A stretch of DNA of 52,088 bases from a virus. The stretch is taken from positions 1 through 52,088 of IMG/VR virus record IMGVR_UViG_3300035156_000020. One strand, given 5' to 3'. The notes under the pieces were generated by a model, which was given only the letters and a program-made list of their open reading frames with translations, had not been told where the DNA came from and ran no database searches. Positions 1 to 52,088 of this stretch are shown here, piece after piece. The position numbers and the translations under genes are program-made. Positions within the stretch are counted from its first letter, which is position 1. The number at the start of each line of letters is the position of its first letter.

Positions 1-127
1 AAGGTTGTGACCACTAACAAGAGTGTTCAATTCCATTTGTTTCCTTTGTGTTGAGACATCTGAGGGAAGGGGTGCTCAATGTCATAATTTTTGTGAGATA
101 TTATGGAGAGGTAATGCACCTATTAGC
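1..127. repeat. Terminal overlap copy 1, identical to 51962-52088. Most likely a circular-assembly overlap rather than a biological terminal repeat.
   Basis: Read directly: bases 1-127 recur verbatim at 51962-52088. The tailspike ORF 50198-51997 starts inside the right copy. Confidence 0.9.
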
Positions 128-128
128 A

Positions 129-155
129 CCCACCCCCTCACCCCCTCCCTCCCCC
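129..155 (-). other. G-quadruplex-competent tract on the minus strand (C-rich on plus; i-motif candidate).
   Basis: Plus strand has C-runs at 129-131, 133-137, 141-145, 147-149 and 151-155, separated by 1-3 nt. The minus strand reads G5-A-G3-A-G5-TGA-G5-T-G3. Confidence 0.7.
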
Positions 156-480
156 TTCGACATACAGAAATCTCCTAACATGCCTCCTGCTGCATTTGAC
201 ATAAGATGGGTTATGCGAAATACCCTGGCATACATATTGCTTAGGCACAGTCTCATGTAATGCTCATGACTTGTAGTTATATAGGCTAGAGGGATAGCGC
301 AATACACTAACCGTCCTATATTCATCATCCAGGTAGGCAATGCACTAGCAATGCATGGGTATTAACACATGAGGGGGTGCATGAGGATTAATGGCTATGA
401 CATAGCATCTATGCCTGTTACGTCCCTAGCGGGACAATAAATACCCTTGCACCGATGAGGTGCGTAATGCATTAAACATG

Positions 481-493
481 CTGCTAACAGCAG
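481..493. repeat. Short hairpin / inverted repeat CTGCT-AAC-AGCAG, a member of a four-copy family.
   Basis: ctgctaacagcag is read here. Its exact reverse complement is at 44843-44855. Related gtgctaacagcac is at 4857-4869 and gagctaacagctc at 44921-44933. All four are intergenic. Confidence 0.6.
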
Positions 494-579
494 GGGTGTA
501 ATAGGACTAACGCTATATGTAATACCAGGAATCTAGCTATCACTGGACATTAGGTGTTGTATTGATGGGTTAATATGTG

Positions 580-610
580 TTGACTGTTGAGAGAGGTTTG
601 TGTGTATAAT
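580..610 (+). promoter_or_regulatory. Sigma-70-like early promoter candidate.
   Basis: TTGACT (580-585) and perfect TATAAT (605-610). The spacer is 19 nt, which is long. It lies about 70 nt upstream of the first plus-strand ORF. Confidence 0.45.
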
Positions 611-679
611 GCTCTTAGCGCGCGAGTGTGCGTAACCAGGTAAAAGACAAAATCCACTACTAGACAAGGAAAAGGCAAC

Positions 680-838
680 ATGAATACTCTCTACATCACC
701 GAAACAGAGGAAGGTTTTGAACTCATAGGGGAAGATGGGTTACATCAAGGAATTGCCGAAACGATGGGCGAAGCTATCACCTCTGCAAAGCAGCATGTAG
801 AGCTTGGTAACTACACTTCCTTCTGCATTGCTGACTAA
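680..838 (+). CDS. Hypothetical early protein, 52 aa (MNTLYITETEEGFELIGEDG...).
   Basis: ATG with a purine-rich aggaaaagg just upstream. The frame is open to TAA at 836-838. It falls below the 60-aa cutoff of the ORF track. Confidence 0.5.
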   Translation: MNTLYITETEEGFELIGEDGLHQGIAETMGEAITSAKQHVELGNYTSFCIAD

Positions 839-874
839 CAACACACGCCCCGAAAGGGGCAATTAGGAGCTGGC

Positions 875-1051
875 ATGAAACAGCTAGACAAATATCTATC
901 CAAGTATGCAGAGGATGAGCAAGCTATCATCTTGGAAGGCTTACAGGCAAAGCTGGATGAATTGCCTATTACGTCCAATCCATATGTTGAGGGACAAGGG
1001 GATTGGATGTTATGGGATGAGGGATATACATTAGACCTGTTGACGCCATGA
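875..1051 (+). CDS. Hypothetical early protein, 58 aa.
   Basis: AGGAGC Shine-Dalgarno 5 nt upstream of the ATG. The stop overlaps the next ATG (ATGA). Confidence 0.55.
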   Translation: MKQLDKYLSKYAEDEQAIILEGLQAKLDELPITSNPYVEGQGDWMLWDEGYTLDLLTP

Positions 1052-1173
1052 ATAGGTTTATCGCTATCATGTTTTGGCTTTGGGTGTTGCTCTGCCTTGA
1101 TGCAATCATCTATTGGGAACACTCGTTTATCTTTCGTGCTGCATTTGCCATCATCAAATACTTGGAGATTTAA
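1048..1173 (+). CDS. Small hydrophobic protein, 41 aa (MNRFIAIMFWLWVLLCLDAIIYW...).
   Basis: ATGA start/stop coupling to the upstream ORF. One clear hydrophobic helix. Confidence 0.45.
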   Translation: MNRFIAIMFWLWVLLCLDAIIYWEHSFIFRAAFAIIKYLEI

Positions 1174-1174
1174 T

Positions 1175-1432
1175 ATGCCTAAATACAATGGTCACAAAAA
1201 CTTTGCACATTGGAATGTGTCCCTCTGGCTTAACAATGACGAATCACTCTATCGTATGTGTAAGCACATGAAGCAACACTATGCCAAGGCGCGCATGGTA
1301 TTTGATGAACGTCGCTCTACATTCATAGCTAGGCAAGTTATCCGGCGTCTGAAGGATGAAGGGATAACCCACACTCCAGACGGAATCAAATATAGTACAT
1401 CGTCTGTAGAGGCAGCAATGCGGGATATGTAA
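1175..1432 (+). CDS. Hypothetical early protein, 85 aa.
   Basis: Internal ATG of track ORF 1097-1432, preceded by GGAG 8 nt upstream. It starts 2 nt after the previous stop. Confidence 0.6.
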   Translation: MPKYNGHKNFAHWNVSLWLNNDESLYRMCKHMKQHYAKARMVFDERRSTFIARQVIRRLKDEGITHTPDGIKYSTSSVEAAMRDM

Positions 1433-1454
1433 GACAACAGCAGCAATCAAACAA

Positions 1455-1482
1455 GGGGATACTTCGGTATCCCTTTTCTTTT
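1455..1482 (+). terminator. Rho-independent terminator.
   Basis: GGGATAC (1456-1462), loop TTCG, GTATCCC (1467-1473), then ttttctttt. Confidence 0.8.
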
Positions 1483-1696
1483 ACCTGTAGGGCTTGCGTA
1501 TAGGCTCTATACGGCATTATCTCCAGCAGGTTGACCACTTCCCCCCATTGAACAGCTATCACGCCTTGTAGAGCCTCCTATGGCCTACAACAGACGTGCA
1601 TGTACGCATCCAGGTACGCGCAAATAACACACTTGGATAGGTTTTGTCCTACAAATTGTGTGTAGGAGCGCACTTACAACACTTGCCAAATAGCAT

Positions 1697-1726
1697 TTGA
1701 CTTTCCTGCTAGAAGCTTGCTATAGT
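1697..1726 (+). promoter_or_regulatory. Sigma-70-like promoter candidate.
   Basis: TTGACT (1697-1702), 18-nt spacer, TATAGT (1721-1726). It sits in ORF-free DNA. Confidence 0.6.
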
Positions 1727-1834
1727 TCAACACATCGGGACAGCAGCAACGTACCGATTCCGCAAAAGCCCATAAGAATCAAGGGTTTAGCGGGGTTTCC
1801 AATAGTCACTAGTTGAGCATACGCAACAAAGTGC

Positions 1835-1862
1835 TTGACAGAAATCAGTGAGTATGTAATGA
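1835..1862 (+). promoter_or_regulatory. Sigma-70-like promoter candidate.
   Basis: Perfect TTGACA (1835-1840), 16-nt spacer, TAATGA (1857-1862). Like the 1697 promoter, it is followed a few nt later by CAACAC. Confidence 0.45.
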
Positions 1863-2589
1863 TGGCAACACTTCGCAGCGATAACGATTCGCAGCAAAGC
1901 GGCGGGAAAGTAGGAACTAGCCTACATGGGCAATTCCGAAATTAAACGCAGCACGAAGGCAGCTATCACCTGTAGTTAGTAGCAGATGCACCGATTTCAG
2001 CAGCAAAGGTTGTAACGTAGGGGACACATAATGCTGTCCGGCTGTCCTACGCTCTTTAAAAATCTACTTGTAGGCTCAGTATGGAGGGCGATGTTATCTC
2101 CCCCTATTTGCCTCCCCTAATAGCTTGTGTGTGTCGCACAGTAGCTATCATCCCTTGGCTAGTCCGAAGGATGGTATGTAACTGTCTCCAGACAAGGGAC
2201 GATGAGAGGAAACATGCGCAGTGGTGCATGGGATAGGGGAATAAGAGAAAGCATTGCTTGCCATACGGACGACTAGCGGGAATCTCGCTAGGAATAATTG
2301 CACCCTACAAGGATGATGTTCTTTAACAATTTATAGGAATATGGGCATGGACAACACACGTTGACCGGGCTGAATCAATCCGCCAGGAATTTGACTCCCT
2401 AGATGGGAGACTAGCCGAACCATCATATAGTCAGAAAGACTAGCGCATCGGAAGTAAGCCCCTTGTCCTCAATATCCGCACCCCATATTCCCTTATTAAA
2501 CGCCGTTCCTTAATTGGAACCTAGTGAAGATAAGCGGCAAGGCTCTAGCAATAGAGCTTTGTACGCTAGTCCACTAAGGAGCAACAAGC

Positions 2590-2769
2590 ATGAGCAAGAA
2601 AGCGGAATACTTCATCAAACAGAAATGCCTTCGTTACCATCGCAATCAAATCAGCGATGCAATTTATGATCACACTACCCGAAAGCTTCATGGATACTTC
2701 CCTAAATGGCCAGAAGCATTATGGGAAAGCCAAGGCATCAAAACATCCGAGCAATTGAATACTCGCTAG
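2590..2769 (+). CDS. Hypothetical protein, 59 aa (MSKKAEYFIKQKCLRYHRNQ...).
   Basis: AAGGAG 7 nt upstream of the ATG. Just below the track cutoff. Confidence 0.6.
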   Translation: MSKKAEYFIKQKCLRYHRNQISDAIYDHTTRKLHGYFPKWPEALWESQGIKTSEQLNTR

Positions 2770-2852
2770 ACATTCCAGCAGATAGGGGATTCCTCCAGGA
2801 ATTGCCTTATCTAGTGCAATGTCGCACTAACATTCTAATGGAGCACACTATC

Positions 2853-3404
2853 ATGGCATTCGACAAAAACACCTACGATCAACACTTCAATGCTCAACTG
2901 GTTAAACTGGTTGACGCTGAGAAAATCACCAAGGCAATCCTGCGTGAACTGTCCCGCACTACGCTGGAAGCATTGCACGTTACCGAAGACATCGGCTACG
3001 TGAACCAGGTTGTTGCCGCCCTCACTCCAGTGAACAAGAAAGTGGCAATCCTGTTCTATACGGAATTCACCGGGTTCCGTGAAGAGAAGGGCATTTTCAC
3101 CAAGAAAGACAAGAAAGCCTACGACGACAAGAAAGCCATGTGTGTCGAATGGCTGGAAGACCCGAACAACAACATCTGGTCGTGGGCAGAAAAAGAAGTG
3201 GACATTGCCCCCAAGGATTTCGATATCAAGGCAGTGACGAAAACCATGGAACGCATGCTCAAGAAGGGCGATGATGCAGGCTTCACTCAAGCCGACATCC
3301 TGCGTGCCGTGTTCGCTGCTGGCTTCGATACCGATGCTCTGCTGGCTGTCATGTCCGAAATGACCAACGACAAGCCGGAAGCTGCGCCAATCGAGCAAGT
3401 CTAA
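2853..3404 (+). CDS. Hypothetical protein, 183 aa.
   Basis: Track ORF 2706-3404, trimmed to the ATG at 2853, which has GGAG 9 nt upstream. Protein-like composition. Confidence 0.7.
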   Translation: MAFDKNTYDQHFNAQLVKLVDAEKITKAILRELSRTTLEALHVTEDIGYVNQVVAALTPVNKKVAILFYTEFTGFREEKGIFTKKDKKAYDDKKAMCVEWLEDPNNNIWSWAEKEVDIAPKDFDIKAVTKTMERMLKKGDDAGFTQADILRAVFAAGFDTDALLAVMSEMTNDKPEAAPIEQV

Positions 3405-3440
3405 GGCCCAAGCTCCGTCTGTACATATGGTATAGACGTA

Positions 3441-3466
3441 AAAAAGGGGAGCATCTAGCTCCCCTT
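3441..3466. terminator. Hairpin terminator between convergent genes. The U-tract is present only for the minus-strand transcript.
   Basis: aaaaa GGGGAGC atcta GCTCCCC tt. Read on the minus strand, the stem is followed by TTTTT. Confidence 0.65.
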
Positions 3467-3485
3467 GCTGTAACACATCTTAAGA

Positions 3486-3986
3486 CTAGTCTTTGAGTTC
3501 TTCCAAAAGCGTTTGTACCTCGCCAAGCTCTTTTGTAAGTACTTCGCACTTCTCCCGCAAGCCATTGCGAGTCTCTTCCACTGCATCAATTTCATCGGCT
3601 TCCTTCCAGAAGGACGACATCGCCTGTTTCTGCGAGTCGAAGCTATCATCAATTTCTGGCCGATGAATGATGCGTCCGAACAGGTCGAAGAACACAGGAC
3701 GGAACACCCGCCCATCTGCTGCATTGAAGCCCTTCTGTACGCTTTCCACCAAGCCCAGCACCAAGCCATCATCCATCACATGAACCGTGTGAATCTTGGC
3801 AGCAAAGCTCTTGAGCGTGGAATCGTCAACGTAGTGCGTCCGGCCTTCCAGATTGCGCTGCGCCTGATTCAGGGGCAAGCCGGTGCGCTCAGCGAACAGT
3901 TTGAAGCCAGCTTTGCTCATGGCGCTGGCCATATCAGTGGTGCTCATTGCTGGAACTTCTGCTGCTGCTGGTTTCTTCGTAGCCAT
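3486..3986 (-). CDS. Hypothetical protein, 166 aa. It is the only minus-strand gene inside the plus-strand arm.
   Basis: GGAGAG SD upstream of the ATG. Coiled-coil-like C-terminus. The competing plus-strand ORF 3513-4043 is Cys/His/Phe-rich and looks like a shadow ORF. Confidence 0.65.
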   Translation of the reverse strand: MATKKPAAAEVPAMSTTDMASAMSKAGFKLFAERTGLPLNQAQRNLEGRTHYVDDSTLKSFAAKIHTVHVMDDGLVLGLVESVQKGFNAADGRVFRPVFFDLFGRIIHRPEIDDSFDSQKQAMSSFWKEADEIDAVEETRNGLREKCEVLTKELGEVQTLLEELKD

Positions 3987-4081
3987 TTTGTCTCTCCGGT
4001 TAGTGGTACGTCACATGACGTAGACACAGTATCAGGTAGCTAAATTCGTTTGTCAACACCCACACACAAGGAATCGTACAC

Positions 4082-4315
4082 ATGCTCACCCTCTTGGATC
4101 AAGTCTTGCCTGTCGCTCTGCTCATCCTGCTGGCCCTGCTCGCTATCATCATCGGCTGGATTGTGTGGCAGGAAGTGCAGCTTCTCCGTATCGAGAACAA
4201 GCACAAGACCGAAGGCATGGAGATTGACGTTAGCAAGCCAATCATCGACCTCTGGCACAACCAGGTAGCGCCTCAAAGCGTTTCAGCAGCCCAATATCTC
4301 AGCACGATTGCATAA
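4082..4315 (+). CDS. Small membrane protein, 77 aa.
   Basis: N-terminal hydrophobic helix LPVALLILLALLAIIIGWIVW. AAGGA lies upstream. Confidence 0.55.
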   Translation: MLTLLDQVLPVALLILLALLAIIIGWIVWQEVQLLRIENKHKTEGMEIDVSKPIIDLWHNQVAPQSVSAAQYLSTIA

Positions 4316-4365
4316 GCAATTGAGCACAACCCGCCACTCCAGGCACAACTAGAAGGAAGTAAATC

Positions 4366-4662
4366 ATGACCAAAGCAACCAAAACCGTCCGTGGCGCTGC
4401 TCGTGCTGCTCGTCGTAACGCTGGCAATCGTCAGCCTGTCGCTATCATCGGCCAGCAAGCCGAACGTGTGGCAACGAACATGCGTGAAGCCTTCTGCAAC
4501 ATCCAGATCACCGGATATGACGCCGGTAAGCGCGACATCGTGGAAACCATCCTCACCTGTGCCAAGCAGAACGCTGGCAACAACAAAGTGGGGCGTGGCT
4601 GGACTGCCAACCTCACCCCTCAGACGGTGCGTAAGCTGACGTTTGAAGGCGTCTTCGCCTAA
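4366..4662 (+). CDS. Hypothetical protein, 98 aa, with a basic N-terminus.
   Basis: GAAGGAAG SD upstream of the ATG. Several overlapping alternative-frame ORFs look less protein-like. Confidence 0.65.
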   Translation: MTKATKTVRGAARAARRNAGNRQPVAIIGQQAERVATNMREAFCNIQITGYDAGKRDIVETILTCAKQNAGNNKVGRGWTANLTPQTVRKLTFEGVFA

Positions 4663-4665
4663 CAG

Positions 4666-4854
4666 GTGATTAACGCTGTCTTTGAACATCAAGACGGATA
4701 CCGCTTCAATGAAGTGTACGGAGGGAAGAAAGCTAAAGCTCAATTCCTCCGAGCATTACGCAGTGACAAAGCTACGCTTATTCATGCGATTGATGTAGAC
4801 CGTGCTTATGTGATTTACCCCTCTAATCTTCCTGATTATCGTAGGGTTCAGTAA
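4666..4854 (+). CDS. Hypothetical protein, 62 aa (GTG start).
   Basis: Track ORF. It starts 4 nt after the previous stop. Confidence 0.45.
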   Translation: MINAVFEHQDGYRFNEVYGGKKAKAQFLRALRSDKATLIHAIDVDRAYVIYPSNLPDYRRVQ

Positions 4855-4856
4855 TT

Positions 4857-4940
4857 GTGCTAACAGCACATTCATTCTAATTAACGCTAGTTAGAAGTTT
4901 GAAGTTTTATTATTTGAGCTAAAAGCTCTATTAATACTCT
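4857..4940 (+). promoter_or_regulatory. AT-rich conserved intergenic element, copy A. Function unknown: promoter, operator or origin-like.
   Basis: Hairpin gtgctaacagcac (4857-4869), TAGTTAG (4888-4894), TTTGAAG (4898-4904), 11-nt AT spacer, hairpin gagctaaaagctc (4916-4928), then atactct. The same architecture is at 44843-44951. Confidence 0.6.
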
Positions 4941-4983
4941 GATTTTCTTCTTTACTGGACAAATAAATATACAGGAGTTGTAA

Positions 4984-6471
4984 ATGCCTTTTAATGTAGG
5001 CGATAAGGTGCGTGTTATCCCCGGTGCAGCAGGGCCAGTTACCGGGCAGTACATCGGCATGACCCTCACGGTGGAGCGTGTAAGTGACTTCGGGAACATC
5101 AAGCTCCAGGAGATCGTGGGGGGTGGTTACTACGGCGCTCACAAGTTTGAGCTTATTCCTCAACCTGCTGTTGTCAAGGTTGGTGATTGGGTCGAATGCA
5201 TTGATGCGGCAGACAGCCTCACCTTGCGCATTGGTCGTCAGTACAAGGTGGAAGCTGTGTACCCTAGCGGATCGTATAAGCTGGAGGGCTTCGGCACTCG
5301 CTATCATCCGTCCCGCTTCAAGGCTGTTCCTGCGCCTAAGGCTGTGGCTGTTGCCGATGAATTCCCCTTCGACCCTGCTCTGTGGTATCCACAGGAAGGT
5401 GACAAGGTGTATGTGGTGGGTAAGTGCCCTAAAAACCACTATCCGGGGGGCATGGATAAGTATGTGAATGACGGAAAGCTGTACAAAGTCTATTCCGTGT
5501 ACGAGCCGCTTATCTACCTGAGCCATGCTAATGGCGACTCGTATTCCTGGGATAAGAGCGTCTTGCGTCCTGAATGGGCAGGCAAGAAAGCACAGCCCAA
5601 GCCTGCAACCTTGGCCGTACCGGATGGGCCTGTGGCCCCGTATGTGCCACCTGATGTGCCTGCTGAGCCAAACAGCACCCTCCGTGAAGACCTGTTCAAG
5701 CGTATTCCCGGTGGTGGCCTGTGTGACTTCGCCTTTGAAGGCAAGACCGGCATGCAAGACTTCCAGACAGCAGCCCCGTGCCATGCTGCCCTGTCCCGCC
5801 CTAACGTGGGTGCTGAGGTGGTGGCAATGGCGTATTGCCTCCGTAGTGATGTCAAGCGTTATGGGGGTGCTGACATCAAAGCGTACAAACGCTACATGGA
5901 CTACATCTTCAATCGCTCCCCTTGGGCACATGCATTCCTCACCAAGGATGTGAACGAAGCCATGGAGAAGGACATCCTCATGAACGTGGAAGTCAATCGC
6001 TTCGTCATGGCTGGTGCTTGCTTGGCTGTCCGTATGGCACACGAATACAGCAATCGCCCTACCGCCTTCGTCTACTTCGTGGACAAGGGCATTGGTGAGC
6101 ATGCGGCATGGGTATTGTGCTGTGCTCTCACCGTCCGTGGTAATAACTTCTCCCGTGCTGGCATGGGTGGCGGTCATGACCTGATTGACCATCATCGTGA
6201 CATGGCTGAACTGGTGAAGTTCTTCCAGGTGGGCTATCACACAGCACAGGGGACTGACCCCAACCCCTACCGACTGGCACATGGGGGCTATCGTATTGCC
6301 GATCCTGTGGCGAAGTATACGAGCAACGCTCTACATAGCCTCCGTGGCTGGCTGGATGCCAACATGAAGGCCACTGTAACTGGCGAAGGCTGGAACAAGA
6401 AATCCGCCATCACCGAAGAAGCAGTATTAACCGCTGCTGCAACCCTCAACAAACTCATTACCGGAGCGTAA
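4984..6471 (+). CDS. Cassette gene 1: 495-aa protein. It has three tandem SH3/KOW-like beta-barrel repeats plus a C-terminal domain of about 270 aa with unknown function.
   Basis: AGGAG SD. Repeats begin VGDKVRVI, VGDWVECI and EGDKVYVV and end FELIP, RFKAV and VLRPEW. Confidence 0.85.
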   Translation: MPFNVGDKVRVIPGAAGPVTGQYIGMTLTVERVSDFGNIKLQEIVGGGYYGAHKFELIPQPAVVKVGDWVECIDAADSLTLRIGRQYKVEAVYPSGSYKLEGFGTRYHPSRFKAVPAPKAVAVADEFPFDPALWYPQEGDKVYVVGKCPKNHYPGGMDKYVNDGKLYKVYSVYEPLIYLSHANGDSYSWDKSVLRPEWAGKKAQPKPATLAVPDGPVAPYVPPDVPAEPNSTLREDLFKRIPGGGLCDFAFEGKTGMQDFQTAAPCHAALSRPNVGAEVVAMAYCLRSDVKRYGGADIKAYKRYMDYIFNRSPWAHAFLTKDVNEAMEKDILMNVEVNRFVMAGACLAVRMAHEYSNRPTAFVYFVDKGIGEHAAWVLCCALTVRGNNFSRAGMGGGHDLIDHHRDMAELVKFFQVGYHTAQGTDPNPYRLAHGGYRIADPVAKYTSNALHSLRGWLDANMKATVTGEGWNKKSAITEEAVLTAAATLNKLITGA

Positions 6472-6472
6472 C

Positions 6473-7087
6473 ATGAACGTCCTCATCATCAATGGCGGCA
6501 GCGACTATCGCAAGCTGTTTGAATCCCTCGGCCACACGATCGTGGCTAACGTAGAAGATGCTCAACTGGCTGTCTTCACTGGCGGCGCCGACGTTTCCCC
6601 CAAGCTGTACGGGGCTGAGAAGCATCCGTTCACTGGTGTGGATGCACGCCGTGACATCATGGAAAAGACGCTCTACGAGGCTCTGCTGGCTCGTAAAGTG
6701 CCAATGGTGGGCATCTGCCGTGGTGCTCAATTCCTTAATGTCATGTCCGGTGGTGCGATGTACCAGCACGTAGAAAGCCATACCCGTGCCCACTACATCA
6801 TCGACCAGGTTACGGGGGAAACGGTGTATGTGTCGTCTACCCATCACCAGATGATGAAGCCATTCGGCATCTTCCACCTCATTGCTACCAGCAACAACAA
6901 CGGCAATCGTGAATGGTTTGAGGGCAGCGTATTCAAGCGTGATGTGGCCGATCAAGACATCGAAGTGGTGTTCTACCCCAACACCAAATGCCTGTGCTTC
7001 CAGCCCCATCCTGAATTCGATGGTGCGGAATACGAAGGCATGAAAGCCTACTTCCGTTCGCTGCTCAACCGTTATCTGGAGGTGTAA
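6473..7087 (+). CDS. Cassette gene 2: class I glutamine amidotransferase fold, peptidase C26 / gamma-glutamyl hydrolase-like (PuuD-like).
   Basis: Nucleophile elbow VGICRGAQFLNV and the downstream SSTHHQMM motif typical of the C26 family. Confidence 0.8.
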   Translation: MNVLIINGGSDYRKLFESLGHTIVANVEDAQLAVFTGGADVSPKLYGAEKHPFTGVDARRDIMEKTLYEALLARKVPMVGICRGAQFLNVMSGGAMYQHVESHTRAHYIIDQVTGETVYVSSTHHQMMKPFGIFHLIATSNNNGNREWFEGSVFKRDVADQDIEVVFYPNTKCLCFQPHPEFDGAEYEGMKAYFRSLLNRYLEV

Positions 7088-7089
7088 TC

Positions 7090-7461
7090 ATGACTCTTGA
7101 CGAGTTTTGGACAGCTACCGGGATTGGCCGTTGGGACATGCGTAACAACGACGACCACCTCCCGTGTTTCGCTAACCGTTATTACGTGAATGGGCGTGTA
7201 AACACCCCCGAACTCATCACGGCATACATCGACCTCGCAAAGCAAACTTGCACTAACGATGTCATCGTGTTCAGCGTGACGGAGAAAGATGAATGCTGGG
7301 ATGTGTGGAAGCAGTACGCCAAGGACAACAAGAGCGTGTTCAAGGTGGTGCAAGGTGGTTCCATTCATGGTGTGTATCTGTGCCGGATGTACATCTACAC
7401 CAAGCCGAAGGAAGAACGTAAGTTCCATGAGAATAACATCGGCAAGTACCGCGCTCGATAA
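7090..7461 (+). CDS. Cassette gene 3: hypothetical protein, 123 aa.
   Basis: Track ORF. It starts 3 nt after the previous stop. Confidence 0.7.
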   Translation: MTLDEFWTATGIGRWDMRNNDDHLPCFANRYYVNGRVNTPELITAYIDLAKQTCTNDVIVFSVTEKDECWDVWKQYAKDNKSVFKVVQGGSIHGVYLCRMYIYTKPKEERKFHENNIGKYRAR

Positions 7462-7510
7462 ATAACAGGTGGCTTAGGCCGCTATCATTAAACATTAAAC
7501 AAGGATTGAT

Positions 7511-8869
7511 ATGTGCGGTTTGGTTGGCATTGCAGGTGATTTGAACAACGTTCACGAGAAGGTGCTTAAAACCCTGCTCGTCCTCGATTCCCTCCGTGGT
7601 GAGGATTCGACTGGTGTTGCCTTCGTTAGCAAGTTCATGGATGAAGTGACGGTTGCCAAGTCGTTGGGTGACCCGTTCAACCTGTTCAACGATGGCAAGT
7701 TTCACAAGGCCCAACAGCGTCAGAATAAGGTGATGCTCGGCCACAACCGCTACGCTACCTCCGGTGGTGTCAACAAGGCGGGTGCCCATCCCTTCGACTA
7801 CGATACGCTGGTAGGTGCCCACAATGGCACTCTCGGCGCTCGTTATCGTCTGGATGATGACCGTGATTTCAAGGTGGACAGCCAGGCGCTCTATCACAAC
7901 ATCGAAAAGAACGGTGTTAAGGAAACCATCCGTCGCCTTGGTGGTCAAGGCAATGCATGGAGCTTGGTGTGGTGGGACAAGATTGAAAAGACCTTGAACT
8001 TCCTCCGCAATCAGGAACGTCCGATGCATATGTGCTCATCGGAAGATGGCAAGGCACTGTTTTGGGCATCGGAAGCTTGGATGTTGGATGTGGCCTTGGC
8101 TCGTCACAGCATCAAGCACAACGAAATCTTCCAGACCGCTGTAGACACTCACCTGAGCGTTTACATCAACAACAAGGGCGAGCTTGGCAAGCCTAAGGTT
8201 GTCGAAGTGAAGGCAGACCCCGTTGTTGTGCCGGTTGTGCAGATGTACCCACATGCCAAGCCTAAGCACATCCCGAAACCCCAACAACAGCAAAGCAATG
8301 TTGTTGTCCTGACCAAGGATGCACAGACCCCCGGTGAGGTGGGGCAGGCAAAAAAGTACGAAGCCGTAAATCCAAAAGGATCAGCATCAAACACCTCCTA
8401 TCTGTCAGCCACAATTGACCGCACCTTTGAAATCCTGTGCGAGAAGCGTGATGCTAACGGTGGCCGGTATCTGAGCCTGTTCGATGCGAACGAACCATAC
8501 ATTGACATTCGCCTCTATCCATGCAAGCAAGATGAAGTCTTGTTTCAATTGGAAGGCTCGGACATTCAAGGGCGTGTTACGAGCTTTGACAGCACGGATG
8601 GCGGCGCGCTGCGTCCCTACTACAAGGTGAGTCCTTGGACTGTCAAGTATGACGCCACCCTTGCCGAAGCAAACATTCCTGATGTCGTAATGGATCATCT
8701 TGGCCGTTTGGTTACGGCTAAGGAATGGAATAAGAATTACATTGCTTGCGCTTGGTGCAGCAGTGGTTTGAATCATCTGGAAGACAATCGCTTTACCGCT
8801 GGTGGTGATTGCCTTTGCCCTGCATGTGCAGCAGATGAAAAAGTAACTGAGAACGTCACCCTAATCTAA
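7511..8869 (+). CDS. Cassette gene 4: Ntn-type (class II) glutamine amidotransferase domain, fused to an unknown domain of about 220 aa with a terminal Cys4 zinc ribbon.
   Basis: Starts MCGLVGIAG (Cys directly after the initiator Met), then GHNRYATSG and GAHNGTL. The C-terminus has CAWCSS...CLCPAC. Confidence 0.85.
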   Translation: MCGLVGIAGDLNNVHEKVLKTLLVLDSLRGEDSTGVAFVSKFMDEVTVAKSLGDPFNLFNDGKFHKAQQRQNKVMLGHNRYATSGGVNKAGAHPFDYDTLVGAHNGTLGARYRLDDDRDFKVDSQALYHNIEKNGVKETIRRLGGQGNAWSLVWWDKIEKTLNFLRNQERPMHMCSSEDGKALFWASEAWMLDVALARHSIKHNEIFQTAVDTHLSVYINNKGELGKPKVVEVKADPVVVPVVQMYPHAKPKHIPKPQQQQSNVVVLTKDAQTPGEVGQAKKYEAVNPKGSASNTSYLSATIDRTFEILCEKRDANGGRYLSLFDANEPYIDIRLYPCKQDEVLFQLEGSDIQGRVTSFDSTDGGALRPYYKVSPWTVKYDATLAEANIPDVVMDHLGRLVTAKEWNKNYIACAWCSSGLNHLEDNRFTAGGDCLCPACAADEKVTENVTLI

Positions 8870-8880
8870 CGGAGTTTTAA

Positions 8881-9681
8881 ATGAGCAAACAGCAAATCCT
8901 GGTCGGCTGCGACCCTGAAGTTTTCGTCAAGAAGAATGGCATCTTCCAATCGGCCTATGGCCTGATTAAGGGGGACAAGGCCAACCCTCAACCTGTGGAA
9001 CGTGGTGCTGTCCAAGTGGATGGTATGGCTCTGGAATTCAATATCAACCCGGCTGCAACCGAGGCTGAATTTGTCCTGAGCGTCCAAACCGTGTTCGATA
9101 CCATGTGCAAGATGGTGCCGGGTTATGAAGTTGTTGCCGTGCCGGTGGCTGACTTCGATGCTGACTACCTGAAAGCCCAACCAAAAGAAGCATTGGAACT
9201 TGGTTGTGACCCCGATTATAACGCATGGACTTCCACTGTCAACCCCCGTCCTGATGGTGACCGTCCTATGCGTACTGCTTCGGGGCATGTCCATGTGGGC
9301 TGGACGAATGGCGAAGAGATTGGCAACCTCGATCATCAAAGCCGTTGCAACATGCTCATTCAGCAGCTTGACTTCTACTTGGGTCTGCCAAGCCTGATGT
9401 ACGACACGGATGCTCGTCGCCGTGAGATGTATGGCCGTGCGGGTGCATGCCGCTACAAGAGCTACGGTGTGGAATATCGCACCCTGTCGAATGCATGGCT
9501 CACCAGCAAGGAACGTATGGCATGGGTGTTCCGTGCTACCCAGGAAGCTGTTGCTCAGGCAATGGCAGGCAACCTGCTCGTGGAGAAGTTTGGTGACATC
9601 CAAGACATCATCAATACCTCCGATGTCAAGGGTGCCAAGCGCATCATCAAGGCTGCAAAGCTGGAGGTGTGTGGTGCTTGA
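8881..9681 (+). CDS. Cassette gene 5: glutamine-synthetase-fold COOH-NH2 ligase (the phage phiEco32-like COOH-NH2_lig family).
   Basis: N-terminal LVGCDPEVFV, plus MALEFNI and SGHVHVGW motifs recalled for this family. Confidence 0.75.
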   Translation: MSKQQILVGCDPEVFVKKNGIFQSAYGLIKGDKANPQPVERGAVQVDGMALEFNINPAATEAEFVLSVQTVFDTMCKMVPGYEVVAVPVADFDADYLKAQPKEALELGCDPDYNAWTSTVNPRPDGDRPMRTASGHVHVGWTNGEEIGNLDHQSRCNMLIQQLDFYLGLPSLMYDTDARRREMYGRAGACRYKSYGVEYRTLSNAWLTSKERMAWVFRATQEAVAQAMAGNLLVEKFGDIQDIINTSDVKGAKRIIKAAKLEVCGA

Positions 9682-9802
9682 GAAGTTTGTTAGCTGGTCA
9701 CTGGTCACCTTCGGGATCGTAGTGCTGGGGGCGTGTACGGTATGGGTTTGCGCCAACCTTGTTGACAGTATCTTTTCCCTTCCTTATTGGAGTGCTTGCT
9801 AA
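9674..9802 (+). CDS. Possible 42-aa membrane micro-protein (GTG start).
   Basis: GGAGG (9663-9667) lies 6 nt upstream of the GTG. Hydrophobic stretch SWSLVTFGIVVLGACTVWVCANLV. It exactly fills the gap between the two flanking genes. Confidence 0.35.
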   Translation: MLEKFVSWSLVTFGIVVLGACTVWVCANLVDSIFSLPYWSAC

Positions 9803-10432
9803 ATGCCATTAGAAGTTCCTGTAGACGACCTGCGCCGTGACTTCGTAGGTTGTGTGGTGATGTTCAAGAACAAGCCCGTGTACGTCCTCCATGTGTCTCT
9901 GGATGGCACTGTGATGTATCGGGATATGTTCAGCCAGCGTGACGAGATGGCCCCCTTCACCCTGAAGGAATTCGGCAAGCCTGTTCCTCGTATTGGCTTT
10001 GTCAACATCAACAACTCGGTGGTGTACGTTAGCCGTTCCCCTGTCCGTAAGTATTACATGGGGGTGAGCTTGCAGAACATCGAATGCAAACTGATTATGG
10101 GCGTGGACTACCCGAACGGTAGCCAAGCAACTAAGCAGCGCATTCAAACGCTGTGCATTCCCGAAATGGCAGACGCTATCACGAACAAATACCCATCCTT
10201 GGCTGATGCAGCCGAGAAGGTGAAGAAGTTCGGTGGTGCTTGTGCATTCGACAAGCAATTCGCAATCAGTGCTAACAAGGACATCTTCTACAAAGGTGAG
10301 CCTGTTGGCCTTTGTGCCCTCACTGCTAAAGGTACTGCTGATATTCAGTGGAACGAAGGCAAACAATATCTTTCAATTCTTTTGGACGGAAACCATGAAA
10401 AAACTGTACGAGATTTTAGGCCAGCGGCTTAA
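9803..10432 (+). CDS. Cassette gene 6: hypothetical protein, 209 aa.
   Basis: Track ORF. The ATG immediately follows the TAA of the micro-ORF. It overlaps the next gene by 38 nt. Confidence 0.7.
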   Translation: MPLEVPVDDLRRDFVGCVVMFKNKPVYVLHVSLDGTVMYRDMFSQRDEMAPFTLKEFGKPVPRIGFVNINNSVVYVSRSPVRKYYMGVSLQNIECKLIMGVDYPNGSQATKQRIQTLCIPEMADAITNKYPSLADAAEKVKKFGGACAFDKQFAISANKDIFYKGEPVGLCALTAKGTADIQWNEGKQYLSILLDGNHEKTVRDFRPAA

Positions 10433-11441
10433 CAAGGGTGATGTTGGCGTTGAGATTGAAGTCGAAGGTCAACGGTTGCCGGATGACGTTGACGCTCGTT
10501 GGAACGCTACCGTGGATGGCTCCCTTCGTGGTGAGAATCGGGAGTATGTCATGCGTAAGCCGTTGCCTCTTGCCGAGGTTAAGGATGCCCTGACCTGTCT
10601 CGCACAGAACCTGAAGGACAACAAGGCTAAGCCTGACTTCTCCTTCCGCACTTCGGTGCATGTCCACATCAACTGCCAGGAACTGACGTACAACCAATAC
10701 CTCAACTTCCTGTACACCTACTTCCTGCTGGAAGAACCCCTGATGACGTTCTGTGGTCGTGAACGTAAGGGCAATCGCTTCTGCCTCCGTCTGCAAGATG
10801 CAGAGGGCATGTTGGAAACGTTCAACCGGATGTTCCAGTTCCAGGAAGAGGATGGTTTTGCTCACATCCCGCCTAACAAGGTGCGCTATTCGGCTATGAA
10901 CATCGAAGCCACTACCAAGTACGGTAGCTTGGAGTTCCGTGGCATGAAGGGCAACATGGATGTGGACTACATCAACGATTGGGTGATGGCAATCAGCTAC
11001 CTGCGTGCCTTCGCTCAGTCGGTGGAAGACCCCACGAAGGTGTATGACCTGTACGCCGAACTGGAAGCACAGGGCTTCATGGAGCATGTTCTGAAAGAGC
11101 TTGCACCGAAGTTCTACTATGCCCGTGCCAGCCGTGATGTGCAGCGTAGCTTCTCCCTGTCGCTTGACCTGCCTTTCCGCTTCGGTGAACAGGCAGCGAT
11201 TCGTAAGGCTGCTCAGAAGCGTGTAGCCCCTCGTGCTCCAAAGGCGATGCGTGTCCCCGATGTCATTGAGCCTGTGCAGATGCCTGACCCGCAAGTGGTT
11301 CACGCTGGAATCATGCGTAACAACCCTGCTGCTGACATCCTTGCACAGTTCAACGACCCGTTTGCTCGTCGTCTGCGTGCCGATGCTGCCCCTCGTGCTG
11401 TTCCTGTCCGTCCCCGTGCAATCATCCGTGATGAGTTCTAA
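10395..11441 (+). CDS. Cassette gene 7: second, different glutamine-synthetase-fold amidoligase (Amidoligase_2-like).
   Basis: Internal ATG of track ORF 10233-11441. Motifs GVEIEVEG, DGSLRGENREYVM, SVHVHIN and GSLEFRGMKG. Confidence 0.8.
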   Translation: MKKLYEILGQRLNKGDVGVEIEVEGQRLPDDVDARWNATVDGSLRGENREYVMRKPLPLAEVKDALTCLAQNLKDNKAKPDFSFRTSVHVHINCQELTYNQYLNFLYTYFLLEEPLMTFCGRERKGNRFCLRLQDAEGMLETFNRMFQFQEEDGFAHIPPNKVRYSAMNIEATTKYGSLEFRGMKGNMDVDYINDWVMAISYLRAFAQSVEDPTKVYDLYAELEAQGFMEHVLKELAPKFYYARASRDVQRSFSLSLDLPFRFGEQAAIRKAAQKRVAPRAPKAMRVPDVIEPVQMPDPQVVHAGIMRNNPAADILAQFNDPFARRLRADAAPRAVPVRPRAIIRDEF

Positions 11442-11444
11442 TCC

Positions 11445-12194
11445 ATGAAAATCTACCCATACAAACAAGGGAGTAAGAGTGCTGCTGCTTTGGCTGCTGC
11501 ACTGAATGTCAAGCAATTGAAGCATGAGGGCAAGCCTATCAAGGTGAAGGGTGTCCTCATCAATTGGGGGGCATCGGTTATTGTCCCTCGTGTTGTCCTT
11601 GACGGAGGTGTTCAGGTGCTTAACGTACCTGGTGCCATTGCCAAGGCAAGTAACAAGCTGGCTTCCTTTAAAGCCCTCACTGAGGCAAAGGTGAGTGTCC
11701 CTGAGTGGACTGAAAGCAAAGATGTGGCTAAGGCTGCAATCGAAGCTGGCTTTGCTGTGGTGTGTCGCACCAAGTTGAATGGTCATAGCGGGGATGGCAT
11801 TGTTATTGCTGAAACCCTTGACCAACTCGTTGATGCTCCCCTCTACACCAACTACATCAAGAAGAAAGAGGAATACCGTATCCACGTATTCCAAGGGGAA
11901 GCTTTCTTCGTACAGCGTAAAGCTCGTAAGATGGAAGTGCCTGACGAACAAGTGAACTGGAAGGTTCGCAATCTGGCCGGTGGTTTTATCTTCGCTAACA
12001 AAGATGTGGAGGTTGCAGATGACGCACGAGTTCAAAGCATTGCTGCTGTGGGTGCTCTCTCCCTTGATTTCGGCGCTGTTGATGTCATTCTTGGCTCAGA
12101 TGGCAAGTTCTATGTCCTAGAAATCAACACGGCCTGTGGTCTTGAAGGAACCACCTTGGAGAAATATGTCCAGCAGTTCCAGAAATTCCAGTAA
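11445..12194 (+). CDS. Cassette gene 8: ATP-grasp ligase (RimK-like size).
   Basis: EEYRIHVFQGEAF, NLAGGFIF and DFGAVDVILGSDGKFYVLEINTACGL (the E-x-N metal-binding motif). Confidence 0.85.
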   Translation: MKIYPYKQGSKSAAALAAALNVKQLKHEGKPIKVKGVLINWGASVIVPRVVLDGGVQVLNVPGAIAKASNKLASFKALTEAKVSVPEWTESKDVAKAAIEAGFAVVCRTKLNGHSGDGIVIAETLDQLVDAPLYTNYIKKKEEYRIHVFQGEAFFVQRKARKMEVPDEQVNWKVRNLAGGFIFANKDVEVADDARVQSIAAVGALSLDFGAVDVILGSDGKFYVLEINTACGLEGTTLEKYVQQFQKFQ

Positions 12195-12221
12195 TAGCTC
12201 TTTCCCGTGAAAGGAGATTGA

Positions 12222-13862
12222 TTGCCAGGTATTTGCGTTGAGAAGATTGGAAGCATTCAGATTTTCTTGAAGGATGATGGGACGTATGACGGTTATGACT
12301 TCGCTAACAATAAATACATCCCTGACCCCTACAAGGATAAGCCAAAGGATTATCGGCCTGTAAAGCTTCGCAAGAGTAAGGAACAAATTGCAGCAGAGCT
12401 TGCGGAAATTGAGGACTTCCAGACGGTTGCCCTCCCTGACCGTAAGCTTAAGAAGGAGAGTCTTGAATACTTCGGTGTCAAGATTGGCCTGTCAGAACAG
12501 GACGGCACAACCCCCGTAACTCACTACTATCCCTATACCCGTGAGGGTGAGGTGGTGGGCTACAAGGTTAGGCTGATTGAAAACAAACGTATGTGGTCGG
12601 TGGGGGATCAAGGCAATGTCGATCTATTCGGGTGGGACAAGGCTATTGCGACAGGTGCGAAGAGACTTTACATCACTGAAGGTGAATGTGACGCCATCGC
12701 ACTGTATCAGATTTTTAAGGACATCAATCGCGGTAGTGCTTACGCTGATTTTAATCCTGCCATTGTTAGCTTGCCTCACGGTAGTGGGTCTGCTGCTCGT
12801 GACATCGTTCGGTGCAGTGAATCTATCCGCCGGACGTTCAAAGAAGTTGTTCTAGTCTTTGATGCTGACGAACCTGGTCAGAAAGCTGTACAGGAGGTTA
12901 TGGTTGTCCTCCCTGACGCAATGGTTGCCACCCTCCCCGCTAAGGATGCCAATGAATGCCTGATTGAAGGGCGTAGCAAGGCATGTCACTCTGCTTGTCA
13001 GTTCAATGCGAGCAAGCCCAAGAACAGCCGTATCGTGTCTGGAAGCTCTTTGCACGAGAAGGCTAAGGAAGCCCCTAGCTACGGGCTATCATGGCCTTGG
13101 AAGGGCATTACAGAGGCTTCTAGGGGCATTCGCTTCGGGGAAACAATCTACTTAGGTGCTGCTCAGAAAATGGGTAAGTCTGAGGTGGTTAATGCCCTAG
13201 GTGCTCACTTCATCAAGGAACACGGTTTGAAGGTGTTCATGGCGAAGCCTGAGGAAAACAATGCCAAGACGTACAAGCTTGTTGCAGGTAAGTTGTGTGG
13301 CAAGTTCTTCCATGATCCTAAGAAGCCTTTCGACATGGATGCGTATGAAGAGGCTGGCCGTGTAATCGCGGACAACCTATTCTTGGTAAACCTCTATCAA
13401 CACCTAGGCTGGGAAACTCTTAAAGCTGATATTCGTGAAGCTGCTACAGAGCATGGATGTAAAGTGATTATGATTGATCCGATTACCAACCTCACTAACG
13501 GGATGAGTGCTGCTGATGCAAACGTTAAGCTACAGGAGATTGCTCAGGAACTTAGTGCAATGGCGCTCGATCTTGATGTTGTTATTTTCATCTTCTGCCA
13601 CTTACGCAACCCTGACGGAGGTTTGCCACATGAGCGTGGAGGTGAAGTTCTTTCTAGTCAGTTTGCTGGCTCCCGTGCCATGGCTCGTAGCTGTAATTAC
13701 ATGCTCGGACTGGAAGGCAACCGTGATCCCAACCTCTCCCCCGAAGAACGAAACATCCGGCAGTTAGTATTGCTGGAGGATCGTGAATACGGTGAGGTGG
13801 GACGCTGGCCTATGTATTGGAACCAAGAGAATGGTTTGTTCCAGGAGCTTGCTAAGCATTAA
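12222..13862 (+). CDS. Bifunctional primase-helicase (T7 gp4-like: TOPRIM plus DnaB/RecA-type helicase). No N-terminal Cys4 finger seen.
   Basis: TTG start 5 nt after AAGGAG. TOPRIM motifs ITEGECDAIAL and VFDADEPGQKA. Walker A GAAQKMGKSE. Confidence 0.9.
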   Translation: MPGICVEKIGSIQIFLKDDGTYDGYDFANNKYIPDPYKDKPKDYRPVKLRKSKEQIAAELAEIEDFQTVALPDRKLKKESLEYFGVKIGLSEQDGTTPVTHYYPYTREGEVVGYKVRLIENKRMWSVGDQGNVDLFGWDKAIATGAKRLYITEGECDAIALYQIFKDINRGSAYADFNPAIVSLPHGSGSAARDIVRCSESIRRTFKEVVLVFDADEPGQKAVQEVMVVLPDAMVATLPAKDANECLIEGRSKACHSACQFNASKPKNSRIVSGSSLHEKAKEAPSYGLSWPWKGITEASRGIRFGETIYLGAAQKMGKSEVVNALGAHFIKEHGLKVFMAKPEENNAKTYKLVAGKLCGKFFHDPKKPFDMDAYEEAGRVIADNLFLVNLYQHLGWETLKADIREAATEHGCKVIMIDPITNLTNGMSAADANVKLQEIAQELSAMALDLDVVIFIFCHLRNPDGGLPHERGGEVLSSQFAGSRAMARSCNYMLGLEGNRDPNLSPEERNIRQLVLLEDREYGEVGRWPMYWNQENGLFQELAKH

Positions 13863-13921
13863 TGTCCAGTATCTCTGATATTCTGAGTATTGAGGGTACT
13901 AACATTAAACAGGCATGATTT

Positions 13922-14461
13922 ATGGCACAAGCTAAAGATGTAACGGGTTTAGTATTTGGACGACTCACCGCACGGAATAAGGAGGGCAAGGATAAGTTTG
14001 GAATCGCCCTCTGGAAATGTCGGTGTGAGTGTGGTAATGAAACAGTGGTGAGGCTTTGTGCCCTGTCCTGTGGATACACTCGATCCTGTGGTTGTCTAAA
14101 TAACGAAACGCGGAAGGTCAGTATGAGGGGCAACACTCACGCAAAGGTTCACAGCCTCTCAAAACACCCCCTGTATCCCACCTGGTCAACAATGAAACAA
14201 CGTTGTATCAACCCCAATCAGGGCAAGTATGCCTTGTATGGCGGTCGTGGTATTAAGGTGTGTGATGAGTGGATGAATTCTTTCCCAAAGTTTCTTGAAG
14301 ATATGGGGGAACGTCCTGAGGGATGCACCCTAAATCGGATAGATAACGACGGGAACTACTGTAAGGATAACTGCGAGTGGGCAACTCATTCAGACCAAAA
14401 CCGTAACCGCCGAGCGTATAAGCGCAATACTGGCTTGTTTAACGAACTACAGAGGACTTAA
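13922..14461 (+). CDS. Free-standing AP2/HNH-associated DNA-binding protein (homing-endonuclease-like).
   Basis: YGGRGIKVCDEW...FLEDMGERP...LNRIDNDGNYCKDNCEWAT signature plus an N-terminal Cys cluster CRCECG...CGC. Confidence 0.7.
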   Translation: MAQAKDVTGLVFGRLTARNKEGKDKFGIALWKCRCECGNETVVRLCALSCGYTRSCGCLNNETRKVSMRGNTHAKVHSLSKHPLYPTWSTMKQRCINPNQGKYALYGGRGIKVCDEWMNSFPKFLEDMGERPEGCTLNRIDNDGNYCKDNCEWATHSDQNRNRRAYKRNTGLFNELQRT

Positions 14462-14652
14462 TGAGAGAAATTCTTGGCTACTCGTTGGTGGAAGATAAGG
14501 GGGACGGTGAGAGTTGTGTCCACTATTACAAAACTCTTGAAGCAGCACAGGCCCATTACGATTGGGTTTGGGCAGAGTTTGGATATGGAGCAGAAGAACC
14601 CTCCGCTGTTACCCCTTCCGACTTTGAAGACGAGTTTGTAAAGCCTTGGTAA
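14461..14652 (+). CDS. Hypothetical acidic protein, 63 aa.
   Basis: Track ORF. TAATG coupling to the upstream gene. Confidence 0.55.
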   Translation: MREILGYSLVEDKGDGESCVHYYKTLEAAQAHYDWVWAEFGYGAEEPSAVTPSDFEDEFVKPW

Positions 14653-15122
14653 ACAAGGTATTAGAAGATCACTTCAAAGCCAACTACGGCAGGCTGATGA
14701 AGCGCATGAGATTCCGTGCTGGTACGGACTGGGATGCGGAGGATGTAATCCAGGAGGCTTATTGTCGTGCTCTGAAGTATTTCAAGACGTATGACGGTGA
14801 GCATCTTGACCAGTGGTTCAGCACTATCCTTAATAACACGTTCAGGGATTACAAAAGGAATGAGAGGGGTTTTAGTACCATATCGTTTGAGGAAGAAGAA
14901 CTTGACGGTGTGGCCTGTAGCTCTGTTCCTGATCGTGTTATGTTTGAAATTAAGCAGCGTATTGAAGGCAAGCCTCCTGAACAGCGGGAGGTGTTGCATC
15001 GGTATTTTCTTGAGAGTTATACGGTGAGGGAGATTTCTGAAATCACTGGATACGCTCTTGAGGCTGCGTTCAAGCTGGTTAAACGCTTCAAGACTAATGA
15101 ATTGGAGGGCAGGTATGCGTAA
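14646..15122 (+). CDS. Sigma-70 family (ECF-like) sigma factor.
   Basis: Region-2-like DAEDVIQEAYCRALKYF and region-4 helix-turn-helix-like REVLHRYFLESYTVREISEITGYALEAAFKLVKR. TTG start overlaps the upstream stop. Confidence 0.7.
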   Translation: MVNKVLEDHFKANYGRLMKRMRFRAGTDWDAEDVIQEAYCRALKYFKTYDGEHLDQWFSTILNNTFRDYKRNERGFSTISFEEEELDGVACSSVPDRVMFEIKQRIEGKPPEQREVLHRYFLESYTVREISEITGYALEAAFKLVKRFKTNELEGRYA

Positions 15123-17006
15123 ATGAAGGTTTGTGTTGCGGATTTTGAAGCTAACAATCTGCTACATGCCGTAACAAAAATTCATTGCGGAGTTTTTATT
15201 GACATAGCTACCGACGAGGTATCTAAGTTCAAACCCGATGAGATGGATGAAATGGTTAAGTTCATGGATTCCATTGACGTGATGATTGTTCATAACGGTT
15301 ACGGCTATGACTGGCCGATGCTTCGTAAGATACTGGGATACGAGTACAAAGGGAAGAAGGTGGACACGCTTGTTATGTCCAGGCTGCTCAACCCTAAGCG
15401 TATAGTGCCGTTCAATTGTCCTGATAAGAAGACTGGCCCACACAGCATCAAGGCTTGGGGGTACAGGGTTGGGCGTGGTAAGCCTGACCATGACGATTGG
15501 GAGAATTACAGTGATGAAATGCTTCATCGGTGTGCAGAAGACACCGAGATTCTTAAACTGGTATATCAGTCTCTTCTAGAGGAAGCAAAGGGAGGCAAAT
15601 GGAAGAACGCTTTCCTACTGTCTTTCAAGCTCTTTGAGAATCTCCAGAAGCAGGAAGAATATGGTTGGCTGGTTGATCGTCAACACATGGACTTCTGCAT
15701 ATCGCAACTTACAAACTGGATTAGGCGCATTGATGCTGTCCTAACTCCTAACCTTCCCTATGTATTGGAGATTGATGAAACAAAAAAGCAAGGAGAGTTT
15801 GGGTATGTCACAAAGCCCTTCCTCAAATCCGGTAAATATTCCGAAACGGTTGTTAGGTGGTGCGCTGGTGGCAATCTTGATCCTAACCTTCTCCCCGTTT
15901 GTGGCCCTTTTAGCCGGGTACATTTCAGGCCAGTAAATCTCAACAGCAATGGTGAGACAAAAGACTACCTGCTGTCCGAAGGATGGGAACCTCTTGAATG
16001 GAACTACAACGACGAAGGGGATAAGACAAGCCCTAAGATGTCGAAGGATGATCCATTTGAAGGAATCAATGGCAAGGTTGGTAAGCTCGTTGCCCGACGA
16101 GTGCAATGCCGACAGCGGCGCTCTATCATTGAGGGTCTTATCGGAGTTATCCGTGACGATGGCCGCATACCGTCAGTTGTTAATACTCTGGCGGCAACAG
16201 GACGAGCAACCCACCGAAACATTGTAAACATCCCTGCTGCTAAGAGCTTCTACGGTAAACAGATGCGACGTATATTCATCTGTAAGCCCGGCTTCGTCTT
16301 AGTGGGTACGGATAGCGATGCTTGTCAAATCAGGATGCTGTGTGGACGGATGAACGATCCGGTTTATACAGATAACGTTCTTAACGGAGACAAAGACGAT
16401 GGAACAGACATCCATAGCGTCAACATGCGAGCAGCAGGATTGCCAGATAGAGATGCAGCTAAAACATTCTTCTACGGCTTCCTGTTCGGAGCAGGAGATG
16501 CAAAGGTTGGCAAGATTGTTAAAGGGTCTTCCGCAGACGGAAAGAGACTCAAAGCTCAGTTCCTTGAGGGCTTACCGGCACTTGGTAGGCTCTTAGAAGA
16601 CCTAACGAAGCAATGGCGTAGCACTGCCAAGAAACGCTTCAACACTAAATACGGCAGGATGGAACACTACGATGGCTTCATTACGGGGCTTGACGGTAGA
16701 CCTATTGCCGTACCAAGTGAGCATCAAATCCTGGTGTACCTGTTGCAGTCGGATGAAGCCATTATGATGACTGCTGCCTATAACAAGTTTTGTAAGGACA
16801 TGGCAAAGCGGTACACCTTGGGAGTTGATTACGGGGTGGTCTGCTGGTATCACGATGAATACACCTGTGAATGTAGGGAAGAAATTGCGGAAGATGTACG
16901 CCTTGTGGCAGAAGCAGCGATTAAATGGGCAGGGGATTTTTACAACATTCCTTGCCCTCATCTAGGACAGGGGAAGGTCGGTAAGGATTGGTATGAAATC
17001 CATTGA
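15123..17006 (+). CDS. Family A DNA polymerase with 3'-5' exonuclease domain.
   Basis: Exo motifs VADFEANNL and HNGYGYDWPML. Polymerase motifs KTFFYGFLFGAG and WYHDEYTCE. Confidence 0.95.
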   Translation: MKVCVADFEANNLLHAVTKIHCGVFIDIATDEVSKFKPDEMDEMVKFMDSIDVMIVHNGYGYDWPMLRKILGYEYKGKKVDTLVMSRLLNPKRIVPFNCPDKKTGPHSIKAWGYRVGRGKPDHDDWENYSDEMLHRCAEDTEILKLVYQSLLEEAKGGKWKNAFLLSFKLFENLQKQEEYGWLVDRQHMDFCISQLTNWIRRIDAVLTPNLPYVLEIDETKKQGEFGYVTKPFLKSGKYSETVVRWCAGGNLDPNLLPVCGPFSRVHFRPVNLNSNGETKDYLLSEGWEPLEWNYNDEGDKTSPKMSKDDPFEGINGKVGKLVARRVQCRQRRSIIEGLIGVIRDDGRIPSVVNTLAATGRATHRNIVNIPAAKSFYGKQMRRIFICKPGFVLVGTDSDACQIRMLCGRMNDPVYTDNVLNGDKDDGTDIHSVNMRAAGLPDRDAAKTFFYGFLFGAGDAKVGKIVKGSSADGKRLKAQFLEGLPALGRLLEDLTKQWRSTAKKRFNTKYGRMEHYDGFITGLDGRPIAVPSEHQILVYLLQSDEAIMMTAAYNKFCKDMAKRYTLGVDYGVVCWYHDEYTCECREEIAEDVRLVAEAAIKWAGDFYNIPCPHLGQGKVGKDWYEIH

Positions 17007-17175
17007 CAATGAAAAGCGTGTTCAACGGCGTGATGAGTTACAAATTCGTTGGAAACAGCAAGACCTTGAAGGGGAAAAAGCAATCATTCATTTTCTCCGA
17101 AAGCAATTGCTGGAGCACGAACAGAAGGCAAATACGCTAATTGATGAAATTAATGTGATGAGGGAACGCACCTAA
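16993..17175 (+). CDS. Hypothetical coiled-coil protein, 60 aa.
   Basis: Track ORF, overlapping the polymerase 3' end by 14 nt. Confidence 0.5.
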   Translation: MKSIDNEKRVQRRDELQIRWKQQDLEGEKAIIHFLRKQLLEHEQKANTLIDEINVMRERT

Positions 17176-17354
17176 TGCAAGACAAACAGATTAAAGAAGT
17201 AACGAATTTCGACCATGAGATTGCACGTATCAACGAAGAAATTCAGTACTGGCAGAAACAAGGCAACAAAGAGCATGTGACGCACTACGAGAACATTCGG
17301 GAGATGTACGAAGGCTTTAAGGCTAACGGTCAAAAGGTGTTCCGGGTAATTTGA
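17175..17354 (+). CDS. Hypothetical protein, 59 aa (MQDKQIKEVTNFDHEIARINEE...).
   Basis: TAATG coupling to the previous ORF. Below the track cutoff. Confidence 0.45.
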   Translation: MQDKQIKEVTNFDHEIARINEEIQYWQKQGNKEHVTHYENIREMYEGFKANGQKVFRVI

Positions 17355-17491
17355 ACGTCCTCATTGCTTGTGAGTTGGACTACTTACGAGTCCTACGGTA
17401 CAGATTGGAAACACTGAATAATCAAATTGCCGAACTCATTCGTCAACGTGATGAAGTACAAGACAAACTAAATAAGGAAACTAATGTTTAA
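17351..17491 (+). CDS. Possible 46-aa coiled-coil micro-protein (TTG start).
   Basis: It fills the otherwise empty 17355-17483 gap. Both its start and its stop overlap the neighbouring genes. Confidence 0.3.
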   Translation: MNVLIACELDYLRVLRYRLETLNNQIAELIRQRDEVQDKLNKETNV

Positions 17492-17690
17492 AGCACAAAC
17501 TGTTGATTCGATTCTTGCCTCTTTCACCAAGGCTGCTAACGACCTCAAGGCACTGACTGAGCGTTGCACCGAACAGATTGAAGCCAATCACACCAAGAAA
17601 TTGCAACTGGAAGATGAGAGTGTAATCCTAGCTAATGAACGCTCCCGTGCCGTAGCTGCTGCTGCAAAGATTAACGCACTGATTTCCTAA
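17484..17690 (+). CDS. Hypothetical protein, 68 aa.
   Basis: Track ORF. AAGGAA upstream. Confidence 0.55.
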   Translation: MFKAQTVDSILASFTKAANDLKALTERCTEQIEANHTKKLQLEDESVILANERSRAVAAAAKINALIS

Positions 17691-17697
17691 GGAATAT

Positions 17698-17895
17698 ATG
17701 AACCTTATTGCAACGATGTACGGTGTTGGTGAAGATGAATGGGGCGGTCGCCCTGCAGAGGACATTGAAGTGGAGTTTGAAGATGTAAAGGAAGTACACC
17801 GGGACGACCTGTTCTTCACCGTAATCAAGAACAACGGGGATCAACATGCAACCCGTATCAGCAAGATCAAGAAGTTCATCCTCATTAATAACTAA
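17698..17895 (+). CDS. Hypothetical acidic protein, 65 aa.
   Basis: Track ORF. AAGGAA upstream. Confidence 0.55.
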   Translation: MNLIATMYGVGEDEWGGRPAEDIEVEFEDVKEVHRDDLFFTVIKNNGDQHATRISKIKKFILINN

Positions 17896-17909
17896 GACAA
17901 AGGAAATAC

Positions 17910-18623
17910 ATGGGCCTCAACGCAAAACGCAATGGCGGTAACAACAAGAATCGTGTGGAGCAGCCACAAATTGAATCGGATGTCTACCCATCCTACTTGG
18001 TGCAACTGATTGACCTCGGATTGCAGCCACAGAAAGCATATCAGGGCAAGGAGAAAGCCCCTGTCCAGGAAATCATGCTCACCTATGAACTGTCCGACTG
18101 TTTCATGGTGGATGAGAACGGTGAAGAACTGGAAGATAAGCCACGTTGGGCAAGCGAAACCCTGCCTTTCTATGGGCTGTTCGCTGACAAGGCTAAGAGC
18201 ACCAAACGCTATTACGCCTTTGACCCTGACGAATCCTTTGAAGGGGACTTCGCTAAGGCGGTTGGCATGGCTTGTAACGTCACCATCGTGAATAACGAAA
18301 GTAACGGTAAGGTGTATGCCAATATCGGCAACGTTGCCACCATCTCCGCTAAGAAGGCAGAGAAGATGAACCCCATCAAGAACCCCACTAAGGTGTTCGA
18401 TCTGGAAGAACCTGATCTGGAAGTGTTCAACAGCTTGCCGGAATGGATTCGTGACAAGATTAAGGGCAACCTGAACTTCCAAGGCTCACCGCTGCAAGCC
18501 CTGCTTGGTAAGAGTGCTGCTGCGGATAAGACTGATCCGAAGAATCGTGTCCCCGATGTGGCTAAGAAGCCCCGCCCTGCTGATCCTGATGACTCGCAAG
18601 AAGATGACAACAATCCGTACTAA
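17910..18623 (+). CDS. Probable single-stranded DNA-binding protein.
   Basis: Position in the replication module. Acidic C-terminal tail ADPDDSQEDDNNPY, of the kind seen in T7 gp2.5-type SSBs. Confidence 0.6.
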   Translation: MGLNAKRNGGNNKNRVEQPQIESDVYPSYLVQLIDLGLQPQKAYQGKEKAPVQEIMLTYELSDCFMVDENGEELEDKPRWASETLPFYGLFADKAKSTKRYYAFDPDESFEGDFAKAVGMACNVTIVNNESNGKVYANIGNVATISAKKAEKMNPIKNPTKVFDLEEPDLEVFNSLPEWIRDKIKGNLNFQGSPLQALLGKSAAADKTDPKNRVPDVAKKPRPADPDDSQEDDNNPY

Positions 18624-18729
18624 GAAAGCGTGTAAATGGGTTGTGGTGTGCCCTTCCTGCGGTTCAACCGATCACACCTGCCGCTGTGTTTGGTAAGGGG
18701 GACATATTCAACCACTGATCGATGCCGAT

Positions 18730-19488
18730 GTGCTTGTCTACGAGTGTGGCTTTGCGTCAGAAGCCGGATGGGGGAAGGACAAAGGTGCTCCCCCGTTTGA
18801 CTACTGTGCTGAATTCTTAGACAACCGGATTGCTGCTATCTGTGCGGCTGTGGAGGCTACTCAGCCTCCCATCCTCTACCTCACAGGTAAGACAAACTTC
18901 CGTAATAAGATTGCAAAGCGACAGGCTTACAAAGACCGTCCAGGTAATAAACCCTACCACTATAAAAACCTCATTGCGTACATCAAAGGGAAATATGATT
19001 ACAGGCTTACCGAAGGGCTGGAAGCTGATGACCTCATTTGTATCGAGCAAACTAACCGGCCGGAAGAAACAATCATCTGCACACGGGACAAAGACCTTCG
19101 TGCTTGTGGAGGGTGGCACTACGGTTGGGAGCTTGGAAATCAGCCGAGCTTTGGCCCCGAACGTGTTGAAGGTGTTGGCCGAATCACACTATCTCGTGAC
19201 CGCAAATCAATCAAAGGTGTGGGTTTACTGTTCTTCTACAGCCAATGCCTTACGGGGGATCGGGTTGATTCAATCCCAGGACTCGATGGCTGTGGTGCGG
19301 TCGGGGCGTGGGAAACGCTAAAGGACTGTAAGACAGCACAGGAAGCCCTTAAGGCGGTGTACAAGGCTTACAAAGCTAAGTATGGGATGAATGCCTACGC
19401 TGAAATGCTAGAGCAAGGAAGGCTGCTCTGGATGACTCGTAAGCTGCGTGATGATGGAAGCCCTGTCTTGTGGGGGCAGACACAGTGA
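18730..19488 (+). CDS. 5'-3' exonuclease / flap endonuclease (PIN-like plus H3TH). The true start is probably upstream, at ATT 18706.
   Basis: EADDLI, TRDKDL and GDRVDSIPGLDGCGAVGA motifs. The conserved N-terminal IQPLIDADVLVY lies partly upstream of the first GTG. Confidence 0.85.
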   Translation: MLVYECGFASEAGWGKDKGAPPFDYCAEFLDNRIAAICAAVEATQPPILYLTGKTNFRNKIAKRQAYKDRPGNKPYHYKNLIAYIKGKYDYRLTEGLEADDLICIEQTNRPEETIICTRDKDLRACGGWHYGWELGNQPSFGPERVEGVGRITLSRDRKSIKGVGLLFFYSQCLTGDRVDSIPGLDGCGAVGAWETLKDCKTAQEALKAVYKAYKAKYGMNAYAEMLEQGRLLWMTRKLRDDGSPVLWGQTQ

Positions 19489-19718
19489 ACACCCGAATCA
19501 AAATTATAACGTATCGCAATGGAAGACAGCGATTCTACCCTCAACATAAGTTCATTTGTTTTTGGATAGGATTTACCGAGATGAATTATGGCGGGCCTTC
19601 TACGGTATGGTGTTCTACTCTGGAAGATGCTCAAAAGATTATTGATTGGCGGTTGCGTGGCCGAGAAGAAGACAGGGGGTGGAGGAAGGTGAAGCGGGAG
19701 GTAGTGAAGTATCCGTAA
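19470..19718 (+). CDS. Hypothetical protein, about 78-82 aa (GTG start at 19470 or 19485).
   Basis: Track ORF. The GTG at 19485 overlaps the exonuclease TGA. Confidence 0.5.
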   Translation: MGADTVNTRIKIITYRNGRQRFYPQHKFICFWIGFTEMNYGGPSTVWCSTLEDAQKIIDWRLRGREEDRGWRKVKREVVKYP

Positions 19719-19767
19719 CGGAGGCAATTGGACGGAGGCTAAGTTCAACTCATTCATCAAGAGTGCG

Positions 19768-20103
19768 TTGAGGGCAGCTAGTCGTAGGTGGCCTCCTAAG
19801 TATGAAACCCTGAATGACGCATGTATTGGCACTCAGGTAAATAACAAGACAGGACGTATGGCAAAGCACTACAGATGCGCTGGCTGTGGAATGGCATTCC
19901 CTGCTAAAGACGTACAAGTAGACCATATTCATCCCATCATTGATCCCTCTGTAGGGTTTGAATCGTGGGATGAAACGATTGATCGAATGTTCTGTGAAAA
20001 GAACAATCTACAAGTGCTGTGTACGAACCCCTGCCATAAATCAAAAACTGCCGCTGAGAAGCAGCAAGCTAAAGAAAGACGTAATGACCAAACCAAAGTA
20101 TAA
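19768..20103 (+). CDS. HNH endonuclease.
   Basis: CAGCG...VQVDHIHPI...NLQVLCTNPCHKSKT. The frame is open upstream to 19708 and encodes NWTEAKFNSFIKSAL with no canonical start. Confidence 0.8.
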   Translation: MRAASRRWPPKYETLNDACIGTQVNNKTGRMAKHYRCAGCGMAFPAKDVQVDHIHPIIDPSVGFESWDETIDRMFCEKNNLQVLCTNPCHKSKTAAEKQQAKERRNDQTKV

Positions 20104-20359
20104 CGACTTCAAGACCTACTCCCTGTTCAACGATATCGAAGATGTTGAACTCCGTAACCGCAATCGTGCTGTTGTCCTCACCAACATGGCAGAAGATCAT
20201 ATTGACCGCAAGAGCAAGCGAGTCACTATGAAGGGTGCTGCTCTAATCCTTGGCTACTTCGGCAACATTGAAGAGGCTGATCGTGAGGATGTGAAAGACC
20301 AGTTCTCACAGATGATGCATCAACGGGGCTTCGCTCTTGTGCCCAAAGCAAACGTTTGA
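20084..20359 (+). CDS. Hypothetical protein, 91 aa.
   Basis: Internal ATG of track ORF 19958-20359. It overlaps the HNH 3' end by 20 nt. Confidence 0.55.
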   Translation: MTKPKYNDFKTYSLFNDIEDVELRNRNRAVVLTNMAEDHIDRKSKRVTMKGAALILGYFGNIEEADREDVKDQFSQMMHQRGFALVPKANV

Positions 20360-20366
20360 AAGGTTG

Positions 20367-20633
20367 ATGGCAAAACTAATGGATCGTGAATACATCGAAG
20401 CACCTGGCGAATTGAACACCTTCTTTGGGCAACCTGCCCCGATGAAGAACAACCAACCTGCTGTATGGGATTTGGTTATTGCGGATATGACCAATCGTAA
20501 TCGGTTTGGCATTGAGAAGTATGGCACACCCCTTCAAGCATTTAATGGGAGAGATGCCTTGCAAGATGCGTATGAGGAAGTACTAGACCTGGCTGTATAT
20601 CTGAAACAGAAGATTGAGGAAAACAAGGGATGA
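20367..20633 (+). CDS. MazG-like / dATP-dGTP pyrophosphohydrolase-like protein.
   Basis: VWDLVIADM..R..FGIEKYGTPLQAFNGRDALQDAYEEVLDLAVYL, recalled as the DUF550-type signature. Confidence 0.6.
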   Translation: MAKLMDREYIEAPGELNTFFGQPAPMKNNQPAVWDLVIADMTNRNRFGIEKYGTPLQAFNGRDALQDAYEEVLDLAVYLKQKIEENKG

Positions 20634-20703
20634 AATACAAGCTGTACTTTAGTCACCATGACGATTGCAAGTGTTACGACTGTATGTTCGGGGTTGAATA
20701 AGT

Positions 20704-21393
20704 TTGAAAATTGCCCCAATTGAAGTGAGTTTGATTGACCACATGGGGACTGACCTCTCCGTGGTCAATGCAGCACGAGTATCCTTCGATAAGGAAAGTG
20801 ATTGGACTACGTTAGAAATTCACCAAGGCGATAAGCTCGTTGGTGGTGTCCAGGTCTTGAATGAAGCAGACCGTAGGCTTATATCCTACCTTGCCAAGCA
20901 TAAGCACTTCTCCCCATTCAATCACGCCTTCATGACGTTCCGTGTTAAGGCTCCCATCTTTGTAGCCCGACAGCTTGTTAAACACAAGTTCATGCCGTGG
21001 AATGAAGTGAGTAGGCGTTATGTGGACAGTGAGCCAGAGTTCTACATTGCACCTATGTACCGTGCTAAGGCTGCTAACGTGAAGCAAGGTAGCGCAGACG
21101 TTGACTCTGGGTACGACCGTCATGCTGCTATTGAGCACAGCCAGAGGTGTCTTGACGAGTACAACGCACGTCTTGCGCATGGTGTGTGCCCTGAACAGGC
21201 TCGTGATGCACTGCCGATCAATACGCACACTGAGTGGATTTGGAGTGGAACACTCGGAGCGTTTGCCGATATGTTGAAGCTTCGTCTTGACCCACATACC
21301 CAAGCTGAAAGCCGTATCGTAGCTGAACAGATTTATGCAATTGCAGCAGACCTCTTCCCTGTTAGCCTTCCTTCCCTTATCGAGAACAAATAA
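20704..21393 (+). CDS. thyX: Flavin-dependent thymidylate synthase ThyX-like, with a divergent signature.
   Basis: TTG start. KHFSPFNH replaces GHxSxxEH. KHKFMPWNEVSRRY replaces the RHR(X)7S..RY signature. Confidence 0.8.
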   Translation: MKIAPIEVSLIDHMGTDLSVVNAARVSFDKESDWTTLEIHQGDKLVGGVQVLNEADRRLISYLAKHKHFSPFNHAFMTFRVKAPIFVARQLVKHKFMPWNEVSRRYVDSEPEFYIAPMYRAKAANVKQGSADVDSGYDRHAAIEHSQRCLDEYNARLAHGVCPEQARDALPINTHTEWIWSGTLGAFADMLKLRLDPHTQAESRIVAEQIYAIAADLFPVSLPSLIENK

Positions 21394-22158
21394 TTGAAAA
21401 TCCTCTACATCCCTGACACGCAAGCCAAGCCTGGTAATGACTTCAAGTTCCTGACCCGAATCGGCCAATATATCTGTGAGAAACAGCCTGACGTAATTGT
21501 TCATGGTGGTGACTTGGCAGACATGCCCTCCCTGTCGTCTTATGACGAGGGTAAGAAGTCCTTTGAAGGGCGACGCTATACGAACGATGTACAGGCTGCA
21601 ATTGAGGCTCAGACAGCCCTCTTTCAACCCCTAGCCCTACTCCAGGCGCGACAAACTCAGAACCGTAAGAAGGTTTACCACCCTCGCACCATCATCACCG
21701 TTGGTAACCATGAGAACCGAATCAATCGTGCAATCAATGACGATGCCAAGCTTGAAGGACTCATCTCTCAGAAAGACCTCTGCTATGAATCGTTCTTCCA
21801 CGAAGTTTATAACTTCCTTGATGTTGTGGTTGTCGAAGGTGTCGCTTTTAGTCACTACTTCGTTACCGGCACTGCTGGCCGTCCTGCTAGTTCTGCTGCT
21901 GCCCAAATGAATAAGAAGCATATGTCCTGTATCGCAGGCCATCAACAAGGCTTGCAGATTGCTACGGCACACCGGGCAGACGGTAAGCGCCTCACCAGTG
22001 TTATTGCAGGTAGCTGCTATGAACATAATGAGGATTACATGGGGCCACAGGGCAATAAGCACTGGCGTGGTGTCCTGATGCTGCATGATGTTAAGGATGG
22101 TGAGTTTGACCTGATGCCTGTTAGCCTTGATTATCTGGAGAAGAAATATGCAGGTTAA
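21394..22158 (+). CDS. Calcineurin-like metallophosphoesterase.
   Basis: IPDTQ, VHGGDLAD and VGNHENR motifs. TTG start directly after the thyX stop. Confidence 0.8.
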   Translation: MKILYIPDTQAKPGNDFKFLTRIGQYICEKQPDVIVHGGDLADMPSLSSYDEGKKSFEGRRYTNDVQAAIEAQTALFQPLALLQARQTQNRKKVYHPRTIITVGNHENRINRAINDDAKLEGLISQKDLCYESFFHEVYNFLDVVVVEGVAFSHYFVTGTAGRPASSAAAQMNKKHMSCIAGHQQGLQIATAHRADGKRLTSVIAGSCYEHNEDYMGPQGNKHWRGVLMLHDVKDGEFDLMPVSLDYLEKKYAG

Positions 22159-22579
22159 TGTTAAGAAGCTCCACCCTGACGCCATCCTCCCTACTTATGG
22201 GACGGATGGTGCGGGAGCGTTTGACATCTATGCTCTTTACCCTAAAAACGATGACCCTGTAGACTCATTTGTTTTCAGTACAGGTCTTTCTTTTGAAATT
22301 CCAAAGGGATACGTGATGATGATTTACTCACGTAGCGGTCACGGTTTTAATGACGATATTCGACTTGCCAACTGCGTAGGCGTGATTGACAGCGATTACC
22401 GTGGGGAACTGAAGGTTAAACTAACCTGTGACGCTGGTAACGGAATCATTGACTATGACCATGCTGACCGTATCGCCCAAGCAATGATTATCCCCATCCC
22501 CCGTATCGCTTTCAACGAAGTGGACGAACTCTCAACTACTACCCGTGGCGCTGGTGGCTTCGGTAGCACTGGCAGTTGA
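22148..22579 (+). CDS. dut: dUTPase (trimeric type).
   Basis: GAGAFDIY, SRSGHG, GVIDSDYRGEL and RGAGGFGSTG. ATG with GGAG upstream. Confidence 0.9.
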   Translation: MQVNVKKLHPDAILPTYGTDGAGAFDIYALYPKNDDPVDSFVFSTGLSFEIPKGYVMMIYSRSGHGFNDDIRLANCVGVIDSDYRGELKVKLTCDAGNGIIDYDHADRIAQAMIIPIPRIAFNEVDELSTTTRGAGGFGSTGS

Positions 22580-22739
22580 CTTACCAATTCATTAGAAACT
22601 CCTGTCGTTGTCACCCCGAAACCTGCCCCCACTGGAGGTATGTGATTGTTGATGAAAAGGGGGAGACAATTAAGGGGTTTGACACTGCAACTGACGCACT
22701 TCATGCCTGTATCTTTATGAACGCAAACAAAGGAAATAC

Positions 22740-24707
22740 TTGACTCAAGCAACCCAATCGCTCCGTAGTAAACTCATTACCCGCCGCACCTACAACCGTC
22801 CTCTGGATGATGCTGGTACGGTATTTGAAACCTTTGAGCAAACCGTTGACCGCGTTATCAATCACCAAGCTTGGCTGTGGCAACGTGCCGACGAAAAGTC
22901 TTTCATCCACAACCACGAAGAGTTAGAAGAACTCCGCAAGCTAATGTTAGAACGTAAGGTGTTGATGTCCGGTCGTACCCTGTGGCTTGGTGGTACGGAA
23001 GTAGCACAGCGCCGTGAAGCCTCCCAATTCAACTGTTCCTTCACTCACGTAGAGACTGTGTATGACGTAGTTGATGTCCTATGGCTGCTGATGCAAGGCT
23101 GTGGTGTTGGTTTCCGTCCCATCATCGGTCAACTCACTGGCTTCCAAAAGCCTATTAAAGAAATTGAAGTTATTCGATCTACACGGAAGGAGAAGGGTGG
23201 AAACCAAGACAACGTTGAAACCTTCGACCATGAAACCGGAGTGTGGACAATCCGAGTCGGAGACAGTGCCGAAGCATGGAGCAAGTCAATCGGTAAGCTG
23301 GCCGCACATAAGTTTCCCGCCGATAAACTTGTACTCGATCTGTCACAGATTCGACCAGCAGGAGAACGACTGAAGGGGTATGGCTGGATTAGCAGTGGTG
23401 ATGAGTCGATTGCCAAGGCTTACGTTGCAATTGCCAACATCCTCAATCGTCGTGCTGGTAGTCTGCTTACCCGTATCGACATCCTTGATGTTGTCAACTG
23501 GCTTGGCACTATCCTTAGTTCTCGTCGTTCTGCTGAAATTGCCCTGTTTGAATATGGGGAAGCTGAGTGGGAAGAATTCGCTGTAGCTAAGCGTAACTGG
23601 TGGGAAGAGAACGTTCAACGTGCTCAATCTAACAACTCTCTGTTGTTTAAGCAGAAGCCAACCCACGAAGCCCTGTCCAATATCTTCAAGCTCATGGTAG
23701 AATCTGGCGGTTCAGAGCCAGGTTTTATTAACGGGGAAGCAGCAGCTAAGCGCGCTCCATGGTTCAAGGGTGTCAATCCTTGTGCCGAAATCCTACTTGG
23801 CAATAAATCATTCTGTAATCTTACGGAGGTGGATGTTGGTAAGTTTAAAGGGGACAGCGCAGGACTTCGGCGTGCTGTACAAATTGCTGCACGGGCTAAC
23901 TACAGACAAACCTGTGTCAATCTACGTGATGGGGTGTTGCAAGAAGCATGGCATCTTAATAACGACTTCCTACGACTCTGTGGTGTCGGTCTTACGGGTA
24001 TCGTCCGACGACCTGACTTGCAAGCCTACGACTACGCTGAACTGCAACGAACGGCTGTGGCAGGAGCTTACAGCATGGCAGACGAGTTTGACAGCCCACG
24101 GCCTAAGAACGTCACTACCATTAAGCCAAGTGGTACACTTTCTAAGGTTATGGATACTACGGAGGGAGTGCATAAGCCTCTCGGTAAATACATCTTCAAC
24201 AATGTCAATTTCGGAAAGTATGACCCTCTTGTTCCGCTGTGTCGAGCAGCAGGATATAAGGTAATTGACAACCCTAGTGACCCTGAGGCTGTCCTCATCA
24301 CCTTCCCTGTTAAATGGGAGGACGTACCCTTTGAGAAAGTGAATGGTGTTGAAGTTAATGTTGAATCGGCTATTGTCCAGTTGGAACGGTACAAGATGCT
24401 CATGCAAAACTGGTGTCAGCAAAACGTATCGGCCACCATCTCTTACTCCCCCGACGAGGTGGGGGACATTGTGGATTGGCTCATGGGGAATTGGGATGTC
24501 TATGTCGGAGTGTCTTTCCTATTCCGAGCAGACCCCACCAAAACGGCTAAAGACTTGGGTTATCTCTATCTCCCGCAAGAGGTTGTGACCAAGGAAGCGT
24601 ATGAAGCTTATGCTGCTGTGCTTCAGCCAATTGAGCTTGACAAGGCTAATGACATTGACGCTGAGTTGGTTGATGATTGTGCCACTGGTGCTTGCCCTAT
24701 CCGATGA
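22740..24707 (+). CDS. nrdJ: Class II (adenosylcobalamin-dependent, monomeric type) ribonucleotide reductase.
   Basis: TTG start after AAAGGAAA. Motifs FNCSF, GCGVGF and NPCAEILLGNKSFCNLTEV. C-terminal CATGAC redox pair. Confidence 0.85.
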   Translation: MTQATQSLRSKLITRRTYNRPLDDAGTVFETFEQTVDRVINHQAWLWQRADEKSFIHNHEELEELRKLMLERKVLMSGRTLWLGGTEVAQRREASQFNCSFTHVETVYDVVDVLWLLMQGCGVGFRPIIGQLTGFQKPIKEIEVIRSTRKEKGGNQDNVETFDHETGVWTIRVGDSAEAWSKSIGKLAAHKFPADKLVLDLSQIRPAGERLKGYGWISSGDESIAKAYVAIANILNRRAGSLLTRIDILDVVNWLGTILSSRRSAEIALFEYGEAEWEEFAVAKRNWWEENVQRAQSNNSLLFKQKPTHEALSNIFKLMVESGGSEPGFINGEAAAKRAPWFKGVNPCAEILLGNKSFCNLTEVDVGKFKGDSAGLRRAVQIAARANYRQTCVNLRDGVLQEAWHLNNDFLRLCGVGLTGIVRRPDLQAYDYAELQRTAVAGAYSMADEFDSPRPKNVTTIKPSGTLSKVMDTTEGVHKPLGKYIFNNVNFGKYDPLVPLCRAAGYKVIDNPSDPEAVLITFPVKWEDVPFEKVNGVEVNVESAIVQLERYKMLMQNWCQQNVSATISYSPDEVGDIVDWLMGNWDVYVGVSFLFRADPTKTAKDLGYLYLPQEVVTKEAYEAYAAVLQPIELDKANDIDAELVDDCATGACPIR

Positions 24708-24784
24708 TCTGTCCCGGCTGTAAAGAGTACACTTCATGGCGTTATAAGAAGTGTCCGATGTGTAGTGTGCCTCTTAAGAAGTAG
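24704..24784 (+). CDS. Possible 26-aa zinc-ribbon micro-protein (MICPGCKEYTSWRYKKCPMCSVPLKK).
   Basis: ATGA overlap with the RNR stop. CxxC-X11-CxxC. It ends just before the terminator. Confidence 0.35.
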   Translation: MICPGCKEYTSWRYKKCPMCSVPLKK

Positions 24785-24792
24785 ATAAAAAG

Positions 24793-24830
24793 AAACCCCC
24801 TATAGCGATTAAGCCGTAGGGGGTTTTTCT
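24793..24830. terminator. Bidirectional rho-independent terminator at the convergence point of the two arms.
   Basis: A-run, CCCCCTA (24796-24802), 14-nt loop, TAGGGGG (24817-24823), then tttttct. Confidence 0.7.
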
Positions 24831-24849
24831 ATTTGTGCTGCTGTAAAGC

Positions 24850-25092
24850 TTATTCTCGGTATTCAGCAGGGAACTGATACCGTTGTTTCTCTTTCTTATA
24901 AGCGTTCTTGCAATGATCTGGCCCCTGCCACAGGTAGAACAGAGCGTTAATCAACTTCTCCCATTGCTTATAGGGATTCCGATAGCCCAACCTGCCACAT
25001 CGGGCAGAGAGGGTTTCATCGGGGTAGCCACCTGTAAGGGTGTTCACCAGTTGATCTAGTCCAATCAGGTTACGCTGAATATATCCCATCAA
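24850..25092 (-). CDS. Hypothetical protein, 80 aa; last gene of the late arm.
   Basis: Track ORF. ATGA-type overlap with the upstream gene. Confidence 0.6.
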   Translation of the reverse strand: MMGYIQRNLIGLDQLVNTLTGGYPDETLSARCGRLGYRNPYKQWEKLINALFYLWQGPDHCKNAYKKEKQRYQFPAEYRE

Positions 25093-26282
25093 TCTCTCCA
25101 GTAGTCTTTTTCCATGTCGTTGAGAGCACCGATAAATCCTTGATCCTTCAACACTTGCTTCTTAACATCGTTAAGAGGTTTGTTACTTCCTCCAGCCAAA
25201 TCCCTCCAATACTGGTTCTCGTTCAAGATGTCATTGCGAGCACCTATCCCGCCAAGCCATTTGAGCTTAGCAACAATAACATCCCCCAAAGCCCCTAGAA
25301 ACTCCATAGCGCCCTCAATTACTCTAGACACTACAGCCTGTCCACCTAACTGAATTGAAGCCGTAGCGAGCCTTGTAGCCCCCTTGCTGAGGCTTGTAGT
25401 ACCTGACATCAATACGCCCCCCGAAGCGGTAAATACTCGCTGCCGATTCCCCGTTCCTGGGATTGAGGATGTCACACCTGACAGAGTGAATCCCCCAAGG
25501 CTAAACCTGTTGGAATTCTTCATTGCTGTACCCACCCCTGAAAAAGCAACGCCTCCAACACCTGAGTAGCTAAACGTGTTGATAGGGACGGTTGCTACTG
25601 CAAAGCTGAAATCCTCGTCCTCATCTTCAAACAGCTGCCAAGGATTTGCTGACAAGGAGGCCATCTCTGCTGGTGTAAGTACTCGTGACCAAGCGAAGGC
25701 CACTGGCACCCCTCCCCTCAGACTGTACCCGGTCTGTCCTGTAATACCTCCCACGTTCATCATAACTGCGCTTGTTGTGGCAGAAGTTGTCGTCCCTGTT
25801 GCAACGAGGGCACCTTGGACATACAAAGATGTGGCGGCCCCTGCGTAGGTTGCACCAACGGCCACTGGAGCATTAATGGGATAATTAGATGGACTCGTTA
25901 TATAGGTGAAGTTACGCCAGTAGGTGTCAACCTTACCGCTAACAAAACGGATACCACGTACACCCGTTGTGAAGGAAGCATCAGGGCCGATCTCCATTAT
26001 GATTTGCTCGGCGGTCGTGCTGTCACTGTATGCAATTGCGAACATCGAACCATTCGTCAAGCTAGGCCCGTTTATGATGGCTTTGGCCTGACCTATTAAG
26101 CCATTAACTGCCACCCCCAAGCTTGTCATCGTTCGATTTCGGGCAGAGGTGGAATTAACAAACGGCTTACCAGTCACCGGGTCGAAGCTAGAAGACCCTA
26201 CGAACACGCAAATCAATCCCCGTGAAATAGGGTTGTTCTTATCAATCTTAACCAAGCCCTGTGGCTGGTAGCGCATTCCCAT
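25089..26282 (-). CDS. Tail-fibre-like protein with a LamG / concanavalin-like jelly-roll region.
   Basis: Track ORF 25089-26327, trimmed to the ATG at 26282, 2 nt after the upstream stop. Gly/Ser/Thr-rich beta composition. Confidence 0.65.
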   Translation of the reverse strand: MGMRYQPQGLVKIDKNNPISRGLICVFVGSSSFDPVTGKPFVNSTSARNRTMTSLGVAVNGLIGQAKAIINGPSLTNGSMFAIAYSDSTTAEQIIMEIGPDASFTTGVRGIRFVSGKVDTYWRNFTYITSPSNYPINAPVAVGATYAGAATSLYVQGALVATGTTTSATTSAVMMNVGGITGQTGYSLRGGVPVAFAWSRVLTPAEMASLSANPWQLFEDEDEDFSFAVATVPINTFSYSGVGGVAFSGVGTAMKNSNRFSLGGFTLSGVTSSIPGTGNRQRVFTASGGVLMSGTTSLSKGATRLATASIQLGGQAVVSRVIEGAMEFLGALGDVIVAKLKWLGGIGARNDILNENQYWRDLAGGSNKPLNDVKKQVLKDQGFIGALNDMEKDYWRD

Positions 26283-26284
26283 GA

Positions 26285-26659
26285 TTACAGCCCGGTTACG
26301 TTCTGTAGGCCAGCCTCTACGGTACAAGCATTGGAGGTGTTACCAAACGCAATAGCTCGGATGTACATTCCGCCCTTCGTTAGTGAGATAGATGGCCCCT
26401 GTGTCACCGTGCCACTGAGGAGGTCGGCACTAACCACAGTATAATAATCAAACCAATTCACACCATCGGGAGAGTTTTGAAAGAGGATGTTACAGGCAGC
26501 GCCAAGAGCACCACCGTTAGTGATTCGCCAAATAAGCTCACCACCATAACCTGTACGAACATCTAACACGGAACTTACAACAGGACTTGCCCTCGTTGTG
26601 GCAGCAGGTACAGAGGTACTCCCTGCGAAGAGTTGCAGATATACTTTAGTTGCTGGCAT
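26285..26659 (-). CDS. Hypothetical virion-module protein, 124 aa.
   Basis: Track ORF, tightly coupled to its neighbours. Confidence 0.65.
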   Translation of the reverse strand: MPATKVYLQLFAGSTSVPAATTRASPVVSSVLDVRTGYGGELIWRITNGGALGAACNILFQNSPDGVNWFDYYTVVSADLLSGTVTQGPSISLTKGGMYIRAIAFGNTSNACTVEAGLQNVTGL

Positions 26660-27078
26660 TATTTCTCACTTCCATCATCATTAAACATTGCATCTTTCAC
26701 TTGATCCCGTGTGACATACTTAGGCTTCAAGGCAAGATGTTTGATTTGGTCAACCCAAGCTGCTTGTAGAACTCCTGCTTGCTGTAGCTGATCCAGGAGG
26801 GCTAGAGCGCCTACATCCCCAATGTCCAAGCCAGCGTCCTGAGCTAGAAACTTCACTGCCCAAGCTACGGCTGTATTGAATGGGGCTGCTGTCTCAAGCG
26901 CATGGAGGATGTCCGCACCGTTAGCACACCGGGTAAGGAGAGCACGAGCAGAAATGAATGTCTGCTGAATCTCCATCTCAGGGCTATCGTTCAGAGCCTT
27001 AGCCAATCCATCCAATTCACGCAAAGCACGCAGAGAGTCTAAGTCTCTACGTGCCAAGATACGACTACGGATATCCAT
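26659..27078 (-). CDS. Hypothetical protein, 139 aa.
   Basis: Track ORF. 1-nt overlaps at both ends. Confidence 0.65.
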   Translation of the reverse strand: MDIRSRILARRDLDSLRALRELDGLAKALNDSPEMEIQQTFISARALLTRCANGADILHALETAAPFNTAVAWAVKFLAQDAGLDIGDVGALALLDQLQQAGVLQAAWVDQIKHLALKPKYVTRDQVKDAMFNDDGSEK

Positions 27079-27479
27079 TAGTCAGCAGTGATTTGAGGGG
27101 TGAGCTTGAGGTTGTCACCGTTACTAGCAGGGGTGAACACAGCAAACGTTTCCGACAACACCAAGTCACCTGTAGTTGCACGAGTGACGTAGTAGCCACG
27201 AATGTCAGGGTTGGTAGTTAGAGCACCCGTGAAGGTGTAGGTTTGCTGCGGGTAGGCTGCTGTACTTGGAGCACCTGGCGTGATAGTCCAGCTAGACCCA
27301 AGCAGCGTAAGGGCAGCATAGCCACCCCCTGTAGCCTCTGTATAAGTGGCTGCTGTATCTGTCTCGGAGGGGGTGATGTTGTTAGTGAACAGACGGTACA
27401 CCAAGTTCTCTGGCGTGCTCTTATTCACGAGATACGACAGGGCAATTACTTCACCACTATTCTGAACTACAATGGTCAT
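27078..27479 (-). CDS. Hypothetical virion-module protein, 133 aa.
   Basis: Track ORF. Beta-rich composition. Confidence 0.65.
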   Translation of the reverse strand: MTIVVQNSGEVIALSYLVNKSTPENLVYRLFTNNITPSETDTAATYTEATGGGYAALTLLGSSWTITPGAPSTAAYPQQTYTFTGALTTNPDIRGYYVTRATTGDLVLSETFAVFTPASNGDNLKLTPQITAD

Positions 27480-27787
27480 TGAGCACTCCGATAGCCAAGA
27501 ACGTTATCAACATTAGGACGGCGGTTCTCAGGAATCTCTTCCAGGAATGCCTGCCTCAGTACACCTTGCACGAGATGGGGAACAGCCTTATCCTGCTCGT
27601 CAAGCGTCATCTTATTAGTGCCATCAGCTTTAACAAGAATCACACCTTCCGGCACAACAATCCCGACACCTTCAGTAGTAACTACCCACATGCCTAGTCG
27701 ATGCTCCCCTACTGTGATAGTAGGGGCAGCTTGTACGACAGGGGCTACAACTTCTACAACTACTTCTTTCTTCTTACTAAACCACAT
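27476..27787 (-). CDS. Hypothetical protein, 103 aa.
   Basis: Track ORF. 4-nt overlap with the downstream gene. Confidence 0.6.
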   Translation of the reverse strand: MWFSKKKEVVVEVVAPVVQAAPTITVGEHRLGMWVVTTEGVGIVVPEGVILVKADGTNKMTLDEQDKAVPHLVQGVLRQAFLEEIPENRRPNVDNVLGYRSAQ

Positions 27788-27795
27788 AGAGTTCC

Positions 27796-29250
27796 TTAGA
27801 CAATACGAATTTTAAGGGCATTACCTGTACGGTAGATACCGTCGATAGGTACGCCTCCCGCTGCTGCTGCTGCATCATCTGCATAGTTACGTACTCCTGC
27901 GAGCATTGGAACACCACTGCCCTTAGGGACAACCCGTACATTAACGTTAGTGAGTGTGCCACTTGCTCCGGCAAGGATTGCAATGCCTTCCGTCCCGGTA
28001 GTCGTTTCTGCGCGAACATAGGAAGTGGCTGCTGCATCGGTTAAGACCGAGAAGGATGCACCACCAGAAGGATTTGGGCCTAGGCCGGTATTCCCGGCAA
28101 AACGAATCTCACCGTTAGCCTTGGCAGCAGCGATAACAACATCATCGTTAGTGTTGACACCCAACACCTTAAATCCGGTAGCTCCTGCTGCATTCTCTAT
28201 TGCGATCCACTGATTGTTACCCATTAGGATTGCACGGCCAGAGTCAAATACCCCCTCACGGGTATAGAGAGCAAACTTCCACCTTTGATCCACTTCAATA
28301 GCATACAGTGGCTTCTTGGCCGCATCTGCTGTGCTATCTCCACTTACAAGTACGCCACGCCCGTTAGGAGCAATAGCATCCTTCTCAATCAGTACACCGT
28401 TGTAGGTCTTGCAGTAGTCTCCATCCTGTTTAACTTCACCGGATCGTGCAACGGCAAAACCGTAGGTGACGTTATGGCAGATGTTTCCTCCACCATTAAC
28501 CAGGTCATTAGCCTCTGGAACAAACTGAATGCCGCCTGTCCACTGCTGTAGTGCTCCACGATAACGGGCATAGCCAAAGTCCTTAGCGCGATTCATCACG
28601 TTAATCTCTTGACCGAACACACCGAACTTCTTAGTTTGATCGGTAGACGTAGCCGATACAAGCCAAGATGCCAAACCTTGCCCTCCACCGTTTGCAACAC
28701 CTACACCTGAGAAGTCACAAATAACACCATGACCAATACTGAATCCGGTACTCACCGTCCCCTGCTGAGTGAAGTTCATACGGAAACCGTATCCTGCATT
28801 GTTAGAGGTGTTAGTGGCCCTCCAAAGATGCCCTGCTGTCTCATAAGAGCCGGTAGGCCCGGTACGATTGAACTCAGGACGACCGGAGGTTACAATCACA
28901 CGGCTAACACTGAACACACCACCACCACCCGTGATGGAAGCTCCTTGAGCGTATTCAACAAGTTGGGTTCCATCTCCAAGTACCGGAGAGGTTACCAAGT
29001 AGGTTCCAGGTGGAATAAGAATCTGCTTGCCGGGATTGGCAGTGAGTGCTGCCTGAAATGCAGTTGTGTCATTAGCGACACCATCGCCCTTGGCTCCATA
29101 ATCCCGTACATTGATACCTACACGGGCCTGTACAAAACTCTCCAAGGTTTCAGCAGAAGCAGGGGGGAGGTTAATCACCCCCGCCAATGCTGCCTTAGCT
29201 GTTGCGAGTTCGCCTGCAAACTCAGTCAGCTTACTATCTAGTTGTGCCAT
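27796..29250 (-). CDS. Tailspike 2: right-handed beta-helix (pectate-lyase-like) depolymerase. It lacks the anchor domain of the other two spikes.
   Basis: NVRDYGAKGDGVANDTTAFQAAL signature follows a short coiled N-terminus. Confidence 0.8.
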   Translation of the reverse strand: MAQLDSKLTEFAGELATAKAALAGVINLPPASAETLESFVQARVGINVRDYGAKGDGVANDTTAFQAALTANPGKQILIPPGTYLVTSPVLGDGTQLVEYAQGASITGGGGVFSVSRVIVTSGRPEFNRTGPTGSYETAGHLWRATNTSNNAGYGFRMNFTQQGTVSTGFSIGHGVICDFSGVGVANGGGQGLASWLVSATSTDQTKKFGVFGQEINVMNRAKDFGYARYRGALQQWTGGIQFVPEANDLVNGGGNICHNVTYGFAVARSGEVKQDGDYCKTYNGVLIEKDAIAPNGRGVLVSGDSTADAAKKPLYAIEVDQRWKFALYTREGVFDSGRAILMGNNQWIAIENAAGATGFKVLGVNTNDDVVIAAAKANGEIRFAGNTGLGPNPSGGASFSVLTDAAATSYVRAETTTGTEGIAILAGASGTLTNVNVRVVPKGSGVPMLAGVRNYADDAAAAAGGVPIDGIYRTGNALKIRIV

Positions 29251-29263
29251 TTATTTTCTTTCA

Positions 29264-31096
29264 TTAGGTGATAATCGCCAGCTTACGAACTGTTCCGCCA
29301 GTGTCCCGAATCTCGATATATCCCGTTACTGGAGCGTCAGCACTCGCTGTATATGTACCGAATCGAAGACGACCAGTGCCTTTAGGGGCAAACTGAATGT
29401 CGATGTTGGCAGAGGTTCCCTTAGCGTCAATGTTCACCCTACCGGCTGCAACCGAATACATGGAAACTCCACTTTCAAACGTGAACGTATTACCAACCAT
29501 CACTTCGGTTGGGAAAGCCGGGCTTGCTGTCGAAGTAGGAACTGCCTCGTTAGCACTGACACAGCCGATGAACGTTGTACGTTCTGCTTCATTTCGGAAG
29601 CCTGCTGTTCCAGAAGAAACCGATGTGCATGTGTTGAAAATGGAACTCAGGGAACCGTTGATGGTTTGGAAGCCATACGTTACCGAGTTGATACAAGTGA
29701 CATTGTGGAATACGTTTCGATTGGCACTACCGTTAGCGTTACCTGTGACGATGACACCAATCGTGCAAGAGTCAACAACACCGTTGGAGACATGGACATC
29801 ATCCGATCCCGATGTGATGCCATAGATAGCCACTGCTGCTGCGCCTGAGGTGGCACGCACGTAGAAGCCCGACAGTGACGACCTAGCTCCTGCTTTGTTG
29901 TAAGCGTCTGTCGGAGCAGGCTTAGTACGGAAGCGAATACCAAAGAAGTCTTTACTAGCGTCCCCACCGAAGTCTGTAACAGTGATGTTACTGAGGTGCC
30001 ATATGCCACGAACATCAACACCAGCCGAACCAGTAACACGCATACCGTGACTACGAACCGTAACGTTGGTACAGTGATTTCCGCTTGGCTCTGTGGAAAA
30101 GTCGGAACGGGCTTTGAGGTCTAAACCATCTGCGCCAACAGTGTCAACCGTTACAGAGTCGATACGGCAGTTTGTAGGGGAACCCGATTGGAGTCCAATG
30201 GCATAGCTACCTACGTTATGGATTCGGAGGTTTCGGAACAGAACATTCTTACACGAGTTATCCGCACCACCTGTAGAGGCCAGAACGAAGATGCCATGAC
30301 CTGCACCAGTGTCACCAGGAACCCAAGTGCTTCCGATATCAATACCCTCAACCTGATTGCCCTCAGGGGCCACCATGCCAATAACTAGGAGTTCCTCGTT
30401 GGTAGTGAACAGCTTGCACGATACAGGGCCAGTACCAATAAGGGACACACCCTTACGAAGAACAACACCACACAGGGAGGCCGCAATAGGTACGCCTGCA
30501 TTGTCGTATGTCTCTGCAAGAGTGGAGGCGCTAATGAGATAATTGCCACTTGGGACAAGAACCGCACCGCCACCCTTGGAGAATACTGAATCAATTGCCG
30601 ACTGAATAGCCGCCGTATCGTTTGTTACACCATCTCCTTTAGCGCCGAAGTCTCGGACACTAGCAATCTCAGCAAAGCGACCTTGGATTACAGCGAATGC
30701 CTCTTCTGTGGTGTCAGCAATCTCCACAAGAGTGGTTACTGCATCATTGAGGTGGGCTACGTTCTGTGCTGCCTGGGTAGCTGCTGCCACCTTAGCATTC
30801 AGGTCACCCGAGTTAGTGAGGGCAGTGTTAAGCTGTGCCAGTGCGCCATTAACAGCTTCCAGTGGGGGCAAGTCCATCTTACGTGCTGGTTCATGCCCAA
30901 GGACAGGAGCAGGGAGGTTGATGATTCGCTTACCGTTAGCATCAATATCCGAATCCAGAGTGTTAGCTGTACCACTTGGGTTCTTCCGATACAGCACCTT
31001 CTCATTCAGATGTTCAGCAATCTTATCGAAGTTGCTGTTAATCTTTGTTACGTCATAAGTCCCTAGAGCCTTATTGAGAACAATCTTATCTGTCAT
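29264..31096 (-). CDS. Tailspike 1: N-terminal particle-anchor domain plus beta-helix depolymerase.
   Basis: SVRDFGAKGDGVTNDTAAIQSAI. The N-terminus (INSNFDKIAEHLNEKVLYRKNP...NGKRIINLPAP) is homologous to that of ORF 50198-51997. Confidence 0.85.
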   Translation of the reverse strand: MTDKIVLNKALGTYDVTKINSNFDKIAEHLNEKVLYRKNPSGTANTLDSDIDANGKRIINLPAPVLGHEPARKMDLPPLEAVNGALAQLNTALTNSGDLNAKVAAATQAAQNVAHLNDAVTTLVEIADTTEEAFAVIQGRFAEIASVRDFGAKGDGVTNDTAAIQSAIDSVFSKGGGAVLVPSGNYLISASTLAETYDNAGVPIAASLCGVVLRKGVSLIGTGPVSCKLFTTNEELLVIGMVAPEGNQVEGIDIGSTWVPGDTGAGHGIFVLASTGGADNSCKNVLFRNLRIHNVGSYAIGLQSGSPTNCRIDSVTVDTVGADGLDLKARSDFSTEPSGNHCTNVTVRSHGMRVTGSAGVDVRGIWHLSNITVTDFGGDASKDFFGIRFRTKPAPTDAYNKAGARSSLSGFYVRATSGAAAVAIYGITSGSDDVHVSNGVVDSCTIGVIVTGNANGSANRNVFHNVTCINSVTYGFQTINGSLSSIFNTCTSVSSGTAGFRNEAERTTFIGCVSANEAVPTSTASPAFPTEVMVGNTFTFESGVSMYSVAAGRVNIDAKGTSANIDIQFAPKGTGRLRFGTYTASADAPVTGYIEIRDTGGTVRKLAIIT

Positions 31097-31365
31097 TTCT
31101 TCCCTTTGAGGTGATGCTTATTCTTAGCACGGTTCTTAGAAGCAGACATCACTTTCAGGTTCTTAGTAGAGTTGTCAGCCGTATTCATGTTCTTATGGTC
31201 TACGTCCTTACCGTCACCCTTCTTCACCTTCCCTGCCTTCTCCATCTTTGCCCGTGCTTGATTACGTTGCGCACGGCGCGTCTTCTGTTCTTCGCTAGAG
31301 TTGTACTTACGTTGACGTACACTGTCTGCTGTAGCGTTCTTCTTGAACTGTCCCTTAGCTGGCAT
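31093..31365 (-). CDS. Highly basic 90-aa protein (Lys/Arg-rich).
   Basis: Track ORF 31093-31383 starts at a TTG. It is trimmed here to the first ATG (MPAKGQFKKN...). Confidence 0.55.
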   Translation of the reverse strand: MPAKGQFKKNATADSVRQRKYNSSEEQKTRRAQRNQARAKMEKAGKVKKGDGKDVDHKNMNTADNSTKNLKVMSASKNRAKNKHHLKGKK

Positions 31366-31756
31366 TCCCTGTAACCCTTCCAATCTCTCGTTTCAAACTT
31401 TCCCGGTTCTTCGGGTCTTTTTCCCTAGCCAACTCAGTCTTCAACAGGTGGAGTTGATCGGCTTCCCGCTGTCCTCTGCCCTGCGCATACTGCTGATTAA
31501 TCGCTCCCCAATCCCCACTAGCTACAGCACTCACCTTCTGCTTTACCTGCTTCGGTTGTGGTGGAGGTGTTGGTTCACTCCATCTCTTCTCCCACGGAAA
31601 GGCCATCATCCGTGGGTTGGGAGGGGTGGTAGGAAGCTGACTAATAGCAGCCTCCTTGATAGTGCTCAAGCCATCCTTTACATCATTCCAAGCTTGTTCC
31701 CAAGGGCTTTTACTTGGCTGGCTTGGTTGGCTCTGCGATCCAGTTGTTTCGGTCAC
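31355..31756 (-). CDS. Hypothetical Pro/Gln-rich protein, about 133 aa (GTG start; the alternative is ATG at 31786).
   Basis: GGAGG lies 8 nt upstream of the GTG at 31756. The long track form (to 31900) overlaps the 620-aa gene by 191 nt. Confidence 0.5.
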   Translation of the reverse strand: MTETTGSQSQPSQPSKSPWEQAWNDVKDGLSTIKEAAISQLPTTPPNPRMMAFPWEKRWSEPTPPPQPKQVKQKVSAVASGDWGAINQQYAQGRGQREADQLHLLKTELAREKDPKNRESLKREIGRVTGNAS

Positions 31757-33572
31757 GGTAGTTACCTCCGGTATATTTGAAGCCATCGACAACCTGGCCG
31801 GGCTTAAGGCGGTTAGGGTCAGGGAAAATGCTAGGCATAAGTTGATGCTTGTTCTTGTCCCAATAGTTCGCATAGTCTGTAGTTCCTTCCAGGTGAGCAT
31901 GGAGTCGGATTAGTTGGTTCAGTCCGTCCTCTGCTGCTTTGACATCTTGACGACCCGCATTGATCTTGTGGCCGCGTAGTCCACTGTCAATCCAGCCTCC
32001 AATGCCACCTTCCTTGGACATAGGAGCAACTGTCTTGTCTTCAAAGACCACCTTGCCACCAACCACCTTGATGTTCACACTGCCAAGCAGAGGTTCACCA
32101 CTGACAGACACTGCACTCTCAAGCTTGGAAATGATAGCGGTACGAACGGCTGGCTCATACTTAGTCTGGAACACATGCTGTGCATTAGCTGCTGTCTGTG
32201 CATCCAGCTTGCCCTCTAGGGACAGACGACCAAACTCAGGAGAGGCAAAGAACTTACTAGCTTCTTTAAGCGTGCTAGGAGGAATCTCACCGTTAAGGCC
32301 AGAGGTTTCCTGCAACAGCTTGTTCACCATGTTCAGGGCTTCCTGCTGTGTCTTAGCCTTGCTCTCAGCCGGGATGTTTGCACCCTGTACCGTCTGCAAC
32401 ACCTTAGTGACAGTAGAGAACACCTTAGCGTCATTAGCAGTGCCAACGACAGGAGCACTCTGCAATGCAGGGTCAACACCAGTGCTAGACATCAGCCAAC
32501 GTTTAACAGGGGCTTCCTGTACCAGTCGAAGGATTGGTTCATTTCGGAACAGGTCACTAGCAGCAACAGTCTTCAACAGTTCAGGGTCACGCTCAACAGC
32601 GGCAATCTGTGCTGTCAGCTTGAGCTTCTCGAAGTGGTCACGAAGCATCTTAGTTTCGTTCTCACTCTTCTTAGTTGGGTCAAGCAGCTTCTGCACCGTG
32701 CTATCCATGTCCGAGAACAGGCTATCCCACATAGAGGCTGCTTCAGGGAACTTACCTGCAATGGCTTTGACACCTGCCTTAACACGTTGAATGCCAAGGT
32801 TGTGCTGTTGGAGAGCTACGTCATACGACATCTTGCCCGATGCAACTTGCCCAATCAGGTCTGTTGCTGTTGCTTGGACAGCATCGAAGTTGGTAGCTGC
32901 GACAGTGCGAGTGCCATCAAAGGCTTGCTCTTTAGCCACATAGTCAGCCACATCCCGATTGTACGTGCCAGCAGCACGAGCTTCAGCATTGTCCGCATAA
33001 CCGTCTTCAACCTTCTTACGAGCTTCGGTGTATTGATGTTCTGCCCTACGAGCTTCTTTCCAGGCATTGACGTTAGCCATCTTAGCCTCATCGCTCTGAC
33101 CAGCGTAGAACGTGTAGCCAAGCTTAGAAGCATCCGATACGTCTTGTTCAAACTGTTTGTTCTCTGCATCCACCTTACGCTGAGCCTCACCAGTCTCCAT
33201 GCCTGTGAAAGCAGCACGACGAGCTTCCGTAAGTTCAGATACATACTGAGGGTAGGCGGTAAGCATCTTGGAGAAGTTTGCACGGGAGGCGGTAGACACT
33301 TGAGAAGCATTCCATTGACCGCTAATCAGGGCATCGTCAAACACCTTCTGATTGTTCAGGTATTCACCTACAACTGCTGTCTTACGTGCTTCTGCATCTG
33401 CCTTAGCATTCGCCTTAACACTCTTTCCCCACTCTTCGGCCAAACCACTGAGAACACCGGCCATTGCACCTGTACCCGTGTTAGTAACTCGTTCCTCAAC
33501 TGGAGCAAGGGGTTGTGTCCCCTTGCCCTGTGCTTCAGTCAGTTGAGTGGCATTAACGCCATAATCTGCCAT
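31710..33572 (-). CDS. Internal virion / ejection protein, 620 aa, largely helical.
   Basis: Size, Ala/Lys/Glu-rich composition and its position next to the giant protein. Synteny with the T7 gp14-16 region. Confidence 0.7.
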   Translation of the reverse strand: MADYGVNATQLTEAQGKGTQPLAPVEERVTNTGTGAMAGVLSGLAEEWGKSVKANAKADAEARKTAVVGEYLNNQKVFDDALISGQWNASQVSTASRANFSKMLTAYPQYVSELTEARRAAFTGMETGEAQRKVDAENKQFEQDVSDASKLGYTFYAGQSDEAKMANVNAWKEARRAEHQYTEARKKVEDGYADNAEARAAGTYNRDVADYVAKEQAFDGTRTVAATNFDAVQATATDLIGQVASGKMSYDVALQQHNLGIQRVKAGVKAIAGKFPEAASMWDSLFSDMDSTVQKLLDPTKKSENETKMLRDHFEKLKLTAQIAAVERDPELLKTVAASDLFRNEPILRLVQEAPVKRWLMSSTGVDPALQSAPVVGTANDAKVFSTVTKVLQTVQGANIPAESKAKTQQEALNMVNKLLQETSGLNGEIPPSTLKEASKFFASPEFGRLSLEGKLDAQTAANAQHVFQTKYEPAVRTAIISKLESAVSVSGEPLLGSVNIKVVGGKVVFEDKTVAPMSKEGGIGGWIDSGLRGHKINAGRQDVKAAEDGLNQLIRLHAHLEGTTDYANYWDKNKHQLMPSIFPDPNRLKPGQVVDGFKYTGGNYRDRNNWIAEPTKPAK

Positions 33573-36500
33573 TATTTATTTTCCTTTAGTTGTTCACCAG
33601 CTTGGCGAATGTCTTTCCGATATTGGAGCAAACGTGCCTTCTCTTCTTCGGAGGTGTTAGGCATGAGCTTGATGTCGTCTTCCAGCCTACGGGAGTCAGG
33701 AATACCAGCAGCATCAAGCATCTGTTTCATCAGCCCTTGCTGCGGCCCTTCCATGTCTCGCTTCCACTTATTGACGATGTAATCCAAGTCATCACCGTGG
33801 AAGGAACGCATCAACATACTCGTAACCTTCTGAGTGTAGTTAATATCGTTCTTAGGGTCTGAGATGGATTCTCGATAGTACTGGAGGATGTCCCGGTAGC
33901 GCATGTCCATGTCTGCCTCATGACGCTTCTTATCCTGTACACGGTTACGACTAATCATGTACAACTCTTTAGTTGCCAGAGTTCCGAAGCCTAGGCCAGC
34001 AGCCCACACCTCGGGGATTGTCACAGTGCTGTCAATCATTGCACCCGATGCATCAAGCTTCTTTCGAGTCTCGTACATCATCTTTGCATTGGAAGCAGCA
34101 GACCAGCCAGAACTAATCTTGGCTATGTCATTGAGAATGGATGTGAACTCCGTAGGATTCTCTGGATCGAGTTCTTCAAACACGTTGAAGTATCGTCCGA
34201 TCGTAATCATCGCATTAGGAATACGACCGTTACGTTTAGAAGCCCCTACACCGTCTACAGCGAACAGTTGACCAACAGGGCTTGCTGCCCATGCTGCGAA
34301 TGCTCCATCGTCTGCTAGAGCGTGCCACATACGTGCCCACCCATCCATGTCGTTAGGAGCAAGGGCAGTGAAGTCAACCCGACTCTTCTCACCATCCTCA
34401 TTGAACTTGTTGAGCATCCAGTTGATACCGAAGCTCTCCATACCGTACAAGAACATATCCCTAGTCTCTTGATCGTTAGGAAGGATTCCCTCATCATCAA
34501 TAAACTTCTCGTAAGCTGTACTCAGAGCACCGTACAACGTAGAACCACCAACACCGAACATTGCCAAGTCCCATCCAGCCAATCGCATACGGATAGCAGG
34601 AGCAATCTTACGGTTGGCAAGCTGCAACAAACCCTTATGCGGCATCTGCAAGAACTGCAACAGGGCAGCAGGGCTACTCTGTGTGTAATGCAATTCGCCA
34701 GCACGATTCAAGTCATAGCTGAGAGCACGGGCTTCCGACAGGGCCAAATCCCGCTGAGTTTTATCAGCCAGGTTAATACCCTTCTTAGTCCACTTCTCAT
34801 GCACAGCCGCCAAGTGACCAAGCATGTTCATCTTCTCGCCCAAGTCAAAGCCGATAAGCTGTGCGGCATCTCGTACACCAGCTACCACACGGGTAGCGGT
34901 ATGCGAACGGTCAGACAACTCAATACCCAAACCACGGACAAGGCTGTTACGGTCAACACCCGCCACCATGCCGCTATCCTCAACAAACTTCACAAAGTCT
35001 CTAATCTCTTTGCTTGCTTGCGGGAAGCCGGAGTATTCACCGATGTAGCCCACCATCTTCTTCAGCATTCCAGGAACACCGAATGGGTTGTAGGCAATCA
35101 TGCGGGTCATCTGGTGAGGCTGTACAATCCATTGACGGATTGGATTGGAGCCAACGATGTATGCATTGAACACGGTACGCTTAGCAGCTTGCGTAGGAGA
35201 CATCTGGCCGGCTTTGAGGAAGGCTTGTTCAGCCACTGGAATCTTATCCAGCATGTGAGCAACAGTATTCATTGCACCCTTGAAGCGTGTATCGACTGCG
35301 TTAATCAGTCCACTCTCCAAGTAGTTGATGTATCCGTAGGTTGTACGGGCATCAGCAACACGTTTGCTGTTATGACTGTTGTGGTCAACAATCTCTTCCA
35401 GGCTGCTAGGGAATCGCTTACCCCCCATGCCATTACTCGGAAGCATATCGGCATACTGTTCCATGAATCGGTTCTTAGCTGTCTCCAGCACAGGACGGTT
35501 CACAGTACGGCCAGCAATACTACGAGCAGCACGGGAGGCGCTATCCAGAGGGCTTGCTACATACGTTCCCACATTCCCAATCTGATTCAATCCAGAGGCA
35601 GTGGTAAGAGGCTGTCCACGTAGGCGCTGAGCAATACGACCAGCAGCTTCGTTCACATCCCAATAGCCATCACCATCCTTCTCAAATCCACGGGAGTCTT
35701 CACGTACCATGTGACGATTGCCGGTAGAGGCTTCCTGAGCCTTGGCAAACATCTCAGCATCCCTCGTATTCCCCGCTACACCAACAGTGCGCCTAACTTC
35801 TGCTCCGGTACTGTCCATGGAGATTTCATCCACAAACTTACTACCCTTGTCATAGTTGACTGTGTAGTAACCCTCACGGTAGTTAAGGATTTGGTCAGTG
35901 TCACGAATCTTGCGCATGTACTCGGTAGGAGTGTTCCTTACCATGATGTGTTCAACTTGACGACCACCGATAGACACAGGGCGGCGAAGCTTCACATACG
36001 AACCGCCAAGGTTGTACAGAGCATCCATCTCGTTCTGAGGGAGGTTACGGACAGCGTTAGCTTGTGGGTCATACACATTGCCTATGTTCTGATTCTTCTG
36101 AACAGGCTTACCAAACAACTTAGTAGCTCCGTCATCGAACACTTGATACCCTTGAGAGTTCAGTGTACGAACCAGGTCATAGTTCTCAAGGTAGAAGTGG
36201 TTGTCCCAAATGTCTCGCCACTGCTTAACTGCTGCAATCTCTGCATCGTTAAAGCCACGAGCAATCAAGTCCATCTTCTCAAACCGGATACCCTTGAAGT
36301 TGGCTTCCTTCAAGTAGTCTTCCACCATCAGCCTACGAGCTTCAGGGAATGCTTTCACATTCAGACGGAAGGCTTCAATTGGCTTCATCAGCATGGTTTC
36401 TAGAACAACTGATTGGTCAGCCGCTACAGAGGCACTACCTGTCAGGGTAGGGTGGAGCATACTACCGGGATCGAAGGCCCAACCGGATACGCTACCCTTG

Positions 36501-38311
36501 TTCTCCGAAACTGTTTCAGAGATGCGGTCAGTCCAGTTGCGCTTTACATCCAGTGGGTTCCAGCTACGAATCTCGCTATCATCAATTGCATGCTTGGTTT
36601 TAATCTTGATGATGTAATCACCGGGAGCAGTTTCATTTGTGACTGGCACATACTCCATACCCTCACGCTTCATAACAACAACTTCATCGTCACGGATACC
36701 GTAGGTACGGAGGGAGAACTTAGCTTGCTCTCGTGCTGCATCAGGGGTGAGGAACGATCCACCAGGAGTTGCGTAGTGACCCTCTACAATGATGTGGTCA
36801 CCATCAACACGGAAGGTTGTCATGGCATCGTTAATCTCCAAGCCAGAGGCATTACGAAAATCACGCTTAATACCTTCGACAGCCGTATCAAACTCTTCAG
36901 GAGTGTATCGAATAGCACCAGTGTTAGACACCTGATCCTTGATGGTTTGATCCACCTTGTTAAGGACATTGCCCGACTCACTACCCACTTGTGGATAGAT
37001 GTTGTTAGCAATTGCTTGGGTACGTCCAACACCTGTCAAGGCTTCTGCCAATTCATCGCTTGTAGAAGCAACGATCCCCTCATGAAGCTCACGAGCAGAA
37101 GCAGGATTGACTTGTTCAATAACGTTGAATGGGGCTACTGGATACTCCCGCTTGACAGGGGAAGCCAGTTCAATACGCTTCATGGCATCTGCACGTTTAT
37201 ATTCAATGCGTGCTTTAGGGTTGCCGATCTGTGGAGCAAATGGGTTGAACGGTTCTGGAACCACTTCCCACTTAGCATGCTCAACAACGTTCTCAGCATC
37301 AGAGACACCGGGATTGGCACTGCCAGGACGACGAGCCTTGCTAGTATCAAATACAGCAGGCTTAGCGCCCTTACCAGCCTTCCCAATGGCTTTAAGCTCA
37401 CTACCTACCCAAAACGTATCCAACACCGTCATAAGGTTCTCAGTCCACACTTCCGTATTGCTTGGGAGGGTGTTGTCCAAGAACTCAACAGCATTCACGA
37501 ATTGAGCGTAGTGGTTATCGGATGGGAAGACACTTGCACCTTCCTTGATTGCACCAAGAATCTTCTGTGTCAACTCACCTCGCTTAGCAGGAGGAATAGA
37601 CATCAGACGTTCTTTAATGTCTGCCTTAGCAGAGCCAGGAAGCAGGAAGTCTTTCAGGAAGCCACCTAAGCTGAATGGCTTACCTTCCAGTTCATCAAGC
37701 TTGCTGCCCACCTTAGCTGCGATGACGTTACGACCGAATGGCAATACTTCCGTAGAAGCCAAGTCACCAATCGTCTTGGCATCGAAGCCAGGATTGTGAG
37801 TGGCAAGCAGAGTGTTAATCATCTTGGTACGGTCTTGGGCTTCTTGATTAATCTCGCCCATCGTATCCGCCAGAGAGATACGGGCAGACTCACCCTTGAG
37901 GTCTTCACCCTTAGAAGCTTGTTCCAAGCCAGTTTGACGCAGCATGTCAGCAGGTTCTTGCTTCAACCCGTTGTTCTGAACCAGCTTCATAATCTTCTTC
38001 TTCTGCTCCAGAGGGATTGTCTTATCCCCAAGCAGTTGCATCACAACACCCATGTTCTTAGTGTGATTGCCAGAGTTGATCTGTTCCATCACTTGATCGT
38101 GTGTAATGCTTTGACCCTGTTCACCTTCAGCCATAAGAAGCTGATATTTCTCAATCAGCTTATCAGGCTCACCCGACAAGATAGCCGTAGTAGCTGCACG
38201 GTTACGTACTGCACCTTTCGGGACAGGGGTAGTGTCAGTGGTAGTGTTTACCAAGTCACTCAATTCATATTGTGCCCCACTTGGGCTATCTTGCAGGATG
38301 TCGTCCATCAT
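33572..38311 (-). CDS. Giant internal virion / ejection protein, 1579 aa.
   Basis: Longest ORF in the window. It occupies the position of T7 gp16-type core proteins. No catalytic motif recognised by eye. Confidence 0.75.
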   Translation of the reverse strand: MMDDILQDSPSGAQYELSDLVNTTTDTTPVPKGAVRNRAATTAILSGEPDKLIEKYQLLMAEGEQGQSITHDQVMEQINSGNHTKNMGVVMQLLGDKTIPLEQKKKIMKLVQNNGLKQEPADMLRQTGLEQASKGEDLKGESARISLADTMGEINQEAQDRTKMINTLLATHNPGFDAKTIGDLASTEVLPFGRNVIAAKVGSKLDELEGKPFSLGGFLKDFLLPGSAKADIKERLMSIPPAKRGELTQKILGAIKEGASVFPSDNHYAQFVNAVEFLDNTLPSNTEVWTENLMTVLDTFWVGSELKAIGKAGKGAKPAVFDTSKARRPGSANPGVSDAENVVEHAKWEVVPEPFNPFAPQIGNPKARIEYKRADAMKRIELASPVKREYPVAPFNVIEQVNPASARELHEGIVASTSDELAEALTGVGRTQAIANNIYPQVGSESGNVLNKVDQTIKDQVSNTGAIRYTPEEFDTAVEGIKRDFRNASGLEINDAMTTFRVDGDHIIVEGHYATPGGSFLTPDAAREQAKFSLRTYGIRDDEVVVMKREGMEYVPVTNETAPGDYIIKIKTKHAIDDSEIRSWNPLDVKRNWTDRISETVSENKGSVSGWAFDPGSMLHPTLTGSASVAADQSVVLETMLMKPIEAFRLNVKAFPEARRLMVEDYLKEANFKGIRFEKMDLIARGFNDAEIAAVKQWRDIWDNHFYLENYDLVRTLNSQGYQVFDDGATKLFGKPVQKNQNIGNVYDPQANAVRNLPQNEMDALYNLGGSYVKLRRPVSIGGRQVEHIMVRNTPTEYMRKIRDTDQILNYREGYYTVNYDKGSKFVDEISMDSTGAEVRRTVGVAGNTRDAEMFAKAQEASTGNRHMVREDSRGFEKDGDGYWDVNEAAGRIAQRLRGQPLTTASGLNQIGNVGTYVASPLDSASRAARSIAGRTVNRPVLETAKNRFMEQYADMLPSNGMGGKRFPSSLEEIVDHNSHNSKRVADARTTYGYINYLESGLINAVDTRFKGAMNTVAHMLDKIPVAEQAFLKAGQMSPTQAAKRTVFNAYIVGSNPIRQWIVQPHQMTRMIAYNPFGVPGMLKKMVGYIGEYSGFPQASKEIRDFVKFVEDSGMVAGVDRNSLVRGLGIELSDRSHTATRVVAGVRDAAQLIGFDLGEKMNMLGHLAAVHEKWTKKGINLADKTQRDLALSEARALSYDLNRAGELHYTQSSPAALLQFLQMPHKGLLQLANRKIAPAIRMRLAGWDLAMFGVGGSTLYGALSTAYEKFIDDEGILPNDQETRDMFLYGMESFGINWMLNKFNEDGEKSRVDFTALAPNDMDGWARMWHALADDGAFAAWAASPVGQLFAVDGVGASKRNGRIPNAMITIGRYFNVFEELDPENPTEFTSILNDIAKISSGWSAASNAKMMYETRKKLDASGAMIDSTVTIPEVWAAGLGFGTLATKELYMISRNRVQDKKRHEADMDMRYRDILQYYRESISDPKNDINYTQKVTSMLMRSFHGDDLDYIVNKWKRDMEGPQQGLMKQMLDAAGIPDSRRLEDDIKLMPNTSEEEKARLLQYRKDIRQAGEQLKENK

Positions 38312-38802
38312 TTTCCTTTTGGTGAGCCAAACGACCCAAAGCCACCAGCGGAAGAGAAGATACTCATTCCCAACCCTGCTAGTGCATCTGCGTTTTGTGC
38401 GTTAGTTGCTGCTGTCTGAGCAGCCGTATTGAAGTCAGCAGCATTCTGTAAGTAGCCTCCAATGAGATTGCCTGCTTGTGCTCGTCCTAGATTCATACCG
38501 ATGTTGGCACTCAATCCGGTTGACAAGCTACTCACAGCGCCATACTCACCCGAACTACCGTCTGTGCCACCGTTCTCCGAGGCTTGGATAATTCGTGCTC
38601 TGCGTACTCGTTCTTCCCTAACTTGGGAACGGCGCTCTTGGGCCTGAGACTGGTAATTTAATGCCTTCTCTTCCCCTCTTGCCTTACGATTCTCTTCTGC
38701 TGCTGACTTGTTTGCTTTACTCGCATCCTTACGAGCTTCAGTGCCTTCATAAGCTCCGTATGCAGCAATAGCAAGACCAACAATTGCAGTGAACATACCC
38801 AT
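38308..38802 (-). CDS. Internal virion protein, 164 aa, with an N-terminal transmembrane helix.
   Basis: MGMFTAIVGLAIAAYGAY helix, followed by a charged and then a Gly/Ala-rich region. Confidence 0.65.
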   Translation of the reverse strand: MGMFTAIVGLAIAAYGAYEGTEARKDASKANKSAAEENRKARGEEKALNYQSQAQERRSQVREERVRRARIIQASENGGTDGSSGEYGAVSSLSTGLSANIGMNLGRAQAGNLIGGYLQNAADFNTAAQTAATNAQNADALAGLGMSIFSSAGGFGSFGSPKGK

Positions 38803-39266
38803 CAGGTAGCTCCTTTTCTTAGTCCATATTCTTTAAGTAAATACCCCTTTTTAGACATCTTATGGACATTTATATCACTGGATGTCAGGAGGGATAACGT
38901 TCGTTCTACGTTCAATTCATCTCCTAAATTATCGAATGCATCTAGAAGCATTACACCCGCACGAGTCTTCCGATATTCAGGGAGGACATACCAAAACAGT
39001 TCAATTAGGATTTCATACTCAGGGTTGAACATATTAGGAACCAGAAGGGAGCCTAAAGCCCCCACTGGTTTACCGTCTACCTTTGCAATGAATCCGGTTT
39101 CGTCCTCACACATCTTCCCGAACAACTGATAAAGGTTCTTCGGGTTGAATAGCTCTGGCCTATCCATTTCATCCTCCAACATACGCTTAGCTGCTACTGA
39201 CACGTACCAATGAAGGTCGCTTGCAGTAAGTGGCTCAACTGTATATTTACGTGATTGCGTTTCCAT
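38802..39266 (-). CDS. GNAT-fold acetyltransferase-like protein embedded in the virion module.
   Basis: WYVLPEYRKTRAGVMLLDAF resembles the acetyl-CoA-binding beta4-alpha3 motif (R/Q-x-x-G-x-G/A). Confidence 0.6.
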   Translation of the reverse strand: METQSRKYTVEPLTASDLHWYVSVAAKRMLEDEMDRPELFNPKNLYQLFGKMCEDETGFIAKVDGKPVGALGSLLVPNMFNPEYEILIELFWYVLPEYRKTRAGVMLLDAFDNLGDELNVERTLSLLTSSDINVHKMSKKGYLLKEYGLRKGAT

Positions 39267-41385
39267 TAATCGTTAGATTCCATCCGAGTAATTGACAGTC
39301 CTTGTTAGGAGATGTCTCAAAGTAGAGAGTGACAGCCTTACCTCTGCCCCGTAGCTTGTTCTTGCTAATCACCGTATCAAACCCATTGTCATAGGACGAA
39401 TCAGGGGAGGCATACAAAGGAGTACGATACTTGTACACTTCATACAGTCCACTAATCTTATGGGACTCCAGGCTGTTAGCCCACTCCCACCGGCCTGACA
39501 TAAGGCAAGACGATTGATTCATGGGAACACCGTTGGAGTCTGTACCTGTCTCTGTCCGCATGAGGTGAACCGTGACATAGGGAACCTGCTTGTCGATACC
39601 TGAATCATTTGCTGTGATAGCACCAGTAATCAGATATGCCTTAGCGTCAGTCTCACCCCAATCCAGGAAGTTGGTATCCCCATATGTAGCAAAGGAGAAT
39701 TGGTCAGTGTTCTCCATGACCAGATAACGGATAGGTTCCGTAGCTAGTTCCGAGTAGTTCACCCCAACGATCTGATACTTGTAGTCCGAGGCATGCTTAA
39801 TCTTGTGTCGATAAAACGAATTCAACACAGTGTCAAACACTAGCTCGTCCATCTGAGCGTTAGAGCTAAACATCCCACCATTCCAGTACAGCCATCGAAT
39901 CTTCTTATCTACAGGATCAAACACCCCTTGGGAGTTCTTCTTAGCCTCTTCAGGCACTTTGTTGTAGAAGGATTGGATAGTTGCTGCTGTGATGTCTTGA
40001 ACGGAATAGCCACCCATGTTGTCAGGCGTCACCGCATAAATAGCTGTCTTGCCCCAATACATTAGGTTACTACCTGCCGCTACAATCGAATCACCCGATA
40101 CACAGCCGAACGTGGAGAGCTTGTCAACCTTGTAGTTGGAAGCTGTGAAACCGTAGTCACTACCACCTGAGATTGACCACACACCATTGGATGCAAACAC
40201 CAGCAGGCGGGAACCCAAGTTGTGAAGGGCGACGATGTTACGAGCGCCAGAGACAGAGATGAATCCACCATCCGTATCCAGGACATCGCTACTCTCACGG
40301 GAGGAAGGGTCACCCACTTGGTAGCAGAGGTCAATGTCTACATCGTTCTGCACAAGCTGTGAGAACACCACGTAATCTGCCAGAGAGGGGCTACGAGCAT
40401 CACCGTCCTCCACGATCCCGTCAAAGCCGGAATAGAACATGCGGCCAGCAAACTCACAGACAACTGAAGGGCCAGACTTGTTGAAGTCTTTCTTCAATCC
40501 TTCCACTAGGGGAATCTGAGAGTACTTAGCATGGTTACGGGCTACTGCCTCCAGTCGGCTTGTTCCCCGATTGAGAAGTTCAATCACGTAATAGCCCCTA
40601 GCAGCCTTCAGATCAGCCCCTAAGCGGTCAATGTACAGACTGTTGAACATCCGTTCATATGGGTCATGCCCGTCCTCTACGGACTGGAATTGAAGCCCTG
40701 TCCATACTGTCTCCGTGTTGCTTGGATGCTTGGACAGTTCGCTATCGTAATAGGCAACCGGGTCTGTTGGGAATCCGGTCTTAGTCTTACGAGGGATGCC
40801 CCATGACTGGTTCTGAAGGTTGTACTTGTGTGTCTCCGTCAGTACGGTTGGCTGGATGGTTGCGTCTGCTTCAAGTGCTGCATCTTCCTCTTCCACACCC
40901 CACACATCCCGCACCTTCAGGGTGCGTTCTGTCAGGTTGAACTTACCATCGTATGTGACACAATACACCAGTGCCCCGCCTGAGGCGATAACCAAACTAC
41001 CGTTCACCGTAGCAAAGGAGAATCGTTTATCCGAAGGGAACTTCTCCAGTGTCAGCTTGCCTTGGAACGATCCCGCTACAACACCATCAATCGTGCTGAG
41101 GAAGGTGAGGATGTTACCAACTTGCACAACGGTGAACTCCACCCCTGCATCACCACGGACACTGTTCCAAATGTAGCTGCCCTTAGCGTTGGCCTTGTTG
41201 CCAGGCGCATCAAAAGAAGAACCTTCCTTCTTCATGCCTAGACGCCTACGACGTGTGCCATTGCGCAGAAGCTCAAAGTTTTCCTCATCGAATGAGGCAT
41301 TGGCTGGAAAGTTAAGAGGACTGGCTTCTGTAATCAGTCCCTTAACAAACGTGTTTACCTCAGCCCTTGTCCCCTGCTTCGGCAT
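39247..41385 (-). CDS. Tail tubular protein B / nozzle (T7 gp12-like).
   Basis: 712 aa, beta-rich, directly downstream of the adaptor-like gene. Confidence 0.7.
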   Translation of the reverse strand: MPKQGTRAEVNTFVKGLITEASPLNFPANASFDEENFELLRNGTRRRRLGMKKEGSSFDAPGNKANAKGSYIWNSVRGDAGVEFTVVQVGNILTFLSTIDGVVAGSFQGKLTLEKFPSDKRFSFATVNGSLVIASGGALVYCVTYDGKFNLTERTLKVRDVWGVEEEDAALEADATIQPTVLTETHKYNLQNQSWGIPRKTKTGFPTDPVAYYDSELSKHPSNTETVWTGLQFQSVEDGHDPYERMFNSLYIDRLGADLKAARGYYVIELLNRGTSRLEAVARNHAKYSQIPLVEGLKKDFNKSGPSVVCEFAGRMFYSGFDGIVEDGDARSPSLADYVVFSQLVQNDVDIDLCYQVGDPSSRESSDVLDTDGGFISVSGARNIVALHNLGSRLLVFASNGVWSISGGSDYGFTASNYKVDKLSTFGCVSGDSIVAAGSNLMYWGKTAIYAVTPDNMGGYSVQDITAATIQSFYNKVPEEAKKNSQGVFDPVDKKIRWLYWNGGMFSSNAQMDELVFDTVLNSFYRHKIKHASDYKYQIVGVNYSELATEPIRYLVMENTDQFSFATYGDTNFLDWGETDAKAYLITGAITANDSGIDKQVPYVTVHLMRTETGTDSNGVPMNQSSCLMSGRWEWANSLESHKISGLYEVYKYRTPLYASPDSSYDNGFDTVISKNKLRGRGKAVTLYFETSPNKDCQLLGWNLTINGNAIT

Positions 41386-41566
41386 CTTTTTCCTTACGTG
41401 GTTTAGTTGCTAAGTATCGGTCAATCTCACCCTTAGCAATTGCGGGAGAGGTGAACAGGCCGGACAGGACATCAGGAATCTTACCGCCTCGTCCTGCTGT
41501 GACAACAACATAAGATGTTGGCACTTCCTTGTATGGCTTTACTAGATAGCCTTCGTATTCAATCAT
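41360..41566 (-). CDS. Hypothetical protein, 68 aa.
   Basis: Track ORF, coupled to both neighbours. Confidence 0.55.
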   Translation of the reverse strand: MIEYEGYLVKPYKEVPTSYVVVTAGRGGKIPDVLSGLFTSPAIAKGEIDRYLATKPRKEKDAEAGDKG

Positions 41567-42306
41567 TATCGTCGCCCTCGTCGTCCGTAGGATTCATATT
41601 GCACACCACCGTTAGCTCTCCACGCTTTACGTGATAGCCACCTGTTCTGGCGTGCTGCTTTCATTTCTGCCTTCTGATTTGCCATCTGCTTCAGGGCAAG
41701 GAATGCTGTACTCTTTGCTTCCTCTTCAAGGGCTGCAAAAGCCTCTTCAGGGAGGTTTGGAATAGCATCGTCACTGTGTACCCACTTAGGCTCCATGTAC
41801 GCAAGGCACTGTGTTTTAGAGGCTTGTAGGGTGTCTTCTGCTTGCTTGTTGTATGCGTCAGTGACAATGTGTGTGTCATCGAAGCTTGTCCAATACGCAG
41901 GAGCACTGTTGTTCTTAATCAGGAGCTTGGAACCGCTGAAGTCAACAATCTCTTCCACTACATCCATGTTGCTATTACGCAGGGAGGTGTAACGTAGGAA
42001 ATCGTCAGGCTGTTTATATTTCACTTCCACCATCTTCGTAATGTCAGCGTCATACTTGAAGAAGATGAGTTCCTTCATACCCTTGGGGATACGGAGGTAG
42101 TTGGGTTTGTCAAGATCGCTAAGAGATTCAAGCTGCACTAGCTTCCGTAGATGGGGCCAGTTGCGATTGCTAATCATCTCCATGTAGCAGGTCTTGATGA
42201 TGTTTGCTACTTGTTGGGCTTCGACAGTATCCGAAATGCTATTGACTTCATCTGAGTCCATATCATTCAGGATGTTCTGTACCATCTCCAATAGGGTTGT
42301 TTTCAT
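41566..42306 (-). CDS. Head-tail adaptor / tail tubular protein A-like (T7 gp11 position).
   Basis: 246 aa. It is the first gene after the capsid-module terminator. Confidence 0.6.
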   Translation of the reverse strand: MKTTLLEMVQNILNDMDSDEVNSISDTVEAQQVANIIKTCYMEMISNRNWPHLRKLVQLESLSDLDKPNYLRIPKGMKELIFFKYDADITKMVEVKYKQPDDFLRYTSLRNSNMDVVEEIVDFSGSKLLIKNNSAPAYWTSFDDTHIVTDAYNKQAEDTLQASKTQCLAYMEPKWVHSDDAIPNLPEEAFAALEEEAKSTAFLALKQMANQKAEMKAARQNRWLSRKAWRANGGVQYESYGRRGRR

Positions 42307-42323
42307 TTGTGTCCCTAGAAACG

Positions 42324-42359
42324 AAAAAAGGGGAGCAGAGCTTTTACACCCTGCCCCCC
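42324..42359 (-). terminator. Rho-independent terminator / attenuator after the capsid genes.
   Basis: Minus strand reads GGGGGGCAG..loop..CTGCTCCCC, followed by TTTTTT. Confidence 0.6.
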
Positions 42360-42366
42360 TATTAAA

Positions 42367-42849
42367 TTACTTAGCTTTGCTAATGTAAGTCAGAATCAGC
42401 GTTGCTTTACCAGCAGTACCCGTAACAGCAGGAGTCGTACCAGTCAGAGCTTTGTTAAGCTTCGACACAGCGGTGACACCAGTGCCCGAGTTGATTGCCA
42501 GTTGGCCTGTACCTGTCGAAGCAGGAATCTTAGTACCAACCGAACTCAGTTCAGCTTGAGTCAGTGCAACACCGTTAGCAACTTCCGAGCCTTGAATACC
42601 ATACACGACACCAGGAGTAGTACCTGTCAGCGTGAATGCCTCATCCACTCGCAGCACTGCCTTAGTCAGCAGAGCACCCTTTGGAAGGGTGACCGGGGGG
42701 ATGAATGCCGTGTTAAGGAACTCAGGCGTGAGGCTAATCGACAGAACATGATGAGAATTCTCACCATGCTCCAGACCGATCGAACCACCCGTTTCACGAG
42801 CACCATATTGGTTAAAGACGCCGATACCAGCTTTATTTTCGTAAGACAT
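42367..42849 (-). CDS. Probable head decoration or minor capsid protein, 160 aa.
   Basis: Immediately downstream of the major capsid gene. Gly/Thr-rich. Confidence 0.55.
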   Translation of the reverse strand: MSYENKAGIGVFNQYGARETGGSIGLEHGENSHHVLSISLTPEFLNTAFIPPVTLPKGALLTKAVLRVDEAFTLTGTTPGVVYGIQGSEVANGVALTQAELSSVGTKIPASTGTGQLAINSGTGVTAVSKLNKALTGTTPAVTGTAGKATLILTYISKAK

Positions 42850-42862
42850 ATTTTATTCCTTA

Positions 42863-43804
42863 TTAGGCGTTGATAGCCGAGGTGATGTACACACCAAGGG
42901 TGTCAACACGTTGAGTGCCGAAGCCGAAGCGCGACGAGGTGACGAATTCATCACGGCGGAGGTCTTTGTTACGTTCGCCCTCAACCTTAGGCATACGACG
43001 CCATGCAGCCATCAGAGGCTTGGTGTTATCGTCAGCGACACACATGAAGACGTTAGCGACAGCATTGCTAACCTGAGTGGTGCCATCCGAGAACGTACCA
43101 GTTGCCAGGCGGTTCGATGTGATGATGTTCCAGCCATACAGATTCATCAAGAACTGGTGGTCACGAGTGAAACCGTTCTGGAGGATTTGTTCTGCAAATG
43201 GGGTGACATCACGACCAATGTTCACCAGACCGTCAAGCGTAGCGCCTACGATAGGGTCAACGATGGCAACACGACCAGCCATGGGGACGTTAGCTTTGTC
43301 GAATGCCAGCTTCATCTTAATGAAGGCATCCAGAGTAGCAACGTTGTTCGTAGCAGCCGAGGCGATACGGTGAGCAAAGCCATTAACGGTATTAGCGTTG
43401 GCATTCACTTGGGCCGTGTTACAACGACGCAGGAAGCGCGATTCAAACACCTCTTGGATAGCACGGGTCGATTCAGTCGAACGTGCCGACATCAGGGCTT
43501 CAACTTGAGCGCCATCTTCACGGAGTTCATCAGTGACATACCATGCATCGCCAACGTAGTCGGTAATGGTGAGGGTCACTTCACCCGATTCGATTGGGCT
43601 GTAGTCGAACGGAACTTCTTCAGCACCGTCTTGAATGGTGACAGTACCAGTGGTCTTAATATGTAGCGTGTTACCCGAACCGAAGTCCGACACGTTACGA
43701 TAGAACGAACCAGGAAGCATACCGTCATGGAGGTTCTGGAGGATGAAGCTAGAATACTGTTCTGCTTCGATAAATGCAGTGCTGTTAGAGCGATTTTGCG
43801 ACAT
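42863..43804 (-). CDS. Major capsid protein (HK97 fold).
   Basis: 313 aa. Its position after the scaffold gene, and its resemblance to PaP3/LUZ24-type major head proteins (from memory). Confidence 0.85.
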   Translation of the reverse strand: MSQNRSNSTAFIEAEQYSSFILQNLHDGMLPGSFYRNVSDFGSGNTLHIKTTGTVTIQDGAEEVPFDYSPIESGEVTLTITDYVGDAWYVTDELREDGAQVEALMSARSTESTRAIQEVFESRFLRRCNTAQVNANANTVNGFAHRIASAATNNVATLDAFIKMKLAFDKANVPMAGRVAIVDPIVGATLDGLVNIGRDVTPFAEQILQNGFTRDHQFLMNLYGWNIITSNRLATGTFSDGTTQVSNAVANVFMCVADDNTKPLMAAWRRMPKVEGERNKDLRRDEFVTSSRFGFGTQRVDTLGVYITSAINA

Positions 43805-43818
43805 TTATGTTTCTTTCG

Positions 43819-44655
43819 TTATTTGAAGTATTGAGCGTAAACCTTGGGGTTGGTCAGGTCATGTACAGACATTCCCTTTGCTTCCAGTTCTGCTGCCATT
43901 CGTTTTGCTCGGTTCATAGACTCTTGAATGTCTTGTGACGTTGCACCAACGATGACACCTTTTGGATTGCGACCAATGTAGGTTTCCGATTGTGGCGTGA
44001 AAGCTGCCGTGTTTACTGTGCCCTGTGTGGTGAGTGGTTGGTTCGGCTTAGATGCCGCTTTGTCTTGAACACCGAGCATAGTGAGAACCGCTTTAGGAGA
44101 CTTGGCCGCTAGGACATTCATCTCTTGTACCGACATACCCAACTCTTGAGCCTTGCCGTAGAATTTAGCTTCTGCATCTGCCCCGAATACACCCTGAAGG
44201 GTGGATACAACGGAGGCTACGTTTGCTTCGGCTGTAAGCTTCTGTTCACGTTGGCTGAGGGTACGGTTCACAAGTTCAGCAAGTGCCGTTTCATCCATAA
44301 CAGGTGCAGTGGTGTTCTGGTTCTGTTGTGGTTGACTCGTGAGAGCAGCAAGTGTTCGTTCCAACTCAGCTACACGTTCGGCTTCTTTACGCAGTCGTTC
44401 AATCTCTGCATCCTTCTCTGCTGTCTGTTGACGCAGGCTTGGGATGAATTCTTGAGCGTTACGAAGACCTTCAAGTGCGGCTTCAATGGTGGAATACTTC
44501 TGTTCTCCACGCTCGTTCTTAATCGAAGAAAGCAGGGTAAACGCTTGATTCGCTTCAGGTTGAGCGCCTACCGGATTGCTACCAGTAGGAGGGGTTTGTG
44601 CCTGGGTAGGCGTATTAGTTTCTGTACTACCGAAGATACTAGGCTGGTCGGCCAT
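43819..44655 (-). CDS. Scaffolding protein, 278 aa.
   Basis: Track ORF 43819-44733, trimmed to the ATG at 44655 (AAGGAAAC upstream). The 26-aa extension is a translation of the tRNA gene. Ala/Gln/Glu-rich and helical. Confidence 0.8.
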   Translation of the reverse strand: MADQPSIFGSTETNTPTQAQTPPTGSNPVGAQPEANQAFTLLSSIKNERGEQKYSTIEAALEGLRNAQEFIPSLRQQTAEKDAEIERLRKEAERVAELERTLAALTSQPQQNQNTTAPVMDETALAELVNRTLSQREQKLTAEANVASVVSTLQGVFGADAEAKFYGKAQELGMSVQEMNVLAAKSPKAVLTMLGVQDKAASKPNQPLTTQGTVNTAAFTPQSETYIGRNPKGVIVGATSQDIQESMNRAKRMAAELEAKGMSVHDLTNPKVYAQYFK

Positions 44656-44672
44656 TAGTTTCCTTAAATGAT

Positions 44673-44748
44673 TGGTGCCACCTGTAGGAATCGAACCTAC
44701 GACCAGATGCTTACAAAGCAACTGCTCTACCAACTGAGCTAAGGGGGC
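44673..44748 (-). tRNA. tRNA-Thr (anticodon UGU), 76 nt with encoded CCA.
   Basis: Folded by hand: GCCCCCT/AGGTGGC acceptor (one C-U mismatch), D arm GCTC-AGTTGGTA-GAGC, anticodon loop TT-TGT-AA, T arm GTAGG-TTCGATT-CCTAC. Confidence 0.8.
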
Positions 44749-44760
44749 AAGAAGAGGTAT

Positions 44761-44815
44761 GACCTTCTAGCATCTCGTACTACACGAAGATGACGTATAG
44801 GGACGCTAGAAGGTC
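44761..44815 (-). promoter_or_regulatory. Long hairpin immediately upstream of the tRNA; candidate RNase III / processing site.
   Basis: Perfect 11-bp stem GACCTTCTAGC (44761-44771) / GCTAGAAGGTC (44805-44815), with a second imperfect inner stem. No U-tract follows. Confidence 0.55.
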
Positions 44816-44842
44816 AAAAGAGAAAGAGGTACTAGATATATA

Positions 44843-44951
44843 CTGCTGTTAGCAGAACTAATAAAACTTCTAACTTAACTCTATTGTTTATTTAGTAGTT
44901 AGTTTGAAGAGTTATTCATAGAGCTAACAGCTCATATATTTCATATATACT
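44843..44951. promoter_or_regulatory. AT-rich conserved element, copy B: two inverted copies of the element at 4857-4940.
   Basis: Minus-oriented: agttagaagttttattagtt plus ctgctaacagcag (44879 down to 44843). Plus-oriented: TAGTTAG (44896), TTTGAAG (44903), 11-nt spacer, gagctaacagctc (44921-44933), then atactct. Confidence 0.6.
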
Positions 44952-44985
44952 CTCTAATACCTGTTTTTTAGGTTTTGTTGGACAA

Positions 44986-45228
44986 CTATTTTTCAATTAG
45001 TGAAAGAATTTCGCTAATAGCCCTTTCATACCCCCTAGCGTCAGCTTGGAGGTATGCCCAATTGGGAGAACTATATGCGTCCTTACTAATACTTCCTGCA
45101 TGAGAAGACCTACTACGTTCCTCAAGCAACTCCTTTAGGCGTGCTCGCATGATAGCTGAGGCGTCAAAGTCCTTAGCTACCTCTTCAGCACGTTCCTTAG
45201 AGAGTCCTTTCTTCCAAGCGGTCTTCAT
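44986..45228 (-). CDS. Hypothetical protein, 80 aa.
   Basis: Track ORF. 4-nt overlap with the portal stop. Confidence 0.6.
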   Translation of the reverse strand: MKTAWKKGLSKERAEEVAKDFDASAIMRARLKELLEERSRSSHAGSISKDAYSSPNWAYLQADARGYERAISEILSLIEK

Positions 45229-46979
45229 GCTTCAGGCAAAGGCATAGAAGCCTCCATCTCCAGGTCTTCACCAGCCTGTTGTACCAGTCGTGCTGTCTCT
45301 TGCTGCTCAAACACTGCTGCATTTGGCTTAAAGAGTGCGTAACGGGACAGACCAAGGACATCTTCCACCAGCTTAGACAGGTTCTTACCACTCAGGTGAG
45401 GGGCAACCGTAGGCCAGATGTTCGATGCAGACAGTTGGGACAGGTTCTGTACCAGTTGGGCCTGTGCTGCGAAGTGACGAGCGCCTACAGGACGGATAAC
45501 ACCCGATGCCGTGATGTCTTCCTTGGTGATGCTCATGAACTGCTGAACACCCAAATCATCATCAATGACACGGATAACATCCTTCTTGTCCAGATTGCGG
45601 GCTGCTGTTTCCAGCATTGCATTCAGGAGCTTCTCCAACAGTTCAATCTCAAAGCTAGTAGCCTTCTCTTGGAAGATACGGCCAGCAGCATTCTGAAGCT
45701 GTTGCACTTCAAAGGCGGTCTTCTCACCAGCAGTGCGAATGCCCATAGCTTCCCGTGGAGCGCCTGCATACATCTCCATACGCTGTTCTAGCAGTTGGAT
45801 GGAGTTGTCTGCTTGGATGACCCATTGAACGTTCCTAGCAAGCTCCTGTACGTCCCCATTCTCATCAATGTGAATCTCTGCTCCAGGTGCATAACGGAAC
45901 TCTTCCACTTCACCCTTAATCATCAGGGGTGGCAGAACAGCCAAGTCCATTGCATCGCTCTTGAGGTTTTCCAGATGGTCAATGCGATATTGCATACCCA
46001 CCAGGTTATCCAGTGGCCCCATTGCCCAAAGGTTGTCAGGACGGGTACGCCAGCCTACGTGGTAGATAGGAGCATGTCCCATCCAGTTAGGCAGAGCAGC
46101 CTTACGGATGATGTACATGCGGTCTACAATCGTTACAACGTGGTTCCGCAACACTTTACCTGTCTCTTGGTCATGGAGGTCACCAAAGAACTCTAGGAAC
46201 TCCACAGTGCCACTCTGGAGGTATTCCGAGTAGTTACCGAAGCCATCCACTTGGAAGCCCTCATCCTTGTCCAGGTTTTCGATACCATGGCTGTTCATGT
46301 GGGCAAACATCTTGTCACGCTTCTCAAGAGCATCCTTGAGGTAGAAGTTATCAGGCTGGTCTTCTGCCATCATCCGAAGCTCACCGATGTTACGGAGGCT
46401 ACGAATCACTTTCCAGCTATCCTTGAAGGAGGTAGCCAGTGGGTTGAAGATGATGTCTAGAGGGCTGATACGGCGTGCTACAGGGCCAATGAAGTCAATG
46501 ACATCCTCACCCCTACTGTCCTTCACAACAGTGCTCAGGAAGTCCACAGTGGCGAATGCATTACCATAGTCGATGTAGTCGTACACCAGCTTGCTAGTCT
46601 CGGTACGGAAGCCACCTTCACGGGTCTTGTTGCTCATGTACGCTTCAATAGCACTGGTCTTCTTCTTGGTAGCGTCGCTAGGGCTATACGCTTCCCACTT
46701 CAGCCAATCATCGTTCGGGAACAGAGCAGAGATATAGTTTGAATGCAGGTTGTCTCGAATCTGACATAGCTTGGGAAGAGTGGTGCTATTCTTCCAAGGA
46801 AGGGTGCGATTCGTAGTAGTAGTCGTATCTGTAGCGAATACATAGTTACGAAGTTCCTTCCATTGGTTGATCTTCTCAATACGTTGGCTGTTATGCGTAT
46901 GCCAAACGTTCGCAATATACTTAGCCAGGCTATCCTGTCCAAACATCTGTGCGCTTACTTCTAGTGCTTTCTTAGCCAT
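45225..46979 (-). CDS. Portal protein.
   Basis: 584 aa, immediately downstream of the large terminase. Confidence 0.85.
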   Translation of the reverse strand: MAKKALEVSAQMFGQDSLAKYIANVWHTHNSQRIEKINQWKELRNYVFATDTTTTTNRTLPWKNSTTLPKLCQIRDNLHSNYISALFPNDDWLKWEAYSPSDATKKKTSAIEAYMSNKTREGGFRTETSKLVYDYIDYGNAFATVDFLSTVVKDSRGEDVIDFIGPVARRISPLDIIFNPLATSFKDSWKVIRSLRNIGELRMMAEDQPDNFYLKDALEKRDKMFAHMNSHGIENLDKDEGFQVDGFGNYSEYLQSGTVEFLEFFGDLHDQETGKVLRNHVVTIVDRMYIIRKAALPNWMGHAPIYHVGWRTRPDNLWAMGPLDNLVGMQYRIDHLENLKSDAMDLAVLPPLMIKGEVEEFRYAPGAEIHIDENGDVQELARNVQWVIQADNSIQLLEQRMEMYAGAPREAMGIRTAGEKTAFEVQQLQNAAGRIFQEKATSFEIELLEKLLNAMLETAARNLDKKDVIRVIDDDLGVQQFMSITKEDITASGVIRPVGARHFAAQAQLVQNLSQLSASNIWPTVAPHLSGKNLSKLVEDVLGLSRYALFKPNAAVFEQQETARLVQQAGEDLEMEASMPLPEA

Positions 46980-46987
46980 TCAATTTC

Positions 46988-48592
46988 CTATCTAAAGCTG
47001 ACACCACCGAAGCGACTGTTGAACTGGATGACATTCCCTCCAGAGTCGCTTGATCGTGAGCGTTTGGGTTTAACTGCAATCTCAACAGCAGATGCAAGGG
47101 CATCCTTAATGTCGTCATGTGCAGGGCGTGCTAGGACAAGTTCCTCTTCCAACATATCAATGTATCCACCCTTGAAGTGCCAGATTTGCATATTGTCGTA
47201 ACGGTGTTCCAGAGCAGCGGCAATACGTTCTTCCTTGTTGCCGTTCTTACCTGTAGGCCGATGTTCCTCAATAGAGAGCCTTAAACCCTCTTCACGGAAC
47301 TTATCCTTCAGGTCACGTACAATGACAGCCTGAGCGACGGTAACCTCAGCACGGAGCTTAGTGAACTCCCACTTGCTATGGAGGTCTGCTACGTGTCGGA
47401 AGTACTCACTAATCTTGTCACTCTTGAAGCAATCAATATCGAGGACATAGATGTAGTTATCAGCATCAACACCAATCACAACGATTGCGCTGTTGTCACT
47501 CTTCTTGGACAGGCTGAATGCGAAGTCAATGGAAGCATAGACATTCAAGCGGTTACGCTTGTAATACCAATGCCCACCCTCCTGCTTGAGGAACTTACGG
47601 TCGTAGTATTGGAACTTGGAACGGTCAATGCGGTTACTGCCAGGATCGTTTGGATCGTTGTAATACTGTGCATAGAACTGAACCCTGTCCTCATACTGAG
47701 CACGGATACGGGCCAACACCTGCCTATCGAAACCAAAGAACTTCTTATCGCTAGGACGCATTGCCTTAGGCCAGATGAATACATCATCCTTCTCTACAGC
47801 GTATTCCTTGATTGACCAAACAGGTACACGGTCTAGGACATTGCCCTCTTCGTCGTACACATCAAACTCTTGGTTACGCCAGGTGTGGTAGATGTCGTTA
47901 GGGTGATAGCGAGTCCCACAGGCCATCGTGAAGCCACCAGCATTAAGAATGGAGGTGAACTGCGAAGACTTCTTAGAAACGCTCTCACGGCCTTCCTCGG
48001 TGTATGCATTCTCAGGAACCACCAAGTCATCTGGAACAAGGATGTCAGCGTGCCAGCCAGTAGTGTTGGTAGTCAGTCCAGCAGTGGAGATTGTCGAATC
48101 TCGGATACCTTCCTTCTTACGCTTGGGGTGGTCAATGGAGATTGCATCTTGACTCCACTTCTCCCTCTTGCCCTCTTGAGGGTGGACATATTCAGGGAAG
48201 TATCGCGTAAATGAGGCGTTGGTCAAGATGTTCTTGATTGCGTATAGCTGGGTAATTGCCAAACCTGCGGTAGCAGATACATACAGCACCGTCACCTCTG
48301 GATGTCGTGTTACAACCCATGCAACCCAAGTAGCGACCATGTGACTCTTTAAGTGAGCACGCGGAAGCATGATAAGCTTGTTGGTAATATCCGCTTTGCC
48401 CTGTCCGAACAGACTGTACTCTTGCATCCATTTGAAGATGTCCTTATGAATATCCCCGTACATATAACCAGGGTTGACCAGCCGAGCAAAGAAGAACAAA
48501 TCATCTAGTGCAGCTTGTCGAATTTGCTTCGCTTCCTCTGGCATCTTCTCTAGCTTGAGAAGTGCCTCCTTTTGCCACAACTCATCCATCAA
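46988..48592 (-). CDS. terL: Terminase large subunit.
   Basis: 534 aa. Its position between the small terminase and the portal. ATPase-like LPRAHLKSH region, VPDDLV (Walker B-like) and a C-terminal nuclease-like region. Confidence 0.85.
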   Translation of the reverse strand: MMDELWQKEALLKLEKMPEEAKQIRQAALDDLFFFARLVNPGYMYGDIHKDIFKWMQEYSLFGQGKADITNKLIMLPRAHLKSHMVATWVAWVVTRHPEVTVLYVSATAGLAITQLYAIKNILTNASFTRYFPEYVHPQEGKREKWSQDAISIDHPKRKKEGIRDSTISTAGLTTNTTGWHADILVPDDLVVPENAYTEEGRESVSKKSSQFTSILNAGGFTMACGTRYHPNDIYHTWRNQEFDVYDEEGNVLDRVPVWSIKEYAVEKDDVFIWPKAMRPSDKKFFGFDRQVLARIRAQYEDRVQFYAQYYNDPNDPGSNRIDRSKFQYYDRKFLKQEGGHWYYKRNRLNVYASIDFAFSLSKKSDNSAIVVIGVDADNYIYVLDIDCFKSDKISEYFRHVADLHSKWEFTKLRAEVTVAQAVIVRDLKDKFREEGLRLSIEEHRPTGKNGNKEERIAAALEHRYDNMQIWHFKGGYIDMLEEELVLARPAHDDIKDALASAVEIAVKPKRSRSSDSGGNVIQFNSRFGGVSFR

Positions 48593-49092
48593 CCCACCTT
48601 AGGAGTGAGTCGAAGGATGTCAGCCGAGTATTCGTCTTGGATAGCTGCTTGAATCTTTGTCTCCTTCTCTACGTCTAGCTTGCTTGGGCGTCCAGCACCT
48701 CTTGTGTCCCAACCCCTGTCAGCAATCCATTTGGCTGCTTGAAAGTTTCCTCCATGAGCAGCAAGCATTGCAGTCTTGACTCCCCTTGATCGAAGCTTGA
48801 CTTCAAGTTCGATTCGCCATTCATCAATGTGCTTACGCAACACCTTGTTGTCACAGATGCGCTGCCAATGACTCCAGCCGAGAAGAACGGTAGTGGCAAA
48901 CTCGTATTCTGTAGGGTCTGCAATCTCAAGATAGAGCTTCTTGATAGATGGGAGCATCCGGTCGTTGTATAGGAAGTCATTGTCTTTCAGGGTGAACAGG
49001 GCTGAGTCGGAATAGCCAATCTCCAGGAAAAGGGATTGAGTGATTGGCCTACCCATCGTGTCTAGCATCTTGTCTTTAGTCGGTAGTTCCAT
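48589..49092 (-). CDS. terS: Terminase small subunit (PaP3-like).
   Basis: GNFQAAKWIADRGWDTRGAGRPSK resembles the PaP3/LUZ24-type TerS (from memory). 4-nt overlap with terL. Confidence 0.7.
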   Translation of the reverse strand: MELPTKDKMLDTMGRPITQSLFLEIGYSDSALFTLKDNDFLYNDRMLPSIKKLYLEIADPTEYEFATTVLLGWSHWQRICDNKVLRKHIDEWRIELEVKLRSRGVKTAMLAAHGGNFQAAKWIADRGWDTRGAGRPSKLDVEKETKIQAAIQDEYSADILRLTPKVG

Positions 49093-49552
49093 TTATCTTC
49101 TTCCTTACGGCTTCGTATTGTTCGTAGTAGTAATCCCGTTCGATGAGGACACTTTCTGCTCTGGCAGCTTCCCTTGTAAGAAACTCTGCATCCTCCCGGT
49201 AAAGCTCTCTTGCGGTACAGGCTTCGACACTTGGGGGATTGTTGGCAATGTCTGAGGGACGAGTGGGCCTTGTGCGCAACTTGCTAAGAGCAGTGGTAAG
49301 GCTAGTGTTAAGAGCTTCAATCTTTTCATCTTTGGTTTCCCTATCTTTGTCAGCATTTGCTTGGAGGTCTTTAGAAGCCCGTAGAGCCTTCGCAGATGCT
49401 TCCACTAGTGCTTTGTCATACTTCTGATTTAAAACGCTTGTAGTGCGTTCTACGGCTTCCTGTACGCCTTCTCGCTTGTCTTTCACATGCCAGGCAAAGC
49501 AGAGGAACATTGTTACGAGAAACGCGCCGATTTTTATAGTTGTTTTATTCAC
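49076..49552 (-). CDS. i-spanin (Rz-like).
   Basis: N-terminal transmembrane helix IGAFLVTMFLCFAW, then a charged coiled-coil periplasmic domain. Confidence 0.75.
   Translation of the reverse strand: MNKTTIKIGAFLVTMFLCFAWHVKDKREGVQEAVERTTSVLNQKYDKALVEASAKALRASKDLQANADKDRETKDEKIEALNTSLTTALSKLRTRPTRPSDIANNPPSVEACTARELYREDAEFLTREAARAESVLIERDYYYEQYEAVRKKINGTTD
49105..49329 (-). CDS. o-spanin (Rz1-like lipoprotein), fully embedded in the i-spanin gene in another frame.
   Basis: MKRLKLLTLALPLLLASC lipobox, followed by a Pro-rich mature region. Confidence 0.75.
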   Translation of the reverse strand: MKRLKLLTLALPLLLASCAQGPLVPQTLPTIPQVSKPVPQESFTGRMQSFLQGKLPEQKVSSSNGITTTNNTKP

Positions 49553-50003
49553 TTAGACACATCTTCCTTTCGTATTCCCTTCGGTTGCGTAAGCCTTGAA
49601 CGAACTTGCCATTCACATAGCTCCACTTCAATAGGCCATCACATGCTTTTGCAGGGTTGCCTGCATTGAAGTCTTTAAGCAAGGTGCTCTTGCAGAAGGA
49701 CGACACTCCTACGTTATAAGTGAACATGGTGAAGGCATCGAATTGCTTGGGGGTCATTGGGGCGTTGACACACTTGTACACACCTTGACGGTGAACCACG
49801 AGATCACGCTGTAGGAGCGTTGTACACTCTTCCTTGGTGTATCTCTTACCCTTGATAATGTCGCTTCCTGTATGGCCGCTACACACCGTTAGAATGCCTG
49901 CTAAGTCCCAATAGGGGTCACGCTTGTCTCCCTCCCACAGTGCAGTGGAAGAGATGAGGGTGGCCGAAACCACCCCCACCAACAGCTTATTCCTTACGTC
50001 CAC
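49545..50003 (-). CDS. Endolysin: GH24 phage-lysozyme type with an N-terminal signal-anchor-release (SAR)-like segment.
   Basis: RNKLLVGVVSATLISSTALWEG, then EG...Y.D..G..TVCSGHT. GTG at 50003 has AAGGA 7 nt upstream. The alternative ATG is at 50060. Confidence 0.8.
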   Translation of the reverse strand: MDVRNKLLVGVVSATLISSTALWEGDKRDPYWDLAGILTVCSGHTGSDIIKGKRYTKEECTTLLQRDLVVHRQGVYKCVNAPMTPKQFDAFTMFTYNVGVSSFCKSTLLKDFNAGNPAKACDGLLKWSYVNGKFVQGLRNRREYERKMCLSE

Positions 50004-50196
50004 GCCTATCCTTATATTCCGTGTACCAAGTCCAGCCCTTGTGTCCCACAAGCAGGACAACGTACAACACCATGCCCAAGTTGATTAGAATAGGGAGATG
50101 GTCGATAAACGTGTTAGCTGCCCCCGCTGTAGTGACAACGGGTACGGCAACGGCAGGGTGGGTAGCTTGGTCTGTGATTTGATCTAGGAGGTTCAT
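49987..50196 (-). CDS. Holin candidate, 69 aa.
   Basis: Hydrophobic segments, a charged C-terminus KDRRGRKE, and its position directly upstream of the endolysin. Confidence 0.65.
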   Translation of the reverse strand: MNLLDQITDQATHPAVAVPVVTTAGAANTFIDHLPILINLGMVLYVVLLVGHKGWTWYTEYKDRRGRKE

Positions 50197-50197
50197 G

Positions 50198-51997
50198 TTA
50201 GGAGACAGAGTAAGAGAGCCTCACACTACCGCCTGTGAACTCAGCATTATCAATACGCCTCAAACGGATGGTGATGGCAGAAGCCGTTGTCTGAGGATCG
50301 GAAAACTTATAGATGGCAATCATCGGCTGCTCCAGGTTGTCGCCTTGCCCAATCAACACACACTCAGGCTTATCAACAAACAAACCAACAGGGATGTTGA
50401 TTACGTGGTCGGAGTATGTCCCATTGACCGCCATAGGAACAACAACACTGCCCTGATACGGAACCTTAGGAATAACCTTGTTACCCACACCGTTGTTCGT
50501 TACCGCGTTAGAACAGTTGAGGAACTTGTTATTCAAACCAACGTGTACGCTGGAGGTATCTGTACTGAGAACAATACCGCTGTCCATCGACACAATGATG
50601 TTCTGGTCAATAACGGACGACTCAGTACCACTACCAGCCAACACCACAATACCGTTCTTGTTGGCAGCGCCAGAGAGGTAGTAGAGGACGTTGTTAGTAA
50701 TGATTGCAGCGAGGTCTGTACCAGGTACATCAATCTTCATCTGGATGTTGGCAGAGAGCGTTGCAGCCAGATTGGAGAAGTTCTGAATGTACAGGAGGTT
50801 ACCGTTGATGATTTGCTGTACAACGTTCACCGTATTCACACAAGCCTCTGTAGCGTTGATGTGACTGTTCACAATGGACAGCAGGGGCTTGCTCAGTGTC
50901 GTAGTCCAGTTGACGCCTGTACGAACCGCTACGAAGGCACATTGACTCAAGTACACACCCTCTGTAGTGCCTGTGACGTAAAGAGCATTCTTCACGAAGT
51001 AGACACGGCATTGGCTGAACTGAAGCTCTACAGGGGACGCATCACCAACCACCTCAAAGCCATACGAGCTATTCACTGTGGCGCTAGAACGATCCCCAAG
51101 GATACGGACGTTACGCACACTAATGTTACGTGCATTGTCAAATCGGAAGGCACTACGGAAGCCATACAGAGGGCCAGTACCGCTTACTTCACAATCCTCG
51201 ATAACAACCGTAGACGACGTACCACCAGCACCACCAACCCACACAATATCCACAACAGGCTTAGTGTTCTGATTGGTAGTACGGAAACCTACGCCATACA
51301 GAGAAAGCTCATTACCTTGATACTCTGCCTGTGTCCCACCTGAATACACCAGGTTGACGTTTGTACCGAAGACAATGTTAGACAGGCCAGCACCGTTACC
51401 CACTAACGTCAAACTACCATTAGCTGTTAGGTTACCCCCAACATAGTAGTTGCCATCAATGAACAGAGGCAGCTTGTTAGCAATGGCAGCATTAATAGCT
51501 GCTTGCATCTTCACTGTGTTGTTAGTACCCGTTGTACCATTCCAATCAGGCACAGCACCGAAGTCTTTAGGACTGATACGCTCCTGAAGCTTACTGGTGA
51601 TGGTACGGCTAACACCTCCCGTATAAGGAGAGACATACACCTTCGTAGCAGCCAGGTCACTCTCTACAATCTCTAACACCTCTTCAATAGCTCCCTGTAC
51701 GTTATCAGAGCTAATCTCGTTAGTGGGGCTGAATGTAATGAAGTTGGCTGTCTGTCCTGCCAGTCCTGCTATAGCGTTCTTAACATCCTTAAACCGTGCT
51801 GGATGGCTATCTGCTGTTGGAGCAGGGAGGTTGTACAGCTTCTTCCCATTGAGGTCTAGATTCACCTGTAAGGCATTGTCTACACCATCAGGATTGTCCC
51901 TGTACAGTACTTGCTCGTTGAATGCATCAGCAATCTTACGGAAGTTCTCATTGATCTGCGTAAGGTTGTGACCACTAACAAGAGTGTTCAATTCCAT
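50198..51997 (-). CDS. Tailspike 3: same N-terminal anchor domain as tailspike 1, plus a beta-helix domain.
   Basis: INENFRKIADAFNEQVLYRDNP...NGKKLYNLPAP, then SPKDFGAVPDWNG...AAINAAI. The start codon lies inside the right copy of the terminal overlap. Confidence 0.8.
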   Translation of the reverse strand: MELNTLVSGHNLTQINENFRKIADAFNEQVLYRDNPDGVDNALQVNLDLNGKKLYNLPAPTADSHPARFKDVKNAIAGLAGQTANFITFSPTNEISSDNVQGAIEEVLEIVESDLAATKVYVSPYTGGVSRTITSKLQERISPKDFGAVPDWNGTTGTNNTVKMQAAINAAIANKLPLFIDGNYYVGGNLTANGSLTLVGNGAGLSNIVFGTNVNLVYSGGTQAEYQGNELSLYGVGFRTTNQNTKPVVDIVWVGGAGGTSSTVVIEDCEVSGTGPLYGFRSAFRFDNARNISVRNVRILGDRSSATVNSSYGFEVVGDASPVELQFSQCRVYFVKNALYVTGTTEGVYLSQCAFVAVRTGVNWTTTLSKPLLSIVNSHINATEACVNTVNVVQQIINGNLLYIQNFSNLAATLSANIQMKIDVPGTDLAAIITNNVLYYLSGAANKNGIVVLAGSGTESSVIDQNIIVSMDSGIVLSTDTSSVHVGLNNKFLNCSNAVTNNGVGNKVIPKVPYQGSVVVPMAVNGTYSDHVINIPVGLFVDKPECVLIGQGDNLEQPMIAIYKFSDPQTTASAITIRLRRIDNAEFTGGSVRLSYSVS

Positions 51998-52088
51998 TTG
52001 TTTCCTTTGTGTTGAGACATCTGAGGGAAGGGGTGCTCAATGTCATAATTTTTGTGAGATATTATGGAGAGGTAATGCACCTATTAGC
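51962..52088. repeat. Terminal overlap copy 2 (identical to 1-127).
   Basis: Direct comparison of both ends. Confidence 0.9.

Follow-up and report, generated by a model that had tools for sequence, protein, structure and literature searches.

Background

In the rrn operons of Escherichia coli, the tandem promoters P1 and P2 are followed by a leader with the elements boxB, boxA and boxC, one more boxA is located in the spacer, the 16S and 23S RNAs are closed by leader-trailer helices, and the polymerase is accompanied by the rrn antitermination complex (rrnTAC), which consists of NusA, NusB, NusE, NusG, SuhB and S4. The boxA element is both necessary and sufficient for the assembly of this complex. 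The leader-trailer helices of rrn, as well as the classic RNase III sites, comprise approximately 17–27 bp. In the lambdoid nut sites, the boxA is degenerate, and in the RNA it likewise recruits NusB/NusE to give a termination-resistant polymerase. In phage T7, the early operon is headed by the strong tandem host promoters A1, A2 and A3; one canonical rrn-type boxA lies approximately 60 nt past A3 and is followed by a local hairpin of 36-nt span and, before gene 0.3, by an RNase III site. T7 afterwards inhibits the host RNA polymerase, transcription being taken over by its own enzyme.

Long-range helices next to boxA can be traced in two further phages. The approximately 1.9 kb gene-free early stretch of phiEco32 (Kuravirus), between genes 124 and 125, contains four rrn-type boxA on the transcribed strand, of which two precede long-range helices of 11 bp. 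The cultured phage PA11 (Zobellviridae) carries in its early region (43,500–44,150) two boxA on the early strand, each immediately followed by a near-perfect long-range helix of 24–26 bp; the helices span 299 and 242 nt, the trailer of the first one ends at the second boxA, and they enclose the small protein genes ORF054 and ORF055, both with good ribosome-binding sites.

The functional boxA consensus of gamma-proteobacteria has been given as GYTCTTTAANA (PMC5725501). According to the current model, the leader strand stays close to the RNA exit channel because its boxA is tethered by NusB, which aids the pairing with the trailer once this emerges, while the 16S leader-trailer substrate of RNase III needs more than 17 bp (PMC10250234). 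Mutations of the T7 boxA have a phenotype, according to a statement in PMC3709561 that cites Savalia et al. 2010.

The subject of the present work is a gene-free stretch of 1.1 kb (1483–2589) near the left end of the window, by which the whole stretch of DNA analysed is meant, i.e., a complete viral record of 52,088 bp. This stretch is likely to be the untranslated leader of the main early operon transcribed by the host polymerase, and, judging from its sequence, it would combine antitermination of the rrnTAC type with a leader-trailer folding similar to that of rRNA.

Genomic context and transcription signals

A 127-bp overlap of the ends of the record indicates a circular assembly, with the genes directed rightward up to approximately 24.7 kb and leftward from approximately 25 kb; the gene-free stretch is located near the divergent junction of both genome arms. 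The virion proteins are approximately 27–30% identical to those of the Pseudomonas phages PA11 and O4 and the Citrobacter phage CVT22, all members of Zobellviridae, with which the phage of the window shares the genome plan, the phage sigma factor included. A T7-type RNA polymerase (PF00940) was not found in this phage, in a search whose positive control was likewise blank, and, because no such gene was found, the phage must rely on the host polymerase for its early transcription. By DNA search against 50,697 phage records, no match to the region was obtained, and only short coding matches to positions 1–8000. The tRNA scan returned a single tRNA-Thr, far from the stretch.

As stated in the sequence-only reading, which proposed a candidate non-coding RNA locus or regulatory hub, no ORF of at least 60 aa is present from 1450 to 2706 in any frame of the ORF list; the longest ones within the stretch are of 51 aa (2081–2236 on the plus strand and 2148–2303 on the minus strand). 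On the left, a four-gene operon of small proteins (680–1432) is followed by an intrinsic terminator on the plus strand (1453–1482), with a 10-bp stem at 1453–1476 and a T tract, which confirms the terminator previously placed at 1455–1482. It is kept in the related contig L227, and L223 and L226 carry a different GC hairpin with a T tract instead. As the terminator closes the upstream operon, the next unit is an independent transcription unit. On the right, the non-coding unit is bounded by the first ORF with its Shine-Dalgarno sequence AAGGAG (2577–2769, plus strand; 59 aa), the ATG of which, at 2590, is the first convincing start proposed earlier. The 59-aa product has no match to that of the 57-aa ORF found at the same place in L227. 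The neighbouring 85-aa protein (1175–1432) belongs to a widespread mobile small gene (DUF7249), for which reason its use as a synteny marker was dropped.

Two promoters of the sigma-70 type are located within the stretch on the plus strand, each with a score of 10/12 and a TG ahead of the –10 element, and both are followed by CAACAC, as had been noticed. P1 (1697–1726) consists of TTGACT, an 18-nt spacer and TG-n-TATAGT, with the predicted start at approximately 1733, and P2 (1835–1863), 138 bp past P1, of TTGACA, a 17-nt spacer and TG-n-AATGAT, with the predicted start at approximately 1870, in the invariant GGCAACAC. The scan of positions 1–22,400 showed P1 and P2 to be the best plus-strand sigma-70 sites and the only strong ones up to 22.4 kb; beyond 2590, approximately 20 kb follow without a predicted strong promoter of this type on the plus strand or a strong terminator. 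Promoter-like sites in general are not in excess in 1–5000 (10 vs. 7.6 ± 3.0 by chance). The –35 and –10 elements of P1 and the upstream TACAACACTT are kept in L227, L223 and L226, P2 is nearly invariant in the five closer relatives, and the GGCAACAC downstream of it is invariant across them. The word GCTATCAY is indeed present three times in the stretch (at 1555, 1962 and 2144), being represented genome-wide by 21 copies vs. 3.2 expected, 20 of them on the sense strand, with no extended consensus around the copies.

boxA sites and RNA domains

Past the promoters, the plus strand carries two exact matches to GYTCTTTAANA, a consensus which is gamma-proteobacterial and assumed to hold for the host's own boxA, namely boxA1 (GCTCTTTAAAA, 2051–2061) and boxA2 (GTTCTTTAACA, 2318–2328). 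They are the only matches on both strands of the 52 kb, vs. 0.23 expected, and of a stricter boxA pattern 0.08 would be expected in the genome. In comparison with E. coli, for which the rrnH leader was read directly, boxA1 is identical over 15 nt to the boxA of the 16S–23S spacer, while boxA2 with its 3′ flank has 15 contiguous nt in common with the boxA of the rrn leader. Both sites are kept in relatives, the core of boxA2, TCTTTAACAATT, being invariant in the five closer ones, and both lie 180–590 nt past the predicted starts of P1 and P2, without a conserved ORF between. By their sequence, boxA1 and boxA2 are rrn-type boxA and, as such, putative binding elements of NusB-NusE. The upstream four-gene operon, which is terminated, has no boxA, and this suggests a division into an immediate-early operon and an antiterminated delayed-early one.

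When the predicted transcript is folded at minimum energy (z = –5.3 vs. –3.5 for the opposite strand), two closed domains are formed on the plus strand. The domain D1 of 245 nt (2067–2311; mononucleotide-shuffle z = –5.7) starts 5 nt past boxA1 and stops 6 nt ahead of boxA2, its closing helix 2067–2074/2304–2311 being extended into a long arm, and the domain D2 of 156 nt (2336–2491) starts 7 nt past boxA2 and is closed by the helix 2336–2345/2482–2491. The contiguous closing helices are short, of 8 bp in D1 and 10 bp in D2, and that of D1 alone is not significant, as 32% of control positions reach the score 8; the composite helices of the two domains, with the bulges included, come to approximately 24–37 bp.

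Several plus-strand hairpins accompany the domains. The P2 transcript begins with a small 5′ hairpin (1877–1893) whose stem covaries and whose loop, TAACGAY, is conserved. A boxB-like hairpin is located in the 3′ part of D1 (2273–2291, stem 2273–2280/2284–2291), just 5′ of boxA2; the conserved single-stranded UAAUURCA directly after it is also visible by eye, together with the hairpin, in the related contigs G001 and L070. A 3′ hairpin (2522–2576), with the core 2537–2547/2552–2562 and a GCAA loop, lies directly 5′ of the ribosome-binding site; as a terminator it was ruled out, having no U tract after it. Of the stable hairpins listed before on inspection of the letters, the one with the GCAA loop (2537–2562) and the one at 2273–2291 enter the minimum-energy fold and covary, whereas the pairing GTAGG..CCTAC at 2019–2053, although present, falls in an unconserved segment, a gap block of the alignment A3. 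There is no terminator between the folded RNA with D2 and the first gene, so that the RNA forms, at a minimum, the leader of the early mRNA.

The consensus fold of the whole region is better on the plus strand than on the minus strand (–99.6 vs. –77.4 kcal/mol), with the strongest advantage for D1 (–35.0 vs. –15.5 kcal/mol) and the 3′ hairpin (–13.4 vs. –3.0) and none for D2, whose minus strand folds as well as the plus strand. The covariance-model scan that had been proposed was run with Rfam 15 on positions 1–5000 of the window and recovered no known family, with nothing at E ≤ 1; in seven relatives, only tRNA/tmRNA-like matches elsewhere in the contigs were obtained.

Conservation in related phages

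Approximately 20 related contigs were gathered by the use of the 183-aa protein encoded downstream (2853–3404) as a marker. In most of them, one to three boxA, confined to this place and to the same strand, precede the marker gene by 500–1800 nt, and a few have boxA variants or none, L076 and the early region of CVT22 being without a recognisable boxA; in all relatives carrying it, the element is strictly strand-specific. In blastn comparison with distant relatives, the P2 promoter and the boxA sites were the sole conserved DNA, from which it follows that these elements are under the strongest selection.

The juxtaposition of boxA and a helix was assessed as the best contiguous helix starting not more than 14 nt after boxA, at 26 sites of 13 relatives. 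The median score was 11 vs. 7–7.5 at random positions, and a score of at least 10 was reached by 73% of the boxA sites vs. 5–7% of the controls. A scan of unrelated viral contigs for the 14-nt boxA word, which serves as a negative control and not as evidence of spread because its matches are mostly due to chance, gave 79 chance matches with scores like those of the controls, while in E. coli rrnH the algorithm recovers the 26-bp 16S leader-trailer helix, 1 nt past boxA. The sizes of the domains are approximately 218–247 and 154–176 nt in the window, L223, L226, L227, G001 and L070.

A protein search revealed the closer relatives L223, L226, L227 and L230 (60–66% identity), in which a gene-free gap of approximately 1.1 kb aligns with the window at 66–80% of DNA identity and keeps P1, P2, boxA1, D1, boxA2, D2 and the 3′ hairpin, as well as several single-stranded blocks. 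The search for compensatory base changes recommended in the sequence-only reading was carried out on the alignment of five sequences, in which, of the 138 pairs predicted by RNAalifold, 70 show compensatory changes. As one alignment served both to derive the structure and to count the covariation, the contrast with the controls is inflated: paired cells constitute 85.7% vs. 72% in shuffles and approximately 39% with slid partners, compensatory pairs number 70 vs. 36 and 14–23, and the covariation score is 0.50 vs. 0.25 and approximately 0.1, respectively, none of the 500 shuffles reaching the observed covariation values. Compensatory changes are found in 8 of 10 pairs of the helix closing D2 (helix 15), in 4 of 5 pairs of the 1877–1893 hairpin (helix 3) and in 3 of 4 pairs of the 2273–2291 hairpin (helix 14); they are also seen in helices 15–18, and the helices 8–10 of D1 and the GCAA-loop hairpin at 2537–2562 (helix 22) covary as well. 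The covariance model R1, built of boxA2 and D2, found a full-length counterpart in the distant G001 (E = 0.003), and among the other distant relatives only boxA-driven fragments. With conserved promoters and a covarying fold, the earlier idea of a structured RNA locus under host-type promoters holds.

Comparison with the known systems

The likeness to the E. coli rrn operons includes the tandem sigma-70 promoters, approximately 110–140 bp apart, the two boxA, which correspond to the leader and the spacer variants, a hairpin preceding boxA, the 5′ strand of the helix 0–7 nt past boxA in the phages and 1 nt in rrnH, and the second boxA placed directly after the first enclosed RNA. The differences are that the RNAs enclosed in the phage, of 156–245 nt, are unrelated to rRNA (Rfam blank), that the contiguous helices are of 8–12 bp vs. 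26 bp in rrnH, and that the phage unit continues into protein-coding genes. The layout as a whole, i.e., a boxA, a leader strand within 0–7 nt, a domain of 150–250 nt, a trailer and the next boxA within 0–8 nt, reproduces the rrn arrangement on a small scale, and the stretch is therefore read as a leader mimicking that of rrn.

The comparison with the T7 early region, which had been drawn from the promoters, is apt, since the same boxA follows A1–A3 at the head of the T7 early operon. However, T7 has a single boxA with a local hairpin and a leader of approximately 170 nt, while the window has two boxA with closed domains of 156–245 nt and a leader of approximately 0.7–0.85 kb; moreover, the phage of the window, in which no T7-type polymerase gene was detected (by the search with the blank control), has its kin in Zobellviridae. 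The region would work like the T7 early region without the phage being a member of the T7 group. PhiEco32 belongs to another phage family and has no sequence similarity to the region of the window. PA11 is, by contrast, kin with the same genome plan, and differs in that its helices enclose protein genes. In L073, one of the relatives of the window, one cassette likewise encloses one or more small genes with good ribosome-binding sites. The placement of boxA directly against a long-range helix is new, as is the cassette in Zobellviridae: the literature searched for boxA of non-lambdoid phages yielded no account of such a layout, and none for PA11.

Alternative explanations

A coding function of the region, with at least one unannotated micro-protein and promoters that simply drive small early genes, is scarcely credible. 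The 51-aa ATG ORF at 2081–2236 does occupy most of D1, and the equivalent helices of PA11 and L073 enclose small genes, but no ORF of the region has a Shine-Dalgarno sequence like that of the real genes of the window, and the ATG at 2081 is absent from all four close relatives. In the five close relatives, no ORF coincides in start, frame and position, nor is any preceded by a convincing ribosome-binding site; in tblastn of all 63 stop-to-stop segments against distant relatives, no conserved translation was revealed, the sole weak match being on the minus strand over the conserved DNA of the P2 promoter. Little more can be said for a function of the stretch as DNA, in which the inverted repeats would be DNA features of a replication origin, a packaging site or a polymerase-titrating promoter array. 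Such a function would suit a gene-free region near the junction of the divergent arms, with many inverted repeats and strong promoters, yet it is highly improbable: the helices are rich in G-U pairs, plus-strand RNA gives the clearly better consensus fold, boxA keeps to one strand in all relatives carrying it, and compensatory changes maintain the pairing rather than the sequence. The titration of the host RNA polymerase by an array, as suggested in the sequence-only reading, meets with the presence of just two promoters. Improbable, too, if somewhat less so, is the assignment of boxA with the neighbouring hairpins to nut-like sites for a phage-encoded N-like antiterminator. Hairpins are located just 5′ of both boxA (2019–2050 and 2273–2291), and the preceding operon encodes four small early proteins, in which, however, no arginine-rich N-like motif was recognised by eye. 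The hairpin precedes boxA, as it does in rrn, whereas in lambda boxA comes before boxB; the hairpin ahead of boxA1 is unconserved; and boxA is of the full rrn consensus, which suffices without N (PMC10250234).

More weight, though still at the level of an unlikely option, is given to the reading of D1 and D2 as stand-alone non-coding RNA genes, excised by RNase III and acting in trans early in infection, e.g., as a decoy or sponge for a host factor, with boxA as an aid mainly to their production and folding. This reading partly coincides with the leader explanation and extends it. D1 and D2 are closed, discrete and covarying, their sizes are conserved across the window and five relatives, single-stranded blocks are conserved in their comparison, no conserved ORF is found, and in the rrn operons the same layout frees stable RNAs. 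On the other side, D2 is not separated from the first gene by a terminator, no Rfam family was matched, the sequence turnover is so fast that in distant relatives the promoter and boxA alone survive, and the same helices surround protein genes in PA11 and L073, from which it follows that the enclosed RNA need not have its own function. Free early sRNAs or decoy RNAs may, nevertheless, arise by RNase III excision. In its strongest form, in which the phage would copy the whole rRNA maturation logic to produce, within the first few minutes after infection, two small, stable and hitherto undescribed RNAs (approximately 245 and 156 nt) acting in trans on the host, the idea is again rather doubtful.

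Proposed mechanism of the rrn-like early leader

In the preferred explanation, that of an rrn-like untranslated early leader, the host sigma-70 RNA polymerase would initiate at the tandem P1 and P2, and boxA1 in the nascent RNA would be bound by NusB/NusE(S10), upon which NusA, NusG and SuhB would join to form a fast, Rho-resistant antitermination complex. The 5′ strand of the helix, emerging 5–7 nt past boxA, could be kept close to the RNA exit channel by its tethering through boxA until the complementary 3′ strand, 245 nt further on in D1 and 156 nt in D2, is transcribed and the two pair, a role that has been proposed for the 16S and 23S leader-trailer helices. The boxA2 would emerge 6 nt past the trailer strand of D1 and reload or renew the complex, and the polymerase so modified would cross the remaining leader into the early genes from 2590 on, with the Rho resistance extending over the untranslated 0.7–0.85 kb and beyond. 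The helices could serve as RNase III sites, with D1 and D2 possibly excised and the 5′ end of the mRNA trimmed; such processing of the leader helices, in the rRNA manner, is probable.

Significance

Gene-free gaps heading the early operons of lytic phages are usually left unannotated, and the stretch described here gives such a gap a precise and testable anatomy. The phage cassettes of 150–300 nt, which are non-essential for the cell and naturally varied, provide a much easier system than the 16S rRNA for testing the model in which the rrn antitermination complex chaperones the formation of leader-trailer helices, and the cultured PA11 with its version of 24–26 bp is among the usable ones. They may also define new families of non-coding RNA and might be put to use as compact, self-processing insulator parts with an anti-Rho action. 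As for the biology of the phages themselves, a family without its own RNA polymerase appears to take from its host more than the antitermination signal of rRNA, namely, the juxtaposition of boxA and helix as well, which underlies the current, still unproven, model of the rrn antitermination complex as an RNA chaperone.

Conserved intergenic element upstream of the 183-aa gene

The intergenic stretch at 2769-2866, located directly 5' of the 183-aa gene used as the marker for collecting relatives, is 90% identical to positions 2155-2250 of the closer relative L227, and is thus far better conserved between the two than the flanking genes, which show about 60% amino acid identity. It contains the imperfect hairpin GATAGGGGATTCC..GGAATTGCCTTATC and is probably a regulatory element. 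The independently assembled contigs L228, L229, L231, L075 and G001 start 36-130 nt upstream of the same marker gene; the conserved or structured intergenic element possibly caused these breaks during assembly, or they mark a genuine end.

Early promoter, repeats and arm junction

Positions 581-610 (TTGACT ... GAGAG ... TGTGTATAAT), upstream of the first four small genes, hold a third promoter, which belongs to the family of P2, one of the two leader promoters; it was not picked up by the promoter scan because of its 19-nt spacer. Downstream of it the rrn-type antitermination motif boxA is absent, and its operon stops at the intrinsic terminator at 1453-1482. The last gene before this terminator (1175-1432) is a small early gene that is widely exchanged: relatives of its 85-aa protein (DUF7249) occur in over 50 viral contigs unrelated to one another, as well as in Ralstonia and Enterobacter phages. 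The small hairpin GCT-AAC-AGC is repeated at gene-block boundaries (479-493, 4856-4870 and 44845/44923), with one copy directly 5' of this first early operon.

The repeat GCTATCAY occurs in 21 copies in the whole genome versus 3.2 expected (e.g., at 536, 773, 923, 1063, 1555, 1962, 2144 and 47910), and 20 of them lie on the transcribed strand of their arm. Of the seven copies before about 2.2 kb, four are non-coding, and the non-coding region of the related contig L070 also carries three. No longer consensus was found around the copies in the window; the TATCAY part could be a weak -10 element. At the junction of the two divergent arms, the window (85-155), G001 (47707-47751) and the cultured Pseudomonas phage PA11 (L102; 42800-42850) share a conserved motif in which TAATGCACCTA precedes a C-rich stretch (CCCCCTC...); it could represent a packaging site, a genome end or an origin element.

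Interlocked units in more distant relatives

Among the more distant relatives, in seven contigs (L072, L073, L085, L087, L088, L094 and L095), the helix adjacent to boxA, which closes the folded domain just 3' of this motif, has a trailer strand that overlaps the -35 element (TTGACA) and the spacer of the next promoter, and the successive promoter-boxA-domain units are therefore interlocked in these relatives.

Follow-up and report, generated by a model that had tools for sequence, protein, structure and literature searches.

The early promoters of phage N4, which are used by its virion RNA polymerase, carry a promoter-associated DNA hairpin with a stem of 5-7 bp and a loop of 3 nt, and the non-conserved bases of the stem are free to vary as long as pairing is kept. 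Extrusion of the N4 hairpin is driven by supercoiling (PMC4496689). We analysed a viral DNA stretch of 52,088 nt (IMG/VR record IMGVR_UViG_3300035156_000020; hereafter the window), in which hairpins with the same freedom of stem sequence recur within ordered intergenic modules. N4 promoters have a conserved GC-rich core and a G-purine-A loop centred at -11, whereas the loops of these modules are AAC, AAA, GAA or TTC and their stems are variable; the hairpin here lies between two AT-rich boxes at middle or late positions, in contrast to the early promoters of N4. The N4 promoters are read by a T7-like polymerase domain that is part of a virion protein of 3500 aa, and no gene for such a polymerase was found in the window phage.

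A small extrudable hairpin in the spacer of a promoter for bacterial polymerase is known from an engineered rrnB-N4 construct (Dai et al. 1997, as described in PMC4496689). The N4 promoter hairpin, inserted between the -35 and -10 elements of the rrnB promoter, made activity supercoiling-dependent and abolished it in vivo unless gyrase was inhibited (PMC4496689). That construct is artificial, whereas the modules, whose extrusion is putative, are natural, conserved and present in several copies. Promoters read by phage sigma factors (SPO1 gp28/gp34 and T4 gp55, and phiEco32 as cited for this family in PMC9960094) resemble our case in that the phage has a sigma gene and no polymerase of its own. 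A further likeness is that a few conserved promoter sequences, unlike those of the host, stand at middle and late gene blocks; the sigma factor of the window phage differs in being ECF-like. To our knowledge, a conserved, covarying palindrome that fills the spacer occurs in none of the SPO1, T4 gp55 and phiEco32 promoter classes. Lastly, Arbiol et al. are said to have described, in 2010, the PeSLs of T4-type phages as short, repeated intergenic cassettes of a promoter and a stem-loop. PeSLs share with the modules the occurrence of paralogous copies within one genome (here modules A and B, over ~100 nt), and differ in that their promoter is an early one for host sigma-70, with the stem-loop placed outside it as a terminator.

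A paper on the family Zobellviridae, to which the window phage is related, states only that transcription must be regulated differently, and gives no promoter analysis (PMC9960094). No description of the promoters of Zobellviridae-like phages was found in the literature searched.

Genome organization and the phage sigma factor

The first 127 bases of the window (1-127) were identical to its last 127 bases (51962-52088), an overlap that includes the start of the tail-fibre gene, indicating that the window is a complete genome, assembled as a circle of 51,961 bp, whose coordinate 1 is arbitrary. The capsid protein was 74% identical to its counterpart in Salinivibrio phage CW02, and the identity was 69% for Klebsiella phages Asterion and Klyazma. 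These three phages and Pseudomonas phage PA11 belong to the Zobellviridae or are close to that family, and we assign the genome to a Zobellviridae-like podovirus. The genes form a plus-strand and a minus-strand arm (Table 1), and GC skew tracks gene orientation.

The predicted sigma factor matched Pfam Sigma70_r2 (1.5e-10) and, weakly, region 4, and scored 54.2 bits with NCBIfam TIGR02937 (sigma70-ECF; cut-off 42.9). Its best relatives of solved structure are SigH and SigE, and it is 43% identical to the sigma factor of PA11. The ECF-type class of sigma factors needs both promoter boxes. No family match to an RNA polymerase was obtained when ~40 of the larger ORFs were compared with PHROGs and ten proteins, including those of 1579, 620 and 412 aa, with Pfam, a search that a highly divergent enzyme could escape. 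A gene of phage Asterion annotated as a "decoy of host sigma70" (L068, 3726-3938) had no detectable homologue in the window, and the decoy gene therefore cannot be used in support of a sigma switch.

Table 1. Features of the window phage, with the corresponding tRNA slot of its relatives
Feature	Position	Strand	Remarks
Type II module	401-445	-	Points towards late genes; back to back with the hairpin at 481-493. Parts: GGTATTTATT 445-436; hairpin GTCCC-GCTA-GGGAC 435-422 (4-nt loop); conserved box GTAACAGGCATAGATGC
Hairpin CTGCT-AAC-AGCAG (CTGCTAACAGCAG)	481-493	+	Divergent early/late control region; points towards early genes
Plus-strand genes	~600 to 24,707	+	Small early genes first
Hairpin GTGCT-AAC-AGCAC (GTGCTAACAGCAC)	4857-4869	-	2 nt past the stop codon of a conserved 62-aa ORF (4666-4854)
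Module A (type I)	4888-4940	+	Points at first cassette gene, ATG 4984. Parts: TAGTTAG 4888-4894; TTTGAAG 4898-4904 (GAAG 4901-4904); 11-nt spacer TTTTATTATTT 4905-4915; box U TTATT 4907-4911; hairpin GAGCT-AAA-AGCTC (GAGCTAAAAGCTC) 4916-4928; box D TATTAATACT 4929-4938; ATACTCT 4934-4940
Amidoligase / glutamine-amidotransferase / COOH-NH2-ligase cassette	4984-12194	+	
ECF-type sigma factor	14646-15122	+	PHROG 1740; candidate reader of the modules
Rest of plus arm		+	Primase-helicase (T7-type), HNH endonuclease, DNA polymerase, exonuclease, thymidylate synthase, ribonucleotide reductase
Minus-strand genes	51,997 down to 24,850	-	Tail fibre, terminase, portal, 80-aa protein, scaffold, major capsid, tail, internal virion proteins
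tRNA-Thr (UGU)	44673-44748	-	First gene downstream of module C; scaffold gene ATG 44655
Module C (type I)	44832-44880	-	Points at tRNA-Thr, scaffold gene and major capsid gene. Parts: AGTTAG; GAAG 44870-44867; TTATT 44864-44860; hairpin CTGCT-AAC-AGCAG 44855-44843; box D TATATATCTAG 44842-44832
Module B (type I)	44896-44953	+	Directed into the 80-aa and portal genes, antisense to both. Parts: TAGTTAG 44896-44902; TTTGAAG 44903-44909 (GAAG 44906-44909); TTATT 44912-44916, within the 11-nt spacer; hairpin GAGCT-AAC-AGCTC (GAGCTAACAGCTC) 44921-44933; AT-rich box ending in ATACTCT 44947-44953
tRNA slot in relatives	L061 9909-9984; L063 8208-8282; L065 7984-8059; L066 9831-9987		

Several other features were noted along the genome. 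A stretch of about 1.1 kb (1450-2590) has no convincing ORF; a terminator-like hairpin (1453-1476) and sigma-70-like promoters (1697-1726 and 1835-1863) lie in it, and its products may be non-coding RNAs or early proteins of very small size. Comparable ORF-poor stretches occur in L061 and L066. Within the plus-strand early region lies a minus-strand unit (3444-4056) with a sigma-70-like promoter (4056-4028), an ORF (3986-3486) and a strong terminator (3466-3444), and relatives have one or two genes of opposite orientation at this place (L069 8198-8913). Strong GC-rich terminators were seen between the convergent gene arms (~24790-24835) and, on the minus strand, after the gene following the major capsid gene (~42323-42359); these are what real terminators look like in this genome. 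A C-rich tract at 128-160 (+), which is G-rich in the late direction and reads GAAGGGGGAGGGAGGGGGTGAGGGGGTGGGTG then AGGTGCATTAC, lies within the ~380-nt non-coding leader of the late genes. This tract is conserved in L061 (~3670-3700), L063 (~145-185), L064 (~1115-1150) and even PA11 (L072, ~42830-42870), and could be a G-quadruplex, a packaging signal or a genome-end region.

Anatomy and placement of the modules

Three full copies of one oriented module (type I; A, B and C) were found in the genome, together with three further hairpins that have partial or different flanks (4857-4869, 481-493 and 422-435). The six hairpins form three back-to-back pairs, 59-78 bp apart, one in the early/late control region, one before the amidoligase cassette and one before the tRNA-scaffold-capsid genes, and both modules and pairs occur only at gene-block boundaries. 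The elements that a first-pass annotation had named in 4857-4940, at the locus of module B and at 481-493 were each found where stated. Its count of two module copies and the 481-493 hairpin was too low, as a third full copy lies on the minus strand (module C, hairpin 44843-44855); the hairpin at 422-435, a further member, and the tRNA-Thr gene had been missed as well.

The anatomy of the module was derived from 18 modules of the window and seven relatives, aligned on the hairpin without gaps. A loosely conserved upstream stretch, (T)AGTTAG / GTTGTT, is followed by box U (G-TTTATT), in which ATT at -7..-5 from the stem is invariant in 18/18 modules and a T stands at -2, and then by the hairpin. 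Box D, TAT(T/A)(A/T)AT..ACT, comes directly after the stem (0-1 nt). TTATT ends 4 nt before the 13-nt hairpin and the distance from box U to box D is 17-18 bp in all 18 modules. The 5-bp stem and the 3-nt loop make up a perfect palindrome of 13 bp, which takes up the whole spacer except for 4 bp. Boxes 17-18 bp apart match the layout of -35 and -10 elements in promoters of the sigma-70 family, for which a fixed spacing of 16-18 bp is expected. Which box would correspond to -35 and which to -10 is uncertain, because conservation is higher in box U than in box D and ACT lies anywhere from 4 to 13 nt beyond the stem; box U may be the main recognition element, with a start in or just after the hairpin, or a -10-like element, with a start inside the hairpin. 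The order of elements and the 11-nt spacer first described for module A do recur at the second locus. The spacing of ATACTCT does not, being 5 nt from the hairpin in one copy and 13 nt in the other, and this variation rules out ATACTCT as a fixed-distance element.

Recurrence of the module exceeded chance, as had been claimed: GCTAAMAGC occurred 6 times against 0.97 expected, a count reached by none of 100 shuffles, and the 26-nt pattern GAAGNNTTATTN6GCTAAMAGC occurred in three exact copies, with 0.07 matches expected at up to 3 mismatches. The segments 4879-4931 and 44840-44892 form the longest inverted repeat of the genome. Because the modules had been found by requiring perfect hairpins, an independent test was made with a position weight matrix (PWM) built from the module flanks of the relatives alone, with the hairpin columns ignored. 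This PWM ranked the three window modules at the top, with 24.9 (A), 22.1 (C) and 14.6 bits, the next match having 10.8, and each of the top three had 5/5 stem pairs, which have a background frequency of 0.001. A covariance model built from the 18 modules matched in the window only the three full modules (A, 48.1 bits, E 9.5e-6; C, 47.1 bits; B, 42.3 bits) and, weakly, the 4857 hairpin on the plus strand (26.4 bits, E 0.21).

The loci of A and of B/C are the most AT-rich 130-nt windows of the genome (26-29% GC against 49%), which bears out the earlier remark that the gap before gene 4984 is unusually rich in A and T. This composition and the divergent pairs would also suit replication elements, either bidirectional origins, as pairs centred on AT-rich DNA, or single-strand hairpin signals for the T7-type primase-helicase that this phage has along with a DNA polymerase. 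Small DNA hairpins with GNA loops are found at priming sites and origins (PMC13037366), and many module loops are GAA or TTC. A role in replication, which the first-pass annotation had listed as an origin-like element, is nevertheless improbable in our view: there are three loci in one 52-kb genome with orientation fixed towards the downstream genes, loops of the GNA type make up only about half, iterons and DnaA boxes were not found, and GC skew just follows gene orientation.

As single strands, the hairpins were weak, folding with -3.8 to -5 kcal/mol and z-scores of -1.3 to -2.6; the case for them is made on conservation, not on folding energy. The 5-bp stems, at these energies and with no T-run in A, B or C, would make poor intrinsic terminators, which have a stable GC-rich stem and then a T-run; this agrees with the first-pass annotation, and only the 4857 hairpin and B were flagged by a lax rule. 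A longer palindrome reaching into the flanks (TATTA..TAATA) was not supported, as its outer pairs formed in 40% of cases, the chance level for AT-rich DNA. The window modules bear no resemblance to the sigma-70-like early promoters found elsewhere in this genome, and a sigma-70 consensus scan gave matches at chance level at the A and B/C loci.

Ahead of the amidoligase cassette, module A has positional homologues upstream of the first cassette gene in L066 (stem ATATC), L069 (a 12-nt variant), L070 (CTGCT) and L071 (GAGCT). It points towards the cassette in 5/5 genomes, with a hairpin in four of them and the variant in the fifth. L071 also has a GTGCT hairpin after the stop codon, at the same place as in the window, with the minus-strand flank TATTAATGACT. 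On the minus strand, the 4857-4869 hairpin (folding -4.9 kcal/mol) reads as a degenerate partner standing back to back with module A; on the plus strand, it may be a weak or leaky terminator of early transcription. In L066 (~330-290, -), L069 (9905-9960) and L070 (1295-1340), a poly-C run and another hairpin (GGAGCTAAGC..TTAGCT) come after module A; the window has neither.

Modules A and B are alike as far as the element GGACAA(A/C)TA at 4957-4972 and 44980-44994. Downstream of A, this T-rich-ended element stands just before the ribosome-binding site of gene 4984; downstream of B, it overlaps the end of the 80-aa gene on the opposite strand, and it also follows A and B in relatives.

The hairpins of B (44921-44933) and C (44843-44855) stand back to back in the gap that separates the scaffold gene from the 80-aa gene, an arrangement kept with different stems in 7/7 relative contigs, so that a hairpin occupies both positions in 8/8 genomes. 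Among the relatives, the stem of B is GAGCT, GATAC, CTCTC or CTGCT, and that of C is CTGCT, CTGCC, GTCTC or CAATC. Module C points towards the tRNA or scaffold gene in all eight genomes. Directly behind it, five of the eight have a tRNA of differing kind (Thr, Gly, Asn, or Gly and Glu), and such settling of different tRNA genes is expected behind a strong transcription start. An extra ORF is inserted in the tRNA slot between module C and the scaffold gene in L063 and L064.

In the early/late control region, the 481-493 hairpin lies ~90 nt upstream of a sigma-70-like early promoter, and the same hairpin is found at the same place in L064 and L066; PA11 has GTGCTAACAGCAC in its own control region. 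The type II module paired with it shares box U with type I and likewise has a 5-bp stem, but its downstream box is different. L064 and L061 both conserve this module, the latter with a 3-nt loop, and in L066 its stem shows a compensatory change (GTCAC..GTGAC). The pair is thus present in L061, L064 and L066.

Just upstream of each late-side hairpin pair, a GGTATTAG / GGTATTAC box was noted in the late direction (44954-44961 and 519-526, both -), at the same place in L061-L067. At the B/C locus, a TTGTC motif is found 20 nt upstream, a distance that is conserved, and more distant relatives have GGGGTATAT at the place of the box. The family-wide GGTATTAG / GGGGTATAT box could be a separate promoter element, possibly the real late promoter.

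Conservation and covariation among relatives

Closer relatives were found in a large protein collection through their scaffold proteins (62-72% identity), and their contigs were fetched. The modules, which the first-pass annotation had proposed to look for in related genomes, were present at the same places and in the same orientation in seven to ten metagenomic relatives. Scans with the scaffold protein of IMG/VR viral and JGI metagenome contigs gave distant relatives only (<=55% identity), nucleotide searches of deposited phages gave nothing alignable, and an exact-motif scan of viral contigs gave four single matches, all by chance, in coding DNA without a hairpin. With the covariance model, no type I module was found in Asterion, CW02 or PA11, indicating that type I modules are specific to the clade of the window. 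More distant relatives have other small hairpins beside TATA-rich or GGGTATAT boxes at the same place.

All five stem pairs covaried in the 18 modules: every pair (100%) was Watson-Crick, and both sides had changed in 36 of 90 cells, counts that are not independent events, as the relatives share ancestry. Slid-alignment controls gave 21-49% pairing. The position next to the stem paired in 0/18 modules and the stem was never longer than 5 bp; a 5-bp stem with a 3-nt loop was found in 20/21 positional homologues. The loop centre was always A or T (AAC, AAA, GAA, TTC, TTT and GTT), and the stems ranged from GAGCT to ATATC. Stems differed even within one genome, as in L063 (GATAC..GTATC and CTGCT..AGCAG) and L062 (GAGCT/AGCTC and CTGCC/GGCAG), and the outer stem pairs of the window are GA, CT and GT. 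No G·T (G·U) pair occurred among the ~100 stem pairs of positional homologues. The fixed size of 13 nt, the free sequence with strict pairing, the lack of wobble pairs and the directional flanks in both orientations together point to a constraint on DNA, in which both strands would be able to pair, rather than on RNA.

The same data bear on the idea of an RNA-level role, in which the hairpins would be stem-loops in leaders or at 3' ends, flanked by AU-rich RNase E sites, or weak terminators, and would control the processing or stability of polycistronic mRNAs and tRNA precursors. Some of the surroundings fit this idea, namely the intergenic spacers adjoining tRNA genes, the AU-rich flanks, and the 4857 hairpin directly after a stop codon, flagged as terminator-like. 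We give it little probability: besides the missing G·U pairs, the stems are very weak and without U-tracts, one of each pair of oppositely oriented copies would read differently in RNA, and a scan of the whole window against Rfam matched, at gathering score, no family other than tRNA.

That palindrome sequence is free while pairing is strictly kept suggests that the palindrome acts as a DNA structure, a hairpin or cruciform, and not as a sequence-specific site. A dimeric operator with CTGCT/AGCAG half-sites, one of the candidates of the first-pass annotation, is disfavoured by stems that vary within a genome and change in compensatory fashion between genomes. A broader possibility is that the modules are not promoters themselves and instead are operator- or enhancer-like sites that regulate nearby promoters, bound by a DNA-binding protein, encoded by phage or host, that is architectural or recognises structure. 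Such a protein would account for the back-to-back hairpin pairs 59-78 bp apart at three loci, the exact palindrome size with its A/T centre, the hairpins without full flanks at 481-493 and 4857-4869, and the conservation of the GCTAACAGC core as far as PA11, while the separate conserved GGTATTAG box could be the actual promoter. We regard this as possible and rather unlikely, since the differing stems speak against a sequence-specific dimer, profile scans gave no candidate regulator gene (the small early proteins being without family matches), and the directional flanks with their -35/-10-like spacing would be left unexplained.

Promoter reading, proposed mechanism and implications

The position of the modules at block boundaries, the orientation of A and C, the tRNAs behind C, the -35/-10 spacing, a sigma factor without a polymerase and the dissimilarity to the early promoters led us to read the modules as phage-specific middle or late promoters, probably used by host core polymerase with the phage sigma factor. 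We put the chances of this reading at about even. What the sequences show directly is the build of the modules, their conservation and covariation, and where and in which direction they lie; from this we infer promoter activity, the sigma factor as reader, the part played by each box and the function of the hairpin. Module A in 5/5 genomes, module C in 8/8 and also the type II module stand upstream of a transcription unit and share its orientation. Against promoters speak module B and the 4857 hairpin, both antisense to genes, and the differing downstream box of type II. Promoters for the phage sigma factor were among the candidates proposed at the outset, and this one is the best supported, through the ECF-type sigma gene, the boxes 17-18 bp apart and the co-orientation of A and C at gene-block boundaries, with the one conserved antisense copy counting against it.

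In the mechanism that we propose, host core RNA polymerase carrying the phage ECF-type sigma factor (14646-15122) would read the modules, with a structure-forming DNA hairpin filling the 17-18-bp spacer between the boxes. The palindrome would be either a feature recognised by the transcription machinery or a topology-dependent switch. As a switch, it would silence the promoter on supercoiled DNA, where extrusion would collapse the distance between the boxes, and free it again once the DNA is relaxed or replicating and the spacing is restored. The spacer hairpin could be a built-in topology sensor: on the supercoiled genome, just after injection, the middle and late genes would be kept silent, to be released when the DNA is relaxed and replicating. 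Alternatively, the holoenzyme might recognise the hairpin structure positively. Back-to-back pairs might further couple two promoters through transcription-generated supercoiling. That the modules are natural promoters of bacterial multi-subunit RNA polymerase, directed by a phage ECF sigma factor and with the extrudable spacer hairpin as part of the mechanism, is a bold proposal that we consider distinctly unlikely.

For Zobellviridae-like podoviruses, which lack an RNA polymerase, the modules offer a testable candidate for a phage-specific promoter class. So far, conservation of structure and not of sequence in the spacer is a principle known from N4, with its single-subunit polymerase, and from an artificial construct in E. 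coli, and a promoter with a hairpin in its spacer would be an unusual design for bacterial RNA polymerase. If the proposal is true, it would be a second, independent use of small DNA hairpins in the control of transcription, and the module would be a compact promoter part, specific to one sigma factor and possibly sensitive to DNA topology.

Follow-up and report, generated by a model that had tools for sequence, protein, structure and literature searches.

A conserved phage cassette of amidoligase, glutamine amidotransferase and ATP-grasp genes in a Zobellviridae-like podophage and its possible role in building glutamyl adducts

Organisation of the cassette and its upstream region

The window, by which is meant the whole stretch of 52,088 bases that was analysed, derives from a Zobellviridae-like podophage that is kin to CVT22 and PA11. 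Eight co-oriented and tightly packed ORFs on the + strand occupy positions 4984-12194 (Table 1). A sequence-only reading of this DNA had proposed these genes and put their share of the genome at 14 percent; all eight are present where it placed them, and together they take up 7,211 of the 52,088 bases, or 13.8 percent. The cassette encodes three carboxylate-amine ligases from three families (phiEco32-type COOH-NH2, Amidoligase_2 and RimK-clade ATP-grasp) and two enzymes that hydrolyse glutamine or a gamma-glutamyl amide, the Ntn GATase-II and the Peptidase_C26 enzyme, C26. Three tight gene pairs can be recognised, the ORF1 C-domain with C26, GATase-II with the COOH-NH2 ligase, and ORF6 with Amidoligase_2, and these are followed by the ATP-grasp gene, which invariably lies just upstream of replication genes. 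The open frame of Amidoligase_2 begins at 10233, upstream of the internal ATG. No small protein in the window ends in a conserved Glu or Gln, and no substrate, tag or carrier protein for the cassette was found.

Table 1. Positions of the cassette genes and flanking features in the window
Feature	Position	Strand	Length	Description
33-nt repeated motif	4896..4928	+	33 nt	AGTTTGAAGnnTTATTnnnnGAGCTAAnAGCTC; in the 129-nt AT-rich gap before the cassette
ORF1	4984..6471	+	495 aa	KOW/SH3 repeats and C-domain
Peptidase_C26 enzyme	6473..7087	+	204 aa	
ORF3	7090..7461	+	123 aa	lineage-specific accessory
GATase-II (Ntn)	7511..8869	+	452 aa	
phiEco32-type COOH-NH2 ligase	8881..9681	+	266 aa	
ORF6	9803..10432	+	209 aa	tandem SH3/Tudor/KOW-like beta-barrels
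Amidoligase_2	10395..11441	+	348 aa	from internal ATG
RimK-clade ATP-grasp ligase	11445..12194	+	249 aa	
Primase-helicase	12222-13862			directly after the cassette

An AT-rich conserved element had been proposed directly upstream of the cassette (4857-4940). The stretch is indeed AT-rich (71 percent A+T), but the suggested conservation did not hold, as none was detected among related phages for either the stretch or the 33-nt motif within it. A second exact-pattern copy of this motif lies at 44901-44933, and no such copy appeared in 100 shuffles. A hairpin with a T-run follows the previous ORF, 5' of the motif. The motif probably acts as a signal of promoter or operator type for the operon.

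The enzymes and their partner proteins

All five enzymes score above the Pfam curated cut-offs, their PHROG matches are much stronger, ranging from 1e-53 to 1e-90, and their active sites are intact. The catalytic residues that the sequence-only reading expected, the Cys after the initiator Met, the C26 Cys-His and the ATP-grasp E-x-N, are present and invariant across lineages, and the ligase, amidotransferase and hydrolase assignments made there can be retained. In an NCBIfam profile search none of the enzymes reached an equivalog-level cut-off, so that substrate specificity is not transferable from their relatives.

The COOH-NH2 ligase (PF14395, 1.4e-9, 38 bits vs a cut-off of 25; phrog_3815, 1e-90) belongs to the glutamate-cysteine-ligase-2 class of carboxylate-amine ligases with a glutamine-synthetase fold, and no solved structure is related to it by sequence. 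Asp11-Pro-Glu13, Glu52, Arg131, His136, His138, Glu198 and Arg200 are invariant over five lineages. Amidoligase_2 (PF12224, 4e-8, 33.9 bits vs 22; phrog_7469, 2e-66) is a carboxylate-amine ligase that resembles glutamine synthetase and ends in a disordered tail; its residues Glu20, Glu22, Glu24, Asp41, Ser43, Arg45, Glu50, His89, His91, Arg124, Glu180 and Arg182 are invariant. The ATP-grasp enzyme (Pfam RimK, 1.7e-6, 28.2 bits vs 21; phrog_2599, 5e-84) has invariant Asp213 and Glu226-x-Asn228, and its closest solved relatives are the RimK-type alpha-L-glutamate ligases 7qyr, 5zct and 4iwx; because it scores 53.8 bits against the NCBIfam rimK_fam cut-off of 143, this assignment holds at clade level only. 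Among its relatives, the RimK, LysX and MvdC/D-type ligases act on proteins or peptides, whereas the substrate of MptN is a cofactor.

C26 (PF07722, 5e-23, 82.4 bits vs 20.5; phrog_7218, 2e-53) has the Peptidase_C26 / class-I glutamine amidotransferase fold with invariant Cys82, His179 and Glu181. Its closest solved relatives are Lin1909, PuuD and the P. aeruginosa "probable glutamine amidotransferase" 7d4r, which is presumably the polyamine-catabolism enzyme SpuA. PuuD and another relative, gamma-glutamyl-CDP-amidate hydrolase, are gamma-glutamyl-amine hydrolases, and C26 itself may either hydrolyse gamma-glutamyl amides or serve as a glutaminase subunit. GATase-II (GATase_6, 3e-13, 50.4 bits vs 27; phrog_4736/18128, about 1e-75) begins with MCGLVGIAG, which aligns to MCGIVGIAG of PurF, with GlmS also aligned. 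After an Ntn domain at about residues 1-235 come a linker of low complexity, a small beta-rich domain and, at the C-terminus, a CxxC...CxxC zinc ribbon; Arg29, Asn105-Gly106, Asp123 and the zinc-ribbon Cys413/Cys439 are invariant. The C-terminal half has no Pfam match and no synthase or acceptor domain was found in the protein, so that its role as an ammonia donor can only be inferred, and the protein might just as well be a gamma-glutamyl amidohydrolase.

Of the three proteins to which no function had been assigned, ORF1 and ORF6 were found to belong to conserved families, and ORF3 was not. ORF1 has no Pfam match and its AF2 model is poor (pLDDT 57). Its N-terminus carries three KOW/SH3 (Mib-Herc2-like) beta-barrel repeats, which match structures of Spt5 KOW and Mib/HERC2, and then a Pro-rich linker. 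The C-terminal domain of about 270 aa is mainly helical and represents an uncharacterised family of 558 representative clusters, with Cys266, Ser312, Arg350, Glu354 and His398 invariant in an alignment of 94 sequences. The family lies directly upstream of C26 at 63 of 65 related loci, and C26 is still the next gene downstream of homologues with only 22-24 percent identity. The C-domain is a candidate for an enzyme that is paired with C26.

ORF6, a phage-specific protein, was modelled well (AF2, pLDDT 87), with a small C-terminal domain after the barrels that bears the invariant motif GACAFDKQFA. The model has no significant PDB match, and its confident BFVD matches are solely to uncharacterised phage proteins. 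All 78 relatives have ORF6, and without exception the COOH-NH2 ligase precedes it and Amidoligase_2, whose start it overlaps, comes after it; here the overlap is 38 nt. Comparison with TL gp16, Paul gp89 and Privateer gp91 by hhalign gave 75 percent probability (E 2.6e-5), and the family HMM also matches at this position in L098 and L099, whose cassettes are minimal. ORF6 and Amidoligase_2 are translationally coupled, and ORF6 is likely to be a partner or substrate-recognition subunit of Amidoligase_2. ORF3 has no Pfam, PHROG or NCBIfam match; among 74 related loci just 6 have it, as does L094, and it is a lineage-specific accessory rather than a conserved cassette member.

Conservation and distribution among phages

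Gene order was compared in 80 related IMG/VR contigs, with denominators that differ from gene to gene. Seven of the eight genes have a fixed order, namely ORF1 C-domain, C26, GATase-II, COOH-NH2 ligase, ORF6, Amidoligase_2 and ATP-grasp, leading into the primase-helicase. Gaps or overlaps of 15 nt or less are found at the junctions ORF1 C-domain to C26 (51/66), COOH-NH2 ligase to ORF6 (66/76), ORF6 to Amidoligase_2 (65/75) and Amidoligase_2 to ATP-grasp (43/59). GATase-II is present in 75/75 relatives and Amidoligase_2 in 74/74. For the four core enzymes, the phage records number 313 (COOH-NH2 ligase), 316 (ATP-grasp), 320 and 326 (Amidoligase_2) and have matching genus profiles, and the genes are thus co-conserved, as had been expected, rather than scattered. 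At least 584 IMG/VR loci contain the COOH-NH2 ligase.

The wider core consists of the COOH-NH2 ligase, an ORF6-type protein, Amidoligase_2, GATase-II and ATP-grasp, and is found in about 315 of 50,697 phage records. All five genes are present in Bruynoghevirus, Kuravirus, Grimontviridae, phiM6 and phage contigs binned into MAGs; in a crAss-like phage the cassette enzymes are rearranged and no separate ORF6-type gene was detected. The core is usually accompanied by C26 and/or gamma-glutamyl cyclotransferase (GGCT), two non-homologous cleavers of gamma-glutamyl bonds. Zobellviridae and crAss carry C26, Bruynoghevirus and Kuravirus carry GGCT, and phiM6 has both; L066 has GGCT and lacks C26. C26 is present in 70/74 relatives, yet in only 67 phage records overall, and is an accessory gene outside the universal core. 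A genome-wide scan gave just four matches, each on a phage-sized contig binned into a MAG, and the system hardly occurs outside phages. Among the listed or binned hosts of core carriers are Pseudomonadota, Bacteroidota (Porphyromonas) and a Saccharibacteria MAG.

This kind of cassette is already known, as comparative genomics drew attention to it in 2009, and hundreds of phages carry it. The neighbourhoods mentioned in the sequence-only reading, in phiEco32-like and PaP3/LUZ24-like phages, were borne out: PF14395 takes its name from phiEco32, and LUZ24/TL, PaP3-type and Kuravirus genomes contain the gene set. The searchable literature reports no biochemical product, in agreement with that reading. 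New details are the architecture of ORF1 and its linkage to C26, the tandem barrels of ORF6 and its coupling, and a GATase-II that has a zinc ribbon and lacks a synthase domain.

Possible substrates of the pathway

The proposal that these genes form an amide-bond-forming enzyme set was supported in every computational test; as it allowed for a metabolite, a protein or DNA, such support says little about the actual product. We tentatively favour, with a probability of roughly 0.4, a process that assembles and trims, step by step, a glutamyl or gamma-glutamyl adduct on a macromolecule. The cassette would be a single co-transcribed operon, delayed-early or middle, encoding a multi-step, ATP-dependent pathway. 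Acting one after another, the ligases might couple glutamate or a comparable amino acid to a substrate via gamma- and alpha-carboxyl linkages, and ammonia from glutamine might turn one or more carboxylates into carboxamides. C26, or GGCT in other lineages, would cleave off a gamma-glutamyl group that could serve as a protecting or activating group or as a target of editing. A macromolecule or carrier-bound intermediate seems more likely than a free metabolite, because KOW/SH3/Tudor barrels or a zinc ribbon are found in three non-ligase components and the RimK clade acts mostly on protein or peptide C-termini. Phage proteins often contain SH3-like barrels, which are no proof that the target is a protein. 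The leading substrate candidate would be a protein of the host or the phage, and the purpose may be host takeover or evasion of defence during replication.

It is rather unlikely that the product is instead a free gamma-glutamyl metabolite, made or remodelled to reprogramme host metabolism or to poison competitors; such a compound might be a peptide resembling glutathione, a gamma-glutamyl-polyamine or an antimetabolite in the form of an amidated dipeptide. The combination of a GCS2-type ligase with an ATP-grasp enzyme and GGCT parallels the gamma-glutamyl cycle as established for GshA, GshB and GGCT, dapdiamide-type dipeptide synthesis likewise combines a ligase and an amidotransferase with an ATP-grasp enzyme, and the likeness of C26 to PuuD and 7d4r points the same way. 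However, the binding modules of the three cassette proteins are unusual for metabolite enzymes, transporter, decarboxylase and PLP enzyme are all absent, and the lack of equivalog-level likeness to any metabolic enzyme and the near restriction to phages also argue against it. It counts against the favoured macromolecular target that this set of ligase, ATP-grasp enzyme and GGCT would also suit glutathione- or polyamine-type small-molecule gamma-glutamyl chemistry.

Modification of DNA or nucleotides, in which a base or dNTP precursor would receive an amino-acid or amide group that shields the genome from restriction, appears unlikely. In lineages with such annotation nearby, the cassette adjoins genes for primase-helicase, DNA polymerase or nucleotide metabolism, and the second-best NCBIfam model for C26 is a nucleotide-linked gamma-glutamyl amide hydrolase, albeit at 35.9 bits, far below the cut-off of 250. 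The window, however, lacks enzymes that make an attachment point on a base and has no hydroxymethylase; its thymidylate synthase is ThyX, not a ThyA-type hydroxymethylase, and dUTPase and RNR are canonical. The + strand ORFs include no P-loop DNA kinase, amino-acid:DNA transferase, dioxygenase or DpdA, no transglycosylase for DNA modification was found in the phage, and the large minus-strand ORFs are all structural. Moreover, the DNAs of LUZ24, PaP3 and phiEco32 are cut by ordinary restriction enzymes. In viral metagenomes, amidoligase and GATase genes without assigned function co-occur with thymidine-hypermodification genes (PMC8989533, PMC13229309), which favours a DNA target, but the BASEL authors ascribe the restriction resistance of Kuravirus to a locus with dCTP deaminase and nucleotidyltransferase (PMC11990801). 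It counts against the favoured protein target that the fixed position beside replication genes and that resistance accord equally well or better with DNA or nucleotides as the target.

An alteration of cell-wall precursors, with changed peptidoglycan stem peptides excluding superinfecting phages, is credited in PMC10580990 to Iyer et al. 2009 as a proposal. The ATP-grasp enzyme has weak C-terminal similarity to D-Ala-D-Ala ligase. In the stem peptide there is a gamma-D-glutamyl bond, and there are carboxylates, which ligase/GATase pairs (MurT/GatD) amidate in other bacteria. We regard this explanation as very improbable, since inspection of the cassette proteins by eye revealed no Mur-ligase, membrane or secretion signals, the walls of Pseudomonadota, Porphyromonas and Saccharibacteria hosts should differ, and the carriers are lytic, with little time for exclusion.

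Layout and conservation of the cassette

All eight co-oriented ORFs that the sequence-only reading had described between the early genes and the primase-helicase gene were found where it had placed them, and together they take up about 14 percent of the genome (see table). The genes lie 1-50 nt apart, except for a 121-nt spacer 5' of ORF6 and a 38-nt overlap between ORF6 and the Amidoligase_2 gene (ORF7). The cassette is one operon beside the replication genes, and is built of three tight gene pairs and an ATP-grasp gene; this three-pair architecture, which is added here, offers concrete candidate complexes. The primase-helicase gene is followed by an HNH endonuclease gene and then by the genes of a sigma factor and family-A DNA polymerase, and the minus-strand half of the window holds the terminase, portal, capsid and tail genes. 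The nucleotide-supply block is canonical, and no sign of non-canonical nucleotide synthesis was seen in it.

Features of the window, with the number of phage records matched at the protein level and the presence of each gene at annotated IMG/VR loci with enough flanking sequence
Feature	Coordinates	Records (of 50,697)	Loci	Remark
33-nt motif, first copy	4896-4928			+ strand
ORF1	4984-6471		63/65	loci counted for the C-domain
C26	6473-7087	67	70/74	
ORF3	7090-7461		6/74	
GATase-II	7511-8869	320	75/75	
COOH-NH2 ligase	8881-9681	313		
Sigma-70-like site	9242-9215			minus strand
Spacer	9682-9802			non-coding, COOH-NH2 ligase to ORF6
ORF6	9803-10432		78/78	
Amidoligase_2 (ORF7)	10395-11441	326	74/74	
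ATP-grasp	11445-12194	316	73/73	
Primase-helicase	12222-13862		72/72	3' of cassette
HNH endonuclease	13922-14461			directly after the intact primase-helicase
Nucleotide-supply block	20704-24707			downstream of replication genes; ThyX, calcineurin-like metallophosphoesterase, dUTPase, ribonucleotide reductase
33-nt motif, second copy	44901-44933			+ strand

No close DNA relative of the window was found among GenBank phages. The proteins of the replication module and the cassette match those of Zobellviridae (Citrobacter phage CVT22, Pseudomonas phages of the PA11/TC6/O4 type, Klebsiella phage Asterion and oyster-metagenome phages), and identical copies of the ORF1 and ORF6 proteins occur on a record from a 52,102-bp metagenomic contig. 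The presence of the cassette in this phage is what is expected for Zobellviridae and would not surprise a specialist; the cassette is strongly conserved but of an already recognised kind, and the window contributes a new, divergent member.

The genes of the system are co-conserved and not scattered. In a protein-level search of 50,697 phage records the four core enzymes (COOH-NH2 ligase, ATP-grasp, GATase-II and Amidoligase_2) gave similar record counts and near-identical genus profiles (Pseudomonas about 120, Escherichia about 94, Vibrio 22, Proteus 8, Salmonella 7, Cronobacter 6), from which it follows that they travel together; C26 is found far less often. A COOH-NH2 ligase is encoded at no fewer than 584 loci in IMG/VR, and the best 80 of these, all Zobellviridae-like, were annotated with HMMs made from the collected families. 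Gene order across the 80 is almost constant, running from the ORF1 C-domain through C26, at some loci ORF3 and/or a second ATP-grasp, GATase-II and COOH-NH2 ligase to ORF6, Amidoligase_2, ATP-grasp, primase-helicase and sigma factor, with most junctions at most 15 nt long or overlapping. The Zobellviridae version can thereby be defined as a set of seven genes. The system is carried by about 0.6 percent of the phages sequenced and by no fewer than 584 contigs of IMG/VR, each of which devotes five to eight genes to it.

In other lineages, namely Bruynoghevirus (TL/LUZ24), Kuravirus (Paul/phiEco32) and Grimontviridae (Privateer, Vp_R1), the order is COOH-NH2 ligase, a protein of about 200 aa, Amidoligase_2, GATase-II and ATP-grasp. 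The cassette is rearranged in a crAss-like phage from the human gut, a version of it occurs in Sinorhizobium phage phiM6, and two phage-sized contigs binned in MAGs have a minimal cassette with C26 and no ORF1 C-domain. A single-protein scan for cellular homologues gave four loci only, all on phage-sized contigs in MAGs. The carriers include phages of E. coli (Kuravirus) and P. aeruginosa (Bruynoghevirus) as well as a phage of the human gut, and the Kuravirus and Bruynoghevirus groups are candidates for therapy. As an experimental handle, cultured carriers are no worse than the window.

A gamma-glutamyl cyclotransferase (GGCT) accompanies the core in Bruynoghevirus, Kuravirus and phiM6, and was seen by eye in about 9 of the 80 Zobellviridae-like contigs; a count at loci with enough upstream flank gave 6 of 58. 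One locus has GGCT and lacks C26. Strict mutual exclusivity of C26 and GGCT was rejected because phiM6 and several IMG/VR loci carry both.

Several local variations were observed. The junction occupied by the 121-nt spacer in the window is at most 15 nt long or overlapping in 66 of 76 relatives. The window has the terminal ATP-grasp copy only; about twenty Zobellviridae-like contigs (related loci including L011, L012, L015, L017, L018, L020-L028, L032, L043, L044, L051, L068 and L074) have a second, shorter paralogue between C26 and GATase-II, some of them then lacking the terminal copy, and at a few loci an ATP-grasp gene lies upstream of the ORF1-type gene. At seven loci (L046, L048, L052, L053, L066, L073, L087) the primase-helicase is divided between two ORFs of about 330 and 220-255 aa, some 200-1300 nt apart, which suggests an intron, intein or homing-endonuclease insertion. 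Finally, the record of Vibrio phage V07 (locus L010; MT135025, 349 kb, UNVERIFIED_ORG, 'Schizotequatrovirus') has a complete Zobellviridae-type cassette beside a terminase gene and looks like two phages assembled into one chimera.

The enzymes and their partner proteins

The ligase, amidotransferase and hydrolase assignments all hold, in that every enzyme call exceeds its curated Pfam cut-off and PHROG matches range from 1e-53 to 1e-90; the catalytic residues named in the sequence-only reading, i.e. the Cys after the initiator Met of GATase-II, the C26 Cys-His and the ATP-grasp Glu-x-Asn, are likewise present. The COOH-NH2 ligase scores 38 bits with PF14395 against a cut-off of 25 (phrog_3815, 1e-90) and has 39 invariant columns, among them Glu13, Glu52, Arg131, His136, His138, Glu198 and Arg200. 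In Amidoligase_2 (PF12224, 33.9 bits against 22) the invariant residues are Glu20/22/24, His89/91, Arg124, Glu180 and Arg182, and in both glutamine synthetase (GS)-fold ligases the sets of acidic, His and Arg residues are preserved in five lineages of phages. The ATP-grasp enzyme matches Pfam RimK (28.2 against 21), aligns with RimK 7qyr and has an invariant Mg-binding Asp213 and Glu226-x-Asn228. Its score with NCBIfam TIGR00768 is 53.8 bits, short of the family-level cut-off of 143.4, and it is thus a relative within the clade and not a RimK orthologue. None of the cassette enzymes reaches an NCBIfam equivalog cut-off.

C26 scores 82.4 bits with PF07722 (cut-off 20.5) and 28.3 with PF00117 (22.8), and its triad of Cys82 (GICRG), His179 and Glu181 (HPE) is invariant in representatives of five lineages, Cys82 aligning with the nucleophile motif of 3fij. 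It may be a gamma-glutamyl hydrolase or a glutaminase subunit; its best equivalogs lie far below their cut-offs (PuuD, 38 bits against 266; gamma-glutamyl-CDP-amidate hydrolase, 36 against 250). GATase-II begins MCGLVGIAG, with Cys directly after the initiator Met as in the PurF-like motif MCGxVGIAG with which it was aligned, and Arg29, Asn105-Gly106 (oxyanion hole) and Asp123 are invariant. A fused synthase or acceptor domain like those of PurF, GlmS, AsnB and GltB was not found, residues 236-452 or thereabouts having no Pfam match. Behind the Ntn domain lie a linker of low complexity, then a small domain rich in beta structure, and then a CxxC...CxxC zinc ribbon; the zinc-ribbon tail is not conserved, and the ribbon is duplicated in Kuravirus and Grimontviridae. 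A fusion (Rosetta-stone) search detected no Pfam domains in the C-terminal half of GATase-II or in long forms of the two GS-fold ligases and the ATP-grasp protein, and PADLOC gave no meaningful match to defence-system proteins.

Three of the proteins had been listed as having no assigned function, and they proved to be of different standing: ORF1 (through its C-domain) and ORF6 represent conserved families, while ORF3 is an accessory gene with homologues in the closest relatives only. ORF1 consists of three KOW/SH3 (Mib/HERC2-like) repeats, a proline-rich linker and a C-domain of about 270 aa. An exhaustive search yielded 558 representative clusters for the C-domain, which is always C-terminal; the N-terminal regions vary in length and are mostly SH3-like in members with a Pfam hit. 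Across 94 diverse members Cys266, Ser312, Arg350, Glu354 and His398 do not vary, a pattern that suggests an enzyme. It is new here that this domain is described as an uncharacterised family of large size, which is coupled to C26 and has what appears to be a Cys/Ser/Arg/Glu/His active site. No Pfam or PDB sequence match to the C-domain was found, and a fold search with the AF2 model (five-sequence alignment, pLDDT 57) returned KOW/SH3 matches for the N-terminal repeats only. C26 still follows immediately after homologues of 22-24 percent identity, so the two look like a functional pair. They may be a two-subunit amidotransferase, or they may be an enzyme and a hydrolase that processes its product.

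A link between the C-domain and the paired unknowns of about 300-400 aa in Bruynoghevirus, Kuravirus, Grimontviridae and crAss was considered and rejected, since searches with phmmer and hhalign, also with a profile of 94 sequences, gave it no support, with probabilities of at most 34 percent. A pattern PC[FH][GA] ... R-x-x-x-E is common to them by eye only and is unproven. The only confirmed homologues here are CVT22 gp67 (99.6 percent), T4S1 ORF56 (93 percent) and phiM6 gp80.

For ORF6, a confident predicted fold can now be given for a universal core component: the model (pLDDT 87) has tandem SH3/Tudor/KOW-like barrels and a small C-terminal domain with an invariant GACAFDKQFA motif. Fold matches were to uncharacterised phage proteins only. 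Against the PDB the best E was 0.06, and because the eIF5A/EF-P, Tudor and KOW matches had TM below 0.25 a transfer of function is not justified. ORF6 matches the protein at the same position in Bruynoghevirus, Kuravirus and Grimontviridae (hhalign, 75 percent probability, E 2.6e-5), and its family HMM also matches that position in the minimal cassettes of loci L098 and L099. The ORF6 stop overlaps the Amidoligase_2 start in the window and in most relatives, and in our reading ORF6 is a subunit that partners or targets Amidoligase_2, or possibly its substrate.

Relation to known systems and possible substrates

Iyer, Abhiman, Burroughs and Aravind reportedly described the phage amidoligase neighbourhood by comparative genomics in 2009, and 17 years have passed since the system was first noticed. 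The sequence-only reading had pointed to such neighbourhoods in phiEco32-like and PaP3/LUZ24-like phages, and the same set is indeed present in Bruynoghevirus TL/LUZ24 and Kuravirus phiEco32; Pfam PF14395 is named for it. Cassette genes are routinely annotated (PA11, TC6, CVT22, UFV-P2), and in literature searchable up to mid-2026 no experimental work on the product was found. The only functional statement found there is a cell-wall/superinfection proposal, which PMC10580990 ascribes to Iyer et al.

The window shares with the phiEco32/LUZ24-PaP3 neighbourhood a type 2 COOH-NH2 ligase, Amidoligase_2, GATase-II and ATP-grasp, co-located in the replication/early module upstream of the primase-helicase, and a protein of about 200 aa between the GS-fold ligases. 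It differs in that GATase-II precedes the ligases, C26 stands in place of GGCT, a single ORF1 (KOW/SH3 repeats and Cys/His C-domain) replaces two unknowns of about 300-400 aa, and the small RHH-like ORF after GATase-II is missing. The cassettes of cultured Zobellviridae (PA11, TC6, O4, CVT22, Asterion) have the same order and content, with sigma factor and DNA polymerase downstream, and their enzymes are 35-54 percent identical to those of the window (COOH-NH2 ligase 47-54 percent); unlike them, the window has ORF3, and the small ORFs that end in LENE in CVT22 are missing from it.

Three other systems are similar in part. In the butirosin (BtrJ/BtrG) and LysW-LysX pathways an ATP-grasp enzyme, RimK-type or other, forms a glutamyl amide on a protein-bound substrate and a GGCT or hydrolase later removes it. 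The likeness is no more than an analogy; the cassette has no decarboxylase or downstream tailoring enzymes, and no ORF or C-terminal motif in the window answers to a small protein that could serve as tag or carrier through a conserved Glu or Gln at its C terminus. Pupylation (PafA/Dop and Pup) also combines two carboxylate-amine ligases of GS/GCL fold with glutamine/glutamate amide chemistry, and protein tagging is among the roles predicted for such neighbourhoods, but the ligase families are different and the window has neither a small disordered Pup-like protein ending Gly-Gly-Gln/Glu nor a proteasome partner. Thymidine hypermodification clusters (Lee et al. 2021; T-dioxygenase clusters 2026) similarly have GATase and amidoligase genes in the replication module, whereas the window is without a dUMP hydroxymethylase/5mYOX, 5-HMUDK kinase or amino-acid:DNA transferase. 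Since the defining feature looked for in each case is absent, the cassette does not belong to the thymidine-hypermodification, pupylation or LysW-carrier systems.

As judged from conserved residues, the cassette encodes three ATP-dependent carboxylate-amine ligases and two glutamine/gamma-glutamyl-amide hydrolases with intact active sites. Amide bonds would be formed in succession, probably with glutamate, and glutamine-derived ammonia would serve for amidation. The involvement of glutamate is suggested by three considerations: members of the RimK clade attach Glu in alpha linkage, it is typically the Glu gamma-carboxylate that GS and GCL-fold ligases activate, and two non-homologous enzymes predicted to cleave gamma-glutamyl bonds, C26 and GGCT, have been recruited to the system. 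Three of the non-ligase components contain macromolecule-binding modules, and the RimK-clade relatives with known substrates act mostly on proteins or peptides (RimK, LysX, MvdC/D). For these reasons a protein or carrier-bound substrate is favoured, at a probability of roughly 0.4. MptN, another relative, acts on a cofactor. A rival reading with a free gamma-glutamyl metabolite is considered rather unlikely.

Modification of DNA or a nucleotide is doubtful. The constant position of the cassette beside replication genes would suit it, as would the restriction resistance of Kuravirus phages, reported to be unusual and to have no known mechanism (PMC11990801). Against this, the window has no enzyme that would make an attachment point on a base. 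Its thymidylate synthase is ThyX (PF02511, 5e-44) and not a hydroxymethylase, and neither a ThyA-type hydroxymethylase nor a TET/JBP dioxygenase, which could supply 5-hydroxymethylpyrimidine, was found in the window; a DNA or 5-HMUDK P-loop kinase, an amino-acid:DNA transferase (aGPT-Pplase) and a transglycosylase were likewise not found among the annotated ORFs, which take in only part of those below about 60 aa. This evidence against the standard pyrimidine hypermodification routes is also added here. The cell-wall idea ascribed to Iyer et al. is quite improbable.

There is also a more novel proposal, which taken as a whole has the odds well against it. The cassette could produce an undescribed covalent modification, a short and partly amidated glutamyl or gamma-glutamyl adduct on phage DNA or a key host or phage protein, with the ORF1 C-domain as a new class of Cys/His enzyme working with a C26 subunit and ORF6 as the targeting subunit; the modification would then explain why Kuravirus and other carriers broadly resist restriction or defence. 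Solving the cassette could bring to light new ligase chemistry, a new strategy against defence, or a modification of protein or DNA that is new.

Sequence signals in and around the cassette

The AT-rich element directly upstream, which had been taken for a conserved one, did not find support as such across phages. A 33-nt motif, AGTTTGAAGnnTTATTnnnnGAGCTAAnAGCTC, occurs in exactly two copies (0 expected in shuffles), one 5' of the cassette and the other in a 490-nt gap between a scaffold-like gene and the portal gene. Both adjoin GCTAACAGC/GCTGTTAGC hairpin arms. The motif was not found in the related loci; a role as phage-specific promoter or operator is possible.

In CVT22 (locus L001, 1805-11687) fifteen small ORFs of 63-118 aa, interleaved with the cassette genes or just upstream, end in ...[S/T]LENE, with one LENK and one LINE. 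The ending is encoded by near-identical DNA, TTGGAGAATGAA-TAA-(A)TG, which comprises a Shine-Dalgarno sequence and the next start codon, except that no start codon follows the copies in gp70 and gp48. Because the DNA string is mainly a Shine-Dalgarno sequence with a coupled start, and nothing similar is present in the window, the tails were rejected as carrier or tag proteins that would be a general feature of the system. The DNA might mark the boundaries of small-gene cassettes or be a signal for their recombination.

A 12/12 match to the sigma-70 consensus (TTGACA-16-TATAAT) lies within the COOH-NH2 ligase gene, antisense to the cassette. Relatives match only 5-10 of 12 at the homologous position, and conserved codons, those of D-Y-N and T-V-N, overlap with the hexamers. 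The perfect match is probably a coincidence, or it may be an antisense promoter.
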